Positions 1 to 44,077 of a DNA stretch of 44,077 bases are shown here, piece after piece. Origin of the DNA: Shigella phage EP23. Made by a program: the position numbers and the translations under genes. The stretch's first letter is position 1, and each line of letters begins with the position of its first letter. A model generated the notes under the pieces. That model was not told where the DNA came from. It did no database searches and was given only the letters and a program-made list of their open reading frames with translations. The stretch lies in sequence record JN984867; one strand, 5' to 3'.

Positions 1-55
1 TATAATCCCCCTTAGATGGCAGGGCCGTCTCCTATGTTGCCGATGGTCGGCGCAT

Positions 56-628
56 ATGAACAAAAGGGCTTATATCATGGCAGAAATCAAAGTTAAGGGC
101 CGACGCGCCAAACTGGACGGACGAGTAGCAGTAACCCCGCGCCGTAAACCAGGCGAGCAAACCGAGCACACCAATCTTGGACCTGAAATCGAGTACGGAA
201 AGCGCCGTAAAGGCGGCAAATGCGGACGCCCTACTGACTACAGATCCGTTTACTGCGATCAGCTTCGCCGCTATTTTGCCGACGCCGACGCCTGGCAGGT
301 CAACTACTCCGATAAAGGCGCTGCGCAAGTAATCCCCCGCAACAAAATGCCAACCTTCGGCCGATTTGCCGCTGAAATCGGCGTGGGCGTAGCTTGCCTG
401 TATCGCTGGGCGCGTGCGCATGAGGAGTTTGCCGAGGCGATGGCGGACGCAATGGAGTTGCAGAAAACCTTCCTGATGGAAGCTGGCGGCGTGACCATCG
501 CGGCGGGCTTCGCTACATTCCTGCTTAAAGCAAACCACGGCGTCCGCGACGATGTACCGCTGGATGACGACGAAGATGATAACGGCGACGTAGTTGTCGA
601 ACCTTCCGGCAAAGGCCAGGGTGAATAA
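56..628 (+). CDS. terminase small subunit (putative, HTH-containing)
   Basis: 190-aa ORF directly upstream of and overlapping (ATGA-type junction at 628) the large terminase; basic N-terminus, acidic C-terminal tail; position-based call. Confidence 0.55.
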   Translation: MNKRAYIMAEIKVKGRRAKLDGRVAVTPRRKPGEQTEHTNLGPEIEYGKRRKGGKCGRPTDYRSVYCDQLRRYFADADAWQVNYSDKGAAQVIPRNKMPTFGRFAAEIGVGVACLYRWARAHEEFAEAMADAMELQKTFLMEAGGVTIAAGFATFLLKANHGVRDDVPLDDDEDDNGDVVVEPSGKGQGE

Positions 629-2013
629 TGCGTAACTATGCGGCAGAACACCGCGCCCTTGAACGAGCGATCGCAAAGCGAAACAGACCTCCGCGCCCGA
701 CACGCGTTGCGCAGGCTGTCCGCCTTTACCAGCCTGATTGCTTGCCGCACCAGGTTGAACTACTGCGCGACACAAAGACTAAAATCCTCGGCCTGTGTTC
801 CGGCTTCGGTGGCGGAAAGTCGTGGGTAGCTGCGCGTAAGGTCATCCAGCTTCTGACACTTAACCCTGGTTATGACGGCATCGTGACCGAACCGACTATT
901 CCACTCCTGGTTAAAATCATGTATCCGGAACTGGAGAAGGCATTCGACGAGGCTGGCTTCCGGTGGAAGTTCAATAAGCAGGATAAGATCTACAATGTGC
1001 TGGTGAAAGGCAAATGGACACGCGTTATCTGTGAATCAATGGAGAACTATACCCGCCTGATCGGGGTCAACGCCGCGTGGATTGTTGCCGATGAATTCGA
1101 CACTACGAAGCAAGACGTCGCGCTGGCGGCATATCACAAATTGCTCGGTCGTCTGCGTGCGGGCTTCGTCCGCCAGTTCGTCATCGTGTCAACGCCTGAA
1201 GGCTACCGGGCGATGTACCAAATTTTCGAGGTGGAGAAAGACAACCAGAAACGCTTGATCCGGGCGAAGACCACGGACAACCACCATTTACCGGCAGACT
1301 TTATCGACACGCTCCGTAGTCAGTACCCAGCTAACCTGATCGACGCGTACCTGAACGGCCTGTTTGTTAACCTTACGTCGGGCGCGGTATACAAGATGTT
1401 CAACCGCGAGGAGAACGCCAGCACCGAAGAAGTGAAGCCGGACGACACGCTGATTATCGGTATGGACTTTAACGTCACGAAGATGGCGGCGGTTGTGTAC
1501 GTCAGACGGCAGCGAGTCACCGAGAACAAGGAGTTCCGCGACGAGATTCACGCGGTGGATGAATTTGTGGACCTGTTTGACACCCCGGCTATGATTGAGG
1601 CGATAGAGGAGCGCTACCCCGATCATTGTGCTGCCGGTCGTGTTGTCGTTTACCCGGATAGCAGCGGCAAATCCCGCAAGACGGTCAACGCGTCGTCGTC
1701 CGATATCGCACAACTGGAAGATGCGGGCTTCGAGGTGGAGTATGACAGCGTTAACCCGCCTGTGAAAGACCGATTGATTGCGATGAATACGATGATGTGC
1801 AACTCGAAGGGCGTGCGCCAGTATTTTGTCAACCTGGATAAATGCCCTACACTAGCGAAATGTCTGGAACAGCAGGTTTACGACCTGAAGAAAGGCGAGC
1901 CGGATAAAACCGCCGGGGTGGACCACATGAACGATGCCGCGGGCTACCCTATTGCGCACTTGTTCCCTGTGATTCGTCCGATCGCAGTTGTTCCAACTGT
2001 AGACTTCTACTAA
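628..2013 (+). CDS. terminase large subunit
   Basis: 461 aa; Walker A-like GLCSGFGGGKS near N-terminus, ATPase plus nuclease-sized protein immediately upstream of portal. Confidence 0.85.
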   Translation: MRNYAAEHRALERAIAKRNRPPRPTRVAQAVRLYQPDCLPHQVELLRDTKTKILGLCSGFGGGKSWVAARKVIQLLTLNPGYDGIVTEPTIPLLVKIMYPELEKAFDEAGFRWKFNKQDKIYNVLVKGKWTRVICESMENYTRLIGVNAAWIVADEFDTTKQDVALAAYHKLLGRLRAGFVRQFVIVSTPEGYRAMYQIFEVEKDNQKRLIRAKTTDNHHLPADFIDTLRSQYPANLIDAYLNGLFVNLTSGAVYKMFNREENASTEEVKPDDTLIIGMDFNVTKMAAVVYVRRQRVTENKEFRDEIHAVDEFVDLFDTPAMIEAIEERYPDHCAAGRVVVYPDSSGKSRKTVNASSSDIAQLEDAGFEVEYDSVNPPVKDRLIAMNTMMCNSKGVRQYFVNLDKCPTLAKCLEQQVYDLKKGEPDKTAGVDHMNDAAGYPIAHLFPVIRPIAVVPTVDFY

Positions 2014-2024
2014 GGAAACCGACC

Positions 2025-3545
2025 ATGACCGTTAACGTTGACAACCAGCACCCACTCTATGCGCGCATCGCGCCAGAGTGGAAAATGATTCGCGATTGTG
2101 TAGCAGGGGAGCGCGCCGTGAAGGCGTGCGGACCATTGTATCTGCCACACCCAGCCAGCGGCGACACCACAGACCCGAAATCGCGTGCGCGCTATAAGGC
2201 ATATAAGCAACGCGCTGTCTTCCTGAACGCCACCGCCCGCACACTGAATGCCTTGTTAGGCGTCGCCTTCGCCAAACCGGTGAGTATGGACCTTTCCGGG
2301 GCAATGGCTGACCTGATCGAAGACGTAGACGGCAGCGGGATGCCCCTGGCGCAACTCCTGCGCGGCGCTATGTCGGAAGTGCTGCAATCGGGCCGCGCAG
2401 GCTTTATGGTGGACTATGACCGCCAGGCGCATTTTGACGAACTGGGTAACGTAGTGCCGCAGACAGCCGCTGAAATGGCGGCACACCGCCCGCTTATCCG
2501 CCTGTATACGGCTGAACAGATCATCAACTGGCGGCAGACCCACGGGGTCGACACGCTAATCGTGCTGAAGGAAACGGACGAAATCAGCACCGAAGACCAG
2601 GACGACTTCGCAAACCACGAGGTGACCATCTGGACCGAGCTTCGCATGATTGACGGCAAGGCACACGCCCGCCGCTGGTTTTACAATGCGGACACGTCAG
2701 AAGTGCAAATGGACTTGCCGCGGGGATTCACCCGAACCGACCTTGTTCCACTGGTGGATGCTGACGGTAACGCGCTTACTCAACTGCCATTTTGCTGGTG
2801 TGGTGCTGTGGACAACAACGCGACGCCGGACGCCGCACCGCTGGCGGATATTGCATCCATCAACATTAAGCACTACAACGCCGAAGCAGACGTCGCCGAG
2901 ATTGCGCACATTGTGGGCCAACCTACACTTATTGCGACCGGTCTTACCCAATCATGGGCTGATAAAAACCTGAAGGGTGGCATCGCACTAGGCGCGACTA
3001 AGGGCGTTATCCTGGGCCAGAACATGGACGCTAAACTGCTTCAGGCTGAGGAGAGAAACCTGTCAGTTGCGCTGTGTGAGCGACGCGAATTGCAAATGGC
3101 TAAACTGGGCGCGGCCCTGGTCGAGAAGGGGACCGCACCTAAGACGGCAACTGAAGCGGCCTACGATGCGCAGACTGATAACAGTATCCTGTCACTGATT
3201 GCCGGTAACGTTGAGAAGGCATTCAACCGTGCGCTGCAAATCGTCAAACTGTTCACTGGCGACACCGCAGATCAACGCGTAACGCTGAATAAGTTCTACA
3301 CCGAAATCACGGTTGACGCACAGCTTATGACCGCGATGATGGCTGGTGTGCAGACCGGTACGGTCCGTCTGGCGGACTTTATCAAGTGGATGATGGCCCA
3401 GGGCGTCATTGATGACTCGCAAACCGTTGAGCAGGTGGAAGACGAATTGCGAAATCAGAATCCATTGCCTCAAATGTCCCCGGATGCGGTAGAATCTACC
3501 GAAGAAGACCCGGACAAGGTAGCGGACAATGGCGAAGACAATTAA
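2025..3545 (+). CDS. portal protein
   Basis: 506 aa ORF following terminase, acidic C-terminal tail, typical size and position. Confidence 0.8.
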   Translation: MTVNVDNQHPLYARIAPEWKMIRDCVAGERAVKACGPLYLPHPASGDTTDPKSRARYKAYKQRAVFLNATARTLNALLGVAFAKPVSMDLSGAMADLIEDVDGSGMPLAQLLRGAMSEVLQSGRAGFMVDYDRQAHFDELGNVVPQTAAEMAAHRPLIRLYTAEQIINWRQTHGVDTLIVLKETDEISTEDQDDFANHEVTIWTELRMIDGKAHARRWFYNADTSEVQMDLPRGFTRTDLVPLVDADGNALTQLPFCWCGAVDNNATPDAAPLADIASINIKHYNAEADVAEIAHIVGQPTLIATGLTQSWADKNLKGGIALGATKGVILGQNMDAKLLQAEERNLSVALCERRELQMAKLGAALVEKGTAPKTATEAAYDAQTDNSILSLIAGNVEKAFNRALQIVKLFTGDTADQRVTLNKFYTEITVDAQLMTAMMAGVQTGTVRLADFIKWMMAQGVIDDSQTVEQVEDELRNQNPLPQMSPDAVESTEEDPDKVADNGEDN

Positions 3546-4632
3546 TCAATATATGGCGGATCGAATGATTCGCCGTCACATATTCACCCAGCGCCTGAGC
3601 AATGACCAGGCGCGGAGGGTGCTGGCTATGTGGGAGAAGTTCCGTCCCTCGTTACTTGGTAAGCTGACCGAGTTACTTGATGGCAAAAAATCCATGAATA
3701 ACAAGGCACTATCCACGCTGTTAACGCAACTCGACAAGACAGTTAAAGCAGAATTGCGCACCGAGTTTAAGGCGTTGGCTGAAAGCCTTCAGGAGTTTGC
3801 CGACACGGAGGCCGATTATCTCGCCGACACATTAACGGCAGCGATCCAGCCGGTGGTCGCTGTACCTGCGATCGAGGTGGTTGGCGTAGTGACCGGTGCG
3901 CAGATCGCAGCGACTGCGATGAAAAACCCGTTCCAGGGAAATACCATGATGCAATGGCCCGATTCATTGTCTGAGTGGACCAGGACGCAGATCGGGAATC
4001 AGGTGCGCGCTGGATTCATCCAGGGTAAGCCGACTATGGAAATTATAGCGGACGTGAGGCGCGCGCTCGGCGGTCGTAGTGCGCAAGCTATCTCAAGCGT
4101 TGTTAAGTCCGCAGTCAACCACTATGCGGCGACAGCCCGCGAATTAATGGTAAAAGCTAATGACGATATTCTCGAAGGTCGCCAATGGTTATCTACATTG
4201 GACACGCATACTTCTCCCATGTGCCAGCTACGCGATCGCCTGTTTTATCCGGTTGATGTTACTCCCGACACCAAAGGAAAGCGCGGCGGGAAAATGGTGG
4301 CTGGGTCACAATATGGCGCTGGTCCGGGAAAGTTGCATTATTGTTGCCGGTCGACGGAGACGTGGAAGGTTAAAGGCATGGAAGATTGGCCCAGTGGTAA
4401 GCGTCCGGCACTGAAGGCTGACGCGGGTCGATTGCTGAGTGAGCAGGTCGACGCGCAGACTGATTTCTTCTCATGGGTGCAGCGCCAGCCGCGCCATATC
4501 CTGGAAGAATTATACGGAGTGCAACGCGCCGACCAGATTATGCGCGGCGTGAAAGTGCCGAAGATGTTCACCGATTCAGGCGAACTAATGACTATTGCGC
4601 AGCTTAAAAACCGGGGGTTATGGCGTGATTAA
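3529..4632 (+). CDS. head morphogenesis / minor head protein (Mu gpF / SPP1 gp7-like)
   Basis: 367 aa ORF overlapping portal 3' end; conserved order terminase-portal-F-like. Confidence 0.7.
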   Translation: MAKTINQYMADRMIRRHIFTQRLSNDQARRVLAMWEKFRPSLLGKLTELLDGKKSMNNKALSTLLTQLDKTVKAELRTEFKALAESLQEFADTEADYLADTLTAAIQPVVAVPAIEVVGVVTGAQIAATAMKNPFQGNTMMQWPDSLSEWTRTQIGNQVRAGFIQGKPTMEIIADVRRALGGRSAQAISSVVKSAVNHYAATARELMVKANDDILEGRQWLSTLDTHTSPMCQLRDRLFYPVDVTPDTKGKRGGKMVAGSQYGAGPGKLHYCCRSTETWKVKGMEDWPSGKRPALKADAGRLLSEQVDAQTDFFSWVQRQPRHILEELYGVQRADQIMRGVKVPKMFTDSGELMTIAQLKNRGLWRD

Positions 4633-4954
4633 ATATGCAGCGATTGGACTGGGTGTCGGTCTGGCGGTAGGATTCTGGCTAGGTGACTCCTATCGCGCTG
4701 GCGTAGTGGCGGAGGCGGCGCAAGAAGCGCAAGCCCAAGCCCAACGGCAGCAAACTAAAGTTGTTGAGCGCTCCGTGCAGGCCGAACAGGCCCGCGACGT
4801 AGAATACCGGACTATCACGAAAGAGGTTGTTAAATATGTTACGCGCCCTAACCGCCCTGATTGTAGTTTTGATGCTGAGCGCGTGCGGATCAAGCAACGT
4901 GCCGTTGATGCCGCTAACGGAGTCGGCGCTGCGACCGCCGTGCAAGTTCGATAG
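4625..4954 (+). CDS. Rz: i-spanin (Rz-like): N-terminal TM helix plus periplasmic coiled coil
   Basis: In-frame GTG at 4625 preceded by GGGGG RBS; IKYAAIGLGVGLAVGFWLG TM segment then Q/A/E-rich helix; overlaps the Rz1-like ORF out of frame. Confidence 0.6.
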   Translation: MIKYAAIGLGVGLAVGFWLGDSYRAGVVAEAAQEAQAQAQRQQTKVVERSVQAEQARDVEYRTITKEVVKYVTRPNRPDCSFDAERVRIKQRAVDAANGVGAATAVQVR

Positions 4955-5066
4955 CCCGTCCGCAGACCCCGACGAGGATTTGATGATTGACGTGAAAAAT
5001 ATGGAATGCGGGGCGAAGCTGAGGGCGCAGGTCCTGGAGTTGCAGCAAATAATTAAGGGGCCGTAA
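4836..5066 (+). CDS. Rz1: o-spanin (Rz1-like outer-membrane lipoprotein)
   Basis: ATG at 4836 after AAGAGG RBS; signal peptide MLRALTALIVVLMLSAC with lipobox L-S-A-C, Pro-rich mature part; begins inside the Rz-like ORF in another frame. Confidence 0.65.
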   Translation: MLRALTALIVVLMLSACGSSNVPLMPLTESALRPPCKFDSPSADPDEDLMIDVKNMECGAKLRAQVLELQQIIKGP

Positions 5067-5077
5067 TGGCCCCTTTT
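5057..5077 (+). terminator. rho-independent terminator after spanin genes
   Basis: GGGGCC-gtaat-GGCCCC hairpin followed by TTTT; Rz1 stop codon lies in the loop. Confidence 0.6.
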
Positions 5078-5079
5078 CG

Positions 5080-5844
5080 TCAGCGCGGAATACCGCAAAT
5101 CTCGTTGAGAGTTTTCACATCCAGCGCCACCGCCGTGGATTTTGGCTTGTCCGGGTATGGTATGAATTGCTCAACTTCAGGCCATGCCTTAATCAGCTTC
5201 TTGTCAGTATTGTGCAGGTCCAGCACACCGGTAACGGTGAGTTTGAACGCATCATACTTCGCGCGTAACTCGCGACGGGCTTTGTCGTTGCGGTCCAGGC
5301 GTTTACAGAAATCATGATCTGCCGGGTAGTCTACGCGACCGCGTGGAAGATATATCGGCAGCGCTTTCCCGTCCTCGTCCACTTCGCACACTGACGCGAG
5401 CATAACCGTCTCGAACCCCGGAACGATATCGCCGAGATCAGGCGCGAGCATATTCATATATTTCTCTTCCCAGTACCCGCGATGTACGCGGTATTGGCGA
5501 CCGTCACCGCTCAAGGACAAGGTGCGAACATTTCCGCCTGCGTTGATTTCGAAAGTGGCGTCGTAAACGCTGCCGATACCCTTCGGACGGTCGGTGTTAT
5601 AACTATACGTCGCCTTGTTGGTGTATACGCTGACGCCGTACATCTGCGACTGGTCATCGAGGATTAACAGGATATGCTCGCGTAGCGCGGCGAATGTGCG
5701 AATGCCGTCCGGCATACAGTCCAGCGTGATTGCGTACGCCAGATCGCGGGAGTCCATCATGATTGATTTGGCTTCGGTTGCGATTTCGTGGTCGCGCAGG
5801 ATGTTAGCCAGGATCTGATTTTTAATGTCTTTCGTCAGTCTCAT
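5080..5844 (-). CDS. hypothetical protein (reverse-strand accessory gene inside structural module)
   Basis: 254 aa ORF, GAGGA RBS before ATG at 5844; no motif recognised. Confidence 0.5.
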   Translation of the reverse strand: MRLTKDIKNQILANILRDHEIATEAKSIMMDSRDLAYAITLDCMPDGIRTFAALREHILLILDDQSQMYGVSVYTNKATYSYNTDRPKGIGSVYDATFEINAGGNVRTLSLSGDGRQYRVHRGYWEEKYMNMLAPDLGDIVPGFETVMLASVCEVDEDGKALPIYLPRGRVDYPADHDFCKRLDRNDKARRELRAKYDAFKLTVTGVLDLHNTDKKLIKAWPEVEQFIPYPDKPKSTAVALDVKTLNEICGIPR

Positions 5845-5925
5845 TTTTGTGTCCTCGTTGTTGGGGCTTTCGCCCCGTTTGGTTTAGTTGAATTTGATGC
5901 CGCCACCAACAGGCCGCTTTGTTCG

Positions 5926-6438
5926 CTACAAACGCATCGGCATGATAACAAGGAAGGCCCCACCTTTGAACGACACACGTGTCGCCTTGTCGACCCCCCG
6001 GAATTCCAGTTTTAAGCTATCAAACTTACGGTCGAACAATTTAGCAATTTTGAAGGCGTCGGATAGGTATGCCCCATTAAACCCGATAGCCTCCACTTTA
6101 GCGCTGGCGAAAGACGAAACTCTACGCCAGTCTGGGAATCGTCCGTCTATGTTCTCTACGGGCAGGGTCCCTATTAATACGTCTTTACTATCAAAGAACG
6201 CTGCGGAGGTGTCGTCAATGTTGCAGTATTCGAATTTAGCAGGTAAGCGGCCTTTAATTGATACTATTTTACTTTCACCTTCGGGAACAACCGCGGACCC
6301 TAAGAACAAACGATGTCCGTCGGAGGCCACAATGAAGCCTTTCTCGTCGAAAAATACACCATTCAGATAGTATCGCACGTCATTAGTTGCGGCGCACATC
6401 ATAGCGGCTTTAAGATCGGCATAGTTAACTTTAATCAT
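5926..6438 (-). CDS. beta sliding clamp (DnaN)-like protein, half-size (about 170 aa)
   Basis: Motifs VRYYLNGVFF, IVASDGHRLF, DGRFPDWRRV, IGFNGAYLSDAF and C-terminal VIMPMRL parallel DnaN domain II-III landmarks (from memory of E. coli DnaN); start taken as second ATG after GAGGA RBS (track ORF extends to 6492). Confidence 0.6.
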   Translation of the reverse strand: MIKVNYADLKAAMMCAATNDVRYYLNGVFFDEKGFIVASDGHRLFLGSAVVPEGESKIVSIKGRLPAKFEYCNIDDTSAAFFDSKDVLIGTLPVENIDGRFPDWRRVSSFASAKVEAIGFNGAYLSDAFKIAKLFDRKFDSLKLEFRGVDKATRVSFKGGAFLVIMPMRL

Positions 6439-6462
6439 TATCATTTCCTCGTTGTTGGTGTG

Positions 6463-6532
6463 CAACCAATATAATGCAACCAACATCTGCAATGCAAGCG
6501 AATTTTGCGATTATTTTTATCGCTGATAATAT
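6463..6532. promoter_or_regulatory. divergent promoter region: leftward TTGCAT-N18-TATATT (clamp-like gene) and rightward TTGCGA-N16-TAATAT (scaffold gene), with two TGCAACCAA motifs
   Basis: Hexamers read directly; shares an extended block (TGCAAG-C/T-GAATTTTGC) with the 24.9 kb promoter. Confidence 0.5.
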
Positions 6533-6586
6533 TAAGGCGTGAAGTCAAGCGGGTGGCCCGCTTTGCCACAATCCCAGGGGGATAGC

Positions 6587-7291
6587 ATGAAACTTACTAA
6601 AGCAGAATATGACGCGTTGCCAGAAGGCATGAAGGCTTTATTTGTTGCCGATGGCGATGGGTATAAATCCACGTTCATGACCGCCGAAGAAGTACAGGCG
6701 GAGATCAAGGGTCTGAAAGACAACAACGCGAAGCTGGTTAGCGAGAAGAAAGCAGAAGCCGAACGTCGCGCCGAAGCCGAGCGCCTTGCGAAAGAGAAAG
6801 AGGAAGCCGCCGCGCGCAAAAATGGTGACCTCGAAGCAATCGACAAATCCTGGAAAGATAAGTTCGCAAAACATGAAGCGGACACATCGGGGAAAATCGA
6901 AGCCTACCGCAAGCAGATCCACGACCTGACCATCGGCAGCGCCGCCAAAGATCTGGCGTCGAAGCTGTTCGGTAAGAACGCCGGAATCATGCAACGTCAC
7001 GTTATGGACCGCCTGACGCTGGAAGACGGCGAAGACGGCAGCTTGAAAGTGCGGGTCTTGCAGGATGGCAAACCGTCCGCGCTGACTATGGAAGAGCTTG
7101 AAAAAGAGTTCCGTAATAACGCCGATTTTGCATCCGTCCTGGCTGGCACGCCAGCAGGCGGCGCTCCTAGCAAACCGACGCAGGTTGTCGAAGATGTGAA
7201 GTCAAAAATCACTATGGGCCACAGCTTCGGTATCACTGACTTAACGAAACAGGCAGGGGATATCATCGCTAAAATGGGCGACGACGAGTAA
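6587..7291 (+). CDS. scaffolding-like protein (coiled-coil, charged)
   Basis: ATG at 6587 after GGGGGA RBS; K/E/A-rich helical sequence immediately upstream of major capsid gene. Confidence 0.5.
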   Translation: MKLTKAEYDALPEGMKALFVADGDGYKSTFMTAEEVQAEIKGLKDNNAKLVSEKKAEAERRAEAERLAKEKEEAAARKNGDLEAIDKSWKDKFAKHEADTSGKIEAYRKQIHDLTIGSAAKDLASKLFGKNAGIMQRHVMDRLTLEDGEDGSLKVRVLQDGKPSALTMEELEKEFRNNADFASVLAGTPAGGAPSKPTQVVEDVKSKITMGHSFGITDLTKQAGDIIAKMGDDE

Positions 7292-7388
7292 GCAGATCGC
7301 CCGCGAAAGCGGGCGATTTTGCGAGCGCGTAAATCTAAGGTAACATTAACGACACTGAGCGAATGCTCACAACTCAAAGGATTCTAAT

Positions 7389-8483
7389 ATGTCTTTAACA
7401 GTGTTCCAGCGTAAACTCGTCACCGCGGTTACGCAAATGATTCCCGATAACCTGAACGTGTTCAACGCTGCCGCTAACGGTGCTGTTGTTCTCGGCACGG
7501 GTGAAGTTCTGAAGGACGTTGTAGAAAAAATGTCCGTAGGCTTGATCGCCAACCTCGTTACCGACCGTAACGCCTACGCCCCTGTCGGTACTCCGGCGAC
7601 CGCAAAAGTGCTGGCGCGTATGCTGACCAACTCGGTTAACCTGTCCGCGAAAGTGGGTCCGGTGGCAATCACTAAGGCCATGATGGCTAAGATCGAAACC
7701 AACGTTAATAGCGTTGCGGCTGAGATTGCGGCACAGGCTACTCAAGCGATTATGCTGCATTACCTCAAAGCGGGTATCGGTGCGGGCAAAGCCGCTATTG
7801 AAAGCAACGCAGCGGCAAACTACACCCAACCTGCGCGCGTTGACGGCGTTGGCGGTCGTACCTTCCCGACCCTGGCAGACTTCCCGCTGGCGGCTTCTAA
7901 GTTCGGCGATCAGGCTGCTTTGATTAAGTCCTGGTTTATGGACGGCGTTACCTGGGCAAACTTCATCGCTTACCAGGCGCTTCCATCTGCCGAGCAGGTA
8001 TTCGCGATCGGCGATCTGCAGGTAATGGGCGATGGCCTGGGCCGCCGTTTCATTATCTCCGATGCCGCTGCCGATGCAATGGGCGCGGGTAAAATGCTGG
8101 GTCTGGTCCCTGGCGCGGTTGCAGTTACCACCAACGGCCTAGATATGCTGGCGCAGGAAAAAGGCGGTAACGAGAACATTGAGCGCTGGTGGCAGGGCGA
8201 GTTCGACTTCAACGTGGCTGTTAAAGGCTATCGTCTGAAGGCGTCCGCTCGTACTCCGGTCGAAGGCGTTCGCTCGTTCAAGCTGTCCGATATCACCGAT
8301 AAGGCCAACTGGGAACTGGACCAGGGCCAGGTAGACAACGCACCGGCAACCGTGCAGGATGTTGGCAGCGATAGCGATACCAAAGGCCGCCGCCGTACGC
8401 AGACAGCGCAGGCAGTGCCTACCCGTAACATCAAGGAAACCGCGGGCGTACTGGTTACGCTGACTGCTACCACCGCGTCGTAA
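7389..8483 (+). CDS. major capsid protein
   Basis: 364 aa, A/G/V-rich, follows scaffold-like gene and is followed by a strong terminator; HK97-fold capsid size range. Confidence 0.75.
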   Translation: MSLTVFQRKLVTAVTQMIPDNLNVFNAAANGAVVLGTGEVLKDVVEKMSVGLIANLVTDRNAYAPVGTPATAKVLARMLTNSVNLSAKVGPVAITKAMMAKIETNVNSVAAEIAAQATQAIMLHYLKAGIGAGKAAIESNAAANYTQPARVDGVGGRTFPTLADFPLAASKFGDQAALIKSWFMDGVTWANFIAYQALPSAEQVFAIGDLQVMGDGLGRRFIISDAAADAMGAGKMLGLVPGAVAVTTNGLDMLAQEKGGNENIERWWQGEFDFNVAVKGYRLKASARTPVEGVRSFKLSDITDKANWELDQGQVDNAPATVQDVGSDSDTKGRRRTQTAQAVPTRNIKETAGVLVTLTATTAS

Positions 8484-8502
8484 CAGGCGCACATCCCAAA
8501 TG

Positions 8503-8527
8503 GGCGGGCTTATGCCCGCCTTTTTTA
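8503..8527 (+). terminator. rho-independent terminator after major capsid gene
   Basis: GGGCGGGC-ttat-GCCCGCC hairpin followed by TTTTTT. Confidence 0.7.
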
Positions 8528-8541
8528 TAGGAGTGAATACA

Positions 8542-9042
8542 ATGTATGGCGACCCGCAAACCTTTGTTGATTATGCCGCAACGCGAGGCGTTGAAGTCAC
8601 GCTGGGCGATGCAACGCGACACCTCACCGTCGTTAATGACTTCCTTAACGGCATCAACTGGATCGGCGAACCCGCAGACCAGACCGGCATCGACGCATGG
8701 CCCCGCCTTAATTACCAGTCGGACGGTAAGCCGGTGCGAGACACGCTCACTGAAGTTTTGGCAGTAGTGCCTGCAGGGCAAATCGTAGACTTCGCATCAA
8801 TCCCCGTTGCCGTTGAGCAAGCCGTTTACAGGTTGGCGATGTTGGTGGCGGACGAGGTTGATATTTCTCCTGTGGGTAGCGGTAAGGAGACTATCCGCGA
8901 AACTGTTGGCCCGATCACGATGGAATATGACCCCGCGACGATTGGTAGCGGTGTCTCGTTCCCGTGGTGGGATGGCTTGCTGGGCCACTGGATTGATTCA
9001 GACGGCAACGCAGCGGGTAATTTTGACGTATTCCGGGGGTGA
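8542..9042 (+). CDS. head-tail connector / adaptor-like protein (putative)
   Basis: ATG at 8542 after AGGAG RBS; position between capsid and tail genes; no specific motif. Confidence 0.4.
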   Translation: MYGDPQTFVDYAATRGVEVTLGDATRHLTVVNDFLNGINWIGEPADQTGIDAWPRLNYQSDGKPVRDTLTEVLAVVPAGQIVDFASIPVAVEQAVYRLAMLVADEVDISPVGSGKETIRETVGPITMEYDPATIGSGVSFPWWDGLLGHWIDSDGNAAGNFDVFRG

Positions 9043-9043
9043 T

Positions 9044-9160
9044 ATGAATCCTGCATTACTGGCGGCTATTATCGCCGCAAATACTAAACGCCAACCAGAA
9101 CCGGAACCAGCGCCAGAACCGGAACCACCGGTACAGGAGGATGATAATGGCGGGCTTTAA
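9044..9160 (+). CDS. small protein with PEPEPAPEPEPP repeat (38 aa)
   Basis: ATG 9044 after GGGGG; short direct nucleotide repeat ccagaaccggaacca x2; below track size cut-off. Confidence 0.3.
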   Translation: MNPALLAAIIAANTKRQPEPEPAPEPEPPVQEDDNGGL

Positions 9161-9500
9161 TTACTCGGGCTTAAAGCGGAAAGTTAATCCGTTGATTAAA
9201 AAGTTTGGCATGACGGCTACGGTGACGCGCCCCGGTACAGTCGACCGCGTAGACGGCGACGAAGTGGTCATCCCTCCGACCTCGTTTAACGTCATCGGAC
9301 TTCGCGAGGAGTACAAGCCAAGCGAGATCGACGGGACGCGTATCGTTGCCGGGGATGTGAAGTTTTTGTGTCAGGCCGTCAAGCAGGTGAAGGTCGGGGA
9401 TTTGGTTAGCCTGAACAATACAGACTACAGGGTTATCAATCCCAACCCCCTGCAACCGGCGGGCCAGACCATGCTGTTTCAACTACAGCTAAGGGGCTAA
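9147..9500 (+). CDS. head-tail joining / head closure protein (putative)
   Basis: 117 aa ORF, CAGGAGG RBS 6 nt upstream; position. Confidence 0.4.
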   Translation: MAGFNYSGLKRKVNPLIKKFGMTATVTRPGTVDRVDGDEVVIPPTSFNVIGLREEYKPSEIDGTRIVAGDVKFLCQAVKQVKVGDLVSLNNTDYRVINPNPLQPAGQTMLFQLQLRG

Positions 9501-9501
9501 C

Positions 9502-10095
9502 GTGGCTGAAGTCTACTCATTCGCCGCCACTATTGCTACATGGGTGGATAAGACGAAGGAGAACAACGATAAGGCGGTGCGGGCGTACGGGATGCAAATA
9601 CTCGGACGCCTTATTGAGATCTCCCCGGTGGGCGACCCTCGCCGGTGGAAGATTAACAAGGCTTATGCAATGGCCCGCCAGCACGCGAACAAGGTTAACG
9701 CCGCACAGCGTCGCAAGAATGGCGGCAAACTGAAGCGCGGGCAGAAGAAGCACGCCAGTGTGCTGGTATCATTCAAGACTAAAAACGGCAACGTCACGTT
9801 CCGCCAGCGCGGCTGGGCCGCGAAGAACTACACCGGGGGGCGCTTCCGGGGTAACTGGCAGGTGACATTTGATCGACCAGCTGTCGGTGCTATTGACCGC
9901 GTTGACAAGGCCGGAACGGCAACATTAGCCGCTGGGCGTGAAGTGCTGGCGCATTACGATTCGAGTGAATACGGGTCGATCTGGTTTACTAACAACGTGC
10001 CATACGCGCAGCGACTTGAGTATGGCTGGAGTAAACAAGCGCCCGCGGGGATTGTTCGCGTCGTAGCGGCAGAAATTAATTCGAAGGTGAAATAA
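9502..10095 (+). CDS. tail completion / neck protein (putative)
   Basis: 197 aa ORF with GTG start after AAGGGG; position. Confidence 0.4.
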   Translation: MAEVYSFAATIATWVDKTKENNDKAVRAYGMQILGRLIEISPVGDPRRWKINKAYAMARQHANKVNAAQRRKNGGKLKRGQKKHASVLVSFKTKNGNVTFRQRGWAAKNYTGGRFRGNWQVTFDRPAVGAIDRVDKAGTATLAAGREVLAHYDSSEYGSIWFTNNVPYAQRLEYGWSKQAPAGIVRVVAAEINSKVK

Positions 10096-10517
10096 TGAGC
10101 AATACCGCAATCCGCAAAGCGCTTAACAGCGTGGTAGAAGAGTTATCGGTAAGCCTGAGCACTAGCCAGCGCCCGATCCAGGTTAACTGGGAGAACGTGA
10201 GCGGCGACCACGCAAACGGCAGCGGTGTCTACCTGGAGCCGTACCTGCTACCGGCCCCGACCCAGTTTGTGGGCTTCCAGCAGAAGGGCCGGATCTATGC
10301 TGGCGTATATCAGGTTGCCGTAGTGTTTCCCGCGGGCACGGGTACACAGTATGCGAGCGAACTGGCGGACGCCATCGCGACGTCGGATAAATGGCAGGCC
10401 GTAAGGATTTCCGGAGCGGCCTTCCAGCTTCAGGACTCGCCTTATACCAGTTCAGTGGTTGAGGACGTTGATCGCGCCCGCATCGTGGTTACAGTCCCCT
10501 ACACCTGTTGCGCCTGA
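10095..10517 (+). CDS. tail terminator-like protein (putative)
   Basis: 140 aa ORF, start overlaps previous stop; position upstream of major tail protein. Confidence 0.4.
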   Translation: MSNTAIRKALNSVVEELSVSLSTSQRPIQVNWENVSGDHANGSGVYLEPYLLPAPTQFVGFQQKGRIYAGVYQVAVVFPAGTGTQYASELADAIATSDKWQAVRISGAAFQLQDSPYTSSVVEDVDRARIVVTVPYTCCA

Positions 10518-10578
10518 TTTGGCGCTATTCTGCGCGTGCTGTATCATTGAACCGTATATCTAAACAGGAGCGTTCATT

Positions 10579-11304
10579 ATGGGTTATCAACTTCCTAACG
10601 GGTCCAGCGTCCAGATTGGGTCCGTACTTGGCACCGGCATCGCTGTTACAGCAGCTACCAACGCCGCCGCGTCGATCTCTGATCTTACGAAAGGTTGCGT
10701 TATCACCTGCGCGGCTTCTCATGGCCTGCAAGTTGGTGACGTGGTTATGTTCACTAAAACCCCGTGGGTCCGTGCGCTGAACCGCGCGTTTATCGTAGGT
10801 AAAGTAGCCGAGAACGCCGTTACGCTGGCGCGCTTCGACACCTCGGACGTCACCAAATATCCTGCCGGTGCTTTTGGGGCGGGAACCCCAGGCGAAGTGG
10901 TGAAAGTGTCGAATTTTATCGACTTCCCGTTTATCACTAACGTTGCCGTGTCGGGTGGTGACCAGCAGACCACTACCTTCCAGCCGTTGCAGGTGAATAC
11001 CGCGATCAGTCTGAACACCACGAAAAACCCGTTGGTACAGACCTACACTTTCACCCACGACGAAGAAGACCCGATCCGCCCGATTCTGGAAGACCTGGAC
11101 GACACACAGAAAACCACTGTGATTAAGTTCACTAACCCGGCAGCGGCAAGCGGCAAAGGTGAAATCCGTATTTACCCGGCTAAGGTGTCTTTCCGCAAGA
11201 TTCCGTCGGCTGAAGTAAACAACGTGGAGACGGTGGAGTCCACCCTCACTATGCAATCCGATATGGTTATTTACCGTAAGGACCTGGTTGAAGCGCGGTC
11301 GTGA
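10579..11304 (+). CDS. major tail (tube) protein
   Basis: 241 aa ORF with strong AGGAG RBS, followed by terminator and tail chaperone gene. Confidence 0.6.
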   Translation: MGYQLPNGSSVQIGSVLGTGIAVTAATNAAASISDLTKGCVITCAASHGLQVGDVVMFTKTPWVRALNRAFIVGKVAENAVTLARFDTSDVTKYPAGAFGAGTPGEVVKVSNFIDFPFITNVAVSGGDQQTTTFQPLQVNTAISLNTTKNPLVQTYTFTHDEEDPIRPILEDLDDTQKTTVIKFTNPAAASGKGEIRIYPAKVSFRKIPSAEVNNVETVESTLTMQSDMVIYRKDLVEARS

Positions 11305-11334
11305 TTTGGTCGCTTAAATAGCGGGTGTTAATAT

Positions 11335-11357
11335 GGGGCCGTACTGGCCCTTTTTTT
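11335..11357 (+). terminator. rho-independent terminator after major tail protein gene
   Basis: GGGCC-gtact-GGCCC hairpin followed by T7. Confidence 0.65.
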
Positions 11358-11373
11358 ATTGGAGAATACTACA

Positions 11374-11736
11374 ATGGCTAAAGCACCACTCTTTACACTT
11401 GACCCTAAGCCGACTTTTAAGCTGCCGATTGAAATCCCGCGCCCAGGCGAAAACGAACCGGGCAAAATGACGTTTACCGTGCGCCACCGTCCGATCGACG
11501 AGTTTTCGCAGACCATGCAGGATACTGAGCGCAAGTTATCGGAATATGACGACAATGACCCGGACGGCTTTAACGTTATGGTCGAGGCCATCATGCACGT
11601 AGCAGAAGGCTGGAATCTGCCGGACGAATTTAACGCGGAGAACGTCCGCCGCCTGGTGGTCAACTATCCGCGCGCGTTCGGCGTGTTCCACACTTCGTAC
11701 TATCTCGAACTGATGGGATTGCGTGAAAAAAACTAA
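11374..11736 (+). CDS. tail assembly chaperone (lambda gpG-like)
   Basis: ATG 11374 after GGAGA; small acidic protein immediately upstream of tape measure gene; ends with slippery A-AAA-AAC. Confidence 0.6.
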   Translation: MAKAPLFTLDPKPTFKLPIEIPRPGENEPGKMTFTVRHRPIDEFSQTMQDTERKLSEYDDNDPDGFNVMVEAIMHVAEGWNLPDEFNAENVRRLVVNYPRAFGVFHTSYYLELMGLREKN

Positions 11737-12050
11737 TTGAGGCGGCGCGACGCTTTTATGGCCCGCCGCCACCCTCCGAAGATTTAGCCGCGAGTTTATG
11801 GGGGGCGACCCCGGAAGATGTTTGCCCCCCGGTTGCACTATGGCCCGACAATGCGAAGGTAGTCGCAGTCTTCACAGATTGCTCCACGCAATGGCGCACC
11901 GGATTCGGTGGTGCATACGGCATTGACTACGGCGTACTGGAATGGCTTTTTAAGATGCACGGCATCGAAAACGCGCAGCGTGCGTTTAAAGATATTAAGC
12001 TAATGGAACGCATTGCGCTGGACGAAATGGCGCGGCATAACCCCGCATAG
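11374..12050 (+). CDS. tail assembly chaperone -1 frameshift fusion product (gpGT-like), predicted
   Basis: Heptamer A AAA AAC at 11727-11733 in the zero frame of the chaperone; the -1 frame is open for 105 codons from 11733 to TAG at 12048-12050 (checked codon by codon). Confidence 0.5.
11727..11733 (+). other. candidate -1 programmed ribosomal frameshift slippery site (A_AAA_AAC)
   Basis: Read directly; conserved position 3 codons before chaperone stop. Confidence 0.5.
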
Positions 12051-12380
12051 CAAATCGGGACAGGCGGGACGTCCCGATTTATCCCGTTCTGTCCCGCACA
12101 TCTAAAAACTGCATATTTACCCACTACGATTGCATAAACTAAAAGCGGGACAGGGGTGCTGTCCCGATCTGTCCCGCCCCTCAAAAGTGAATGGCTATGC
12201 GGTTTTTCTGCATAAAACAAACGGGACAGAAAGCGGGACAGAATGAGGCGGGACAAAGCGGGACAGCACCCCTGTCCCAGTCAGTGCTGCCGCGGGTTTT
12301 GACCGATCGGGACAGGCGGGACAACTCCCAGTCTTTCAGACTAGACGGGGGTCAGCGGCCCCCCTCGTCTGAGACTGAAT
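12040..12380. repeat. iteron-rich non-coding region, copy 1 (GCGGGACA / TGTCCCG direct and inverted repeats, CTGCATAAA motifs, 70-bp shared hairpin-containing block at 12308-12377)
   Basis: At least 10 GGGACA-type half-sites, palindromes CGGGACGTCCCG and GGGACAG-N6-CTGTCCC; block identical to 39263-39332. Confidence 0.8.
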
Positions 12381-12446
12381 AAGGTTTGTTTTAAATTCGC
12401 TGATACAATGACCGACGGCAACTGCATAAAAAAGGGGGACTGCATA

Positions 12447-15089
12447 ATGGCAGATCAGGCAGCGGGCATCACGCTCAAGGCGGACGTCGCGCAAATTAAA
12501 ACGGCTAATACTGTGCTGGACACATTTGCGCAGAAATCCGAGAACACAGAACAGAAAGTAAAGAAATTAAACGACACCCTCGGCAAGTCGAAAAAGGTTA
12601 CTGGCGACGCCGCGGGCGGAATGGAAAAGTTAGCGACTGAATCGCAGCGTGCCGCCGATGGCATGACGAAACAGGAGCGACTCGCCAGCCGATTAGGCAT
12701 GTCGACCAAAAACCTGGGATTCGCATCGCGGAACGCCGCATTCCAGTTACAGGATATTGCGGTGACGCTTGAGATGGGTATGCCGGTGCACCGCGTTATG
12801 CTTCAGCAGTTACCGCAGCTTACTGGGGCGTTTGGCGGACTGGGTAACACGCTGCGATATGTTGCGGGCTTTCTCGGCCCAGTAGGGATCGGCCTTTCAG
12901 CATTAACGGCGACGTTAGGCGTAGGGGTGGCAATTACGACCCGCGCAGAGAACCAGGTGGCGGCGCTTAATAAGACGCTGGCGCTGTCCGGTAATATTTC
13001 AGGCCTCACAGCTAACCAGATCCTTGTGCTGTCCGAGAACGCCGAGCGCATGGGCGGGTCATTTCGCAAGACGCGTGACACAATCCAGGCGCTGGCGGCG
13101 GCGGGTGTGAAAGCGGGTGGTGACTTCGGCGCATTGGCTAAGGTAGTTAATGACTTTGCGAAGGTGTCCAGCCAGCCGATCGAGGATGTGGTAGCGGCGG
13201 TGGCGAAGCTGTCAACAGACCCCGTTGGCGGACTGCGTGCGCTGGCGGATAAGTATCACGTCGTAAACGAAGCGCAGATCCAGCAGGTACAGTCGCTCGT
13301 TGATGCGGGTCGTGAGACAGACGCGGTTGCGTTGGCTAACAAAACAGCCGCTGCGTCGTTCACCAGCATGACCAATGAGATCAAGGCGAACATGGGTACG
13401 CTTGAGCGATCTATGAACGTCGTCACATCGGCAGCCAAATCAATGTGGGACGCCATCCTGGATGTGGGCCGCGCGCAGTCCTCCAATGAGTCCGAGATGA
13501 AAGCGCGCGAATCACTACAGCGCATGACCACGGCTTACTATGCCGAGATGAAAGCGGTAAACGCTGCCGGTGGGGTAATGACTGAAGCGCAGAAAGCACG
13601 TATTAACATGCTTTACAGCGAACTGGTCGCCCAGGAAAAAGTGGTGGCGTCGCTCACCCTGCGTAACCGTGCTGAGCGAGACAACGCCCGCGCCGCAGAC
13701 GAATCCGCAAAGGCGAACGAGGAGGCCAACCGCACCGCCCGCGACCGCGCTGCGTTCGAGAAGGAGTACGCAACTAACGCGAAGAAGCGCGCCGACGAGA
13801 TCGCCCGCCTCAATTTGCTGAATAAGCGCGGCGTTATTGATGAGAAAGAGCTTGCCGAGGCGGTGAAGCAGGTAAACGAGCGTTATAAAGACCCCGCCCC
13901 GAAGAAGGCCGCCGCTGTACGAGTCGATGCCGGTATGAAAATGCTGGAAGTCGCACGGAGCGAACTGGCCCAGCTTCGAGAATCCGGCAAGCAGATCGAA
14001 GCCAACGCGTCTACGCAGACCCGCACGCAACGCGCTCAAGCGGCCTTAAACAAGCTGATCGCCGACAATGAGCAGTTAATCGCGGCGAGCAAAGAAAGGG
14101 CGCTAACGGCAGCAGAGAAGCAGCAGATGGTAGAATTCGGACGCGTGAAGGAAGTGCGCGAGCAGATTGTCGAAGAAGCCAAACTACTGGACGCGAAAGA
14201 GAAGCAGGTTAAGGCGCACGCGCAGATCGACGCCTTCGTTAAGAACCAGAATGCCGAGCTAAAAGCCACCGCGGCGGGCTATGCGCTTTCTACTCGAGAA
14301 GCGGCAAACCTGCGTGAAGAATTGCAGCTAATCGACCGCCTGAAGCGTGTAGGCGCTAACGATACCGATATTGACAAGGCGGTGTCTAAGCTGCGGGAAG
14401 TGCAGGAGGCGCAGACCGGCGCTAACGCCTCGCTATGGGATGGATTCAGTCGCGGGCTTAAGGATAGCGTGGATGAAATGGGTAACGGATATACGCAGAT
14501 GGCGTCGCTCACGAAATTCACGTTCAGCGCTATGCAGGACACAATGAACGAGTTTTTCGAGACGGGCAAGTTGAACGCAAAGGATATGGTTAAATCCATC
14601 CTGAGCGAGTTAATCAAGCTGGCTACCTCGCAGGCGTTCAAGTCTATCGTTAGCGCTTTCGGTGGTGACGGCGGCAAAAACGGATTGTTCGGCGCTATCT
14701 TCTCTGGCCTCACTAAGAATGCGGACGGCGGAGCGTACGCAGGAGGCAATCTCGCGGCCTATTCGGGGAAAGTGGTAAGCCAGCCTACCTTCTTTAGTTA
14801 TGGCGTCCAGGCGTTCGCTAAGGGTGCGGGATTGATGGGCGAGGCTGGACCAGAGGCCATCATGCCACTGAAGCGCGGGCCGGACGGGAAACTGGGCGTT
14901 GCCGCGTCGGGCGCAGGCGGTGGTATGGTCGTGACGACTAACGTTTACACGGGGACTGGTAAAACGGATACCAGTGTCAGCGGGCCGGACCCCCGTACTG
15001 CGCAAGCGTTCGGCAAGCAAATCACCGAGGCGGTGAAGGCCGAGATCGTGAAAGCGACGAAACCGGGTGGTGTACTTTACAAACGATGA
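12447..15089 (+). CDS. tail tape measure protein
   Basis: About 880 aa, long A/Q/K/E-rich helical protein with Gly-rich C-terminal region; ATG 12447 chosen (track ORF starts 12408). Confidence 0.85.
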   Translation: MADQAAGITLKADVAQIKTANTVLDTFAQKSENTEQKVKKLNDTLGKSKKVTGDAAGGMEKLATESQRAADGMTKQERLASRLGMSTKNLGFASRNAAFQLQDIAVTLEMGMPVHRVMLQQLPQLTGAFGGLGNTLRYVAGFLGPVGIGLSALTATLGVGVAITTRAENQVAALNKTLALSGNISGLTANQILVLSENAERMGGSFRKTRDTIQALAAAGVKAGGDFGALAKVVNDFAKVSSQPIEDVVAAVAKLSTDPVGGLRALADKYHVVNEAQIQQVQSLVDAGRETDAVALANKTAAASFTSMTNEIKANMGTLERSMNVVTSAAKSMWDAILDVGRAQSSNESEMKARESLQRMTTAYYAEMKAVNAAGGVMTEAQKARINMLYSELVAQEKVVASLTLRNRAERDNARAADESAKANEEANRTARDRAAFEKEYATNAKKRADEIARLNLLNKRGVIDEKELAEAVKQVNERYKDPAPKKAAAVRVDAGMKMLEVARSELAQLRESGKQIEANASTQTRTQRAQAALNKLIADNEQLIAASKERALTAAEKQQMVEFGRVKEVREQIVEEAKLLDAKEKQVKAHAQIDAFVKNQNAELKATAAGYALSTREAANLREELQLIDRLKRVGANDTDIDKAVSKLREVQEAQTGANASLWDGFSRGLKDSVDEMGNGYTQMASLTKFTFSAMQDTMNEFFETGKLNAKDMVKSILSELIKLATSQAFKSIVSAFGGDGGKNGLFGAIFSGLTKNADGGAYAGGNLAAYSGKVVSQPTFFSYGVQAFAKGAGLMGEAGPEAIMPLKRGPDGKLGVAASGAGGGMVVTTNVYTGTGKTDTSVSGPDPRTAQAFGKQITEAVKAEIVKATKPGGVLYKR

Positions 15090-15096
15090 TAAAATG

Positions 15097-15126
15097 GCCC
15101 TCACATCCATCGTGGGGGCTTTTTTA
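15097..15126 (+). terminator. putative terminator after tape measure gene
   Basis: GCCCTCAC-atccatc-GTGGGGGC hairpin (one G-U pair) then TTTTTT. Confidence 0.45.
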
Positions 15127-15725
15127 TGTCACAAGGTACAATCACATTAACTAAGGGGAGTAAGACCGTTACGGGCGTGGGGACGGCGTTCCTTAGCGAG
15201 ATCGGGAAGGTACGCGTATTCACCCACATCGACGGCAACGACTACACCGGCAAAATTGCAGCATTCAACTCGAATACGGTCATTACACTGAAAGATAACT
15301 GGGCCGGTCCAACGAAATCCGGTGCGGCGTATGAGCTAATCGAAGCACACGACCCGCGATCAAACGAATGGCCCTATTACTGGCACATGCAATTGCAGGG
15401 CGGTGGCGACGTGCAGTTAGCTTTCCGGTCGGAGGAATTGCAATTCGGTAATGGCTACGGGCAGAACATCGCGGACGGCCCGAACGCCGAAACGAAACAG
15501 TTCCCCGTGCAATTCGTCGGGCTGACTACTGACAAATGGTGCGACCCTAAACTGGTTTACAACTTCCTTCGCGGTCACTTCGTAAAACCGTTTGTCGTCA
15601 CAGCACCGGATGGCGAAACAGGTTTATTCGTTGTCGAGCGTTCGAGCTTGTCGTACACGGACAACGGGCACTACACGGCAACGGTATCAGCCACCCTTAA
15701 AACAGCTATTGGATTCGTGAGATGA
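15126..15725 (+). CDS. distal tail protein, lambda gpM-like C-terminal part with N-terminal extension
   Basis: FGNGYGQNIADGPNAETKQFPV resembles lambda gpM core (from memory); N-terminal GTITLTKGSKTVTGVGTAF resembles N-terminus of the fiber ORF at 22032. Confidence 0.5.
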   Translation: MSQGTITLTKGSKTVTGVGTAFLSEIGKVRVFTHIDGNDYTGKIAAFNSNTVITLKDNWAGPTKSGAAYELIEAHDPRSNEWPYYWHMQLQGGGDVQLAFRSEELQFGNGYGQNIADGPNAETKQFPVQFVGLTTDKWCDPKLVYNFLRGHFVKPFVVTAPDGETGLFVVERSSLSYTDNGHYTATVSATLKTAIGFVR

Positions 15726-16510
15726 ATAAACTATATCGTGAGGCGACGCGCTTTGACCCATCGGGTCGCGTTCGCCTGATTCACATTGACGCGCAGGACG
15801 TGGAACCAGGCGACGGTGCGATCGGCGCGGGCCATCACTATTTCCACTATTGCTTTATTCCACACACTGCCGAGGATATTGCTGCCGCCGGTGGGGACGA
15901 GGACAAGCTAAAGCCAAAATCTATCTTCTTCGGCGGGCAGGAGTTCGAATTTTGGCCCTTCGATTTGTCCGGCCTTAACTTCTCCACATCAACGGCAGCA
16001 GAACCGCAGCTAACTATCGTCGATATTGGCGGGGTCATCACCAGGCTATCACTGAATCACGACCAGCTACTGGGCGCGAAGGTTGAAATCATCGACACGT
16101 TCGCGAAGTTCCTGGACAACGGGCCGGATCCAGACCCAACGCAAAAACGTGTCCAGGAGTTTTACATCGACTCACAGGTGGGCCGCAATCCGGGCAAACA
16201 AATCACCTTCGCATTATCCTCGCCCGCGGATATGGAGGGGCAAGTAGTCCCCCGCCGCCAAATCATGAATATGTGCGAGTGGGCGCTCAATGGGAAGTAC
16301 GCCAGCGGGGACGGATGCACCTGGAACCTTGCAAAGCCGGGTATCAAGTATTACGACGAACGCGGTAATGAGGTCATCGCGATGAACATGGACCGATGCG
16401 GCGGCTGTTTGTCAGACTGTTATCTTCGATTTGGGCAAGGGCTTGCGGATCCTAAAGCGGCGGTGCTGGACTTCGGCGGCTTTCCGGGGTCACGATTAAT
16501 TAAGGGGTAG
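15722..16510 (+). CDS. minor tail protein, lambda gpL-like
   Basis: 262 aa; Cys cluster near C-terminus (CEW...C...C..C) compatible with gpL Fe-S region; order M-L-K-I-J. Confidence 0.65.
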   Translation: MNKLYREATRFDPSGRVRLIHIDAQDVEPGDGAIGAGHHYFHYCFIPHTAEDIAAAGGDEDKLKPKSIFFGGQEFEFWPFDLSGLNFSTSTAAEPQLTIVDIGGVITRLSLNHDQLLGAKVEIIDTFAKFLDNGPDPDPTQKRVQEFYIDSQVGRNPGKQITFALSSPADMEGQVVPRRQIMNMCEWALNGKYASGDGCTWNLAKPGIKYYDERGNEVIAMNMDRCGGCLSDCYLRFGQGLADPKAAVLDFGGFPGSRLIKG

Positions 16511-16512
16511 TC

Positions 16513-17253
16513 ATGTTAACGAAAAAGGTTAAAAGCGATATTGCCGCGCACGTTGCGGCATGTCTGCCGGAGGAAGCCTGCGGCCTGGTTGTCATGGTGG
16601 GCCGCAAACAAGTTTTTGTCCCGTGCATGAACGTATTCGAAGACCCGACCGGAGCGCGATCACGTAGAGACGCGTTTACCATTAGTGATATGGCCTGGAT
16701 GGAGGCCGAGGATATGGGCGACGTTGTTCGCGTTGTCCACTCACACCCAGGCCAGCGCGAGCTAACCCCGTCACTTGGCGACGTTAACGGGTGCAACGGC
16801 AGCGGCGTCGTGTGGACCATTACTAATGAGTACGGCGACTTTATCGAGATTGACCCGGAAGACCCGCCGCTGGTAGGCCGCCGATTTGTTCTCGGAATTA
16901 CGGATTGCTATGGCCTCGTAATGGACTGGCACAAAAAGCAGGGCGTGATTCTGCCAGACTTCCGCGTGCCGTACAACTGGTGGGAGACTGGCGAAAACCT
17001 GTATATGGATAACTGGTACGGAGCAGGCTTCAGGGAATGCGAGGAGAATACACCAGGGGCGATGGTCATCATGCAGATTAGCGCGCCGGTGCCAAACCAT
17101 GCGGGGATCTTCCTTCCAGGCAACCAGCTACTACACCATATCTACGGCAGCTTGTCGAGCGTCGTCCCCTTCCGGGCAGGATTTTTCCGCGACAATGTGG
17201 TTAAATGGGTGCGTCATAAAGACTTACCTGGGGATATTACAGAATGGCAATGA
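16513..17253 (+). CDS. tail tip protein, lambda gpK-like (JAMM/MPN plus NlpC/P60-like)
   Basis: HSHPGQRELTPSLGD fits JAMM motif H-x-H-x7-S-x2-D; size and position. Confidence 0.7.
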   Translation: MLTKKVKSDIAAHVAACLPEEACGLVVMVGRKQVFVPCMNVFEDPTGARSRRDAFTISDMAWMEAEDMGDVVRVVHSHPGQRELTPSLGDVNGCNGSGVVWTITNEYGDFIEIDPEDPPLVGRRFVLGITDCYGLVMDWHKKQGVILPDFRVPYNWWETGENLYMDNWYGAGFRECEENTPGAMVIMQISAPVPNHAGIFLPGNQLLHHIYGSLSSVVPFRAGFFRDNVVKWVRHKDLPGDITEWQ

Positions 17254-17861
17254 CCACGTTTAAATTGTACGGCGTCTTAGGGCGTCGTTTTGGTAAAGTG
17301 CACAAGCTGGACTGCTTCACACCAGGCGAAGGCATCACCGGCCTGTGCGTTAAGTTACCTGGCTTACAGGACTTTCTAATGTCGGCCCACCTGGAAAACA
17401 TTATGTTCAAGGTGCGCAAGGGCAATCACACAATGACCGGATACGACGAGTTGGGCGAGTTCCACGGCGACCGCGTAGTGACCATCGCGCCGGTTATGAC
17501 TGGCGCAAAAAGAGGACTGGGTCAGTTGCTGGCAGGCGTAGCAATCGTGGTGGCGTCATTCTACACCGGCGGGCTTGCTACTGCCGCTTTTGGTGCTTCA
17601 GCCGCGACCGCTGCCGCTATTGGCACAGCAACTTTCTCGTTCGGGATGTCAATGGCGCTGGGCGGCGTTATGCAATTGCTGTCGCCACAGCCGAAAGGAT
17701 TGCAGACACGGCAGGACGTGGACAACAAAGCGTCGTATGCGTTCGGCGGACCGGTAAACACGACAGCGCAAGGTACCGCACTTGGTGTATTATGGGGCGA
17801 GCGTGAGATCGGCGGCGCTATTATTTCAGCCGGAATTGTAACCGAGGATTTTAACGAATGA
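17244..17861 (+). CDS. tail assembly protein, lambda gpI-like
   Basis: 205 aa with Gly/Ala-rich hydrophobic C-terminal half; overlaps K-like stop and J-like start. Confidence 0.6.
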   Translation: MAMTTFKLYGVLGRRFGKVHKLDCFTPGEGITGLCVKLPGLQDFLMSAHLENIMFKVRKGNHTMTGYDELGEFHGDRVVTIAPVMTGAKRGLGQLLAGVAIVVASFYTGGLATAAFGASAATAAAIGTATFSFGMSMALGGVMQLLSPQPKGLQTRQDVDNKASYAFGGPVNTTAQGTALGVLWGEREIGGAIISAGIVTEDFNE

Positions 17862-20800
17862 CGATTATCTACGACGTCACGGGCCATAAAGGCGGCGGCG
17901 CAAAACCGCACACCCCACAGGAGACGCCTGACAGCCTGCATTCACTGGCTAAAGCCCGCATCTTGCTAGCACTGGGTGAAGGTGAGTTTGAAGGCATCCC
18001 GACCGACAACGAATTACGGCAGCGCGTTTATTTGGACGGCACGCCGATCCAGAACGCCGACCGATCCGAAAACTTCCCCGGCGCGCGCGTGGAGTTCCGC
18101 CCAGGCACACAGCACCAGGACGTTATTCACGGATTTTCCGCGGTGGAAAGCGAGCAGACAGTGGGTGTAAAACTGGAATACGGCACGCCGTGGGTGCGCC
18201 AGATTAACGACACCAGTTTGGACGCCGTGCGCATTCGAGTCGGTATACCGGCCCTGTACACTAACGAAGATAATGGCGACCTGGTGGGCGGGCGCATCGA
18301 CTATAAAATCGTTGTGTATACGGATAACGCCGATCCGCGCGAGTTCCGCTTCGCTGCCGTTGGAAAAACAATGTCGCTGTACGAGCGCGACCACCGCATC
18401 GAGCTACCGTCTAACGTGAATACCGGCTGGCGCGTGGAGGTGCACCGCTTAACGGCTGATTCCACCTCTGCGAAAGTGGTCAATGATATCCGGGTGCAAT
18501 CCATTACGGAGATTATCGACGCCCGCCTGCGATACCCGCTAACCGCGCTGTTGTTCGTGGAGTTCGACGCTAAGGCTTTCCAGAATATCCCGCGCGTGTC
18601 AATCAAGTGCAAAGGTCGCAAGGTGTTGGTCCCGAACAACTACGACCCGATTAATCACACCTATTCGGGGGACTGGGATGGCACGTTTAAACGCGCATGG
18701 ACGGATAACCCTGCGTGGCACTGGTACGATATTTGTATTACTGAGCGCTTTGGCCTCGGTCGTCGTATCAAACCGCAAATGCTAAACCGATACGCGCTTT
18801 ACCAGGTTGCGCAGCGCTGCGATCAGCTGGTCAGCGACGGCAACGGCGGGCAGGAAATCCGATTTAAGAATGATATGTACATCCAGTCGCAGACCGACGC
18901 CTGGACCGTGCTTAAGGATTTAGCCGCTATCTTTGCCGGTATGACCTGGTGGGGCAATCAGATGTTAAATATCGTCAGTGACCAGCCGGTAGCCGCGGTA
19001 TCGCACACTATCACAAACGCCTCGGTGATTGATGGTCGATTCGACTACGCATCCGGTAGCCAGAAAACCCGGTATTCCACGTTCGCGGTAGCATACGGCA
19101 ACCCGAAGAACCACTACGAAGACGCCATCGCAACGGGCCAGCGCGTCGAACTGGTGCGCCGCCATAAGATTAACCGCCTCGATATTACGGCGATCGGCTG
19201 TACGCGTGAGTCCGAAGCGCAACGCCGCGGGCACTGGGCGCTAATCTCCAACCAGCTTGACCAGCAAGTTAGCTTTAAGGTTGGCATGGAAGGGCTGTTT
19301 TTTATCCCGGGAAGCGTAGTTGCGATCGCGGATACTAATATTTCCGGCGGCTTCGAGACACGCGGCGGACGCCTGTTGTCAGATCCAGGGACGCGTACTG
19401 TGCTGAACACGGACAGCGAAATCACGTTCCGCCCTGGCGATAAATTCTTGGTGCGCACCGATAGCGGGAATGTGGAGACTCGCGAGATTGCCAGCGTCAA
19501 CGGCAACAAGGTTACGCTGAAAACAGCACTGAACGCTGACCCGATTCCCGATCAACCGTTTTGCGTTGATGGCGACGATATCCAGTTGCAGAAGTTCCGC
19601 ATCACCGACCTGGAATATGACGACGCTACCAGCACTTTCTCGGTGCGCGGGATTGAATACAACGACAGCAAATACGATGCCGTTGATAATGGCGCTCGCC
19701 TTGATCCGGGCATCTTCACGCAAGTTCCTGACGGCGTAATGAAGGGGCCGGAGTCGGTAATCATCACCCCGTCGCAGATCTCATCGCAAGGCCAGCTAAT
19801 CACCAACGTGGATATTGTTTTCCCGCCGGTGAAAGATGCCGTTGTGTACGAAATCCAGTGGCGGCGCACCAGCTTGCAGAATATGGAAATCCAGTGGGGT
19901 AACGACTGGGTGAACCTTCCACGCACGGCATCGAACGGCGCGCACATCCCTAACGTGTTCTCCGGCAACTACCAGGCACGCGTCCGCGCGATCGGTATGG
20001 GTGAGATTTCATCCCCGTGGGTGGAGTCCGCCATCACGCCGGTGGAAGGTCGCCTCGGCGGGCTTAACGCGCCGATCATCACCAACGCGATTTCTGGCCT
20101 CCACCAGATTTTGTGGAAGTGGAACCATAATAACGCCGCGACGGATATCTCATACACCGAGCTTGAAGTGCGCAAGACCGGTGAGACGGAATGGAAATTT
20201 CTTACCAACGTCCCATATCCAGGGGCGGAGTATGCACAAACGTCTCTGGAGTTCGGTATCTATCAGCAGTTGCGCGCCCGCGTAGCGGATAAAATCGGCA
20301 ACCTGTCGGACTGGTCGGCCCCGTTTGAAGGGCAGGTAAGTAACAAAGTTGACGAGTACATGAAGGGGCTTGACGATGAGTTCTTGACTTCTGAGGATGG
20401 TAAACGCTTCCAGGAAGCGATCGACACCATGCCGCAAGGCATTTACGAGGCCATGCTCACCGACGCGCAGCAAATGTTCAACGCCCGCGCTGAGTACCAG
20501 GGGATTTATGCGGAAATCAAGGTGGCGTATAACGTGGCAGCAGACGCCCACCAGGCCGTCGCGCAACTGGAGACGTTGATCGGCACGCGCCTTGACGAAG
20601 CTGAAGCGGCGATTCACACGTTGCAGACGGCGCAGAGTACGCAAGAGCAGGCCTTCGCCCGGTATCAGCAGACTGTTGCCGCTAAGTTCTCGGAGCAGGA
20701 AGCCGCTATCCAGCAGGTACAGACGGCAACGGCGGACGTAGCTGGCGCACTGGCGGAGTATAAGACCCAGGTCGCAGCACAGTTTGGGCAGCAGTCTGCC

Positions 20801-21676
20801 GCTATTGAGCAGAAGATGACGTCTTCGTTTAACCACTCCGGTGGTAGCGCCACGTACAGCCTTAAGGCGGGCGTGACGTATAACGGGACTTACTACGATG
20901 CCGGTATGCAGCTTTCCGTCGTGACGTCGGGCAACGCGGTTAAATCACGCATCGCATTCAAGGCGGACCAGTTCTACATCATGCACCCGTCCAACGGCAC
21001 GCTGTCATCGGCGTTTATTGTGGATGGGGGACAGGTGTATATAGACACAGCCCGCATCAAGAACGCGTCCATAAACTTCGCGCAGATCACGGACACGCTG
21101 CGGTCAGATAACTTCGTAGCGGGATCACGCGGGTGGAACCTGCCTAAATCTGGTAATGCGGAGCTTAACAATGTGACAGTCCGCGGCACCGTTTATGCGA
21201 ATGATGGTGAGTTCCGGGGCACGGTTTATGCAAGGGATGGGGTATTTACCGGAACGGTCGAAGCCACCAGTTTTGTCGGTGACGTTGCAAATATGTGTGT
21301 TATCGGTGCGAAAGCAATACCCAACACAGCCAGGAATGGATCAAGGTCGTGGTCGGTGACTTTCAACGACTCATCCAATTCAACAAAACTCAAAGACTTT
21401 GTATTGCTGTTAAGCTACTCACTGGTCGGGTACACCGCAAGCCAGTCAAGCCGCATTGCTATTACCGCCAATATTGGCGGGAAAGTAGTCTCAAGGACTA
21501 TTGAACGAGCGGCAAGCGGAAACGCAATCCATACAACGATTCCTTTAGCTGCGAAAGGTGTAACGGCGGGAAGTGTGACAATTACTGTGAAAGAAGAGTA
21601 TACAAACGTCTACGGCAGCACATTGCACCCGTCTGTAATTTTAATGACTCGTGGGACAGGTAGCTGGTCGCAATAA
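17858..21676 (+). CDS. central tail fiber / host specificity protein, lambda gpJ-like
   Basis: 1272 aa, largest virion ORF, follows I-like gene; C-terminal ~130 aa distinct and Ser/Thr-rich. Confidence 0.85.
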   Translation: MTIIYDVTGHKGGGAKPHTPQETPDSLHSLAKARILLALGEGEFEGIPTDNELRQRVYLDGTPIQNADRSENFPGARVEFRPGTQHQDVIHGFSAVESEQTVGVKLEYGTPWVRQINDTSLDAVRIRVGIPALYTNEDNGDLVGGRIDYKIVVYTDNADPREFRFAAVGKTMSLYERDHRIELPSNVNTGWRVEVHRLTADSTSAKVVNDIRVQSITEIIDARLRYPLTALLFVEFDAKAFQNIPRVSIKCKGRKVLVPNNYDPINHTYSGDWDGTFKRAWTDNPAWHWYDICITERFGLGRRIKPQMLNRYALYQVAQRCDQLVSDGNGGQEIRFKNDMYIQSQTDAWTVLKDLAAIFAGMTWWGNQMLNIVSDQPVAAVSHTITNASVIDGRFDYASGSQKTRYSTFAVAYGNPKNHYEDAIATGQRVELVRRHKINRLDITAIGCTRESEAQRRGHWALISNQLDQQVSFKVGMEGLFFIPGSVVAIADTNISGGFETRGGRLLSDPGTRTVLNTDSEITFRPGDKFLVRTDSGNVETREIASVNGNKVTLKTALNADPIPDQPFCVDGDDIQLQKFRITDLEYDDATSTFSVRGIEYNDSKYDAVDNGARLDPGIFTQVPDGVMKGPESVIITPSQISSQGQLITNVDIVFPPVKDAVVYEIQWRRTSLQNMEIQWGNDWVNLPRTASNGAHIPNVFSGNYQARVRAIGMGEISSPWVESAITPVEGRLGGLNAPIITNAISGLHQILWKWNHNNAATDISYTELEVRKTGETEWKFLTNVPYPGAEYAQTSLEFGIYQQLRARVADKIGNLSDWSAPFEGQVSNKVDEYMKGLDDEFLTSEDGKRFQEAIDTMPQGIYEAMLTDAQQMFNARAEYQGIYAEIKVAYNVAADAHQAVAQLETLIGTRLDEAEAAIHTLQTAQSTQEQAFARYQQTVAAKFSEQEAAIQQVQTATADVAGALAEYKTQVAAQFGQQSAAIEQKMTSSFNHSGGSATYSLKAGVTYNGTYYDAGMQLSVVTSGNAVKSRIAFKADQFYIMHPSNGTLSSAFIVDGGQVYIDTARIKNASINFAQITDTLRSDNFVAGSRGWNLPKSGNAELNNVTVRGTVYANDGEFRGTVYARDGVFTGTVEATSFVGDVANMCVIGAKAIPNTARNGSRSWSVTFNDSSNSTKLKDFVLLLSYSLVGYTASQSSRIAITANIGGKVVSRTIERAASGNAIHTTIPLAAKGVTAGSVTITVKEEYTNVYGSTLHPSVILMTRGTGSWSQ

Positions 21677-21682
21677 GCAAAT

Positions 21683-21709
21683 AGCCCCTCGCTTGAGGGG
21701 CTATCTTTT
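21683..21709. terminator. bidirectional rho-independent terminator between J-like gene and convergent lipoprotein gene
   Basis: AGCCCCTC-gctt-GAGGGGCT hairpin flanked by A/T runs on both sides. Confidence 0.7.
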
Positions 21710-21950
21710 AATAATCAATGACGCAGTTTGATGGGGAACCAATCCTGCGGTGTTCGTGGCTAATCTCCTGGCACCACTGACCGGTATATGGTAGCTTTTC
21801 GGTATCGTAAACCAAAGACCCGTCCTCATGTCGCTCAATAGGCTGAGGTATTACACCGGAATTTGGAACGCCTGTGCTTAAGCCGCTGCCACATGCCGTC
21901 ATCAGAAGGCACGCCGCGGGTATTATCAGATTTTTGATTAAAGTTTTCAT
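21708..21950 (-). CDS. small lipoprotein, candidate receptor-blocking superinfection-exclusion protein (Llp/Cor-like by position)
   Basis: ATG 21950 after AGGAG RBS; signal peptide MKTLIKNLIIPAACLLMTAC with lipobox L-M-T-A-C; 80 aa; sits between J-like and fiber genes on opposite strand. Confidence 0.55.
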   Translation of the reverse strand: MKTLIKNLIIPAACLLMTACGSGLSTGVPNSGVIPQPIERHEDGSLVYDTEKLPYTGQWCQEISHEHRRIGSPSNCVIDY

Positions 21951-22031
21951 GTTATCATCTCCTGTATTGGGTTGAGTTTTAGTATTACACCGCTCAACCA
22001 AGAATGCAACCAATTTTATGAGGATTTAGCT

Positions 22032-23660
22032 ATGGCAGCGGGTACGCTCTCCGTAACGAACAATAGCAAGGCTGTAGTAGGGGTTGGCACAACGTTTACC
22101 GAGTACAAGGCTGGTGACTTCTTATCGCTGGTGGTTGGGCAAGTGCCTTACACCGTGGCGATCGCGTCCATCGAAAGCGCAACCGCGCTCACACTGGTGT
22201 TGCCGTTCGACGGCCCAACGGCGACGGGTCTGGCCTGGGACGGCATCAAACGTGACACCATGTCATTGGCGACGATGGGCGTAACCGTCCAGGCGCAAAA
22301 AGCATTGCGATTGATGATCGCAGATGAGAACAACTGGCGCGCAATCTTCGGAGAAGAAGAGGAAATAACAGTGACGTTACCTAACGGGCAGGTTATGCAG
22401 GGCATGTCATGGGGCTATCTGTCGCAGCTAATGAAGCAGATCGACCCCGTAGAAATGCGCAACCTGCAACAACAGGCCGAGACGGCAAAAAACCAGGCTG
22501 TTACTGCGAAGGGCCAGGCAGAATCAGCGCGCGATGCGGCTAATACAGCAAAAACTGGCGCGGAGAACGCCCGCAACCAGGCCAACACCGCACGTGATCA
22601 GGCCAACACCGCCAAAACAGGCGCAGAATCAGCGCGCGATGCGGCTAATACAGCAAAAACTGGTGCGGAGAACGCCCGCAGCCAGGCGCAAGGGTATCGC
22701 GACGAAGCAGAGCAGTTTAAAAACCAAATCAACCCATCACAGTTCATGCTTAAGTCGCAAAACCTTAGCGACGTAGCGAACAAAGATACGGCGCGGGACA
22801 ATCTGTCACTAGGCCGCACTCAGCGTGCGCAATTTGAGGGGGTTGACCTGTCTAAAAGCGACTGGCCCGGCTTAAGGTTTATTACAACCAGCATGTCACC
22901 AACAGAGGTCGGCTATCGCGTTGTCTTTGAGCATGATTCGAGTGATAACCGCATGGCGCTCTACTGGCGAAATGGCTCAGATGCCAATGGGCAGGCCGCC
23001 GTCCACTTCACCGCGCCTGCCAGCGGGCAGACGCGATTTATTGCATACAAGGAAGAAGTAAACCTTCCAGAAATTACAGGCTGGGGCGTAGCGGCTCCCT
23101 CGCAAGGACCGAGGGCGACGAACGCCACAAACCTTGCGCCGGGGCTTTATTGGGGTACCGTCGCTGACGTCGGCAATCCAATTTCAGGAACACTCGGCAT
23201 GTCGATGCTTCAAACATCAGGATCATCCGCCAATTACCGCTGCCAGTTGGTGTTTCAGGATAGCGCGGGCGGGGCGATGTATCTCCGTTCCAGTAATAGT
23301 AGCGTTTTTGGTAACTACAAGCAGGTAACTACCTCTGCGGTGTCGGATGAGCGCCTGAAAACTGTCCGGGGAAATCTTAATCTAGAAGGTGCGCTGGATA
23401 ACATAAACCGAATGGATTTTAAAATTTTCTCGTTCCTGAGTGATGGGCCGGAACGTAGCTACCGACGCGGCGTTATCTCGCAGCAGATCCGCCAGATTGA
23501 TAAGCAGTACACGAAAGAGATCGGCGGGTACTATCATCTTGATCAGACACCAATGCTACTGGACGCCCTAGCGGCAATTAAAGCATTGCGGGCGCGTGAC
23601 GAGGCTAATAAAGCAGAGATTGCAGAGTTAAAAGCGGCGATTGCAGAATTGAAAAAATAA
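22032..23660 (+). CDS. L-shaped-type tail fiber with internal repeats and C-terminal intramolecular chaperone (peptidase S74-like) domain
   Basis: ATG 22032 after GAGGA; repeated ANTAKTGAENAR units; C-terminus SDERLKTVRGNLNLEG...NRMDFKIFSF resembles S74 autoproteolytic chaperone region. Confidence 0.75.
   Translation: MAAGTLSVTNNSKAVVGVGTTFTEYKAGDFLSLVVGQVPYTVAIASIESATALTLVLPFDGPTATGLAWDGIKRDTMSLATMGVTVQAQKALRLMIADENNWRAIFGEEEEITVTLPNGQVMQGMSWGYLSQLMKQIDPVEMRNLQQQAETAKNQAVTAKGQAESARDAANTAKTGAENARNQANTARDQANTAKTGAESARDAANTAKTGAENARSQAQGYRDEAEQFKNQINPSQFMLKSQNLSDVANKDTARDNLSLGRTQRAQFEGVDLSKSDWPGLRFITTSMSPTEVGYRVVFEHDSSDNRMALYWRNGSDANGQAAVHFTAPASGQTRFIAYKEEVNLPEITGWGVAAPSQGPRATNATNLAPGLYWGTVADVGNPISGTLGMSMLQTSGSSANYRCQLVFQDSAGGAMYLRSSNSSVFGNYKQVTTSAVSDERLKTVRGNLNLEGALDNINRMDFKIFSFLSDGPERSYRRGVISQQIRQIDKQYTKEIGGYYHLDQTPMLLDALAAIKALRARDEANKAEIAELKAAIAELKK
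22519..22686 (+). repeat. two near-identical ~64-bp direct repeats (period 104 bp) inside the fiber gene
   Basis: gcagaatcagcgcgcgatgcggctaatacagcaaaaactgg(c/t)gcggagaacgcccgca(a/g)ccaggc at 22519 and 22623. Confidence 0.85.
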
Positions 23661-23665
23661 AAGAG

Positions 23666-23687
23666 GGGGCCACACGGCCCCTTTTTT
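23666..23687. terminator. bidirectional rho-independent terminator after fiber gene
   Basis: GGGGCC-acac-GGCCCC hairpin, T6 downstream and A-run upstream. Confidence 0.7.
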
Positions 23688-24261
23688 AGTTTGAGTTTTC
23701 CCAGTCCATTTTGCGCCGCACCAGCGGGCTTTCGTAATATTCCTTCCCCTCCACTTCCAACAAGGGCCAATCGTTCACAATCACGTAGGGTTCCGCAATG
23801 TCCTCAATTACGCCGTGCGCGCTGTGCTGCCCGAATGACACACCAACCAGGATAACACCGGCAACTCGACGTGTGAGGTACTCGTGCGCGCAACGTGCCT
23901 CAACCAGTCCGCGACGGATGCCGCTGGTGGCTTTCACCTCGTAGGTCCAAACGGCATCGATCATGTGCTCACGGTAGTCGGGGCCGGATTTAACCTTGCG
24001 CTTACCGACCATAATAATATCGCCGCGGTCGATGGTGTTGGCGCTAAACAGGCCAGTACGCATTAGCAAGCCTTGCGGTATGCAACTACGCCCGCCTGCC
24101 TGCCCCTCAAGGTACATGCCCGCAAACATCTCGCCAAGCACACCGACGAGACGGCTTTGTTTGCACGCGTCTGACTTTAAACGCCATTGATCAAACTCGA
24201 TGCTTGCTAACATTGCCGCCAGGTGGAATTGTTTACCGGTTATTTCAAATTCTCCGAACAT
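23686..24261 (-). CDS. hypothetical protein
   Basis: 191 aa ORF, GGGGGA RBS before ATG 24261; last gene of leftward early operon. Confidence 0.45.
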   Translation of the reverse strand: MFGEFEITGKQFHLAAMLASIEFDQWRLKSDACKQSRLVGVLGEMFAGMYLEGQAGGRSCIPQGLLMRTGLFSANTIDRGDIIMVGKRKVKSGPDYREHMIDAVWTYEVKATSGIRRGLVEARCAHEYLTRRVAGVILVGVSFGQHSAHGVIEDIAEPYVIVNDWPLLEVEGKEYYESPLVRRKMDWENSN

Positions 24262-24303
24262 TGTGAATCCCCCATTGCTGCGGGCCGAAGCCCGCGATTA
24301 GTG

Positions 24304-24858
24304 TTATTTCAGTGCGCTACGCACCAGTGTTTTTTCCATGTTGCGGAAGTCTTCCGGCGTCATGCAGATTTTCGGTCCGTCTTCGCCGGTGAGCACGACC
24401 ATAGGCTGGGCGTCCTGATCTGCGATGCCAAAATCGCCGGCCTTAACAGTCTTGCCGAACGAGGCTACCGTGTCCTCCGCAACGCGAATTGCGCTGTTAT
24501 ACGCATTAATCTCACCGTCCAGGCGCACGGACAGGCCTTTGAGGCTTTCAAACTGTTCTGCCGTTGTATCGATCTGAATCTCGTCATGCACGGTCATGTA
24601 AGACTCGCCCAGCAGGGAGGCATACGCCACCAGATCCACGATGTTATCTTCCTGGTGCTTACGGTGCTGGCGCACCAGCTTCAGGCAGATTAGGAAGGTC
24701 CAGGCTTCTTGCTCTGTCAAGTCGCGACCGGTAAGCGCGTTAAACACGGCAGCGATTTGTTTAGCGCTGCGTTCTTCTTTCGCGTTGTCATAGCCGTTTT
24801 CTTTCCCGCGCTGTTCCATAGTGGTGGCGGCGTTTTTGCAGTATTCGTATGCTTTCAC
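24304..24858 (-). CDS. hypothetical protein
   Basis: 184 aa ORF, apparent GTG start at 24858; downstream of promoter with palindromic operator. Confidence 0.45.
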   Translation of the reverse strand: MKAYEYCKNAATTMEQRGKENGYDNAKEERSAKQIAAVFNALTGRDLTEQEAWTFLICLKLVRQHRKHQEDNIVDLVAYASLLGESYMTVHDEIQIDTTAEQFESLKGLSVRLDGEINAYNSAIRVAEDTVASFGKTVKAGDFGIADQDAQPMVVLTGEDGPKICMTPEDFRNMEKTLVRSALK

Positions 24859-24904
24859 AGTATTACCCTTTTAGCGAGGGGGCTGTATTGCCCCCGACAC
24901 GTTT

Positions 24905-24947
24905 ACTATAGTGCAACCAACCTATTGGTTGCAAGTGAATTTTGCAA
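24905..24947 (-). promoter_or_regulatory. leftward promoter TTGCAA-N18-TATAGT overlapping perfect inverted repeat TGCAACCAA-ccta-TTGGTTGCA (24912-24933)
   Basis: Hexamers and palindrome read directly on minus strand. Confidence 0.55.
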
Positions 24948-25392
24948 CGTTTATTGCGTAAATTTTCGGGACCAAATCACCACACGCCCGACGAATTGCC
25001 GCGATGTTCTTCGGGCAGTCCTCAATGATGACCAGTTCCGACACGTCCGCATAGCAGACCATTTTGAACACGGCGCACGCCTTAAACTCAGGCGGCGGGG
25101 TGTCGTCCAGCATGTGGCGCATAAACAACCGGCCTACTGGGAAGACCTCCAATTGCTCGGCGGTGGTGTCCCAACATTCTCGCTGCCGGTTTGTCAGATA
25201 CGCGATCTCGAAGCCTTGCTCTTTATACATGCGCAGCAGCGGCAGCATATCCATGTTCAGGTCTTCGCGGACGTGCGCTTTGTGCCACTTCGCCCAAAAG
25301 GTGGATTTCGTTTTTATCCCCGGCACCAGGTCGGCGCGCGCATCGCTTGATCCATTAATAACGCCATCCAGATCACAAATCAGTAATTTCAT
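24922..25392 (-). CDS. HAD-superfamily phosphatase (putative nucleotidase / 3'-phosphatase)
   Basis: N-terminal LLICDLDGVI matches HAD motif I (DxDG); 156 aa; GAGGA RBS. Confidence 0.55.
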   Translation of the reverse strand: MKLLICDLDGVINGSSDARADLVPGIKTKSTFWAKWHKAHVREDLNMDMLPLLRMYKEQGFEIAYLTNRQRECWDTTAEQLEVFPVGRLFMRHMLDDTPPPEFKACAVFKMVCYADVSELVIIEDCPKNIAAIRRACGDLVPKIYAINVAKFTCNQ

Positions 25393-25613
25393 TTCAATTC
25401 CTCAATCAAATTTGCACGAACAGTACGGGCGGAAAACGTGTCACACACAAGATGACAGCGGGCAGTCATTACAAGCCAGCCAGTAAGGTCCATGCCCAGG
25501 AGGTGTTCTGGCCGTGACACGCGACGCACTTTGTTCTCCCTCGGGTTGATTTGGTAGCGTTTAACAATTTCGTCCACGACGCGCATACTGCGATCAACGA
25601 TTAAGATATTCAC
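25389..25613 (-). CDS. hypothetical small protein
   Basis: 74 aa ORF overlapping neighbours by a few nt; apparent GTG start. Confidence 0.3.
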   Translation of the reverse strand: MNILIVDRSMRVVDEIVKRYQINPRENKVRRVSRPEHLLGMDLTGWLVMTARCHLVCDTFSARTVRANLIEELK

Positions 25614-26079
25614 GTAGTTCTCCCTCGCTCATTATTTCAATTTGTGCGCTGCCGGTGGGCGGCGCTTCGTCGAAGATTATCAATTGCTGGCACTTGTTAT
25701 TGCTCGGCCCGACTTCACCAGTTACAGCGTGAATAAATCGGATACGCCAGTCCAGAAGAATTATCAGGTTTGCAGTCTTCCGGGCCAGCTTCGCCCACTT
25801 AGTCGACGTGTCCTGATTCAGTAGCATGACGGTCCGGCGTCCGTGCGCTGCGCACTTGACCCACGGCAGCGGATCGGAATACGGCGGGTTGCACCACTTC
25901 CACCCTTTCAACTCTGACCAGTCCACCTCAAGCGCGCTGTGCTCTGCCGTGAAGTAACGCGGTAGAAGGTGGTTGGCATCGCTCGCCGCCATATCGTAAC
26001 GGAATCGGTACTTCCGGCGCAGCGGTTTAAATAAAGCTGGCGGCGTGCGCCAGCTATCTTTTTGCTCACTCTTCTGCAT
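25594..26079 (-). CDS. DNA N6-adenine methyltransferase (phage Dam-like, orphan)
   Basis: WRTPPALFKPL...DMAASDANHLLPRYFT...WCNPPYSD: NPPY catalytic motif and Dam-type N-terminus; 161 aa. Confidence 0.7.
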   Translation of the reverse strand: MQKSEQKDSWRTPPALFKPLRRKYRFRYDMAASDANHLLPRYFTAEHSALEVDWSELKGWKWCNPPYSDPLPWVKCAAHGRRTVMLLNQDTSTKWAKLARKTANLIILLDWRIRFIHAVTGEVGPSNNKCQQLIIFDEAPPTGSAQIEIMSEGELREYLNR

Positions 26080-26524
26080 GATCTGGATCTATCGCGTACA
26101 GGGCAATTTTCTTATTACTGTTTAGAACGCGTTGCACGCGCTTTGATTCCTCGGTGCCGAGTGGTCGGCAGTCGGAGTAGTAAGACCCGTTCCCCCGCCA
26201 CGCAACCAGCACCAGGTCTTTCCGGTCAATCTTAGACTGGCGGCCCTTCGGACGCACGTACTCCTCGGCCCGTTTGCAATGCTCACGCAGACCATCGGCA
26301 GTGATGCGGTTTAGTGCAACGCTGGTGGTGTATCCGGTGCGCTGCATAATCCCCATCAATTTGAAAAGCAGTTCGAAGCGCTCCTCTAGCTCCTGGCGCA
26401 CTTTCTTCTCTCCTTCATATAGCGCCTGGTTGGTGTCCACCAACGCGTTAGCCCGTTCGGCCTGTTCGCGGGCTTCGAGGCATTGCGCGGCCCAGTAATC
26501 TTTTTCTTCTTGTAAAATTCTCAT
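26066..26524 (-). CDS. hypothetical protein
   Basis: ATG 26524 (MRILQEEK) after GGAGA RBS; track ORF extends upstream to 26599. Confidence 0.45.
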   Translation of the reverse strand: MRILQEEKDYWAAQCLEAREQAERANALVDTNQALYEGEKKVRQELEERFELLFKLMGIMQRTGYTTSVALNRITADGLREHCKRAEEYVRPKGRQSKIDRKDLVLVAWRGNGSYYSDCRPLGTEESKRVQRVLNSNKKIALYAIDPDHAEE

Positions 26525-26565
26525 CGTGTTGTCTCCAGGTATTAAAAAGGGCGTCCAACCGGACA

Positions 26566-26610
26566 CCCTCAATATAATGCAACCAATATGCTTATGCAAC
26601 CAATTTACGC
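26566..26610 (-). promoter_or_regulatory. leftward promoter region with two TTGGTTGCA motifs (TTGCAT-N17-TATATT)
   Basis: Read on minus strand: ttggttgcataagcatattggttgcattatatt. Confidence 0.5.
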
Positions 26611-26922
26611 ATAAAAATTTGGGTCGCGCGCAACGTCTACCAAGTAAAGGTTACTAATGCGGTTGCCGTAGTGGCCAGGTGTGCGCTGACGGCACACTAC
26701 GGCATAGCCTGGAGGTATTGTATTGCCAGTCTCGATAATCCACGCCACGCGTGCGCCAGACAGCGTCTTGCCGTTGCACTCGATACGAGTACCGCCATCA
26801 GTAGTATTGAGGTTGCCAATCTTGCAGCCGGTGGATTTCAGACGGATGACTCCGGTTTTGCTGTCGTAGGTGAATAGCTGGTTAGTCATTGCGACCGAAA
26901 AATCGATTGGTTCGAATGTCAT
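26605..26922 (-). CDS. HNH-endonuclease-like protein with apparently substituted catalytic residues
   Basis: LFTYDSKTGVIRLK...GKTLSGARVAW...GNRISNLYLV follows the phage HNH_3-type pattern, but the expected His/Asp positions read A and C-R. Confidence 0.45.
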   Translation of the reverse strand: MTFEPIDFSVAMTNQLFTYDSKTGVIRLKSTGCKIGNLNTTDGGTRIECNGKTLSGARVAWIIETGNTIPPGYAVVCRQRTPGHYGNRISNLYLVDVARDPNFYA

Positions 26923-26923
26923 T

Positions 26924-28351
26924 TTAAATTTTCCTCGTTTTCTTAGCTTTCATGTATTCCATCAAGTCGTCCTGGATATCTCGCCTACTGTCGCGACGCT
27001 CGGCGACCAATTCGTCCAGTGTCCCGCGAGCCTGGATAATGTAGACGAATACTGGTCGAGGGTGTCCGGCTTGCATCTGGCGAACCGGCCCGATACGTTC
27101 AACGATCTGCGAAAAGTGCTCAAAGTTCCAGGTATCGGAGAAGATTGCCAGGTGATGTCCGCCGTCCTGCAAGTTAAGGCCGTGGCCTGCCGATGCCGGG
27201 TGTGCAAACATGATGGGGATCTCGCCCCTGTTCCACGCTTCCATATCCTTATTGCCCTGCTTACCCTTACCCAACGCGACGCCGTGCGGAAATTTCTTCT
27301 TAAGACGTGCCAGATCATGCTTGTACTGATACGCAACGAGCAACGGCGCGCCGTTCAACTCCTCCACGATACTTTCCAGCGCGTCCAGCTTCGCGTCGTG
27401 AATCTTCACCCACTCGTCGGTCCGTTCGCCGTCTTCGTCCACCTTATACACAGCGCCGGATGCAAGCTGAAGGCACTTAATTGTCTTCGCCGCGGCGTTC
27501 GCCGCTTCCACTGTTCCGCTTTCCAGTTCGGCAAATAGCTCGCTTTCAAACTGGTCATAAATCTTGCGGGCTTTCTTCGGCAGGTCCACAACAACCGGCG
27601 TATAGATTGGCTTGTCACACCCGAAGTATTCAGCCGCATCAACGGTTAGCGACACGTCGGACAGTCGTTGTTGTATTTCTTTCTCGGAGTTCTTAAGCGG
27701 GGCGTGCTGCATCGTGAAGCTGCCAGGCTTAACAGGCTTGCTAATAAACCAGCGGTCCGTGAACGCCTTATAGCTACTGCCGAGACGTTCGCCGCCGTCG
27801 ACAAACCACGTCTGACCCCATAGGTCTTTCAGCCCGTTCGGTGCGGGTGTGCCAGTCAGGTTAATCCAGCGCTTGACGTGCTTATGTGCGATCGCTGCCA
27901 GCGCACGGGCGCGCTTACTTCCCTGCTTGCTTCTATAGCCTTTCAGCTTAGTGGATTCATCGGCAACCACGACCGTAAAGGGCCACTCGTCGCCGCAATA
28001 CTCAACAAGCCACTCAACTACATCATAGTTAATACAAACCACGTTAGCGTCGCTCTCAAGCGCAGCGATGCGGTCCTTCTCTGGCCCAGTGCCGTCTACT
28101 ACCAGCAAGGCTGGGAAGCGCCATTTCTCCTGTTCCGGGGGCCATGTACCGGACGCAACGCGCAGCGGGGCCAGCACCAGTACGCGGTCATCCTGGTTGG
28201 ACAGGATGCCAGTCTGGAACATTTTATTCAGCGCCCACATGGTCGCGCCGGTTTTACCCGACCCCATTGTCGCCCATATATTGCATCGCTTATGCTTGAG
28301 GATGAACGCGGTTATCAACTTCTGATATTCGCGACGTCGGAAACGTGCCAT
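26924..28351 (-). CDS. SNF2/DEAD-like superfamily-2 helicase
   Basis: Walker A MGSGKTGAT, DExx-like VVADESTK; start taken at ATG 28351 (MARFRRR), track ORF runs to 28441. Confidence 0.7.
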   Translation of the reverse strand: MARFRRREYQKLITAFILKHKRCNIWATMGSGKTGATMWALNKMFQTGILSNQDDRVLVLAPLRVASGTWPPEQEKWRFPALLVVDGTGPEKDRIAALESDANVVCINYDVVEWLVEYCGDEWPFTVVVADESTKLKGYRSKQGSKRARALAAIAHKHVKRWINLTGTPAPNGLKDLWGQTWFVDGGERLGSSYKAFTDRWFISKPVKPGSFTMQHAPLKNSEKEIQQRLSDVSLTVDAAEYFGCDKPIYTPVVVDLPKKARKIYDQFESELFAELESGTVEAANAAAKTIKCLQLASGAVYKVDEDGERTDEWVKIHDAKLDALESIVEELNGAPLLVAYQYKHDLARLKKKFPHGVALGKGKQGNKDMEAWNRGEIPIMFAHPASAGHGLNLQDGGHHLAIFSDTWNFEHFSQIVERIGPVRQMQAGHPRPVFVYIIQARGTLDELVAERRDSRRDIQDDLMEYMKAKKTRKI

Positions 28352-28355
28352 TTCT

Positions 28356-28589
28356 TTATTCCGCCTTTTTCCAGACTTCAGTTTCACTATCCCAGTTCCT
28401 CTTTGTGGCGTCGTAGTTGGTGGCGTGTCCGACGTGGACACCGGTAGCCCGGAAGCTCTTAAATTTTTGCCAGCACACCGTCAACGGCAGTGGGTAATTT
28501 AGGCCCGCGATAAACCACACGCGATCGCCTGGTTTACATTCGCCCAGCTTGGTGAGTCGGTAATGTTCTTTCATCGTCATGTCTCCCAA
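28356..28589 (-). CDS. hypothetical protein
   Basis: 77 aa ORF. Confidence 0.35.
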   Translation of the reverse strand: MGDMTMKEHYRLTKLGECKPGDRVWFIAGLNYPLPLTVCWQKFKSFRATGVHVGHATNYDATKRNWDSETEVWKKAE

Positions 28590-28617
28590 AAATGGCGGGA
28601 CAAGCCCGCCGTATTAA

Positions 28618-28791
28618 TTATTTTTGTTCTGCACGGTAGCGGCGCTGCCGTTCGCGCTCTTTCTTATTGCGGCACGATTTGCACTCTGCCCGATACCCGT
28701 CTGGACTGCGCGCAGTCTTACCGGTGTATTTGTGGAACTGGGATAGCGGCTTTACACAGCCGCAATTACTACAACGTTTTTCTTCAATCAT
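28618..28791 (-). CDS. small zinc-ribbon protein (CxxC...CxxC)
   Basis: MIEEKRCSNCGCVKPLSQF...YRAECKSCRNKKERERQRR; start at internal ATG 28791. Confidence 0.4.
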   Translation of the reverse strand: MIEEKRCSNCGCVKPLSQFHKYTGKTARSPDGYRAECKSCRNKKERERQRRYRAEQK

Positions 28792-28831
28792 CTCTAAAAT
28801 CCTCGATATGGCTAACCGGCACACTATACCG

Positions 28832-29110
28832 CTATGCGACCAATTCAGCAACCAATAAATCGCAGTCGGATATGTTGTCGATAACGCGAACGTCAGCACC
28901 GCGGCGGGCCATTCGCTCATGTTCACGTACCTGGTGCGGCTTCGGTTTTCCTCCGGGGCGCTTCACTTCGACGAACACTATTTTGCCGTTGATGATAATA
29001 ATCAGGTCGGGCGCACCTGCGCGCCCCTCCCATGCCAGTTTTCGGCAGAATCCGCCAACATCTTTCACCCGTCTCATCAGGTGGCTTTGAATCTTGCCTT
29101 CTGGTGTCAT
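28832..29110 (-). CDS. VRR-NUC domain nuclease (PD-(D/E)XK)
   Basis: GAPDLIIIINGKIVFVEVKRPGGK core; start ATG 29110 overlapping polymerase stop. Confidence 0.55.
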   Translation of the reverse strand: MTPEGKIQSHLMRRVKDVGGFCRKLAWEGRAGAPDLIIIINGKIVFVEVKRPGGKPKPHQVREHERMARRGADVRVIDNISDCDLLVAELVA

Positions 29111-32100
29111 TACTTGCGGTAGCGATACATGCAATCGCCCTCTGCGGCAAGTGGGAAGCCTTTCGCCCAAACCGGCAGGTCGCACATCAGCGCGCACAAC
29201 TCCTCGGTTGTGTAGTCGTCGGTATCCGGCACTTCGGTTATCAGCTCATCGTGTACGGAAAGTACGATCTCATACCCCGCAGCTTCAACGCCAGGCATGG
29301 ACCATGCGAGAATATCGCGGCACAACGCCTGTACGATGTTTTCCGTCAGTTTGCCGCCGTAGGTATACTGGAATCCCCACTGGCGCGTCGTCTGATTCTC
29401 GCCCTGATATTTAATGCGTGTGCTGGTGCGCTTCTTGCCGGTGTCTTCGTCGATCTCGGTCGTGACAGACAGCGCGATGCCAGGGTAGCTCATGATGCGC
29501 CCTGACGGCAACTCAATTTTAAGCCACCACCCCGCCGCGTTCGGGTCGTCGCGCTCCTCGTCGAAGGTCGGGTCATGCTTCGCCTTCGTTCGAACAATTT
29601 TGAGCGCTTTCCTGCCATCCGGGCGAACGTTCGCGCCAGCCCAGTACGCTTTGCCCGGATTGCGGATCGCGCAGAGCACCGCGTCCTCCAGTTCGGCCCA
29701 AAAGGCTACCGTCATCGGGTGAGACTCACGCCACATACGTTTGATCGCGTCACACGTCAGCCACACGTTTTTCGGCAGTATGTAAGTTGGGCGCTCGTCT
29801 TTCTTGCCAGGCTTCGGCGGGCGCTTCTCCTCGTTAATGCGAGCGTACTCATAACCCCGCTTCGCCGCCGCCCAAATGTGATCCGGGAATGTGCCCTTCA
29901 TGACGTCAGCCATAGTGTAAAGGTCGAGGCCCAGGTTTTTAGCGAACTGCAAGAACGCCGCGACGCCGCCACCATAGCCCAGGCCAAGCTCGCAGTTATG
30001 CGCCACCAGAAAACCAGACTTAGACGCAATAAGGAACCGGTTTCCGTCTTCCACATCAATCAGGTCGTAAACCGGCTCGCAATAGGTTAACTTCCCGTTC
30101 CAGTTCAGCAATGCGGGTAAGGGCTTCATCGTACTTTCTCTGAAGCTCGGGCACGCTGCGCCGGTTACGGCAGTTTTCCGAACGGCTGACAAACCGAAGG
30201 TTTCCAGGCTCATAGTCGCCGTCTGTATCGATCCTGTCCATTTCGAAGTCTGGCTTATCCCAGCCGTCCAGCGTTTGAACGTAGAGAAGAAACGACCTTT
30301 TATCTCTCTTCCATTCGTCACATACGGCAATCCCACGACCGCCGTAGTTTTTATACCCTTTGGCGCGGGGGTTTGTCGTTCGTGATATTGCCGCTGACAG
30401 CCGGTTGAGTAGCCGCGTTCTGTGCGCATCGTCTGGCATTGCGTCATCGTAGCAAAAATACTGTTTACGATACCGCTTTGTCGCTTCAATTGCGCAGAGG
30501 TTGCATTGGGATGTTTTACCCCTTCGGACGTTGTCATACCCGACGCGTCCTGGCATCGCTCCGCAATCACATTGGGCCAGCAGTTGTCTGTGACCCTGTC
30601 GTTTTGGTAATTCGCGCAGGATAACCAGGCGTCCATACCTCTCGCCAGGGCGCGGACCATCGTGCACCTGTCTGAAACGAGTTGCCTTGCCTCCTTCCAT
30701 GAATGCGTCAAGATTTTGTGGTCTTCTGTCATCAAGACCCCGTCCACGTCTATCACTGGTTTCCACCCCATAAGGTGCGCGCCTTTTGTACTCACCCATT
30801 TTTCGCCGTTCCATACTTTATCCGTTGATGTTACGGCCATAATATCCTTGAACCCGCCATTGGTCAATACTTGGGTATGGCGGTGCAAGCAAGCCTTACC
30901 GATCTGGCGTAAGTCCTTGCGGTTGGCTTTAATGTAATCCGGGTCAAGGCCGAACATCTTACCGGCAGTCTCGCAATAGATATCGCGACCGGCCTTAAAG
31001 ACCATTAACGCTGTTTTCTCGCCAGCGATCCAGGCAAGTCCACGCCCTTCCACATTGGAGTAGTCCGCTACGACAAACTTCTTGCCCTTCGCCGGAATAA
31101 TGCACCCGCGAACGGTCGAGGCCGTTAGCTTCGATATGTCATACGCCCAGTGTGCGGTCCCGCGTAACAGGGAGTTGATGCCGTTGGTGAGCATGTGCGA
31201 CCGGACCCAAAACGAGACGTCGCTTTCACCCTCGCGGCGTTTAATCTTCCCTTCGTGGTCGTCGCTGTACTCGCCACGCGCCAGGTTTTGAGGCTGGAAG
31301 CCTTTGCCCGCCCAGCGCAGCGTGCGCTTTGCGCCGCCATACTGAAGACACCCACGGCGGCGACCATCTGCGGATAAGCCGTTAACTAGCGGATTGTACT
31401 TAGTCGATGCCGTTGATGACGCCCCGAGGCGCATTTCGATAAGCGCTTTGCCTTCGTCGGGGAAGTCCGGGTCTTCAAGCAGGTCGTTAAGCGTGGATTT
31501 CTGCGCGTTGTGGATCGTGAACGCCGGGGCGATATCACGCAGGATTGGCAGGAAGTCATTGCCTGTCAGCTTACCGCCAAATCGCTCCCAGGCTTCTTCC
31601 TTCAATTCTTCCTTATGCGCCTGCACCGCTTTGATCGCGGCGTTCGCCAGGTCAACGTCGACGTAGAAGCCGCGGTCGTTAATCAACTGGTCGATGAGCA
31701 GGATTTCATCTTCCTTAGGCGAGTTTCCCCAGTCCGGTATGCGCCAGTAGACTTCACGCATTGCGATAATATCCAGCGCGGCATAGCGCAGAAATTTGGC
31801 CCATTCTTCCGGGTGAGTCTCGCGAGTGTAGCGGCGGATTTTGTAGGTCTTAGGGGTAGGCTTACAGAATCGGTTAATCAGCGCCTTGCCTGCCTTATCC
31901 TTCGCGTGCTCTGCGTCAACGCCCAGAACCTGGCACTGCATATCGAGGCTACCGGGCAGCGCGTGGCGAAAGGCCATAATCATAGTGTCTTCGATCTGGC
32001 TTACCGGCAGGTCAATACCCCACTTCTCGCGGATAACCAGGCGGTCAAACAGGAGGCCGTTAGCCATCACTATTTTAGCCTTCTTGCGGGATACCCGGCG

Positions 32101-32298
32101 GAGCGCCTTGCGCAGTTCACGCGGCATTGTGGGGGATTCAGTGGCATCCCATGTCTGCACGCGGCCCTCGTCTATGGCGTAGGTGCAAATCATAATCTCT
32201 GTGGTTGGGTGCTCCGCGTAGGCGTACGCCCCAACTTTCTTCAGGTCCACCCCGCTAAATGTCTCGGTGTCGAGAAACAGGCGTTCGAAGTCTTTCAT
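29110..32298 (-). CDS. family A DNA polymerase with 3'-5' exonuclease domain, interrupted by an intein in motif B
   Basis: Exo motif FLDTETFSG, motif A ADYSNVEGR, motif C LSVHDEL; motif B split as RQIGKA / intein / CELGLGYGG. Confidence 0.9.
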   Translation of the reverse strand: MKDFERLFLDTETFSGVDLKKVGAYAYAEHPTTEIMICTYAIDEGRVQTWDATESPTMPRELRKALRRVSRKKAKIVMANGLLFDRLVIREKWGIDLPVSQIEDTMIMAFRHALPGSLDMQCQVLGVDAEHAKDKAGKALINRFCKPTPKTYKIRRYTRETHPEEWAKFLRYAALDIIAMREVYWRIPDWGNSPKEDEILLIDQLINDRGFYVDVDLANAAIKAVQAHKEELKEEAWERFGGKLTGNDFLPILRDIAPAFTIHNAQKSTLNDLLEDPDFPDEGKALIEMRLGASSTASTKYNPLVNGLSADGRRRGCLQYGGAKRTLRWAGKGFQPQNLARGEYSDDHEGKIKRREGESDVSFWVRSHMLTNGINSLLRGTAHWAYDISKLTASTVRGCIIPAKGKKFVVADYSNVEGRGLAWIAGEKTALMVFKAGRDIYCETAGKMFGLDPDYIKANRKDLRQIGKACLHRHTQVLTNGGFKDIMAVTSTDKVWNGEKWVSTKGAHLMGWKPVIDVDGVLMTEDHKILTHSWKEARQLVSDRCTMVRALARGMDAWLSCANYQNDRVTDNCWPNVIAERCQDASGMTTSEGVKHPNATSAQLKRQSGIVNSIFATMTQCQTMRTERGYSTGCQRQYHERQTPAPKGIKTTAVVGLPYVTNGREIKGRFFSTFKRWTAGISQTSKWTGSIQTATMSLETFGLSAVRKTAVTGAACPSFRESTMKPLPALLNWNGKLTYCEPVYDLIDVEDGNRFLIASKSGFLVAHNCELGLGYGGGVAAFLQFAKNLGLDLYTMADVMKGTFPDHIWAAAKRGYEYARINEEKRPPKPGKKDERPTYILPKNVWLTCDAIKRMWRESHPMTVAFWAELEDAVLCAIRNPGKAYWAGANVRPDGRKALKIVRTKAKHDPTFDEERDDPNAAGWWLKIELPSGRIMSYPGIALSVTTEIDEDTGKKRTSTRIKYQGENQTTRQWGFQYTYGGKLTENIVQALCRDILAWSMPGVEAAGYEIVLSVHDELITEVPDTDDYTTEELCALMCDLPVWAKGFPLAAEGDCMYRYRK
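29995..30891 (-). mobile_element. intein (299 aa) in DNA polymerase motif B
   Basis: Insert starts with Cys (codon 30889-30891), ends ...LVAHN followed by Cys (+1); Hint-like blocks CLHRHTQVLTNGG, TEDHKIL, VYDLIDVEDGNRFLIASKSGFLVAHN; excision restores R-x3-K-x3-LG-x2-YG. Confidence 0.8.
30056..30814 (-). CDS. HNH homing endonuclease encoded in an alternative frame inside the intein
   Basis: YGRLVIL...CDCG...RGKTSQCNLC and GYKNYGGRGIAVCDEW...DRIDTDGDYEPGNLRFVSRSENCRNR match phage HNH/His-Me finger proteins; frame differs from polymerase (30814 mod 3 = 1 vs 32298 mod 3 = 0); true start may be an internal Met (~30700). Confidence 0.7.
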   Translation of the reverse strand: MERRKMGEYKRRAPYGVETSDRRGRGLDDRRPQNLDAFMEGGKATRFRQVHDGPRPGERYGRLVILRELPKRQGHRQLLAQCDCGAMPGRVGYDNVRRGKTSQCNLCAIEATKRYRKQYFCYDDAMPDDAHRTRLLNRLSAAISRTTNPRAKGYKNYGGRGIAVCDEWKRDKRSFLLYVQTLDGWDKPDFEMDRIDTDGDYEPGNLRFVSRSENCRNRRSVPELQRKYDEALTRIAELEREVNLLRAGLRPD

Positions 32299-32465
32299 TG
32301 CTTTATCCTCACTACGGCGTCAGCGCTGCCGATCATGGAGAAGATGCCGTCGGACAGGGCGATCTCTTCGCCGTTGTTGCGAATCTCGGCAACTGTGAAA
32401 TATTCCCCCAGTAGCTTGGACCATACTTGCATTCCGACTTTTACTTCGCTGGCTTTAATACGCAT
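32295..32465 (-). CDS. small protein (56 aa) translationally coupled to DNA polymerase
   Basis: ATG 32465 after AGGA; stop TGA overlaps polymerase ATG (ATGA); translated by hand, not in ORF track (below size cut-off). Confidence 0.35.
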   Translation of the reverse strand: MRIKASEVKVGMQVWSKLLGEYFTVAEIRNNGEEIALSDGIFSMIGSADAVVRIKQ

Positions 32466-32523
32466 TTTTCATTGTCCTGTTAAAAAGCCCGCATTAAGCG
32501 GGCTTGAATAGTGGGCTTTGCCC

Positions 32524-33198
32524 TTAACGGCGGCGACGTTTACGTGGCGCTTCGTCTTCGTCGTCGTCTTCGTCATCGTCATCACGACGTTTTGACTTTT
32601 TGGACTTACGCGGGCTTTCATCTTCGTCATCGTCGCCCAGGTCTTCGTCGGAACATGAAGACCCGCCACCGCCGAAGGCTTCGCCGTCATCACGGAAGCG
32701 CATACCCAGCAGACCACAGCCTAAGCCTTTGCCGTTGGTATTGTTCCAGGCCCAAATATCTAAGGAAACGTTGCAATAGCAACCGGAATAGATTTCCTTC
32801 CCTTCGATTTCGTCGCCGTCGATGGTCAGACCCTGCTCCGTCTGCTTCTCGCCTTCGGAAGTCTGGATGATCGGCTGTTTGAACGATTTGGCGTTGATGT
32901 ACAACATGCCTTCGAATTCTTCGGTTACTTCGTCGCGCTCGTCACCGTCGCGAACTGCGCATTCCTTAGAATCCTGGGCGTAGTGGCGGTCCATCCACTT
33001 ATCAGCATTCTTCTCGGATTTCAGCTTGTCGGTTAGCACTGCGCGCGCTGCCGCTTCCACTTTGTCCACCTGCGGATCTTCTTTATCAAGAAGAATCACT
33101 GCACGGTATGCCGGTTTTTGTCCATCCTGTTTAGGGGTATCACGTTCCCAAATTTTAAGGAAACATACGCGCACATTTTTCAGGTTGACTTTAGCCAT
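32524..33198 (-). CDS. ssDNA-binding-like protein (DUF2815-like, putative) with poly-acidic/basic C-terminal tail
   Basis: ATG 33198 after GAGGA; C-terminus DEDLGDDDEDESPRKSKKSKRRDDDDEDDDEDEAPRKRRRR; adjacent to Cas4-like nuclease and polymerase. Confidence 0.45.
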   Translation of the reverse strand: MAKVNLKNVRVCFLKIWERDTPKQDGQKPAYRAVILLDKEDPQVDKVEAAARAVLTDKLKSEKNADKWMDRHYAQDSKECAVRDGDERDEVTEEFEGMLYINAKSFKQPIIQTSEGEKQTEQGLTIDGDEIEGKEIYSGCYCNVSLDIWAWNNTNGKGLGCGLLGMRFRDDGEAFGGGGSSCSDEDLGDDDEDESPRKSKKSKRRDDDDEDDDEDEAPRKRRRR

Positions 33199-33254
33199 TT
33201 TCCAATTCCTCATTTTCACATGTATCGGGGTTATTGGAAGCCACCCCGTTCGGC

Positions 33255-33285
33255 TTGGTTGCTAATTTACTTGGTTGCGCCTGAG
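33255..33285 (-). promoter_or_regulatory. pair of TTGGTTGC motifs 18 bp apart upstream of SSB-like gene
   Basis: cttggttgctaatttacttggttgcg read directly. Confidence 0.35.
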
Positions 33286-33288
33286 CGG

Positions 33289-33531
33289 TCAAGCATTTTC
33301 ATTAAAAAGATTTCGGGTAACGTAGTTGGTCGCGTTCTCGATCCAGCTTAACGGCGGGCGGTTGATGTTCTTCTCCACCCAATCGACGGCAGCTTCGCTA
33401 TAGCCGTCATCCAGCCAGCGGGTCGGATGTCTAATCATCCATGCCACCATTAACACGCCTTGCACACAATGCAGGATAAAGCCCAGCGCGCCGATAACAA
33501 ACATCAATAAGATTGCGAATACTTTATTCAT
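33289..33531 (-). CDS. small membrane protein
   Basis: 80 aa, hydrophobic segment AILLMFVIGALGFILHCVQGVLMVAWMI. Confidence 0.4.
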   Translation of the reverse strand: MNKVFAILLMFVIGALGFILHCVQGVLMVAWMIRHPTRWLDDGYSEAAVDWVEKNINRPPLSWIENATNYVTRNLFNENA

Positions 33532-34954
33532 TGCTTAAGTCCTCGTCAGTAGCTACAGACCACGCAGGGCGCGGGTCGTCGATGGGTGCTAATACCGGTT
33601 TAGCTGGTGCGCGCGTGATTTTATCACACAGCTTCGCCCATACTTTCGGCTTCTCGTCCTTCAATACCTTCTCGGCATCAGTAGGGCTGAGTAATGTTTC
33701 TTTGTACATCACATCGCGCTTGATCCGGGCCTTCGTGAAGATTTCAATCACTTCGCTTTCGTCCGCCCACTTGCGAATCCCTTCCTTACCTGCAACCATC
33801 TTGAGGCCCAGCGATTCGCCGTCGCCCGCCATCACAGCCTTGAATACCGCGGACTCGATAGCCTTGATGTGCTGGCGCATTGCGTCCAGGCCTTCATAAG
33901 CCTTGCGCAGTTCCGCGGCGGTCATAGCGCCGGGGGCCGCTTCTTTCTTGCCACGCTTCGCACGTCGTGCCGCTTTGCGGGCTTCGCGGGCCATATTGCG
34001 GTCGTGATTGGCGCATTCTTCCTCTGTCGCAATACTCACGTCGTCGCCCAGGTCTTCGTCTGTTGCCGTTGGTGGGGTCATCGTGCCGATTGCAGCCTTA
34101 GCGCGGGCGCTACACTGATCCGCAAATCTGCACCACTGACACGCATCAACGCTCGGTCGGAAGTCGGCGCGGGTGAGTCCCTTTTTTCCGCGGGAGTACG
34201 CTTCCAGGGCGGCGATAGCACGCTTGGACGCAAACTTAGCGAATATCTCCAGGGCTTCTACCGAAATATCCCACTCCGACGCCCCGCCGCAATACGGCTG
34301 GAAGATAACAAGGCGCACGGTTGTAATGTCGTACATAGTTTTCAGCTTGCGCAGCAAGCCCAGCGCATACAACATAAGCTGTTTGTTTTCTTTCGCCTCG
34401 ACCTTATGCCGCCCCGTCTTCAGGTCGCCAACAATCAGCATGTACGTGCCGTCGGTCTTCTTCATGACCATGACCATATCGGCAGTACCGAACGTCTTAA
34501 CCCGGTTGCCGTCGATCTCGAAGCCTGAGTGAAGGACGCGGGTCAGATCGGCGCGCATCTCAAGCTGAACAAACTCCGCCACTTCGAGGAGCGGTCGCCA
34601 GTGGTCGATGTACGCGTCGCACTGTTTCACCATGTCGTCGTTGACCAGTACGCCGCCTTTCGGTGCTTTCGGGTGGGCCTTTACCGGCCCCTTACCTTCG
34701 TTCTCTACGTAGCACCCTTTGTACGTCTTAGCGGTTATCAGCTTCTCCCCGGCAATGATGCGGTTTAGCACCACTTCAGATACGGTGTGCATACTCGTAC
34801 CGTTAATCGCCGCTTGCCCGGATTCGTTCGGGATATCTTTTTCCACCACCAGGGCGGCGGGACACCCCATCCATTTTTTAGCACCGGATGGGCCAAGTAA
34901 TGAGTGTTCCGTATTACTACCGGATTGCGTTTTACGTTTTGGTTTAATCGCCAT
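33524..34954 (-). CDS. PD-(D/E)XK exonuclease, Cas4/RecB-like with C-terminal Cys cluster (DUF2800-like)
   Basis: IVGDLKTGRHKVEAKENKQLMLYALGL (D-x-K, QxxxY) and DACQWCRFADQCS cysteine motif; 476 aa. Confidence 0.6.
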   Translation of the reverse strand: MAIKPKRKTQSGSNTEHSLLGPSGAKKWMGCPAALVVEKDIPNESGQAAINGTSMHTVSEVVLNRIIAGEKLITAKTYKGCYVENEGKGPVKAHPKAPKGGVLVNDDMVKQCDAYIDHWRPLLEVAEFVQLEMRADLTRVLHSGFEIDGNRVKTFGTADMVMVMKKTDGTYMLIVGDLKTGRHKVEAKENKQLMLYALGLLRKLKTMYDITTVRLVIFQPYCGGASEWDISVEALEIFAKFASKRAIAALEAYSRGKKGLTRADFRPSVDACQWCRFADQCSARAKAAIGTMTPPTATDEDLGDDVSIATEEECANHDRNMAREARKAARRAKRGKKEAAPGAMTAAELRKAYEGLDAMRQHIKAIESAVFKAVMAGDGESLGLKMVAGKEGIRKWADESEVIEIFTKARIKRDVMYKETLLSPTDAEKVLKDEKPKVWAKLCDKITRAPAKPVLAPIDDPRPAWSVATDEDLSNE

Positions 34955-35133
34955 TATTCCACCCGTGTAAACTGGACAATTACATATTTCACATTCGCCA
35001 AGCCCGCTTTTTCGACACGGCTGCGCACTTCATGCTGCGCATCGGTCCAGCACATCGAGGCGTCCTTGTTAACAACAAGAAAAGAGAAATGGTCGTTTAA
35101 TTCGTGGCAAGTTGCCAGCACGAAAAATTTCAT
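34954..35133 (-). CDS. small protein (59 aa), translationally coupled
   Basis: ATG 35133, stop TAA overlapping nuclease ATG (TAATG); hand-translated. Confidence 0.3.
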   Translation of the reverse strand: MKFFVLATCHELNDHFSFLVVNKDASMCWTDAQHEVRSRVEKAGLANVKYVIVQFTRVE

Positions 35134-35384
35134 TATTTTGTCTCCCAGCGGTCAATTGTTTTTGCTTCGGATGCAACGGCGAAGCGAACATATTCCAGAT
35201 TGGAGTCAGCCCAAATATAAAAATCGGGGTTAGTAAAGGTGGTGCGCTTAATTTGCGCGGGGGTGTTGCGGCGTTTATCTATTACGGCAACGCGGGATTG
35301 AAAGCTGCCGATGCGTTCGAATAGCCAATAGTACGGGCGCTGGTCGCGGGAATCCACCGCCTCGATTAGCGTGAATCGTGCCAT
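35133..35384 (-). CDS. hypothetical protein
   Basis: 83 aa ORF with GAGGA RBS. Confidence 0.4.
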   Translation of the reverse strand: MARFTLIEAVDSRDQRPYYWLFERIGSFQSRVAVIDKRRNTPAQIKRTTFTNPDFYIWADSNLEYVRFAVASEAKTIDRWETK

Positions 35385-35396
35385 TGTCTCGTCCTC

Positions 35397-35424
35397 TAAA
35401 AAGAGGCCCGCTAATATGCGGGCC
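35397..35424 (-). terminator. intra-operon terminator / attenuator
   Basis: On minus strand GGCCCGC-atatta-GCGGGCC hairpin followed by CUUUUU. Confidence 0.45.
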
Positions 35425-35426
35425 GG

Positions 35427-35552
35427 ATAATATTAATCTTCACCGCCGAGTTGTTTATAAACCTCGTCCGGGTCGTCGCCTCTTTCTTCGCAGAAGGCGG
35501 TGAATGCCGCCCAATTTTCTGCTATGAAATCGAGCATGATTCTCATTTCATA
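35427..35552 (-). CDS. small acidic protein (41 aa)
   Basis: ATG 35552; hand-translated MDYEMRIMLDFIAENWAAFTAFCEERGDDPDEVYKQLGGED. Confidence 0.25.
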
Positions 35553-35562
35553 GTCCATGATA

Positions 35563-36081
35563 TTAATCTTCCAGTTCGAAATAAGTTTCGACGATTTCTT
35601 TTAGCTCTTTGTGGAAGTCTTCGACGTCGTCATCTTCCAGCTTAGCGATTGATTTGATCTCGAACGATTCCAGAAGGTCGTCGAATTCGTCGTTCGCATC
35701 GTCGTCATCGCCACCGGCGATAATCGCGGCATACTGTTTGATTTCGTCGCGCATCTCCGCCAGCGGATCGGCATCTTTCTTACCTTTGCCTTTCGCCGGT
35801 GCTTTCTTAGACTTAGCCGGTTTTTCGTCTTCGGCATCGGCATCGTCGTCGTCATCTTCTACGACTTCTTTTTTGGCCTTACCTTTCGCCGGTGCTTTTT
35901 TGGTTTTCGCCGGGGCTTCGTCTTCAGCGTCGTCATCTTCTACGACTTCTTTTTTGGCCTTAGACGGCTTCTTGTCTTCCTGTTTACCAACGGCAGCGCC
36001 AACGGTTTCATAATGCTTAGCGATGATTTCCAGTGCTACTACGCCGCGAGTGATCAGGTTTACGATTTGCTCAAACATGGT
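35563..36081 (-). CDS. highly charged repeat protein (alternating poly-acidic and KKAPAKGK blocks), first gene of leftward early operon
   Basis: Start ATG 36081 (MFEQIVNL); internal ~70-bp tandem DNA repeat near 35780-35960; track ORF extends to 36306 through the leader. Confidence 0.5.
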   Translation of the reverse strand, partial: TMFEQIVNLITRGVVALEIIAKHYETVGAAVGKQEDKKPSKAKKEVVEDDDAEDEAPAKTKKAPAKGKAKKEVVEDDDDDADAEDEKPAKSKKAPAKGKGKKDADPLAEMRDEIKQYAAIIAGGDDDDANDEFDDLLESFEIKSIAKLEDDDVEDFHKELKEIVETYFELED

Positions 36082-36274
36082 ATATCTCCGATTGGTTAAG
36101 TTTAGGTGTCGACCATTAACTTCGTCGGTGGCCTTAACATAGTGCCAGGTTACGCGTTCTCCCGTTCGGGTAGTGGACCTGGTTATATAATCACGGTTGG
36201 GAATCCTGACACTTCGATCCGGCCCCTGCGTTGCCCCTCTCCAGTTTGCGTCCTGCATCCTGTCGACGAGGTGA

Positions 36275-36303
36275 ATATTAGATTGGTTGCAGAAGGGAGT
36301 CAA
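36275..36303 (-). promoter_or_regulatory. leftward promoter TTGACT-N17-TAATAT with TGCAACCAA in the spacer
   Basis: Read on minus strand: TTGACTcccttctgcaaccaatcTAATAT; ~190-nt leader before ATG 36081. Confidence 0.55.
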
Positions 36304-36313
36304 CAACTAATTT

Positions 36314-36350
36314 AAAAAAAAAAAGCGCCGAAGCAAAATGCGACGGCGCT
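36314..36350 (-). terminator. strong rho-independent terminator on minus strand in divergent intergenic region
   Basis: AGCGCCG...CGGCGCT hairpin followed (minus strand) by ~11 U. Confidence 0.65.
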
Positions 36351-36372
36351 AACCAATAAGAGACAATGAGAC
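36314..36372 (-). ncRNA. candidate ~55-nt small RNA (promoter TTGAAA-N16-TAATAA to terminator)
   Basis: Minus-strand promoter-like hexamers at ~36380-36407 immediately upstream of the terminator; no coding potential. Confidence 0.25.
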
Positions 36373-36420
36373 GGGAGTATTATTACACGCGTGCGCGCCC
36401 GTTTCAATATCCCAAAGGAG

Positions 36421-36449
36421 TTGACACCCTGCGGTTTTAGGTGTAGTTT
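36421..36449 (+). promoter_or_regulatory. rightward promoter TTGACA-N17-TAGTTT
   Basis: Consensus -35 read directly upstream of gene at 36481. Confidence 0.55.
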
Positions 36450-36480
36450 CATTGGTCATTAACCAACCGGAGACAGAATA

Positions 36481-36810
36481 ATGAATATCAACGACGCAAT
36501 CGAAATGCTAACGAAGACTGTCTGCAGTGAGACTAGCCGGTCCTGGGCGTATACCGATGCCGTGGGGGCGGTGCTATTTGAAATCGAACGTCTGCGACTT
36601 ACCGAAAAAGAATTGCGCGCGAAGCTGGAATTACTCAACGGTACGGCAGCCAGCAAGCTGCAAAAGCACAATGAAGAAATGGAAGAATACAAAAAACAGG
36701 TTATCCGTTTGCGCGCCGAGGGAAAATCCTGGGCGATGATCGCTGAGTTGACAGGAATTAATCAGAGCACCGTGCGCTCCTGGGTACGCAATAACAAAAC
36801 TTCGAAGTAA
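36481..36810 (+). CDS. HTH DNA-binding protein (putative transcriptional regulator)
   Basis: C-terminal KSWAMIAELTGINQSTVRSWVRN helix-turn-helix; GGAGA RBS; first rightward gene. Confidence 0.5.
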   Translation: MNINDAIEMLTKTVCSETSRSWAYTDAVGAVLFEIERLRLTEKELRAKLELLNGTAASKLQKHNEEMEEYKKQVIRLRAEGKSWAMIAELTGINQSTVRSWVRNNKTSK

Positions 36811-36820
36811 GGCAACGGCA

Positions 36821-39085
36821 ATGAGCTTAATTAAATTCGCTGTAACACGACCCGCTAAAAAAGGCGAAAAAGCCAGGGCGGAAAACTTCCAGATGACCAC
36901 CGATGAATTTTTCGAATTTATCAATGACGCGAAAGAAATATCATCGGTGCATATCAACAAGACCGAGGATAAAGCGGAGTATGCGCGCCGCAAGCGTAAG
37001 GCCGATGGCATCGTAGCGTATACCAGTGACGGCTTACGCCGCAAGACCAGCGCGGTGGACCGCTCGATCCTGTTCTTTGATATTGACCGCACCGACACTC
37101 GCACCTTACGCCGCTGCCGTAAGGCGTTCATTGACGCGGGTCTGGAACACGTATTCCACACAACCACCGGCGACCGCCACCCGCTTAAAGGCGGCACGCG
37201 TTGCGCTCGCTTCCTGGTACTCACTGATAAGCCGGTCCCGGCTGAAGACCTGGGCCGTGTCCAGTATGCGCTATTACATCAACTTGGTCTGTCGGATGTG
37301 GACTTCGACGATTGCACGAAAGACACAAACCGCCTGATGTACCTGCCGCACCAGCAATCGGTTATTAAGTGCCACTACGGCAAACGTGCCCGCGTCCGTC
37401 GTCTGCTTCGCCTGGCGGATACGCTTGGCGTGGAGAAGGAAGAAGTACGCCGCGAGCTTACCCAGGGCGACGACGCAGTGGCGGACGGGATTCTGGACTG
37501 GTGCTTCCAGGCAGGATTTGAGGAGTTATCTTCCGGTCGCGGTTATGAAGTGCCATGCCCGAACGAACATCTGCACAGCGGCGAAGGGTCGACGGCTATC
37601 ATGGTCAAGGATGGCGAGATCCGTTTCAAGTGTATGCACACAGGCAACGAGTGTTGCTCTGAGCTAAATAGACACCAGCACCTGGCGCTACGTCTTATCG
37701 GGATACCGGACCACCTGAACGTCGAGCCGCACAACATGTCGCGTAAGCAAATCGCCGCCATCCTGCCAGGTCTGGACGACGAGGAAGTCGAATCCTTATA
37801 TGATCATATTGTTGATGCAGTTGGCGACGGCGAAGAATACGGCGTGTGCACCGATGCGGATCTGGATAACGAGCCGGTCGCACTATTCAGTAAGCACGAC
37901 CCGATCATCGAAGGCCTGGTCAACTTCAAATCGACCTGGTACATGGCTGGCGAGTCGAACATCGGTAAATCGTTCTACGTGCTGGGCCAAATGGGCGCGG
38001 TTGCCGCGGGGATTCCGTTCGGCGGTGCGAAGGTCGTCCAGTCTCATTGCTTCTATTTCGACGCGGAAGGTGGCGAAGCCTCCAACCAGCGTAAGGAAGC
38101 ATTGCAGATCAAATATGAGCACGACCTGGACAAGCTGCACATTATTGACCTGCAATCACGCGGCTGGGATATCACCAGCAAATCAGGCTTGCGTGAAGTT
38201 ATCAGCTTCATCAACCGCACCGCTAACGGCGAGCCGGTTGGCCTGGTGGCGTTCGACTCACTCAACCAGACTGTTGCGCTGCGGTCCGCCGATGCAAAAC
38301 CGTTCGACGAGAACAACGCCAGCGATATGGGCGAAGTGGTCAAAGCGCTGAAGGCCATTGCGGAAAATACAGGCGGCAGTGCGGGCGTCATCCACCACCC
38401 GGCGAAAGGTGCAAACGGCCGCAGATCTCCCCGTGGGTCCGGCGCGCTGCATGGTGCTGTCGATTCTGCGTTCTTCCTGGAGCAACCGGACGACAACCAG
38501 CCAGGTCAATTGAACCTGTATCACGAAAAGGCACGTAACGGCATCAAGCAAGCGCCGCGCGGCTTCGTCCTGCTCAAGTGCAAGGTTAAGGTGGATCTCC
38601 GCAAGTCCGAAGCGTTCGAAGCCCACCAGTCCACCAGCACCGGGCCAGACTTCGGCGATGTGGTTGCCGGTTGGGACGTCAAACCAATTGCGTCCACCCC
38701 GCGCGACGAGACTCTATACCTCGTACCGGTAGCCCTGGCACCGTTCGCGATAGAACAGGCGAAGGCGGCGGGCAAAGCCGCAGTTAAGGAAGAGAACACC
38801 GCCGGTCCGCGCAACGAAAAAGAGAAAGTGCTTTATGCGGCCCTGGAAAAACTGATGGCAGATAACCCTGACCATACTGGATTCAGTAAATCGGCAATTG
38901 TACGCCAGGCGGGACTCGCTAAGGGTGGCACTTCGACGAAGGCAATCGACGATATGGTCGAGCGCGGCGTGATTGGTTTCTATACAGACCCGCACACCGG
39001 GGCCATATATGGGTCGTCGAATTTAGTCATCAAATCGGAGATCCCCATAACGCTTTCGGCGACCGATGACGACCTGAAAGACTAA
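36821..39085 (+). CDS. DNA primase-helicase (prim-pol-like N-terminus plus RecA/DnaB-like ATPase)
   Basis: SILFFDIDRTD acidic motif, Cys/His cluster CPNEHLHSGEG...CMHTGNECC, Walker A GESNIGKSFYVLGQ; 754 aa. Confidence 0.75.
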   Translation: MSLIKFAVTRPAKKGEKARAENFQMTTDEFFEFINDAKEISSVHINKTEDKAEYARRKRKADGIVAYTSDGLRRKTSAVDRSILFFDIDRTDTRTLRRCRKAFIDAGLEHVFHTTTGDRHPLKGGTRCARFLVLTDKPVPAEDLGRVQYALLHQLGLSDVDFDDCTKDTNRLMYLPHQQSVIKCHYGKRARVRRLLRLADTLGVEKEEVRRELTQGDDAVADGILDWCFQAGFEELSSGRGYEVPCPNEHLHSGEGSTAIMVKDGEIRFKCMHTGNECCSELNRHQHLALRLIGIPDHLNVEPHNMSRKQIAAILPGLDDEEVESLYDHIVDAVGDGEEYGVCTDADLDNEPVALFSKHDPIIEGLVNFKSTWYMAGESNIGKSFYVLGQMGAVAAGIPFGGAKVVQSHCFYFDAEGGEASNQRKEALQIKYEHDLDKLHIIDLQSRGWDITSKSGLREVISFINRTANGEPVGLVAFDSLNQTVALRSADAKPFDENNASDMGEVVKALKAIAENTGGSAGVIHHPAKGANGRRSPRGSGALHGAVDSAFFLEQPDDNQPGQLNLYHEKARNGIKQAPRGFVLLKCKVKVDLRKSEAFEAHQSTSTGPDFGDVVAGWDVKPIASTPRDETLYLVPVALAPFAIEQAKAAGKAAVKEENTAGPRNEKEKVLYAALEKLMADNPDHTGFSKSAIVRQAGLAKGGTSTKAIDDMVERGVIGFYTDPHTGAIYGSSNLVIKSEIPITLSATDDDLKD

Positions 39086-39169
39086 ATCCTATTTTGAGTG
39101 TTTTTAGCTGGTCGCATTGGTTGCCGTGCAGTATAAATATAGTGAATAGTTATGCAATAAAACTGCATA

Positions 39170-39335
39170 AAGTAAGCGGGACAAAAAGCGGGACAAACTT
39201 GGGGCGGGACAAAGCGGGACAGCACCCCCGTCCCGCCCCGGATGACGCGGCCTGGAGAGGAGCGGGACAGGCGGGACAACTCCCAGTCTTTCAGACTAGA
39301 CGGGGGTCAGCGGCCCCCCTCGTCTGAGACTGCAT
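39170..39335. repeat. iteron-rich non-coding region, copy 2 (GCGGGACA repeats, CTGCATAAA motifs, 70-bp block 39263-39332 identical to 12308-12377); candidate origin
   Basis: Direct read; lies just downstream of primase-helicase gene. Confidence 0.8.
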
Positions 39336-39484
39336 AAAATCCGGGATTGCAAAATACACGGCAGCACATTGGAAATCGCGGTCGTCGATGAACTGGGCAA
39401 CCAATGCGAGTTGCAGAATGTGGTGTGAAAAATGCAGTTTGCAGTCACAGCTGATAGCGATCAACTTTTTCATGCGCATGATTA

Positions 39485-39535
39485 ATATTGGTTGCATTCA
39501 TGCCAGCACCCTGCTAGATTGGTTGCACACCAACA
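39485..39535 (+). promoter_or_regulatory. rightward promoter region with two TTGGTTGCA motifs
   Basis: attaatattggttgcattc...agattggttgcacacc upstream of gene at 39549. Confidence 0.4.
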
Positions 39536-39548
39536 TGAGGGCTGAACA

Positions 39549-39875
39549 ATGAAAGCGATTATCTGGAATTACGCAATGGCTATGGCGAAGGCACAAGAAG
39601 CGGCGGAGTTCGCCGGGGAGGGGGCGGAAGCAGTAGAGAGACTATCGGCAGCGTGGTCCGTTGTTCGCGTCACGCAGCAGGCCATCGCCTGTATGCTTGA
39701 GCGCCGCTTCGACACGATGGCGGAGATCCAGCCGTTGGCGAACGCTATCCAGGACTACGCGCTTGCATTTGCCCGTGAACGCCTGGCGTATCGCTTCGGG
39801 ATCGGAGAGACGGCAGTGACAAACGTTGCCCGGATTAAAGCCCAGCGTGAGCTATTCGCCCAGCTTGCGAAATAA
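39549..39875 (+). CDS. hypothetical protein
   Basis: 108 aa ORF. Confidence 0.4.
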   Translation: MKAIIWNYAMAMAKAQEAAEFAGEGAEAVERLSAAWSVVRVTQQAIACMLERRFDTMAEIQPLANAIQDYALAFARERLAYRFGIGETAVTNVARIKAQRELFAQLAK

Positions 39876-39884
39876 GAGGCCAAA

Positions 39885-40154
39885 ATGACCCGTAGACGCG
39901 CAAAACAGCTTTCGTGGCATATCCCCCTGCATTGCATACGAATATGGGCTAAGAATGCGAATGCGGGGGACTCTGTGTACTGGTGCTATCGCGACGACGT
40001 TAAGCCGTTGACGCAGACTCGCTACTTGCACCAGTTCGCCGCGCAACATGATTTCTATGTGCGGACCTCCTTGCAACCAATGGGGATCCGTATTACATTA
40101 CGCCGGAAGCCCGCAGTCGAGCGGGTAGGCAAACACTGGAGACTGAGCAAATGA
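39885..40154 (+). CDS. hypothetical protein
   Basis: 89 aa ORF. Confidence 0.4.
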   Translation: MTRRRAKQLSWHIPLHCIRIWAKNANAGDSVYWCYRDDVKPLTQTRYLHQFAAQHDFYVRTSLQPMGIRITLRRKPAVERVGKHWRLSK

Positions 40155-40693
40155 AATTACTATTCCGCCGAAAATCAGATGGCCGCATTCTTAAGCCAAT
40201 ACAGACCCTTGACACCCATGTGCGACTTCACCACGCCGCAAGCGATCGTGTCTGGTGGGCGAATAAGGCAAAGCTGCCGGAGAAATACGAAATCCTCACG
40301 CATGATATTGAGCGCGGCGATGTGCTGCGTGATATTCGCGACGGGCAATTGTGGGTCGTTGAGCACACCAGCCAGCACGGCTTGCGTATGCAAACCCGCA
40401 AGGGCGGAGTAGTGGGTAACATACAGAGGGTTATGACGTACTTCGGGCTAATCCACTACGAGCGCGTGGGGCGCAAATACTGCCTGCGCAACCGCCAGCC
40501 TCATGAGCGCGCAACCTACGACTCCCACCAGGTGCAAGCGAAGATGGGCCGCGCCGTACACCAAATCGTCAATCGCTTTGATGCCGTGACGAACGCACAA
40601 CGCCATGCGCAGGAATACGGTGTTGGATTCATCCAGGTGGAACGAGACGGCAGCATGAAAGCCATCGACCCGCGCTCGGTGATTCTGAAATGA
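40151..40693 (+). CDS. hypothetical protein
   Basis: 180 aa ORF overlapping previous stop. Confidence 0.45.
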   Translation: MKLLFRRKSDGRILKPIQTLDTHVRLHHAASDRVWWANKAKLPEKYEILTHDIERGDVLRDIRDGQLWVVEHTSQHGLRMQTRKGGVVGNIQRVMTYFGLIHYERVGRKYCLRNRQPHERATYDSHQVQAKMGRAVHQIVNRFDAVTNAQRHAQEYGVGFIQVERDGSMKAIDPRSVILK

Positions 40694-40900
40694 GTGCGAC
40701 GATCCGTGATATGCTTCAGCACAACCGCTTTGAAATAGGCGGTCGGGTATTTCGAAATTACTTCGTGGCGCGTGCATGGGCGCGCCATATTGGCAAACCG
40801 GAAGGGGAAATTCGATGCTATACGTCTTCGCGGTAGTATGTGGCGGTAGTCTGGCGGCCCTGGTGCTGTTGGCGTCGGTTATTAGTCTGGTTAAATACCT

Positions 40901-41200
40901 ATGGGGCAGATTATGATTCATGATGTGATTTATTGGTTTGGTATGGCCAGCATGTTATGCCTGGTTACGGGAGTGCTGGGCGCAATATGGGTATTCCTGG
41001 TATGGCCTGCGGTGGAAGCTGCCAGCATTACCCGGATGACATTCGAGATCTACAAGCGCCGTGGAATAACGGAGCACCCGACCAGGCTTCGGATGTGGTG
41101 GCTGTGGTATCGGGATATGATAGGCGGTCGAACATTCGAAGCCGTCCGCTCATCCGGGTGGGAGTGGAAAGCCGTCGGCAAGTGGTCCGTTTTCGATTAA
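40901..41200 (+). CDS. small membrane protein
   Basis: 99 aa, hydrophobic N-terminus WFGMASMLCLVTGVLGAIWVFLVW. Confidence 0.4.
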   Translation: MGQIMIHDVIYWFGMASMLCLVTGVLGAIWVFLVWPAVEAASITRMTFEIYKRRGITEHPTRLRMWWLWYRDMIGGRTFEAVRSSGWEWKAVGKWSVFD

Positions 41201-41217
41201 TTATGCAAGCGTGATAT

Positions 41218-41253
41218 AGTCCCAGTGAGCTAAAACTTACTGGGACTTTTTTA
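41218..41253 (+). terminator. rho-independent terminator just upstream of holin gene
   Basis: AGTCCCAGT...ACTGGGACT hairpin followed by TTTTTT. Confidence 0.6.
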
Positions 41254-41543
41254 TGGATAAGCTAAACGAGTGGCTATTCGCCCTGGCATGTCTGGCGGGT
41301 GGCTTCGTAGGCGCACGCATTCATGGTGAGGCTACGAAGGGGCCACTAAACTTCGTTTTGTATGTTGTAGTTGGCTTCTTGTGTGCCATATTTGGCGCAC
41401 CGGCTATTGCCGAGTGGGCTGGTTTGTCGGGTGAGCGCACTGTCGCCGGTTTAGGCTTCGTAACCGCAATCTTCTGGATGCCAATCGCCGACCGGATCAG
41501 GGAGACTATTGCGTCGTTCCGACTTCCGGGGGGCGCAAAATGA
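41253..41543 (+). CDS. holin (putative, multi-TM)
   Basis: 96 aa, several hydrophobic helices, directly upstream of lysozyme. Confidence 0.55.
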   Translation: MDKLNEWLFALACLAGGFVGARIHGEATKGPLNFVLYVVVGFLCAIFGAPAIAEWAGLSGERTVAGLGFVTAIFWMPIADRIRETIASFRLPGGAK

Positions 41544-41785
41544 TTATCTCCGTCCTGTTGTTTGTTATCATCGGGGCTTCGTCCCTGTTTAACGTGTATG
41601 CGCCGTCCGTCCGGGATGGCATTTTCGGTCGGGTGCTGTATCTGTTAACGGCAATGGTCTGTATTATCGGATTGCTGCAAACAGGAGACGTATCTGATAC
41701 CACATGGACCGCGTTAATCTGGCTGTTTGCATTGCGCACCCTGCGTAATGCTGTTTTGAATGGGGTAAAACATGCGATTCAGTGA
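41540..41785 (+). CDS. second small membrane protein (holin/antiholin-like)
   Basis: 81 aa, two hydrophobic segments; overlaps holin stop and endolysin start. Confidence 0.45.
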   Translation: MIISVLLFVIIGASSLFNVYAPSVRDGIFGRVLYLLTAMVCIIGLLQTGDVSDTTWTALIWLFALRTLRNAVLNGVKHAIQ

Positions 41786-42263
41786 TAACGGTCTACGATT
41801 TACGGCAGCCTGGGAGGCTTTCAGCCCGGTGCCGTATTTCGCGACCAAGAAAGAGCAGGCCCGCGGCCTGTACACCTGGGGTTATGGTCATACCGGCACT
41901 AATCCGCCTCGAAGCATTACCCGCGAGGAAGCGCTGGCACTGCTCAAGCGCGATGTGGCGTATGCTGAGGACTGGGTTAACAAATACGCACATCCGAGCA
42001 TTAACCAGGCGCAATTCGACGCGCTGGTGGACCTGGTAATCAACGCCGGTCCTGGTCCGATCGTACCGGATGACGTCGCGAATGATTTCGATGATGCGGT
42101 ACGGTTGGGCGACTGGGCGAAGGTCCGTGCTACGCTGCCGCAGTTCCGCAAGCAAGGCGGCGAAGTGCTTAAGGGTCTGGTACGCCGTGCAATCGGCAGA
42201 CAGGCGTTGTTTGATGGTAAGCAGTGGGACGTTGCCGAACGAATCGGTCGTAACGCTGCATAA
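41772..42263 (+). CDS. endolysin, lysozyme-like
   Basis: 163 aa; TWGYGHTG and overall pattern of phage lysozyme family; position after holins. Confidence 0.7.
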   Translation: MRFSDNGLRFTAAWEAFSPVPYFATKKEQARGLYTWGYGHTGTNPPRSITREEALALLKRDVAYAEDWVNKYAHPSINQAQFDALVDLVINAGPGPIVPDDVANDFDDAVRLGDWAKVRATLPQFRKQGGEVLKGLVRRAIGRQALFDGKQWDVAERIGRNAA

Positions 42264-42280
42264 TACGAGGTAACACAGTA

Positions 42281-42446
42281 TGTTAAAAAGCATTCTTGAT
42301 CATAATGCGGACGCGCTTGCCGCACTGGCTAAAACCGAAGACCCAGGCGCACGCGCTATCATAGCGGACTCTATCAACCACGCTGGGGTCTTCGATGCGA
42401 AGCTGCCAAGCCCACCACCGCAGGAGGAATCTGGTCCTGCAGCGTA
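42281..42446 (+). CDS. small hypothetical protein (55 aa)
   Basis: ATG after GAGG; hand-translated; below track cut-off. Confidence 0.3.
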
Positions 42447-42454
42447 AACAATCA

Positions 42455-42479
42455 AGCCCGGAATTAACCGGGCTTTTTA
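42455..42479 (+). terminator. rho-independent terminator after lysis genes
   Basis: AGCCCGG-aattaa-CCGGGCT hairpin followed by TTTTT. Confidence 0.65.
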
Positions 42480-42483
42480 TTGC

Positions 42484-42513
42484 TTGACTTGCAACCAACA
42501 TAGACTCTATACT
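42484..42513 (+). promoter_or_regulatory. promoter TTGACT-N18-TATACT with TGCAACCAA in spacer
   Basis: Read directly; followed by 26-codon micro-ORF (42543-42623) and gene at 42685. Confidence 0.55.
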
Positions 42514-42684
42514 GCGACCAATCAACGAGAGGAGTAATCAAGATGGCACGTAAAGATATTTGGGTATTAGCGATCTGGACCACCACGGCTTTTATCGACA
42601 TGGTTATTTGCGAATTGATATAGCCCGCCGCCATACGGACCGTGGTATATTGTCCGCGGTCCACTAATCAGGAATTAATTAAAT

Positions 42685-43827
42685 ATGCACCCGCAAACTA
42701 AAATTACCGATGAGCAATTGATCGCAGAAATTCAGGAAGGGACTACAGTTAAAGAGATTGCGAAGAAGTACGGCATCGCACTTCGAAATGTCTATATGCG
42801 CAAAGCCCGCCTGTCTAAAAAGGGGATTGGTCACGGCAATGATGCAGTGATCCGTAAGCGCGTTGCCGATGGTTTTGGGGTTAAGCGCGTATCGGCCCTG
42901 GTGCGCGGCAATGGCGAAGAGGTCATGTCGTGGGTCATCACTGAGCAGGACAAAGAGCGCCAACTCGAAGCTATGCGCGCTGTTGTCGATGGTATGAACA
43001 GCGAAATCACACCGGCAGCGCCAGTAAAAGCCCCGCCAGTCCCAGTCCAGGCACTCGACTTGCTCAACCTGTACACCGTGTCAGACTTTCACCTGGGAAT
43101 GCTGGCATGGGGTGAGGAGACTGGCGAAGACTGGGATATGGCGATTGCTGAAGACCTGTTCTACCGCTGGTTTGTCGAAGCCTTCGCCCGCGCACCGGAC
43201 GCAGGAACTGCCGTTATCAATATCCTCGGGGATATGGCCCACTTTGATAGCCTTGATGCCGTCACACCGGCAAGCGGTCACGTACTGGACGCCGACACAC
43301 GATACCAGAAGTTGGTCCGCTATATGATTCGCATGGTGCGCAACGTGGTAGACCTGGCGCTGCAAAAACACCACAAAGTAAAACTGCTAATCGTCCAGGG
43401 TAATCATGACGAATCTGGTATGATTTGGCTTGCTGAGATGTTCAATACCTTGTATGAGAACGAGCCGCGCGTCGATGTGGACACGTCACCGGACGTCTAC
43501 AAAATGGTGCAGCACGGTAAGACTACGCTATTTTTCCACCACGGGCACAAAGCGCGATTCGATGTTATCGAGCAGGTTATGATCGCTAAATTCAGACAGG
43601 CGTTCGGGGCGAGCGAATACAGCTACGCGCACGTAGGCCATTTGCACCACCAGAAGATTGTTGAATCCCGCAACATGATTGTCGAACAGCACAGGACGCT
43701 CGCAGCGAAAGACGCCTACGCCAGTCGTGGCGGCTGGATGAGCGGTCGCAGCGCAAACGTCATCACCTATAGCGCCAACTACGGAGAAGTAGCGCGCTTA
43801 ACCATTAGCCCGGAAATGTTGAAATGA
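42685..43827 (+). CDS. N-terminal HTH fused to calcineurin-like metallophosphoesterase
   Basis: HTH-like TTVKEIAKKYGIALRNVYMRKARL; phosphoesterase motifs VSDFHLG, ILGDMAHFD, VQGNHDE, FHHGHK, HVGHLHH. Confidence 0.6.
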   Translation: MHPQTKITDEQLIAEIQEGTTVKEIAKKYGIALRNVYMRKARLSKKGIGHGNDAVIRKRVADGFGVKRVSALVRGNGEEVMSWVITEQDKERQLEAMRAVVDGMNSEITPAAPVKAPPVPVQALDLLNLYTVSDFHLGMLAWGEETGEDWDMAIAEDLFYRWFVEAFARAPDAGTAVINILGDMAHFDSLDAVTPASGHVLDADTRYQKLVRYMIRMVRNVVDLALQKHHKVKLLIVQGNHDESGMIWLAEMFNTLYENEPRVDVDTSPDVYKMVQHGKTTLFFHHGHKARFDVIEQVMIAKFRQAFGASEYSYAHVGHLHHQKIVESRNMIVEQHRTLAAKDAYASRGGWMSGRSANVITYSANYGEVARLTISPEMLK

Positions 43828-44036
43828 TCAGACAAGTATTCATGAGCACGCAGGCCGCACGCCTGAAAGAACTACGCAAACAACTGGAAGGATTGCGCCG
43901 ATTCGAACGAACGGCAGCGGCAGTCGGTATGTCGATGGATGAGCGAATCGAGATACTGTCGCAAATACGCTACACAGAGGGCGCTATACGCGAAGTACAA
44001 AGCATGTCAACCCGATACTACGGGCGCGACGTTTAA
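43824..44036 (+). CDS. hypothetical protein
   Basis: 70 aa ORF overlapping previous stop. Confidence 0.4.
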   Translation: MIRQVFMSTQAARLKELRKQLEGLRRFERTAAAVGMSMDERIEILSQIRYTEGAIREVQSMSTRYYGRDV

Positions 44037-44077
44037 ACCGCATAGCCTGCCGATTTGGTGGGCTTTTTTGTGCCTGT

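Follow-up and report, generated by a model that had tools for sequence, protein, structure and literature searches.

The iterons of P4 are octamers, some direct and some inverted, grouped at two distinct loci of the genome, and they are not known to have a conserved hairpin beside them. SPP1 also has two distant clusters of initiator-binding repeats, oriL and oriR, one at the replication genes and the other in the late region; it uses a separate initiator, G38P, with a helicase loader and a DnaB-type helicase, and oriL lies within the initiator gene. The P4 alpha protein unites primase, helicase and a C-terminal winged helix in one polypeptide (PMC2777425, PMC4234260), the primase being of the bacterial Toprim/DnaG type and the helicase of SF3 (PMC2777425), and its winged helix binds the origin repeats (PMC4234260, PMC2777425, PMC8567376). 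The P4 and pRN1 proteins of this type recognise an origin beside or close to their own gene (PMC4234260, PMC2777425). In RSF1010, RepC is the iteron-binding protein and RepA the helicase that unwinds the DNA, while RepB' starts primers on the ssiA and ssiB stem-loops once these are exposed (PMC4234260, PMC8567376). The pRN1 origin has a stem-loop of ~100 nt just 3' of the gene for an AEP-helicase-winged-helix protein, with an SF3 helicase, without iterons and with conservation of structure rather than sequence (PMC4234260); an origin of the pRN1 type has also been proposed for Bordetella phage BIP-1.

The stretch of DNA analysed here, hereafter the window, comprises 44,077 nucleotides of Shigella phage EP23 (JN984867), a Dhillonvirus (HK578/SO-1-like coliphage). 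It carries a module of iterons and a hairpin in two non-coding regions, A and B. This combination of features matches experimentally studied origins (P4 ori/crr, RSF1010 oriV and the pRN1 stem-loop). The module is best read as an origin, and we consider it moderately probable that region B is the replication origin or its core and that region A is a second origin or a cis-acting enhancer.

Two copies of an iteron and hairpin module in the genome

Exact copies of the iteron GCGGGACA number 17 in the window, where 2.12 ± 1.5 would be expected by chance, and none of 100 shuffles reached 17. Thirteen of the 17 lie in the two non-coding regions, which are separated by 26,955 bp, namely region A (12051–12446; seven copies, 12090–12323) and region B (39086–39548; six copies, 39176–39278), one genome holding two separate clusters of the same iteron. 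The regions share a block of 78 nt (12305–12382 and 39260–39337; 97% identity, 76/78) containing two iterons, the hairpin and a CTG[A/C]ATAA motif, and a second block of 35 nt (12244–12278 and 39200–39234; 94% identity). Exact copies of CTGCATAAA occur in the window at 12208, 12422, 39163 and 39330 only, and five of the six copies of TGCATAAA are inside regions A and B. A preliminary description of this DNA had reported iterons, motifs and a hairpin block in two places, and these were confirmed at far above chance frequency; the gap after the primase-helicase gene, given there as 460 bp, measured 463 bp. The repeated unit is larger than the 166-nt element which that description delimited in region B, the conserved module extending from about 39142 to 39342.

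Region B and the gene preceding it are composed as follows.

36821–39085, plus strand: primase-helicase gene (754 aa), candidate initiator.
39086–39548: region B, the non-coding gap of 463 bp holding the whole module, 76–100% conserved in 157 phage records.
39120–39175: AT-rich stretch immediately left of the iterons, candidate DNA-unwinding element.
39142–39171, plus strand: GTGAATAGTTATGCA motif and the palindrome TTATGCA-N7-TGCATAA (CTGCATAAA being 39163–39171).
39176–39221, plus strand: four direct GCGGGACA iterons, at 39176, 39188, 39204 and 39214.
39230–39236, minus strand: inverted iteron copy GTCCCGC, palindromic with iteron 3 or 4.
39262–39278, plus strand: two close-set GCGGGACA iterons directly before the hairpin.
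39284–39332: imperfect hairpin of ~49 nt (CAGTC...GACTG), GC-rich at its apex and carrying a conserved bulge, MFE -27.6 kcal/mol.
39330–39342, plus strand: CTGCATAAAATCC motif at the right module edge, an imperfect inverted copy of GAATAGTTATGCA.
39487–39528, plus strand: two ATTGGTTGCA boxes flanking a sigma-70-like TTGCAT-N17-TAGATT, outside the iteron module.

The primase-helicase stop (39085) bounds region B on the left and the next ORF, from 39549, on the right, and the module starts ~57 bp beyond the stop codon. The stretch at 39120–39175 is 68% AT, compared with 46% for the genome, though it is short and also carries conserved motifs resembling protein sites; to its right, 39200–39260 is only 23–30% AT. 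The part comprising GTGAATAGTTATGCA and the palindrome was invariant or nearly so in six Dhillonviruses, and was also found in the related loci L051, L052, L054, L208 and L210 and in Salmonella phage STP-1. The iterons are irregularly spaced (12, 16, 10, 48 and 9 bp), and among relatives their CGGGACA core is constant while the spacers differ. The arms of the iteron palindrome are 0 to 8 nt apart among relatives; region B of phage EE09 has neither this palindrome nor the two proximal iterons, which are therefore dispensable in that phage. Outside the module, TTGGTTGC has 17 copies against 1.97 expected, and its boxes are conserved in all lineages; by inspection, 39487–39528 is likely a promoter or operator of the downstream genes, although the promoter scan gave none.

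Region A is bounded on the left by the frameshift extension of the tail assembly chaperone, which ends at 12050, and on the right by the tape measure gene, whose start codon is likely the ATG at 12447; this is an unusual place for a cis-acting site. It contains the following parts.

12051–12446: region A, second copy of the module, annotated as 'region A' in SO-1.
12055–12177: extra upstream iteron modules in mixed orientation, present in region A only.
12221–12323, plus strand: iterons matching the region B set, with direct copies at 12221, 12233, 12248 and 12258 and a close pair at 12307 and 12316.
12329–12377: hairpin of the same sequence as that of region B.

Within region A, 12145–12180 is the reverse complement of 39201–39236, and a degenerate inverted iteron copy lies at 12273–12278. 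Each site has one hairpin. Both copies of the module are co-oriented with transcription and stand ahead of gene blocks, an arrangement compatible with a regulatory role.

The repeats are already annotated in SO-1, and specialists would expect an iteron origin beside a primase-helicase gene. The GenBank record of Sodalis phage SO-1 (NC_013600) lists both elements, at the same positions, as repeat_region, 'region A' and 'region B'; its depositors describe direct, inverted and palindromic repeats in A and B that are alike, and SO-1 region B shows 89% identity. What is new relative to that annotation is the architecture across lineages, the agreement of the octamer between A and B, the compensatory changes in the hairpin and the domain make-up of the primase-helicase.

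Mechanical ORFs are present in both regions (39094–39327, plus strand, 77 aa; 39291–39497, minus strand, 68 aa; 12191–12382, plus strand, 63 aa), and some GenBank records annotate hypothetical proteins here. A small protein or an independent small RNA is nevertheless a highly improbable product of the region. The plus-strand ORFs of the two regions do not end in the same frame, close relatives differ by single-base indels in the hairpin loop, and fixed octamers with variable spacers leave no codon pattern. With regard to RNA, the scans gave no promoter or terminator signal, and Rfam 15 returned zero matches in the window at the gathering threshold; at E ≤ 5, the sole match in region B was a chance-level miRNA (E 0.19; 19.5 bits against a threshold of 83 bits). 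No tRNA or tmRNA genes were found in the window.

Conservation of the module and switching of the octamer

The module directly follows the primase-helicase stop in every Dhillonvirus inspected among the 157 phage records matching region B. The same placement was observed in the metagenomic loci L051, L052, L054, L055 and L056 (primase-helicase 66–69% identical), in the metagenomic locus L053 (48% identical) and in the Guernseyvirinae Salmonella phage STP-1 (44% identical). In STP-1, which has region B only, all five genome copies of the octamer GGGGGAGA are in the gap after the primase-helicase gene.

The octamer itself differs among lineages, the forms being GCGGGACA, G[CT]GTGGCA, GTGTGCCA, GGTGCCA, GGGGGAGA and TTGCGAGT, and the iteron pair before the hairpin has the lineage-specific octamer in L054, L055, L208, L209 and L210. 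Phage SRR25999232 carries GTGTGCC[AG] in both region B (L055) and region A (L209), and is the only phage with an octamer other than GGGACA for which A and B were both recovered; in the P0011-like lineage the two regions carry GGGACA. Since the octamer varies by lineage and the two regions carry the same octamer, as seen in one non-GGGACA phage, the factor that reads it is therefore phage-encoded, and the co-variation of A and B excludes a host factor. DnaA boxes (TTWTNCACA, at most one mismatch) numbered 61 against 56.5 expected and were not clustered in A or B. Motifs resembling TGCATAAA were considered as weak DnaA boxes and rejected, the consensus not being enriched.

Outside these phages, the searches returned little. 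A search of 185,579 representative genomes of bacteria and archaea gave no copy of the hairpin sequence, which in IMG/VR occurred on Dhillonvirus contigs only; searches of IMG/VR with the TAC and TMP proteins likewise gave close Dhillonviruses only, and a scan of IMG/VR for GTGTGGCA-N(0-4)-GTGTGGCA gave at least 120 loci, which were unrelated. The plasmid collection held no replicon built on the module.

The comparative results computed all fit an origin, and also region B as the primary, ancestral copy. The preliminary description had named region B the stronger origin candidate of the two, and this choice finds partial support, in that the comparative results fit and an initiator-type gene adjoins.

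The synteny also bears on DNA packaging. Terminase-binding sites elsewhere are made of short repeats, as in lambda cosB and SPP1 pac, and the small terminase could bind the iterons with the first headful cut nearby. The WFI, BMA1 and Zar3M records, which come from different laboratories, all begin at the equivalent of window position 39448, 115 bp right of the hairpin. This common start need not be biological and is probably a convention, because Korf et al. adjusted genome ends to those of related published phages. PhageTerm results for BF9 and Opt-212 indicate headful packaging with permuted genomes; furthermore, the module is 4.8 kb from terS (56–628), is present twice, and across genera is syntenic with the replication gene instead of the terminase genes. 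A pac site is a very improbable reading of the module, and the pac-like role earlier suggested for the 12-kb copy has no support.

The hairpin as a conserved structure

Compensatory changes occur in the hairpin stem, with AGACG/CGTCT replaced by GGACG/CGTCC in L208 and L210, and GGGGG/CCCCC by GGGTG/CACCC in L054. The pairs were taken from per-sequence folds with a regular-expression parse; per-sequence folds were used because the MAFFT alignment of the hairpin shifted the 3' arm of L208 and L210 by one column. The bulge in the 3' arm is kept and the loops are free to vary. In STP-1, L053 and L055 the sequence at the hairpin position is unrelated, yet it folds at -25 to -30 kcal/mol. The plus and minus strands fold equally well, the energy difference ranging from -2.6 to +4.2 kcal/mol with inconsistent sign. 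Judging from these folds, the hairpin is selected as a structure and behaves like a DNA palindrome. In a terminator scan of both strands the hairpin was not called; GCATAAAATCC follows the stem, neither strand has a T-run after it, and the other lineages lack one there too.

These properties bear on the possibility that the module controls transcription or RNA. A phage transcription factor particular to each lineage would then use the iterons as operators or activator sites. In the transcript, the hairpin would serve for RNase III processing or for stabilisation, for attenuation, or for antitermination in the manner of put. The lysis and late genes would be controlled by region B, and those of the tape-measure and tail block by region A. 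The long plus-strand transcription unit runs in the same direction as both copies, and each copy is just ahead of a gene block, 39549 onwards leading to the holin, lysin and terminase genes and 12447 onwards comprising the tape measure and tail genes. The conserved palindrome at the left edge, TTATGCA-N7-TGCATAA, resembles a dimer-binding site; in its length and imperfect pairing the hairpin is like RNase III sites; and regulator/operator pairs also typically diversify in specificity. However, scans of both regions gave neither a sigma-70-like promoter nor an intrinsic terminator, Rfam even at the permissive threshold gave nothing beyond the chance-level match, and the stems are Watson-Crick without strand asymmetry, which is unusual for a structure selected as RNA. 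Moreover, the sole recognisable regulator nearby, a helix-turn-helix (HTH) protein encoded at 36481–36810, has the same recognition helix in the GGGACA and GTGGCA lineages, and STP-1 carries only the copy at the replication gene. Control of transcription or RNA is, in our assessment, a rather unlikely explanation, but the main rival to an origin.

Another explanation is that the module is a repeat without a role in the life cycle, selfish or neutral, for example a MITE-like element or a recombination hot spot. Its two copies have imperfect inverted ends (GAATAGTTATGCA ... TGCATAAAATCC). Regions A and B of one genome often share recent variants, which points to gene conversion, and region A is insertion-like relative to STP-1. 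We give this explanation very little credence; both positions are fixed over lineages at 57–69% protein identity, spacers drift around invariant iteron cores, the iterons of A and B switch jointly, the hairpin shows compensatory changes, and its sequence is absent from the representative genomes and confined to Dhillonviruses in IMG/VR.

The candidate initiator and comparison with known origins

The adjoining gene encodes, in order, an N-terminal AEP primase, a Cys/His zinc motif, a RepA-like helicase and a C-terminal winged helix, an assignment of architecture only that is based on Pfam, conserved motifs, two AlphaFold models and fold searches. The AEP primase domain has a RepB'-like fold, and the helicase domain is of the RepA family (Pfam AAA_25), with a weak PDB match to 1G8Y. 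Foldseek matches of the winged helix were weak (best E 8.5e-3). The winged helix includes a stretch resembling a TALE-like repeat.

In a domain-wise comparison of the primase-helicase, no domain co-varied cleanly with iteron type. The winged-helix region of a pair with the same iteron (window and P0011) was only 56–58% identical, no closer than in pairs with different iterons, and residues specific to iteron groups were mildly enriched at 690–750 (9/28). Other proteins were considered as the iteron binder. The HTH protein encoded at 36481–36810 was rejected because its recognition helix is the same despite different iterons; it more likely binds the conserved ATTGGTTGC boxes instead. The 247-aa protein encoded at 35563–36306 on the minus strand was rejected, having 89% identity to the protein of a GTGGCA lineage and only 42% to that of a GGGACA lineage, as were the genes directly downstream of region B, which are not orthologous between two GGGACA lineages.

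Returning to region B as the proposed origin, we suggest that initiation would run as follows. A phage-encoded protein would bind the iterons, the best positional candidate being the primase-helicase through its C-terminal winged helix. Helicase assembly would follow, and the adjoining AT-rich DNA would then be opened. The palindrome, exposed as single-stranded DNA or as a cruciform, would form the hairpin, which may load the AEP primase domain or signal it to prime, in the manner of ssiA/ssiB for RepB' and of the pRN1 stem-loop. The phage family-A DNA polymerase would extend the primer. Diversification of the iterons by lineage would keep each initiator specific to its own phage DNA. GC skew tracked gene orientation only; it turned near 23.6 and 36 kb, and its minimum lay near 36 kb, not at 39.2 kb. 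A search of the literature on Dhillonvirus origin mapping, on origin data for HK578/SO-1 and on the SO-1 repeat regions found nothing relevant.

A broader and more speculative idea, which we regard as doubtful, is that Dhillonviruses and their relatives have a two-site origin system, with the primary site by the primase-helicase gene and a second one within the tail operon, between the genes for the chaperone and the tape measure, both being read through an 8-bp 'address' giving private replication specificity. If true, this specificity would shield each virulent phage from co-infecting relatives. Close lineages may have changed the address six times or more. The second site might couple the passage of the replication fork, or P4 crr-like DNA looping, to tail-gene expression. 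The reader of the address is not an obvious repressor-like protein and could be a new mode of DNA recognition within the primase-helicase. The six or more iteron variants provide a natural series in which to study the evolution of initiator-DNA specificity in virulent phages, and whether this specificity isolates co-infecting relatives from one another. Among E. coli phages Dhillonviruses are common; therapy and biocontrol studies make use of them, and the BASEL collection includes them. A defined pair of origin and initiator would aid phage engineering through origin plasmids, replication-dependent reporters and rebooting.

Compared with the described systems, the EP23 module resembles each in part. 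As in P4 ori/crr, two separate clusters of the same iteron occur in one genome, and, as in P4 alpha, primase, helicase and a C-terminal winged helix are carried on a single protein, a likeness of architecture only. Unlike P4 alpha, which has a Toprim/DnaG primase and a D5-like SF3 helicase, the EP23 protein has an AEP primase and a RepA/AAA_25-type helicase; because both types differ, P4 alpha is an analogue, not a homologue. The EP23 winged helix is a candidate only for the role of iteron reader that it has in P4, its sequence being without clean co-variation by iteron type. The module resembles the oriV of IncQ RSF1010/R1162 in having iterons beside a hairpin without terminator function, together with a RepA-family helicase and a RepB'-like AEP primase. 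It differs from RSF1010 in that primase and helicase are fused, no RepC homologue or RepC-like protein was recognised among the neighbouring genes, each site has one hairpin as opposed to two on opposite strands, the iterons are 8 bp as opposed to 20 bp, and the genome has two sites. With pRN1 it shares a stem-loop 3' of the gene for an AEP-helicase-winged-helix protein, the structure being kept and the sequence not, but the EP23 hairpin is ~50 nt, is preceded by iterons, and the whole module is duplicated. As in SPP1, the repeat clusters are far apart, one by the replication gene and the other in the tail genes. Unlike plasmid iterons, which are 17–22 bp long, those of EP23 are octamers at irregular spacing.

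Genome setting and anatomy of the repeated module

The window represents all or nearly all of the genome of a Dhillonvirus, a member of the HK578/SO-1-like siphoviruses of E. coli, and has the following gene blocks.

56 to ~23660, plus strand: structural and tail genes
23686-36306, minus strand: replication and nucleotide-metabolism block (SNF2 helicase, family-A DNA polymerase, Enc34-type SSB, exonuclease)
from 36481, plus strand: block opening with the genes for a small HTH protein and for the primase-helicase (754 aa; 36821-39085), then small genes, holin and lysin

The preliminary description held that an iteron-plus-hairpin element is duplicated and that the copy in the non-coding gap after the primase-helicase gene is a candidate replication origin. 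The octamer GCGGGACA occurred 17 times in the window against 2.12 expected, with no shuffle reaching 17; six copies lay at 39176-39278 and seven at 12090-12323. Regions B (39086-39548, the 463-bp gap after the primase-helicase gene) and A (12051-12446, a 396-bp gap) together held 18 of the 27 relaxed GGGACA cores. A 78-nt block (12305-12382 and 39260-39337) matched at 97% between the regions and a 35-nt block (12244-12278 and 39200-39234) at 94%, 12145-12180 in region A is the reverse complement of 39201-39236, and exact CTGCATAAA was found in the window only at 12208, 12422, 39163, and 39330. The duplication and the placement of the region B copy were thus both borne out. To the left of region A, a DUF1799-like frame, which forms the frameshift extension of the tail assembly chaperone, stops at 12050; to its right is the tape measure gene, the true start of which is probably 12447. 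The record of Sodalis phage SO-1 (NC_013600) already annotates both repeats as repeat_region features, 'region A' and 'region B', with notes citing 'direct, inverted and palindromic repeat sequences', similarity to the other region and 'possible ...'; a literature search found no paper discussing or testing these repeats. The elements of region B are as follows.

39116-39125: ATTGGTTGCC box, at the left of region B
39120-39175: AT-rich stretch (68% AT vs 46% in the genome) holding GTGAATAGTTATGCA and the palindrome TTATGCA-N7-TGCATAA
39176, 39188, 39204, 39214: four direct iterons
39230-39236: inverted iteron copy inside a GC-rich block (23-30% AT)
39262, 39271: two close iterons
39284-39332: 49-nt imperfect hairpin
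39330-39342: CTGCATAAAATCC
~150 bp right of the module, just before the next gene: two ATTGGTTGCA boxes around TTGCAT-N17-TAGATT

The order of elements is the same in region A, which has additional iterons, in mixed orientation, at 12055-12177. The motif GTGAATAGT (39142-39150 and 12187-12195) is common to Dhillonvirus regions A and B, the Guernseyvirinae Salmonella phage STP-1 and Kagunavirus; in Kagunavirus XY2 (L019, 320-345 and 3920-3990), it lies between the two elements of a TTGACA-N17-TATAGT promoter beside a DicA-like repressor gene, and it may be an old operator kept at the edge of the candidate origin module. Lineages outside Dhillonvirus have a conserved GATTTATAAGGAG in the spacer that separates the palindrome from the two proximal iterons (metagenomic loci L054, 6700-6745; L055, 2880-2905; L056, 5030-5050; L208, 3340-3370), which resembles a ribosome-binding site without a conserved ORF after it; its counterpart in the window, GGAGAGGAG, is present in region B only.

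Over the 2.5 kb around the module, identity was 99.8% to Escherichia phage P-GXEC-L2P5 and 85-94% to well over 100 other Dhillonvirus records. The record of P-GXEC-L2P5, the closest relative (PQ843332.1), is 88,607 bp long, roughly double the length of a Dhillonvirus genome, with seven to eight region B matches instead of two; duplication or concatenation in the assembly is the probable cause. Elsewhere in the window, the family-A DNA polymerase gene (29110-32298, minus strand) encodes 1062 aa vs ~753 aa in STP-1; Pfam DNA_pol_A covers residues 393-469 only, a PHROGs 'endonuclease' family lies at 487-858 between two polymerase segments, and the gene looks as if an intein or homing endonuclease had been inserted into it. 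At 22518-22687, direct repeats of 65 nt that are near-perfect (97%) and 105 nt apart probably encode a repeated coiled-coil or collagen-like segment of a 562-aa ORF (21972-23660), the plus-strand ORF that closes the tail-gene block. Two minus-strand ORFs (5080-6492; 254 and 188 aa) inside the otherwise plus-strand head-gene block have a promoter-like ATTGGTTGCA pair at their head (6453-6486), and in L208, L209, and L210 minus-strand genes with ATTGGTTGCA boxes separate the chaperone extension from region A.

Conservation, octamer switching and hairpin structure

In alignments of 32 distinct Dhillonvirus copies, the CGGGACA cores, hairpin stems and TG[C/A]ATAA motifs were invariant, and the spacers and the hairpin loop, which has single-base indels, were variable. 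The inverted iteron copy, 0-8 nt from iteron 4, was degenerate in several region A copies, and region B of EE09 was without the palindrome and the two proximal iterons. Copies A and B of one genome, that of the window included, often carried common recent variants, pointing to gene conversion between them. A small ORF or small RNA as the conserved entity is highly improbable given the frame differences and indels.

GenBank and metagenomic contigs yielded primase-helicase homologues with 44-69% identity. Dozens of these (P0026-P0106; 766 aa, 44-45% identity, Cornellvirus-like) came from NCBI assemblies labelled Salmonella enterica, many on ~42-44 kb contigs, so that whole phage genomes seem to be present in many Salmonella isolates, apparently through a carrier state, pseudolysogeny or contamination. 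The layout of the gap after the primase-helicase stop codon was kept in every locus listed below, with the octamer differing between lineages.

Octamers after the primase-helicase gene (identity of the primase-helicase to that of the window)
L051, P0011, 68%: GCGGGACA
L052, P0010, 68%: G[CT]GTGGCA
L054, P0007, 69%: G[CT]GTGGCA
L055, P0008, 69%: GTGTGCCA
L056, P0013, 66%: GGTGCCA
L053, P0015, 48%: TTGCGAGT
STP-1, own primase-helicase, 44%: GGGGGAGA

All five exact copies of GGGGGAGA in the STP-1 genome lay inside this gap. Region A was absent from STP-1, in which the chaperone extension runs directly into the tape measure gene, and in Kagunavirus and Jerseyvirus a reverse-oriented DicA-like repressor gene follows the primase-helicase gene and the iteron array is absent. 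Judged from these layouts, region B, tied to the replication gene, is the older copy and region A an addition in the Dhillonvirus-like clade.

Region A was reached in two further lineages via tail chaperone homologues. L209 and L055 derive from one sample, their contigs add up to 44.5 kb, and they were taken to be parts of a single phage; the iterons of region A in L209, GTGTGCC[AG], matched those of region B in L055. L208 and L210 belong to the P0011-like lineage, and their region A had GGGACA, the core also present in that lineage's region B. Regions A and B thus switch octamer together and, as far as sequence comparison can tell, the putative iteron reader must be a phage-encoded, lineage-specific factor and not a host protein. 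This difference in octamer beyond Dhillonvirus is the most informative comparative result. Fixed positions, co-variation and compensatory changes make it very unlikely that the module is a selfish repeat.

The region B hairpin had a folding energy of -27.6 kcal/mol. Two independent compensatory changes support the predicted stem, one basal (AGACG/CGTCT to GGACG/CGTCC in L208 and L210) and one apical (GGGGG/CCCCC to GGGTG/CACCC in L054); a bulge of one or two bases was kept in the 3' arm, and the loops varied freely. L055, STP-1, and L053 had unrelated sequence at this position, which still formed 50-60-nt imperfect hairpins (-25 to -30 kcal/mol). No T-run followed the stem on either strand in any lineage, a terminator scan made no call, and Rfam gave no match. 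The two strands had near-equal energies (plus minus minus-strand values of -2.6 to +4.2 kcal/mol, inconsistent in sign), indicating that the stems are Watson-Crick palindromes without reliance on G-U pairs, which weakly suggests a DNA-level structure and is less typical of a transcript-selected one.

An origin is the best supported reading of the module, and we consider it somewhat probable. The main alternative, a transcriptional or RNA role, would suit the orientation of both copies with transcription ahead of gene blocks and the likeness of the left-edge palindrome to a regulator site; however, promoter and terminator signatures, RNA-type asymmetry and a co-varying regulator were all absent and the ancestral copy is tied to a replication gene, leaving this role rather unlikely.

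Candidate iteron binders and neighbouring boxes

Pfam detected in the primase-helicase only AAA_25, a RepA-type helicase domain (6e-19, residues 357-531), and the best, though weak, PDB match by sequence was the RSF1010 RepA structure. In an alignment of 46 homologues, D87, D89, and H120 were invariant and a Cys/His cluster spanned C246-H285. The model of residues 640-754 (pLDDT 73, core 80-90) had an H1-H2-H3-wing topology, and Foldseek matched it to winged-helix DNA-binding domains (MarR, ArsR, histone H1, LexA; best E 8.5e-3, probability up to 0.99). Together, these results describe a protein that joins an AEP primase and a zinc motif to a RepA-like helicase and a winged helix. The C-terminal winged-helix profile also matched four repeat units of the TALE-like repeat protein BurrH (4CJ9; E 4e-27) at residues ~680-710 (window 38858-38950), with the common motif GFSxxxIxKxAGxxGGxxxxAxxxL, in which the loop before GG was hypervariable across lineages (LAK, YEK, MAA, IAT, VKP, MPK); the likeness may reflect either homology or convergence of a helix-loop-helix unit.

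No primase-helicase domain clustered by iteron type. The winged-helix regions of the window and P0011, both with GGGACA, were 56-58% identical, much like different-iteron pairs, and positions fixed within but differing between the GGGACA and GTGGCA groups were mildly concentrated at 690-750 (9 of 28). The primase-helicase is the best candidate iteron binder by position and domain content, not by co-variation. As for other proteins, the HTH protein immediately upstream (36481-36810) was excluded, its HTH segment being identical in GGGACA and GTGGCA lineages; the conserved ATTGGTTGC boxes are a more likely target for it. The 247-aa protein (35563-36306, minus strand) anti-correlates with iteron type, and two GGGACA lineages do not share the genes that follow region B.

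A second motif family, (A)TTGGTTGC(A), occurred 17 times in the window against 1.97 expected.

Minus strand, 6462-6483, 22006, 24913, 26579/26596, 28848, 39397, 40073, 42491: (A)TTGGTTGC(A)
Plus strand, 24925, 33255/33271, 36283, 39117, 39488/39519: (A)TTGGTTGC(A)

Conserved in all related lineages, the copies are often paired 12-31 nt apart at the head of transcription units; some directly follow a -10-like TAnAnT, and one makes the palindrome TTGGTTGCACACCAA. They are probably early promoters or operators of the phage, with the HTH protein, whose recognition helix is invariant, as candidate binder.

MK373791, PQ178821, and OM262541 (Germany, Ecuador, and Kazakhstan) begin at one base, equivalent to 39448 in region B (CAGCAGATAGCGATC...), as might be expected if the module were a pac site. 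At least one of their source papers states that ends were adjusted to relatives, the common start is probably a convention rather than a physical terminus, and packaging is headful; we give a pac site little credence.

Comparison with known systems

The novelty is modest, as SO-1 already annotates the repeats and a primase-helicase gene is an expected neighbour for an iteron origin; the features that merit experiment are the lineage-specific rewriting of the octamer, which affects both sites, and the second copy's unusual location. Phage P4 has octamer iterons at two loci, ori and crr. Its alpha protein combines primase, helicase and a C-terminal winged helix binding origin repeats (PMC2777425, PMC4234260). 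In pRN1, the origin is a stem-loop directly downstream of an AEP-helicase-winged-helix gene, conserved in structure and not in sequence, and similar stem-loops have been noted after such genes in phages (PMC4234260). In RSF1010, RepC is the iteron-binding protein and RepA the unwinding helicase, and the AEP primase RepB' recognises the exposed ssiA/ssiB stem-loops (PMC4234260, PMC8567376). The Dhillonvirus module unites features of pRN1, RSF1010, and P4, three systems studied by experiment, each matching it in part. Its primase and helicase belong to other families than those of P4, so it is not homologous to that system, and it falls outside IncQ, which is defined by two opposed ssi sites and RepC. 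Given this combination, we class it as a putative iteron origin that includes a structured signal for priming or loading; by analogy, RSF1010 or pRN1 may be the closest in mode of action, and the second site resembles that of P4 or SPP1.
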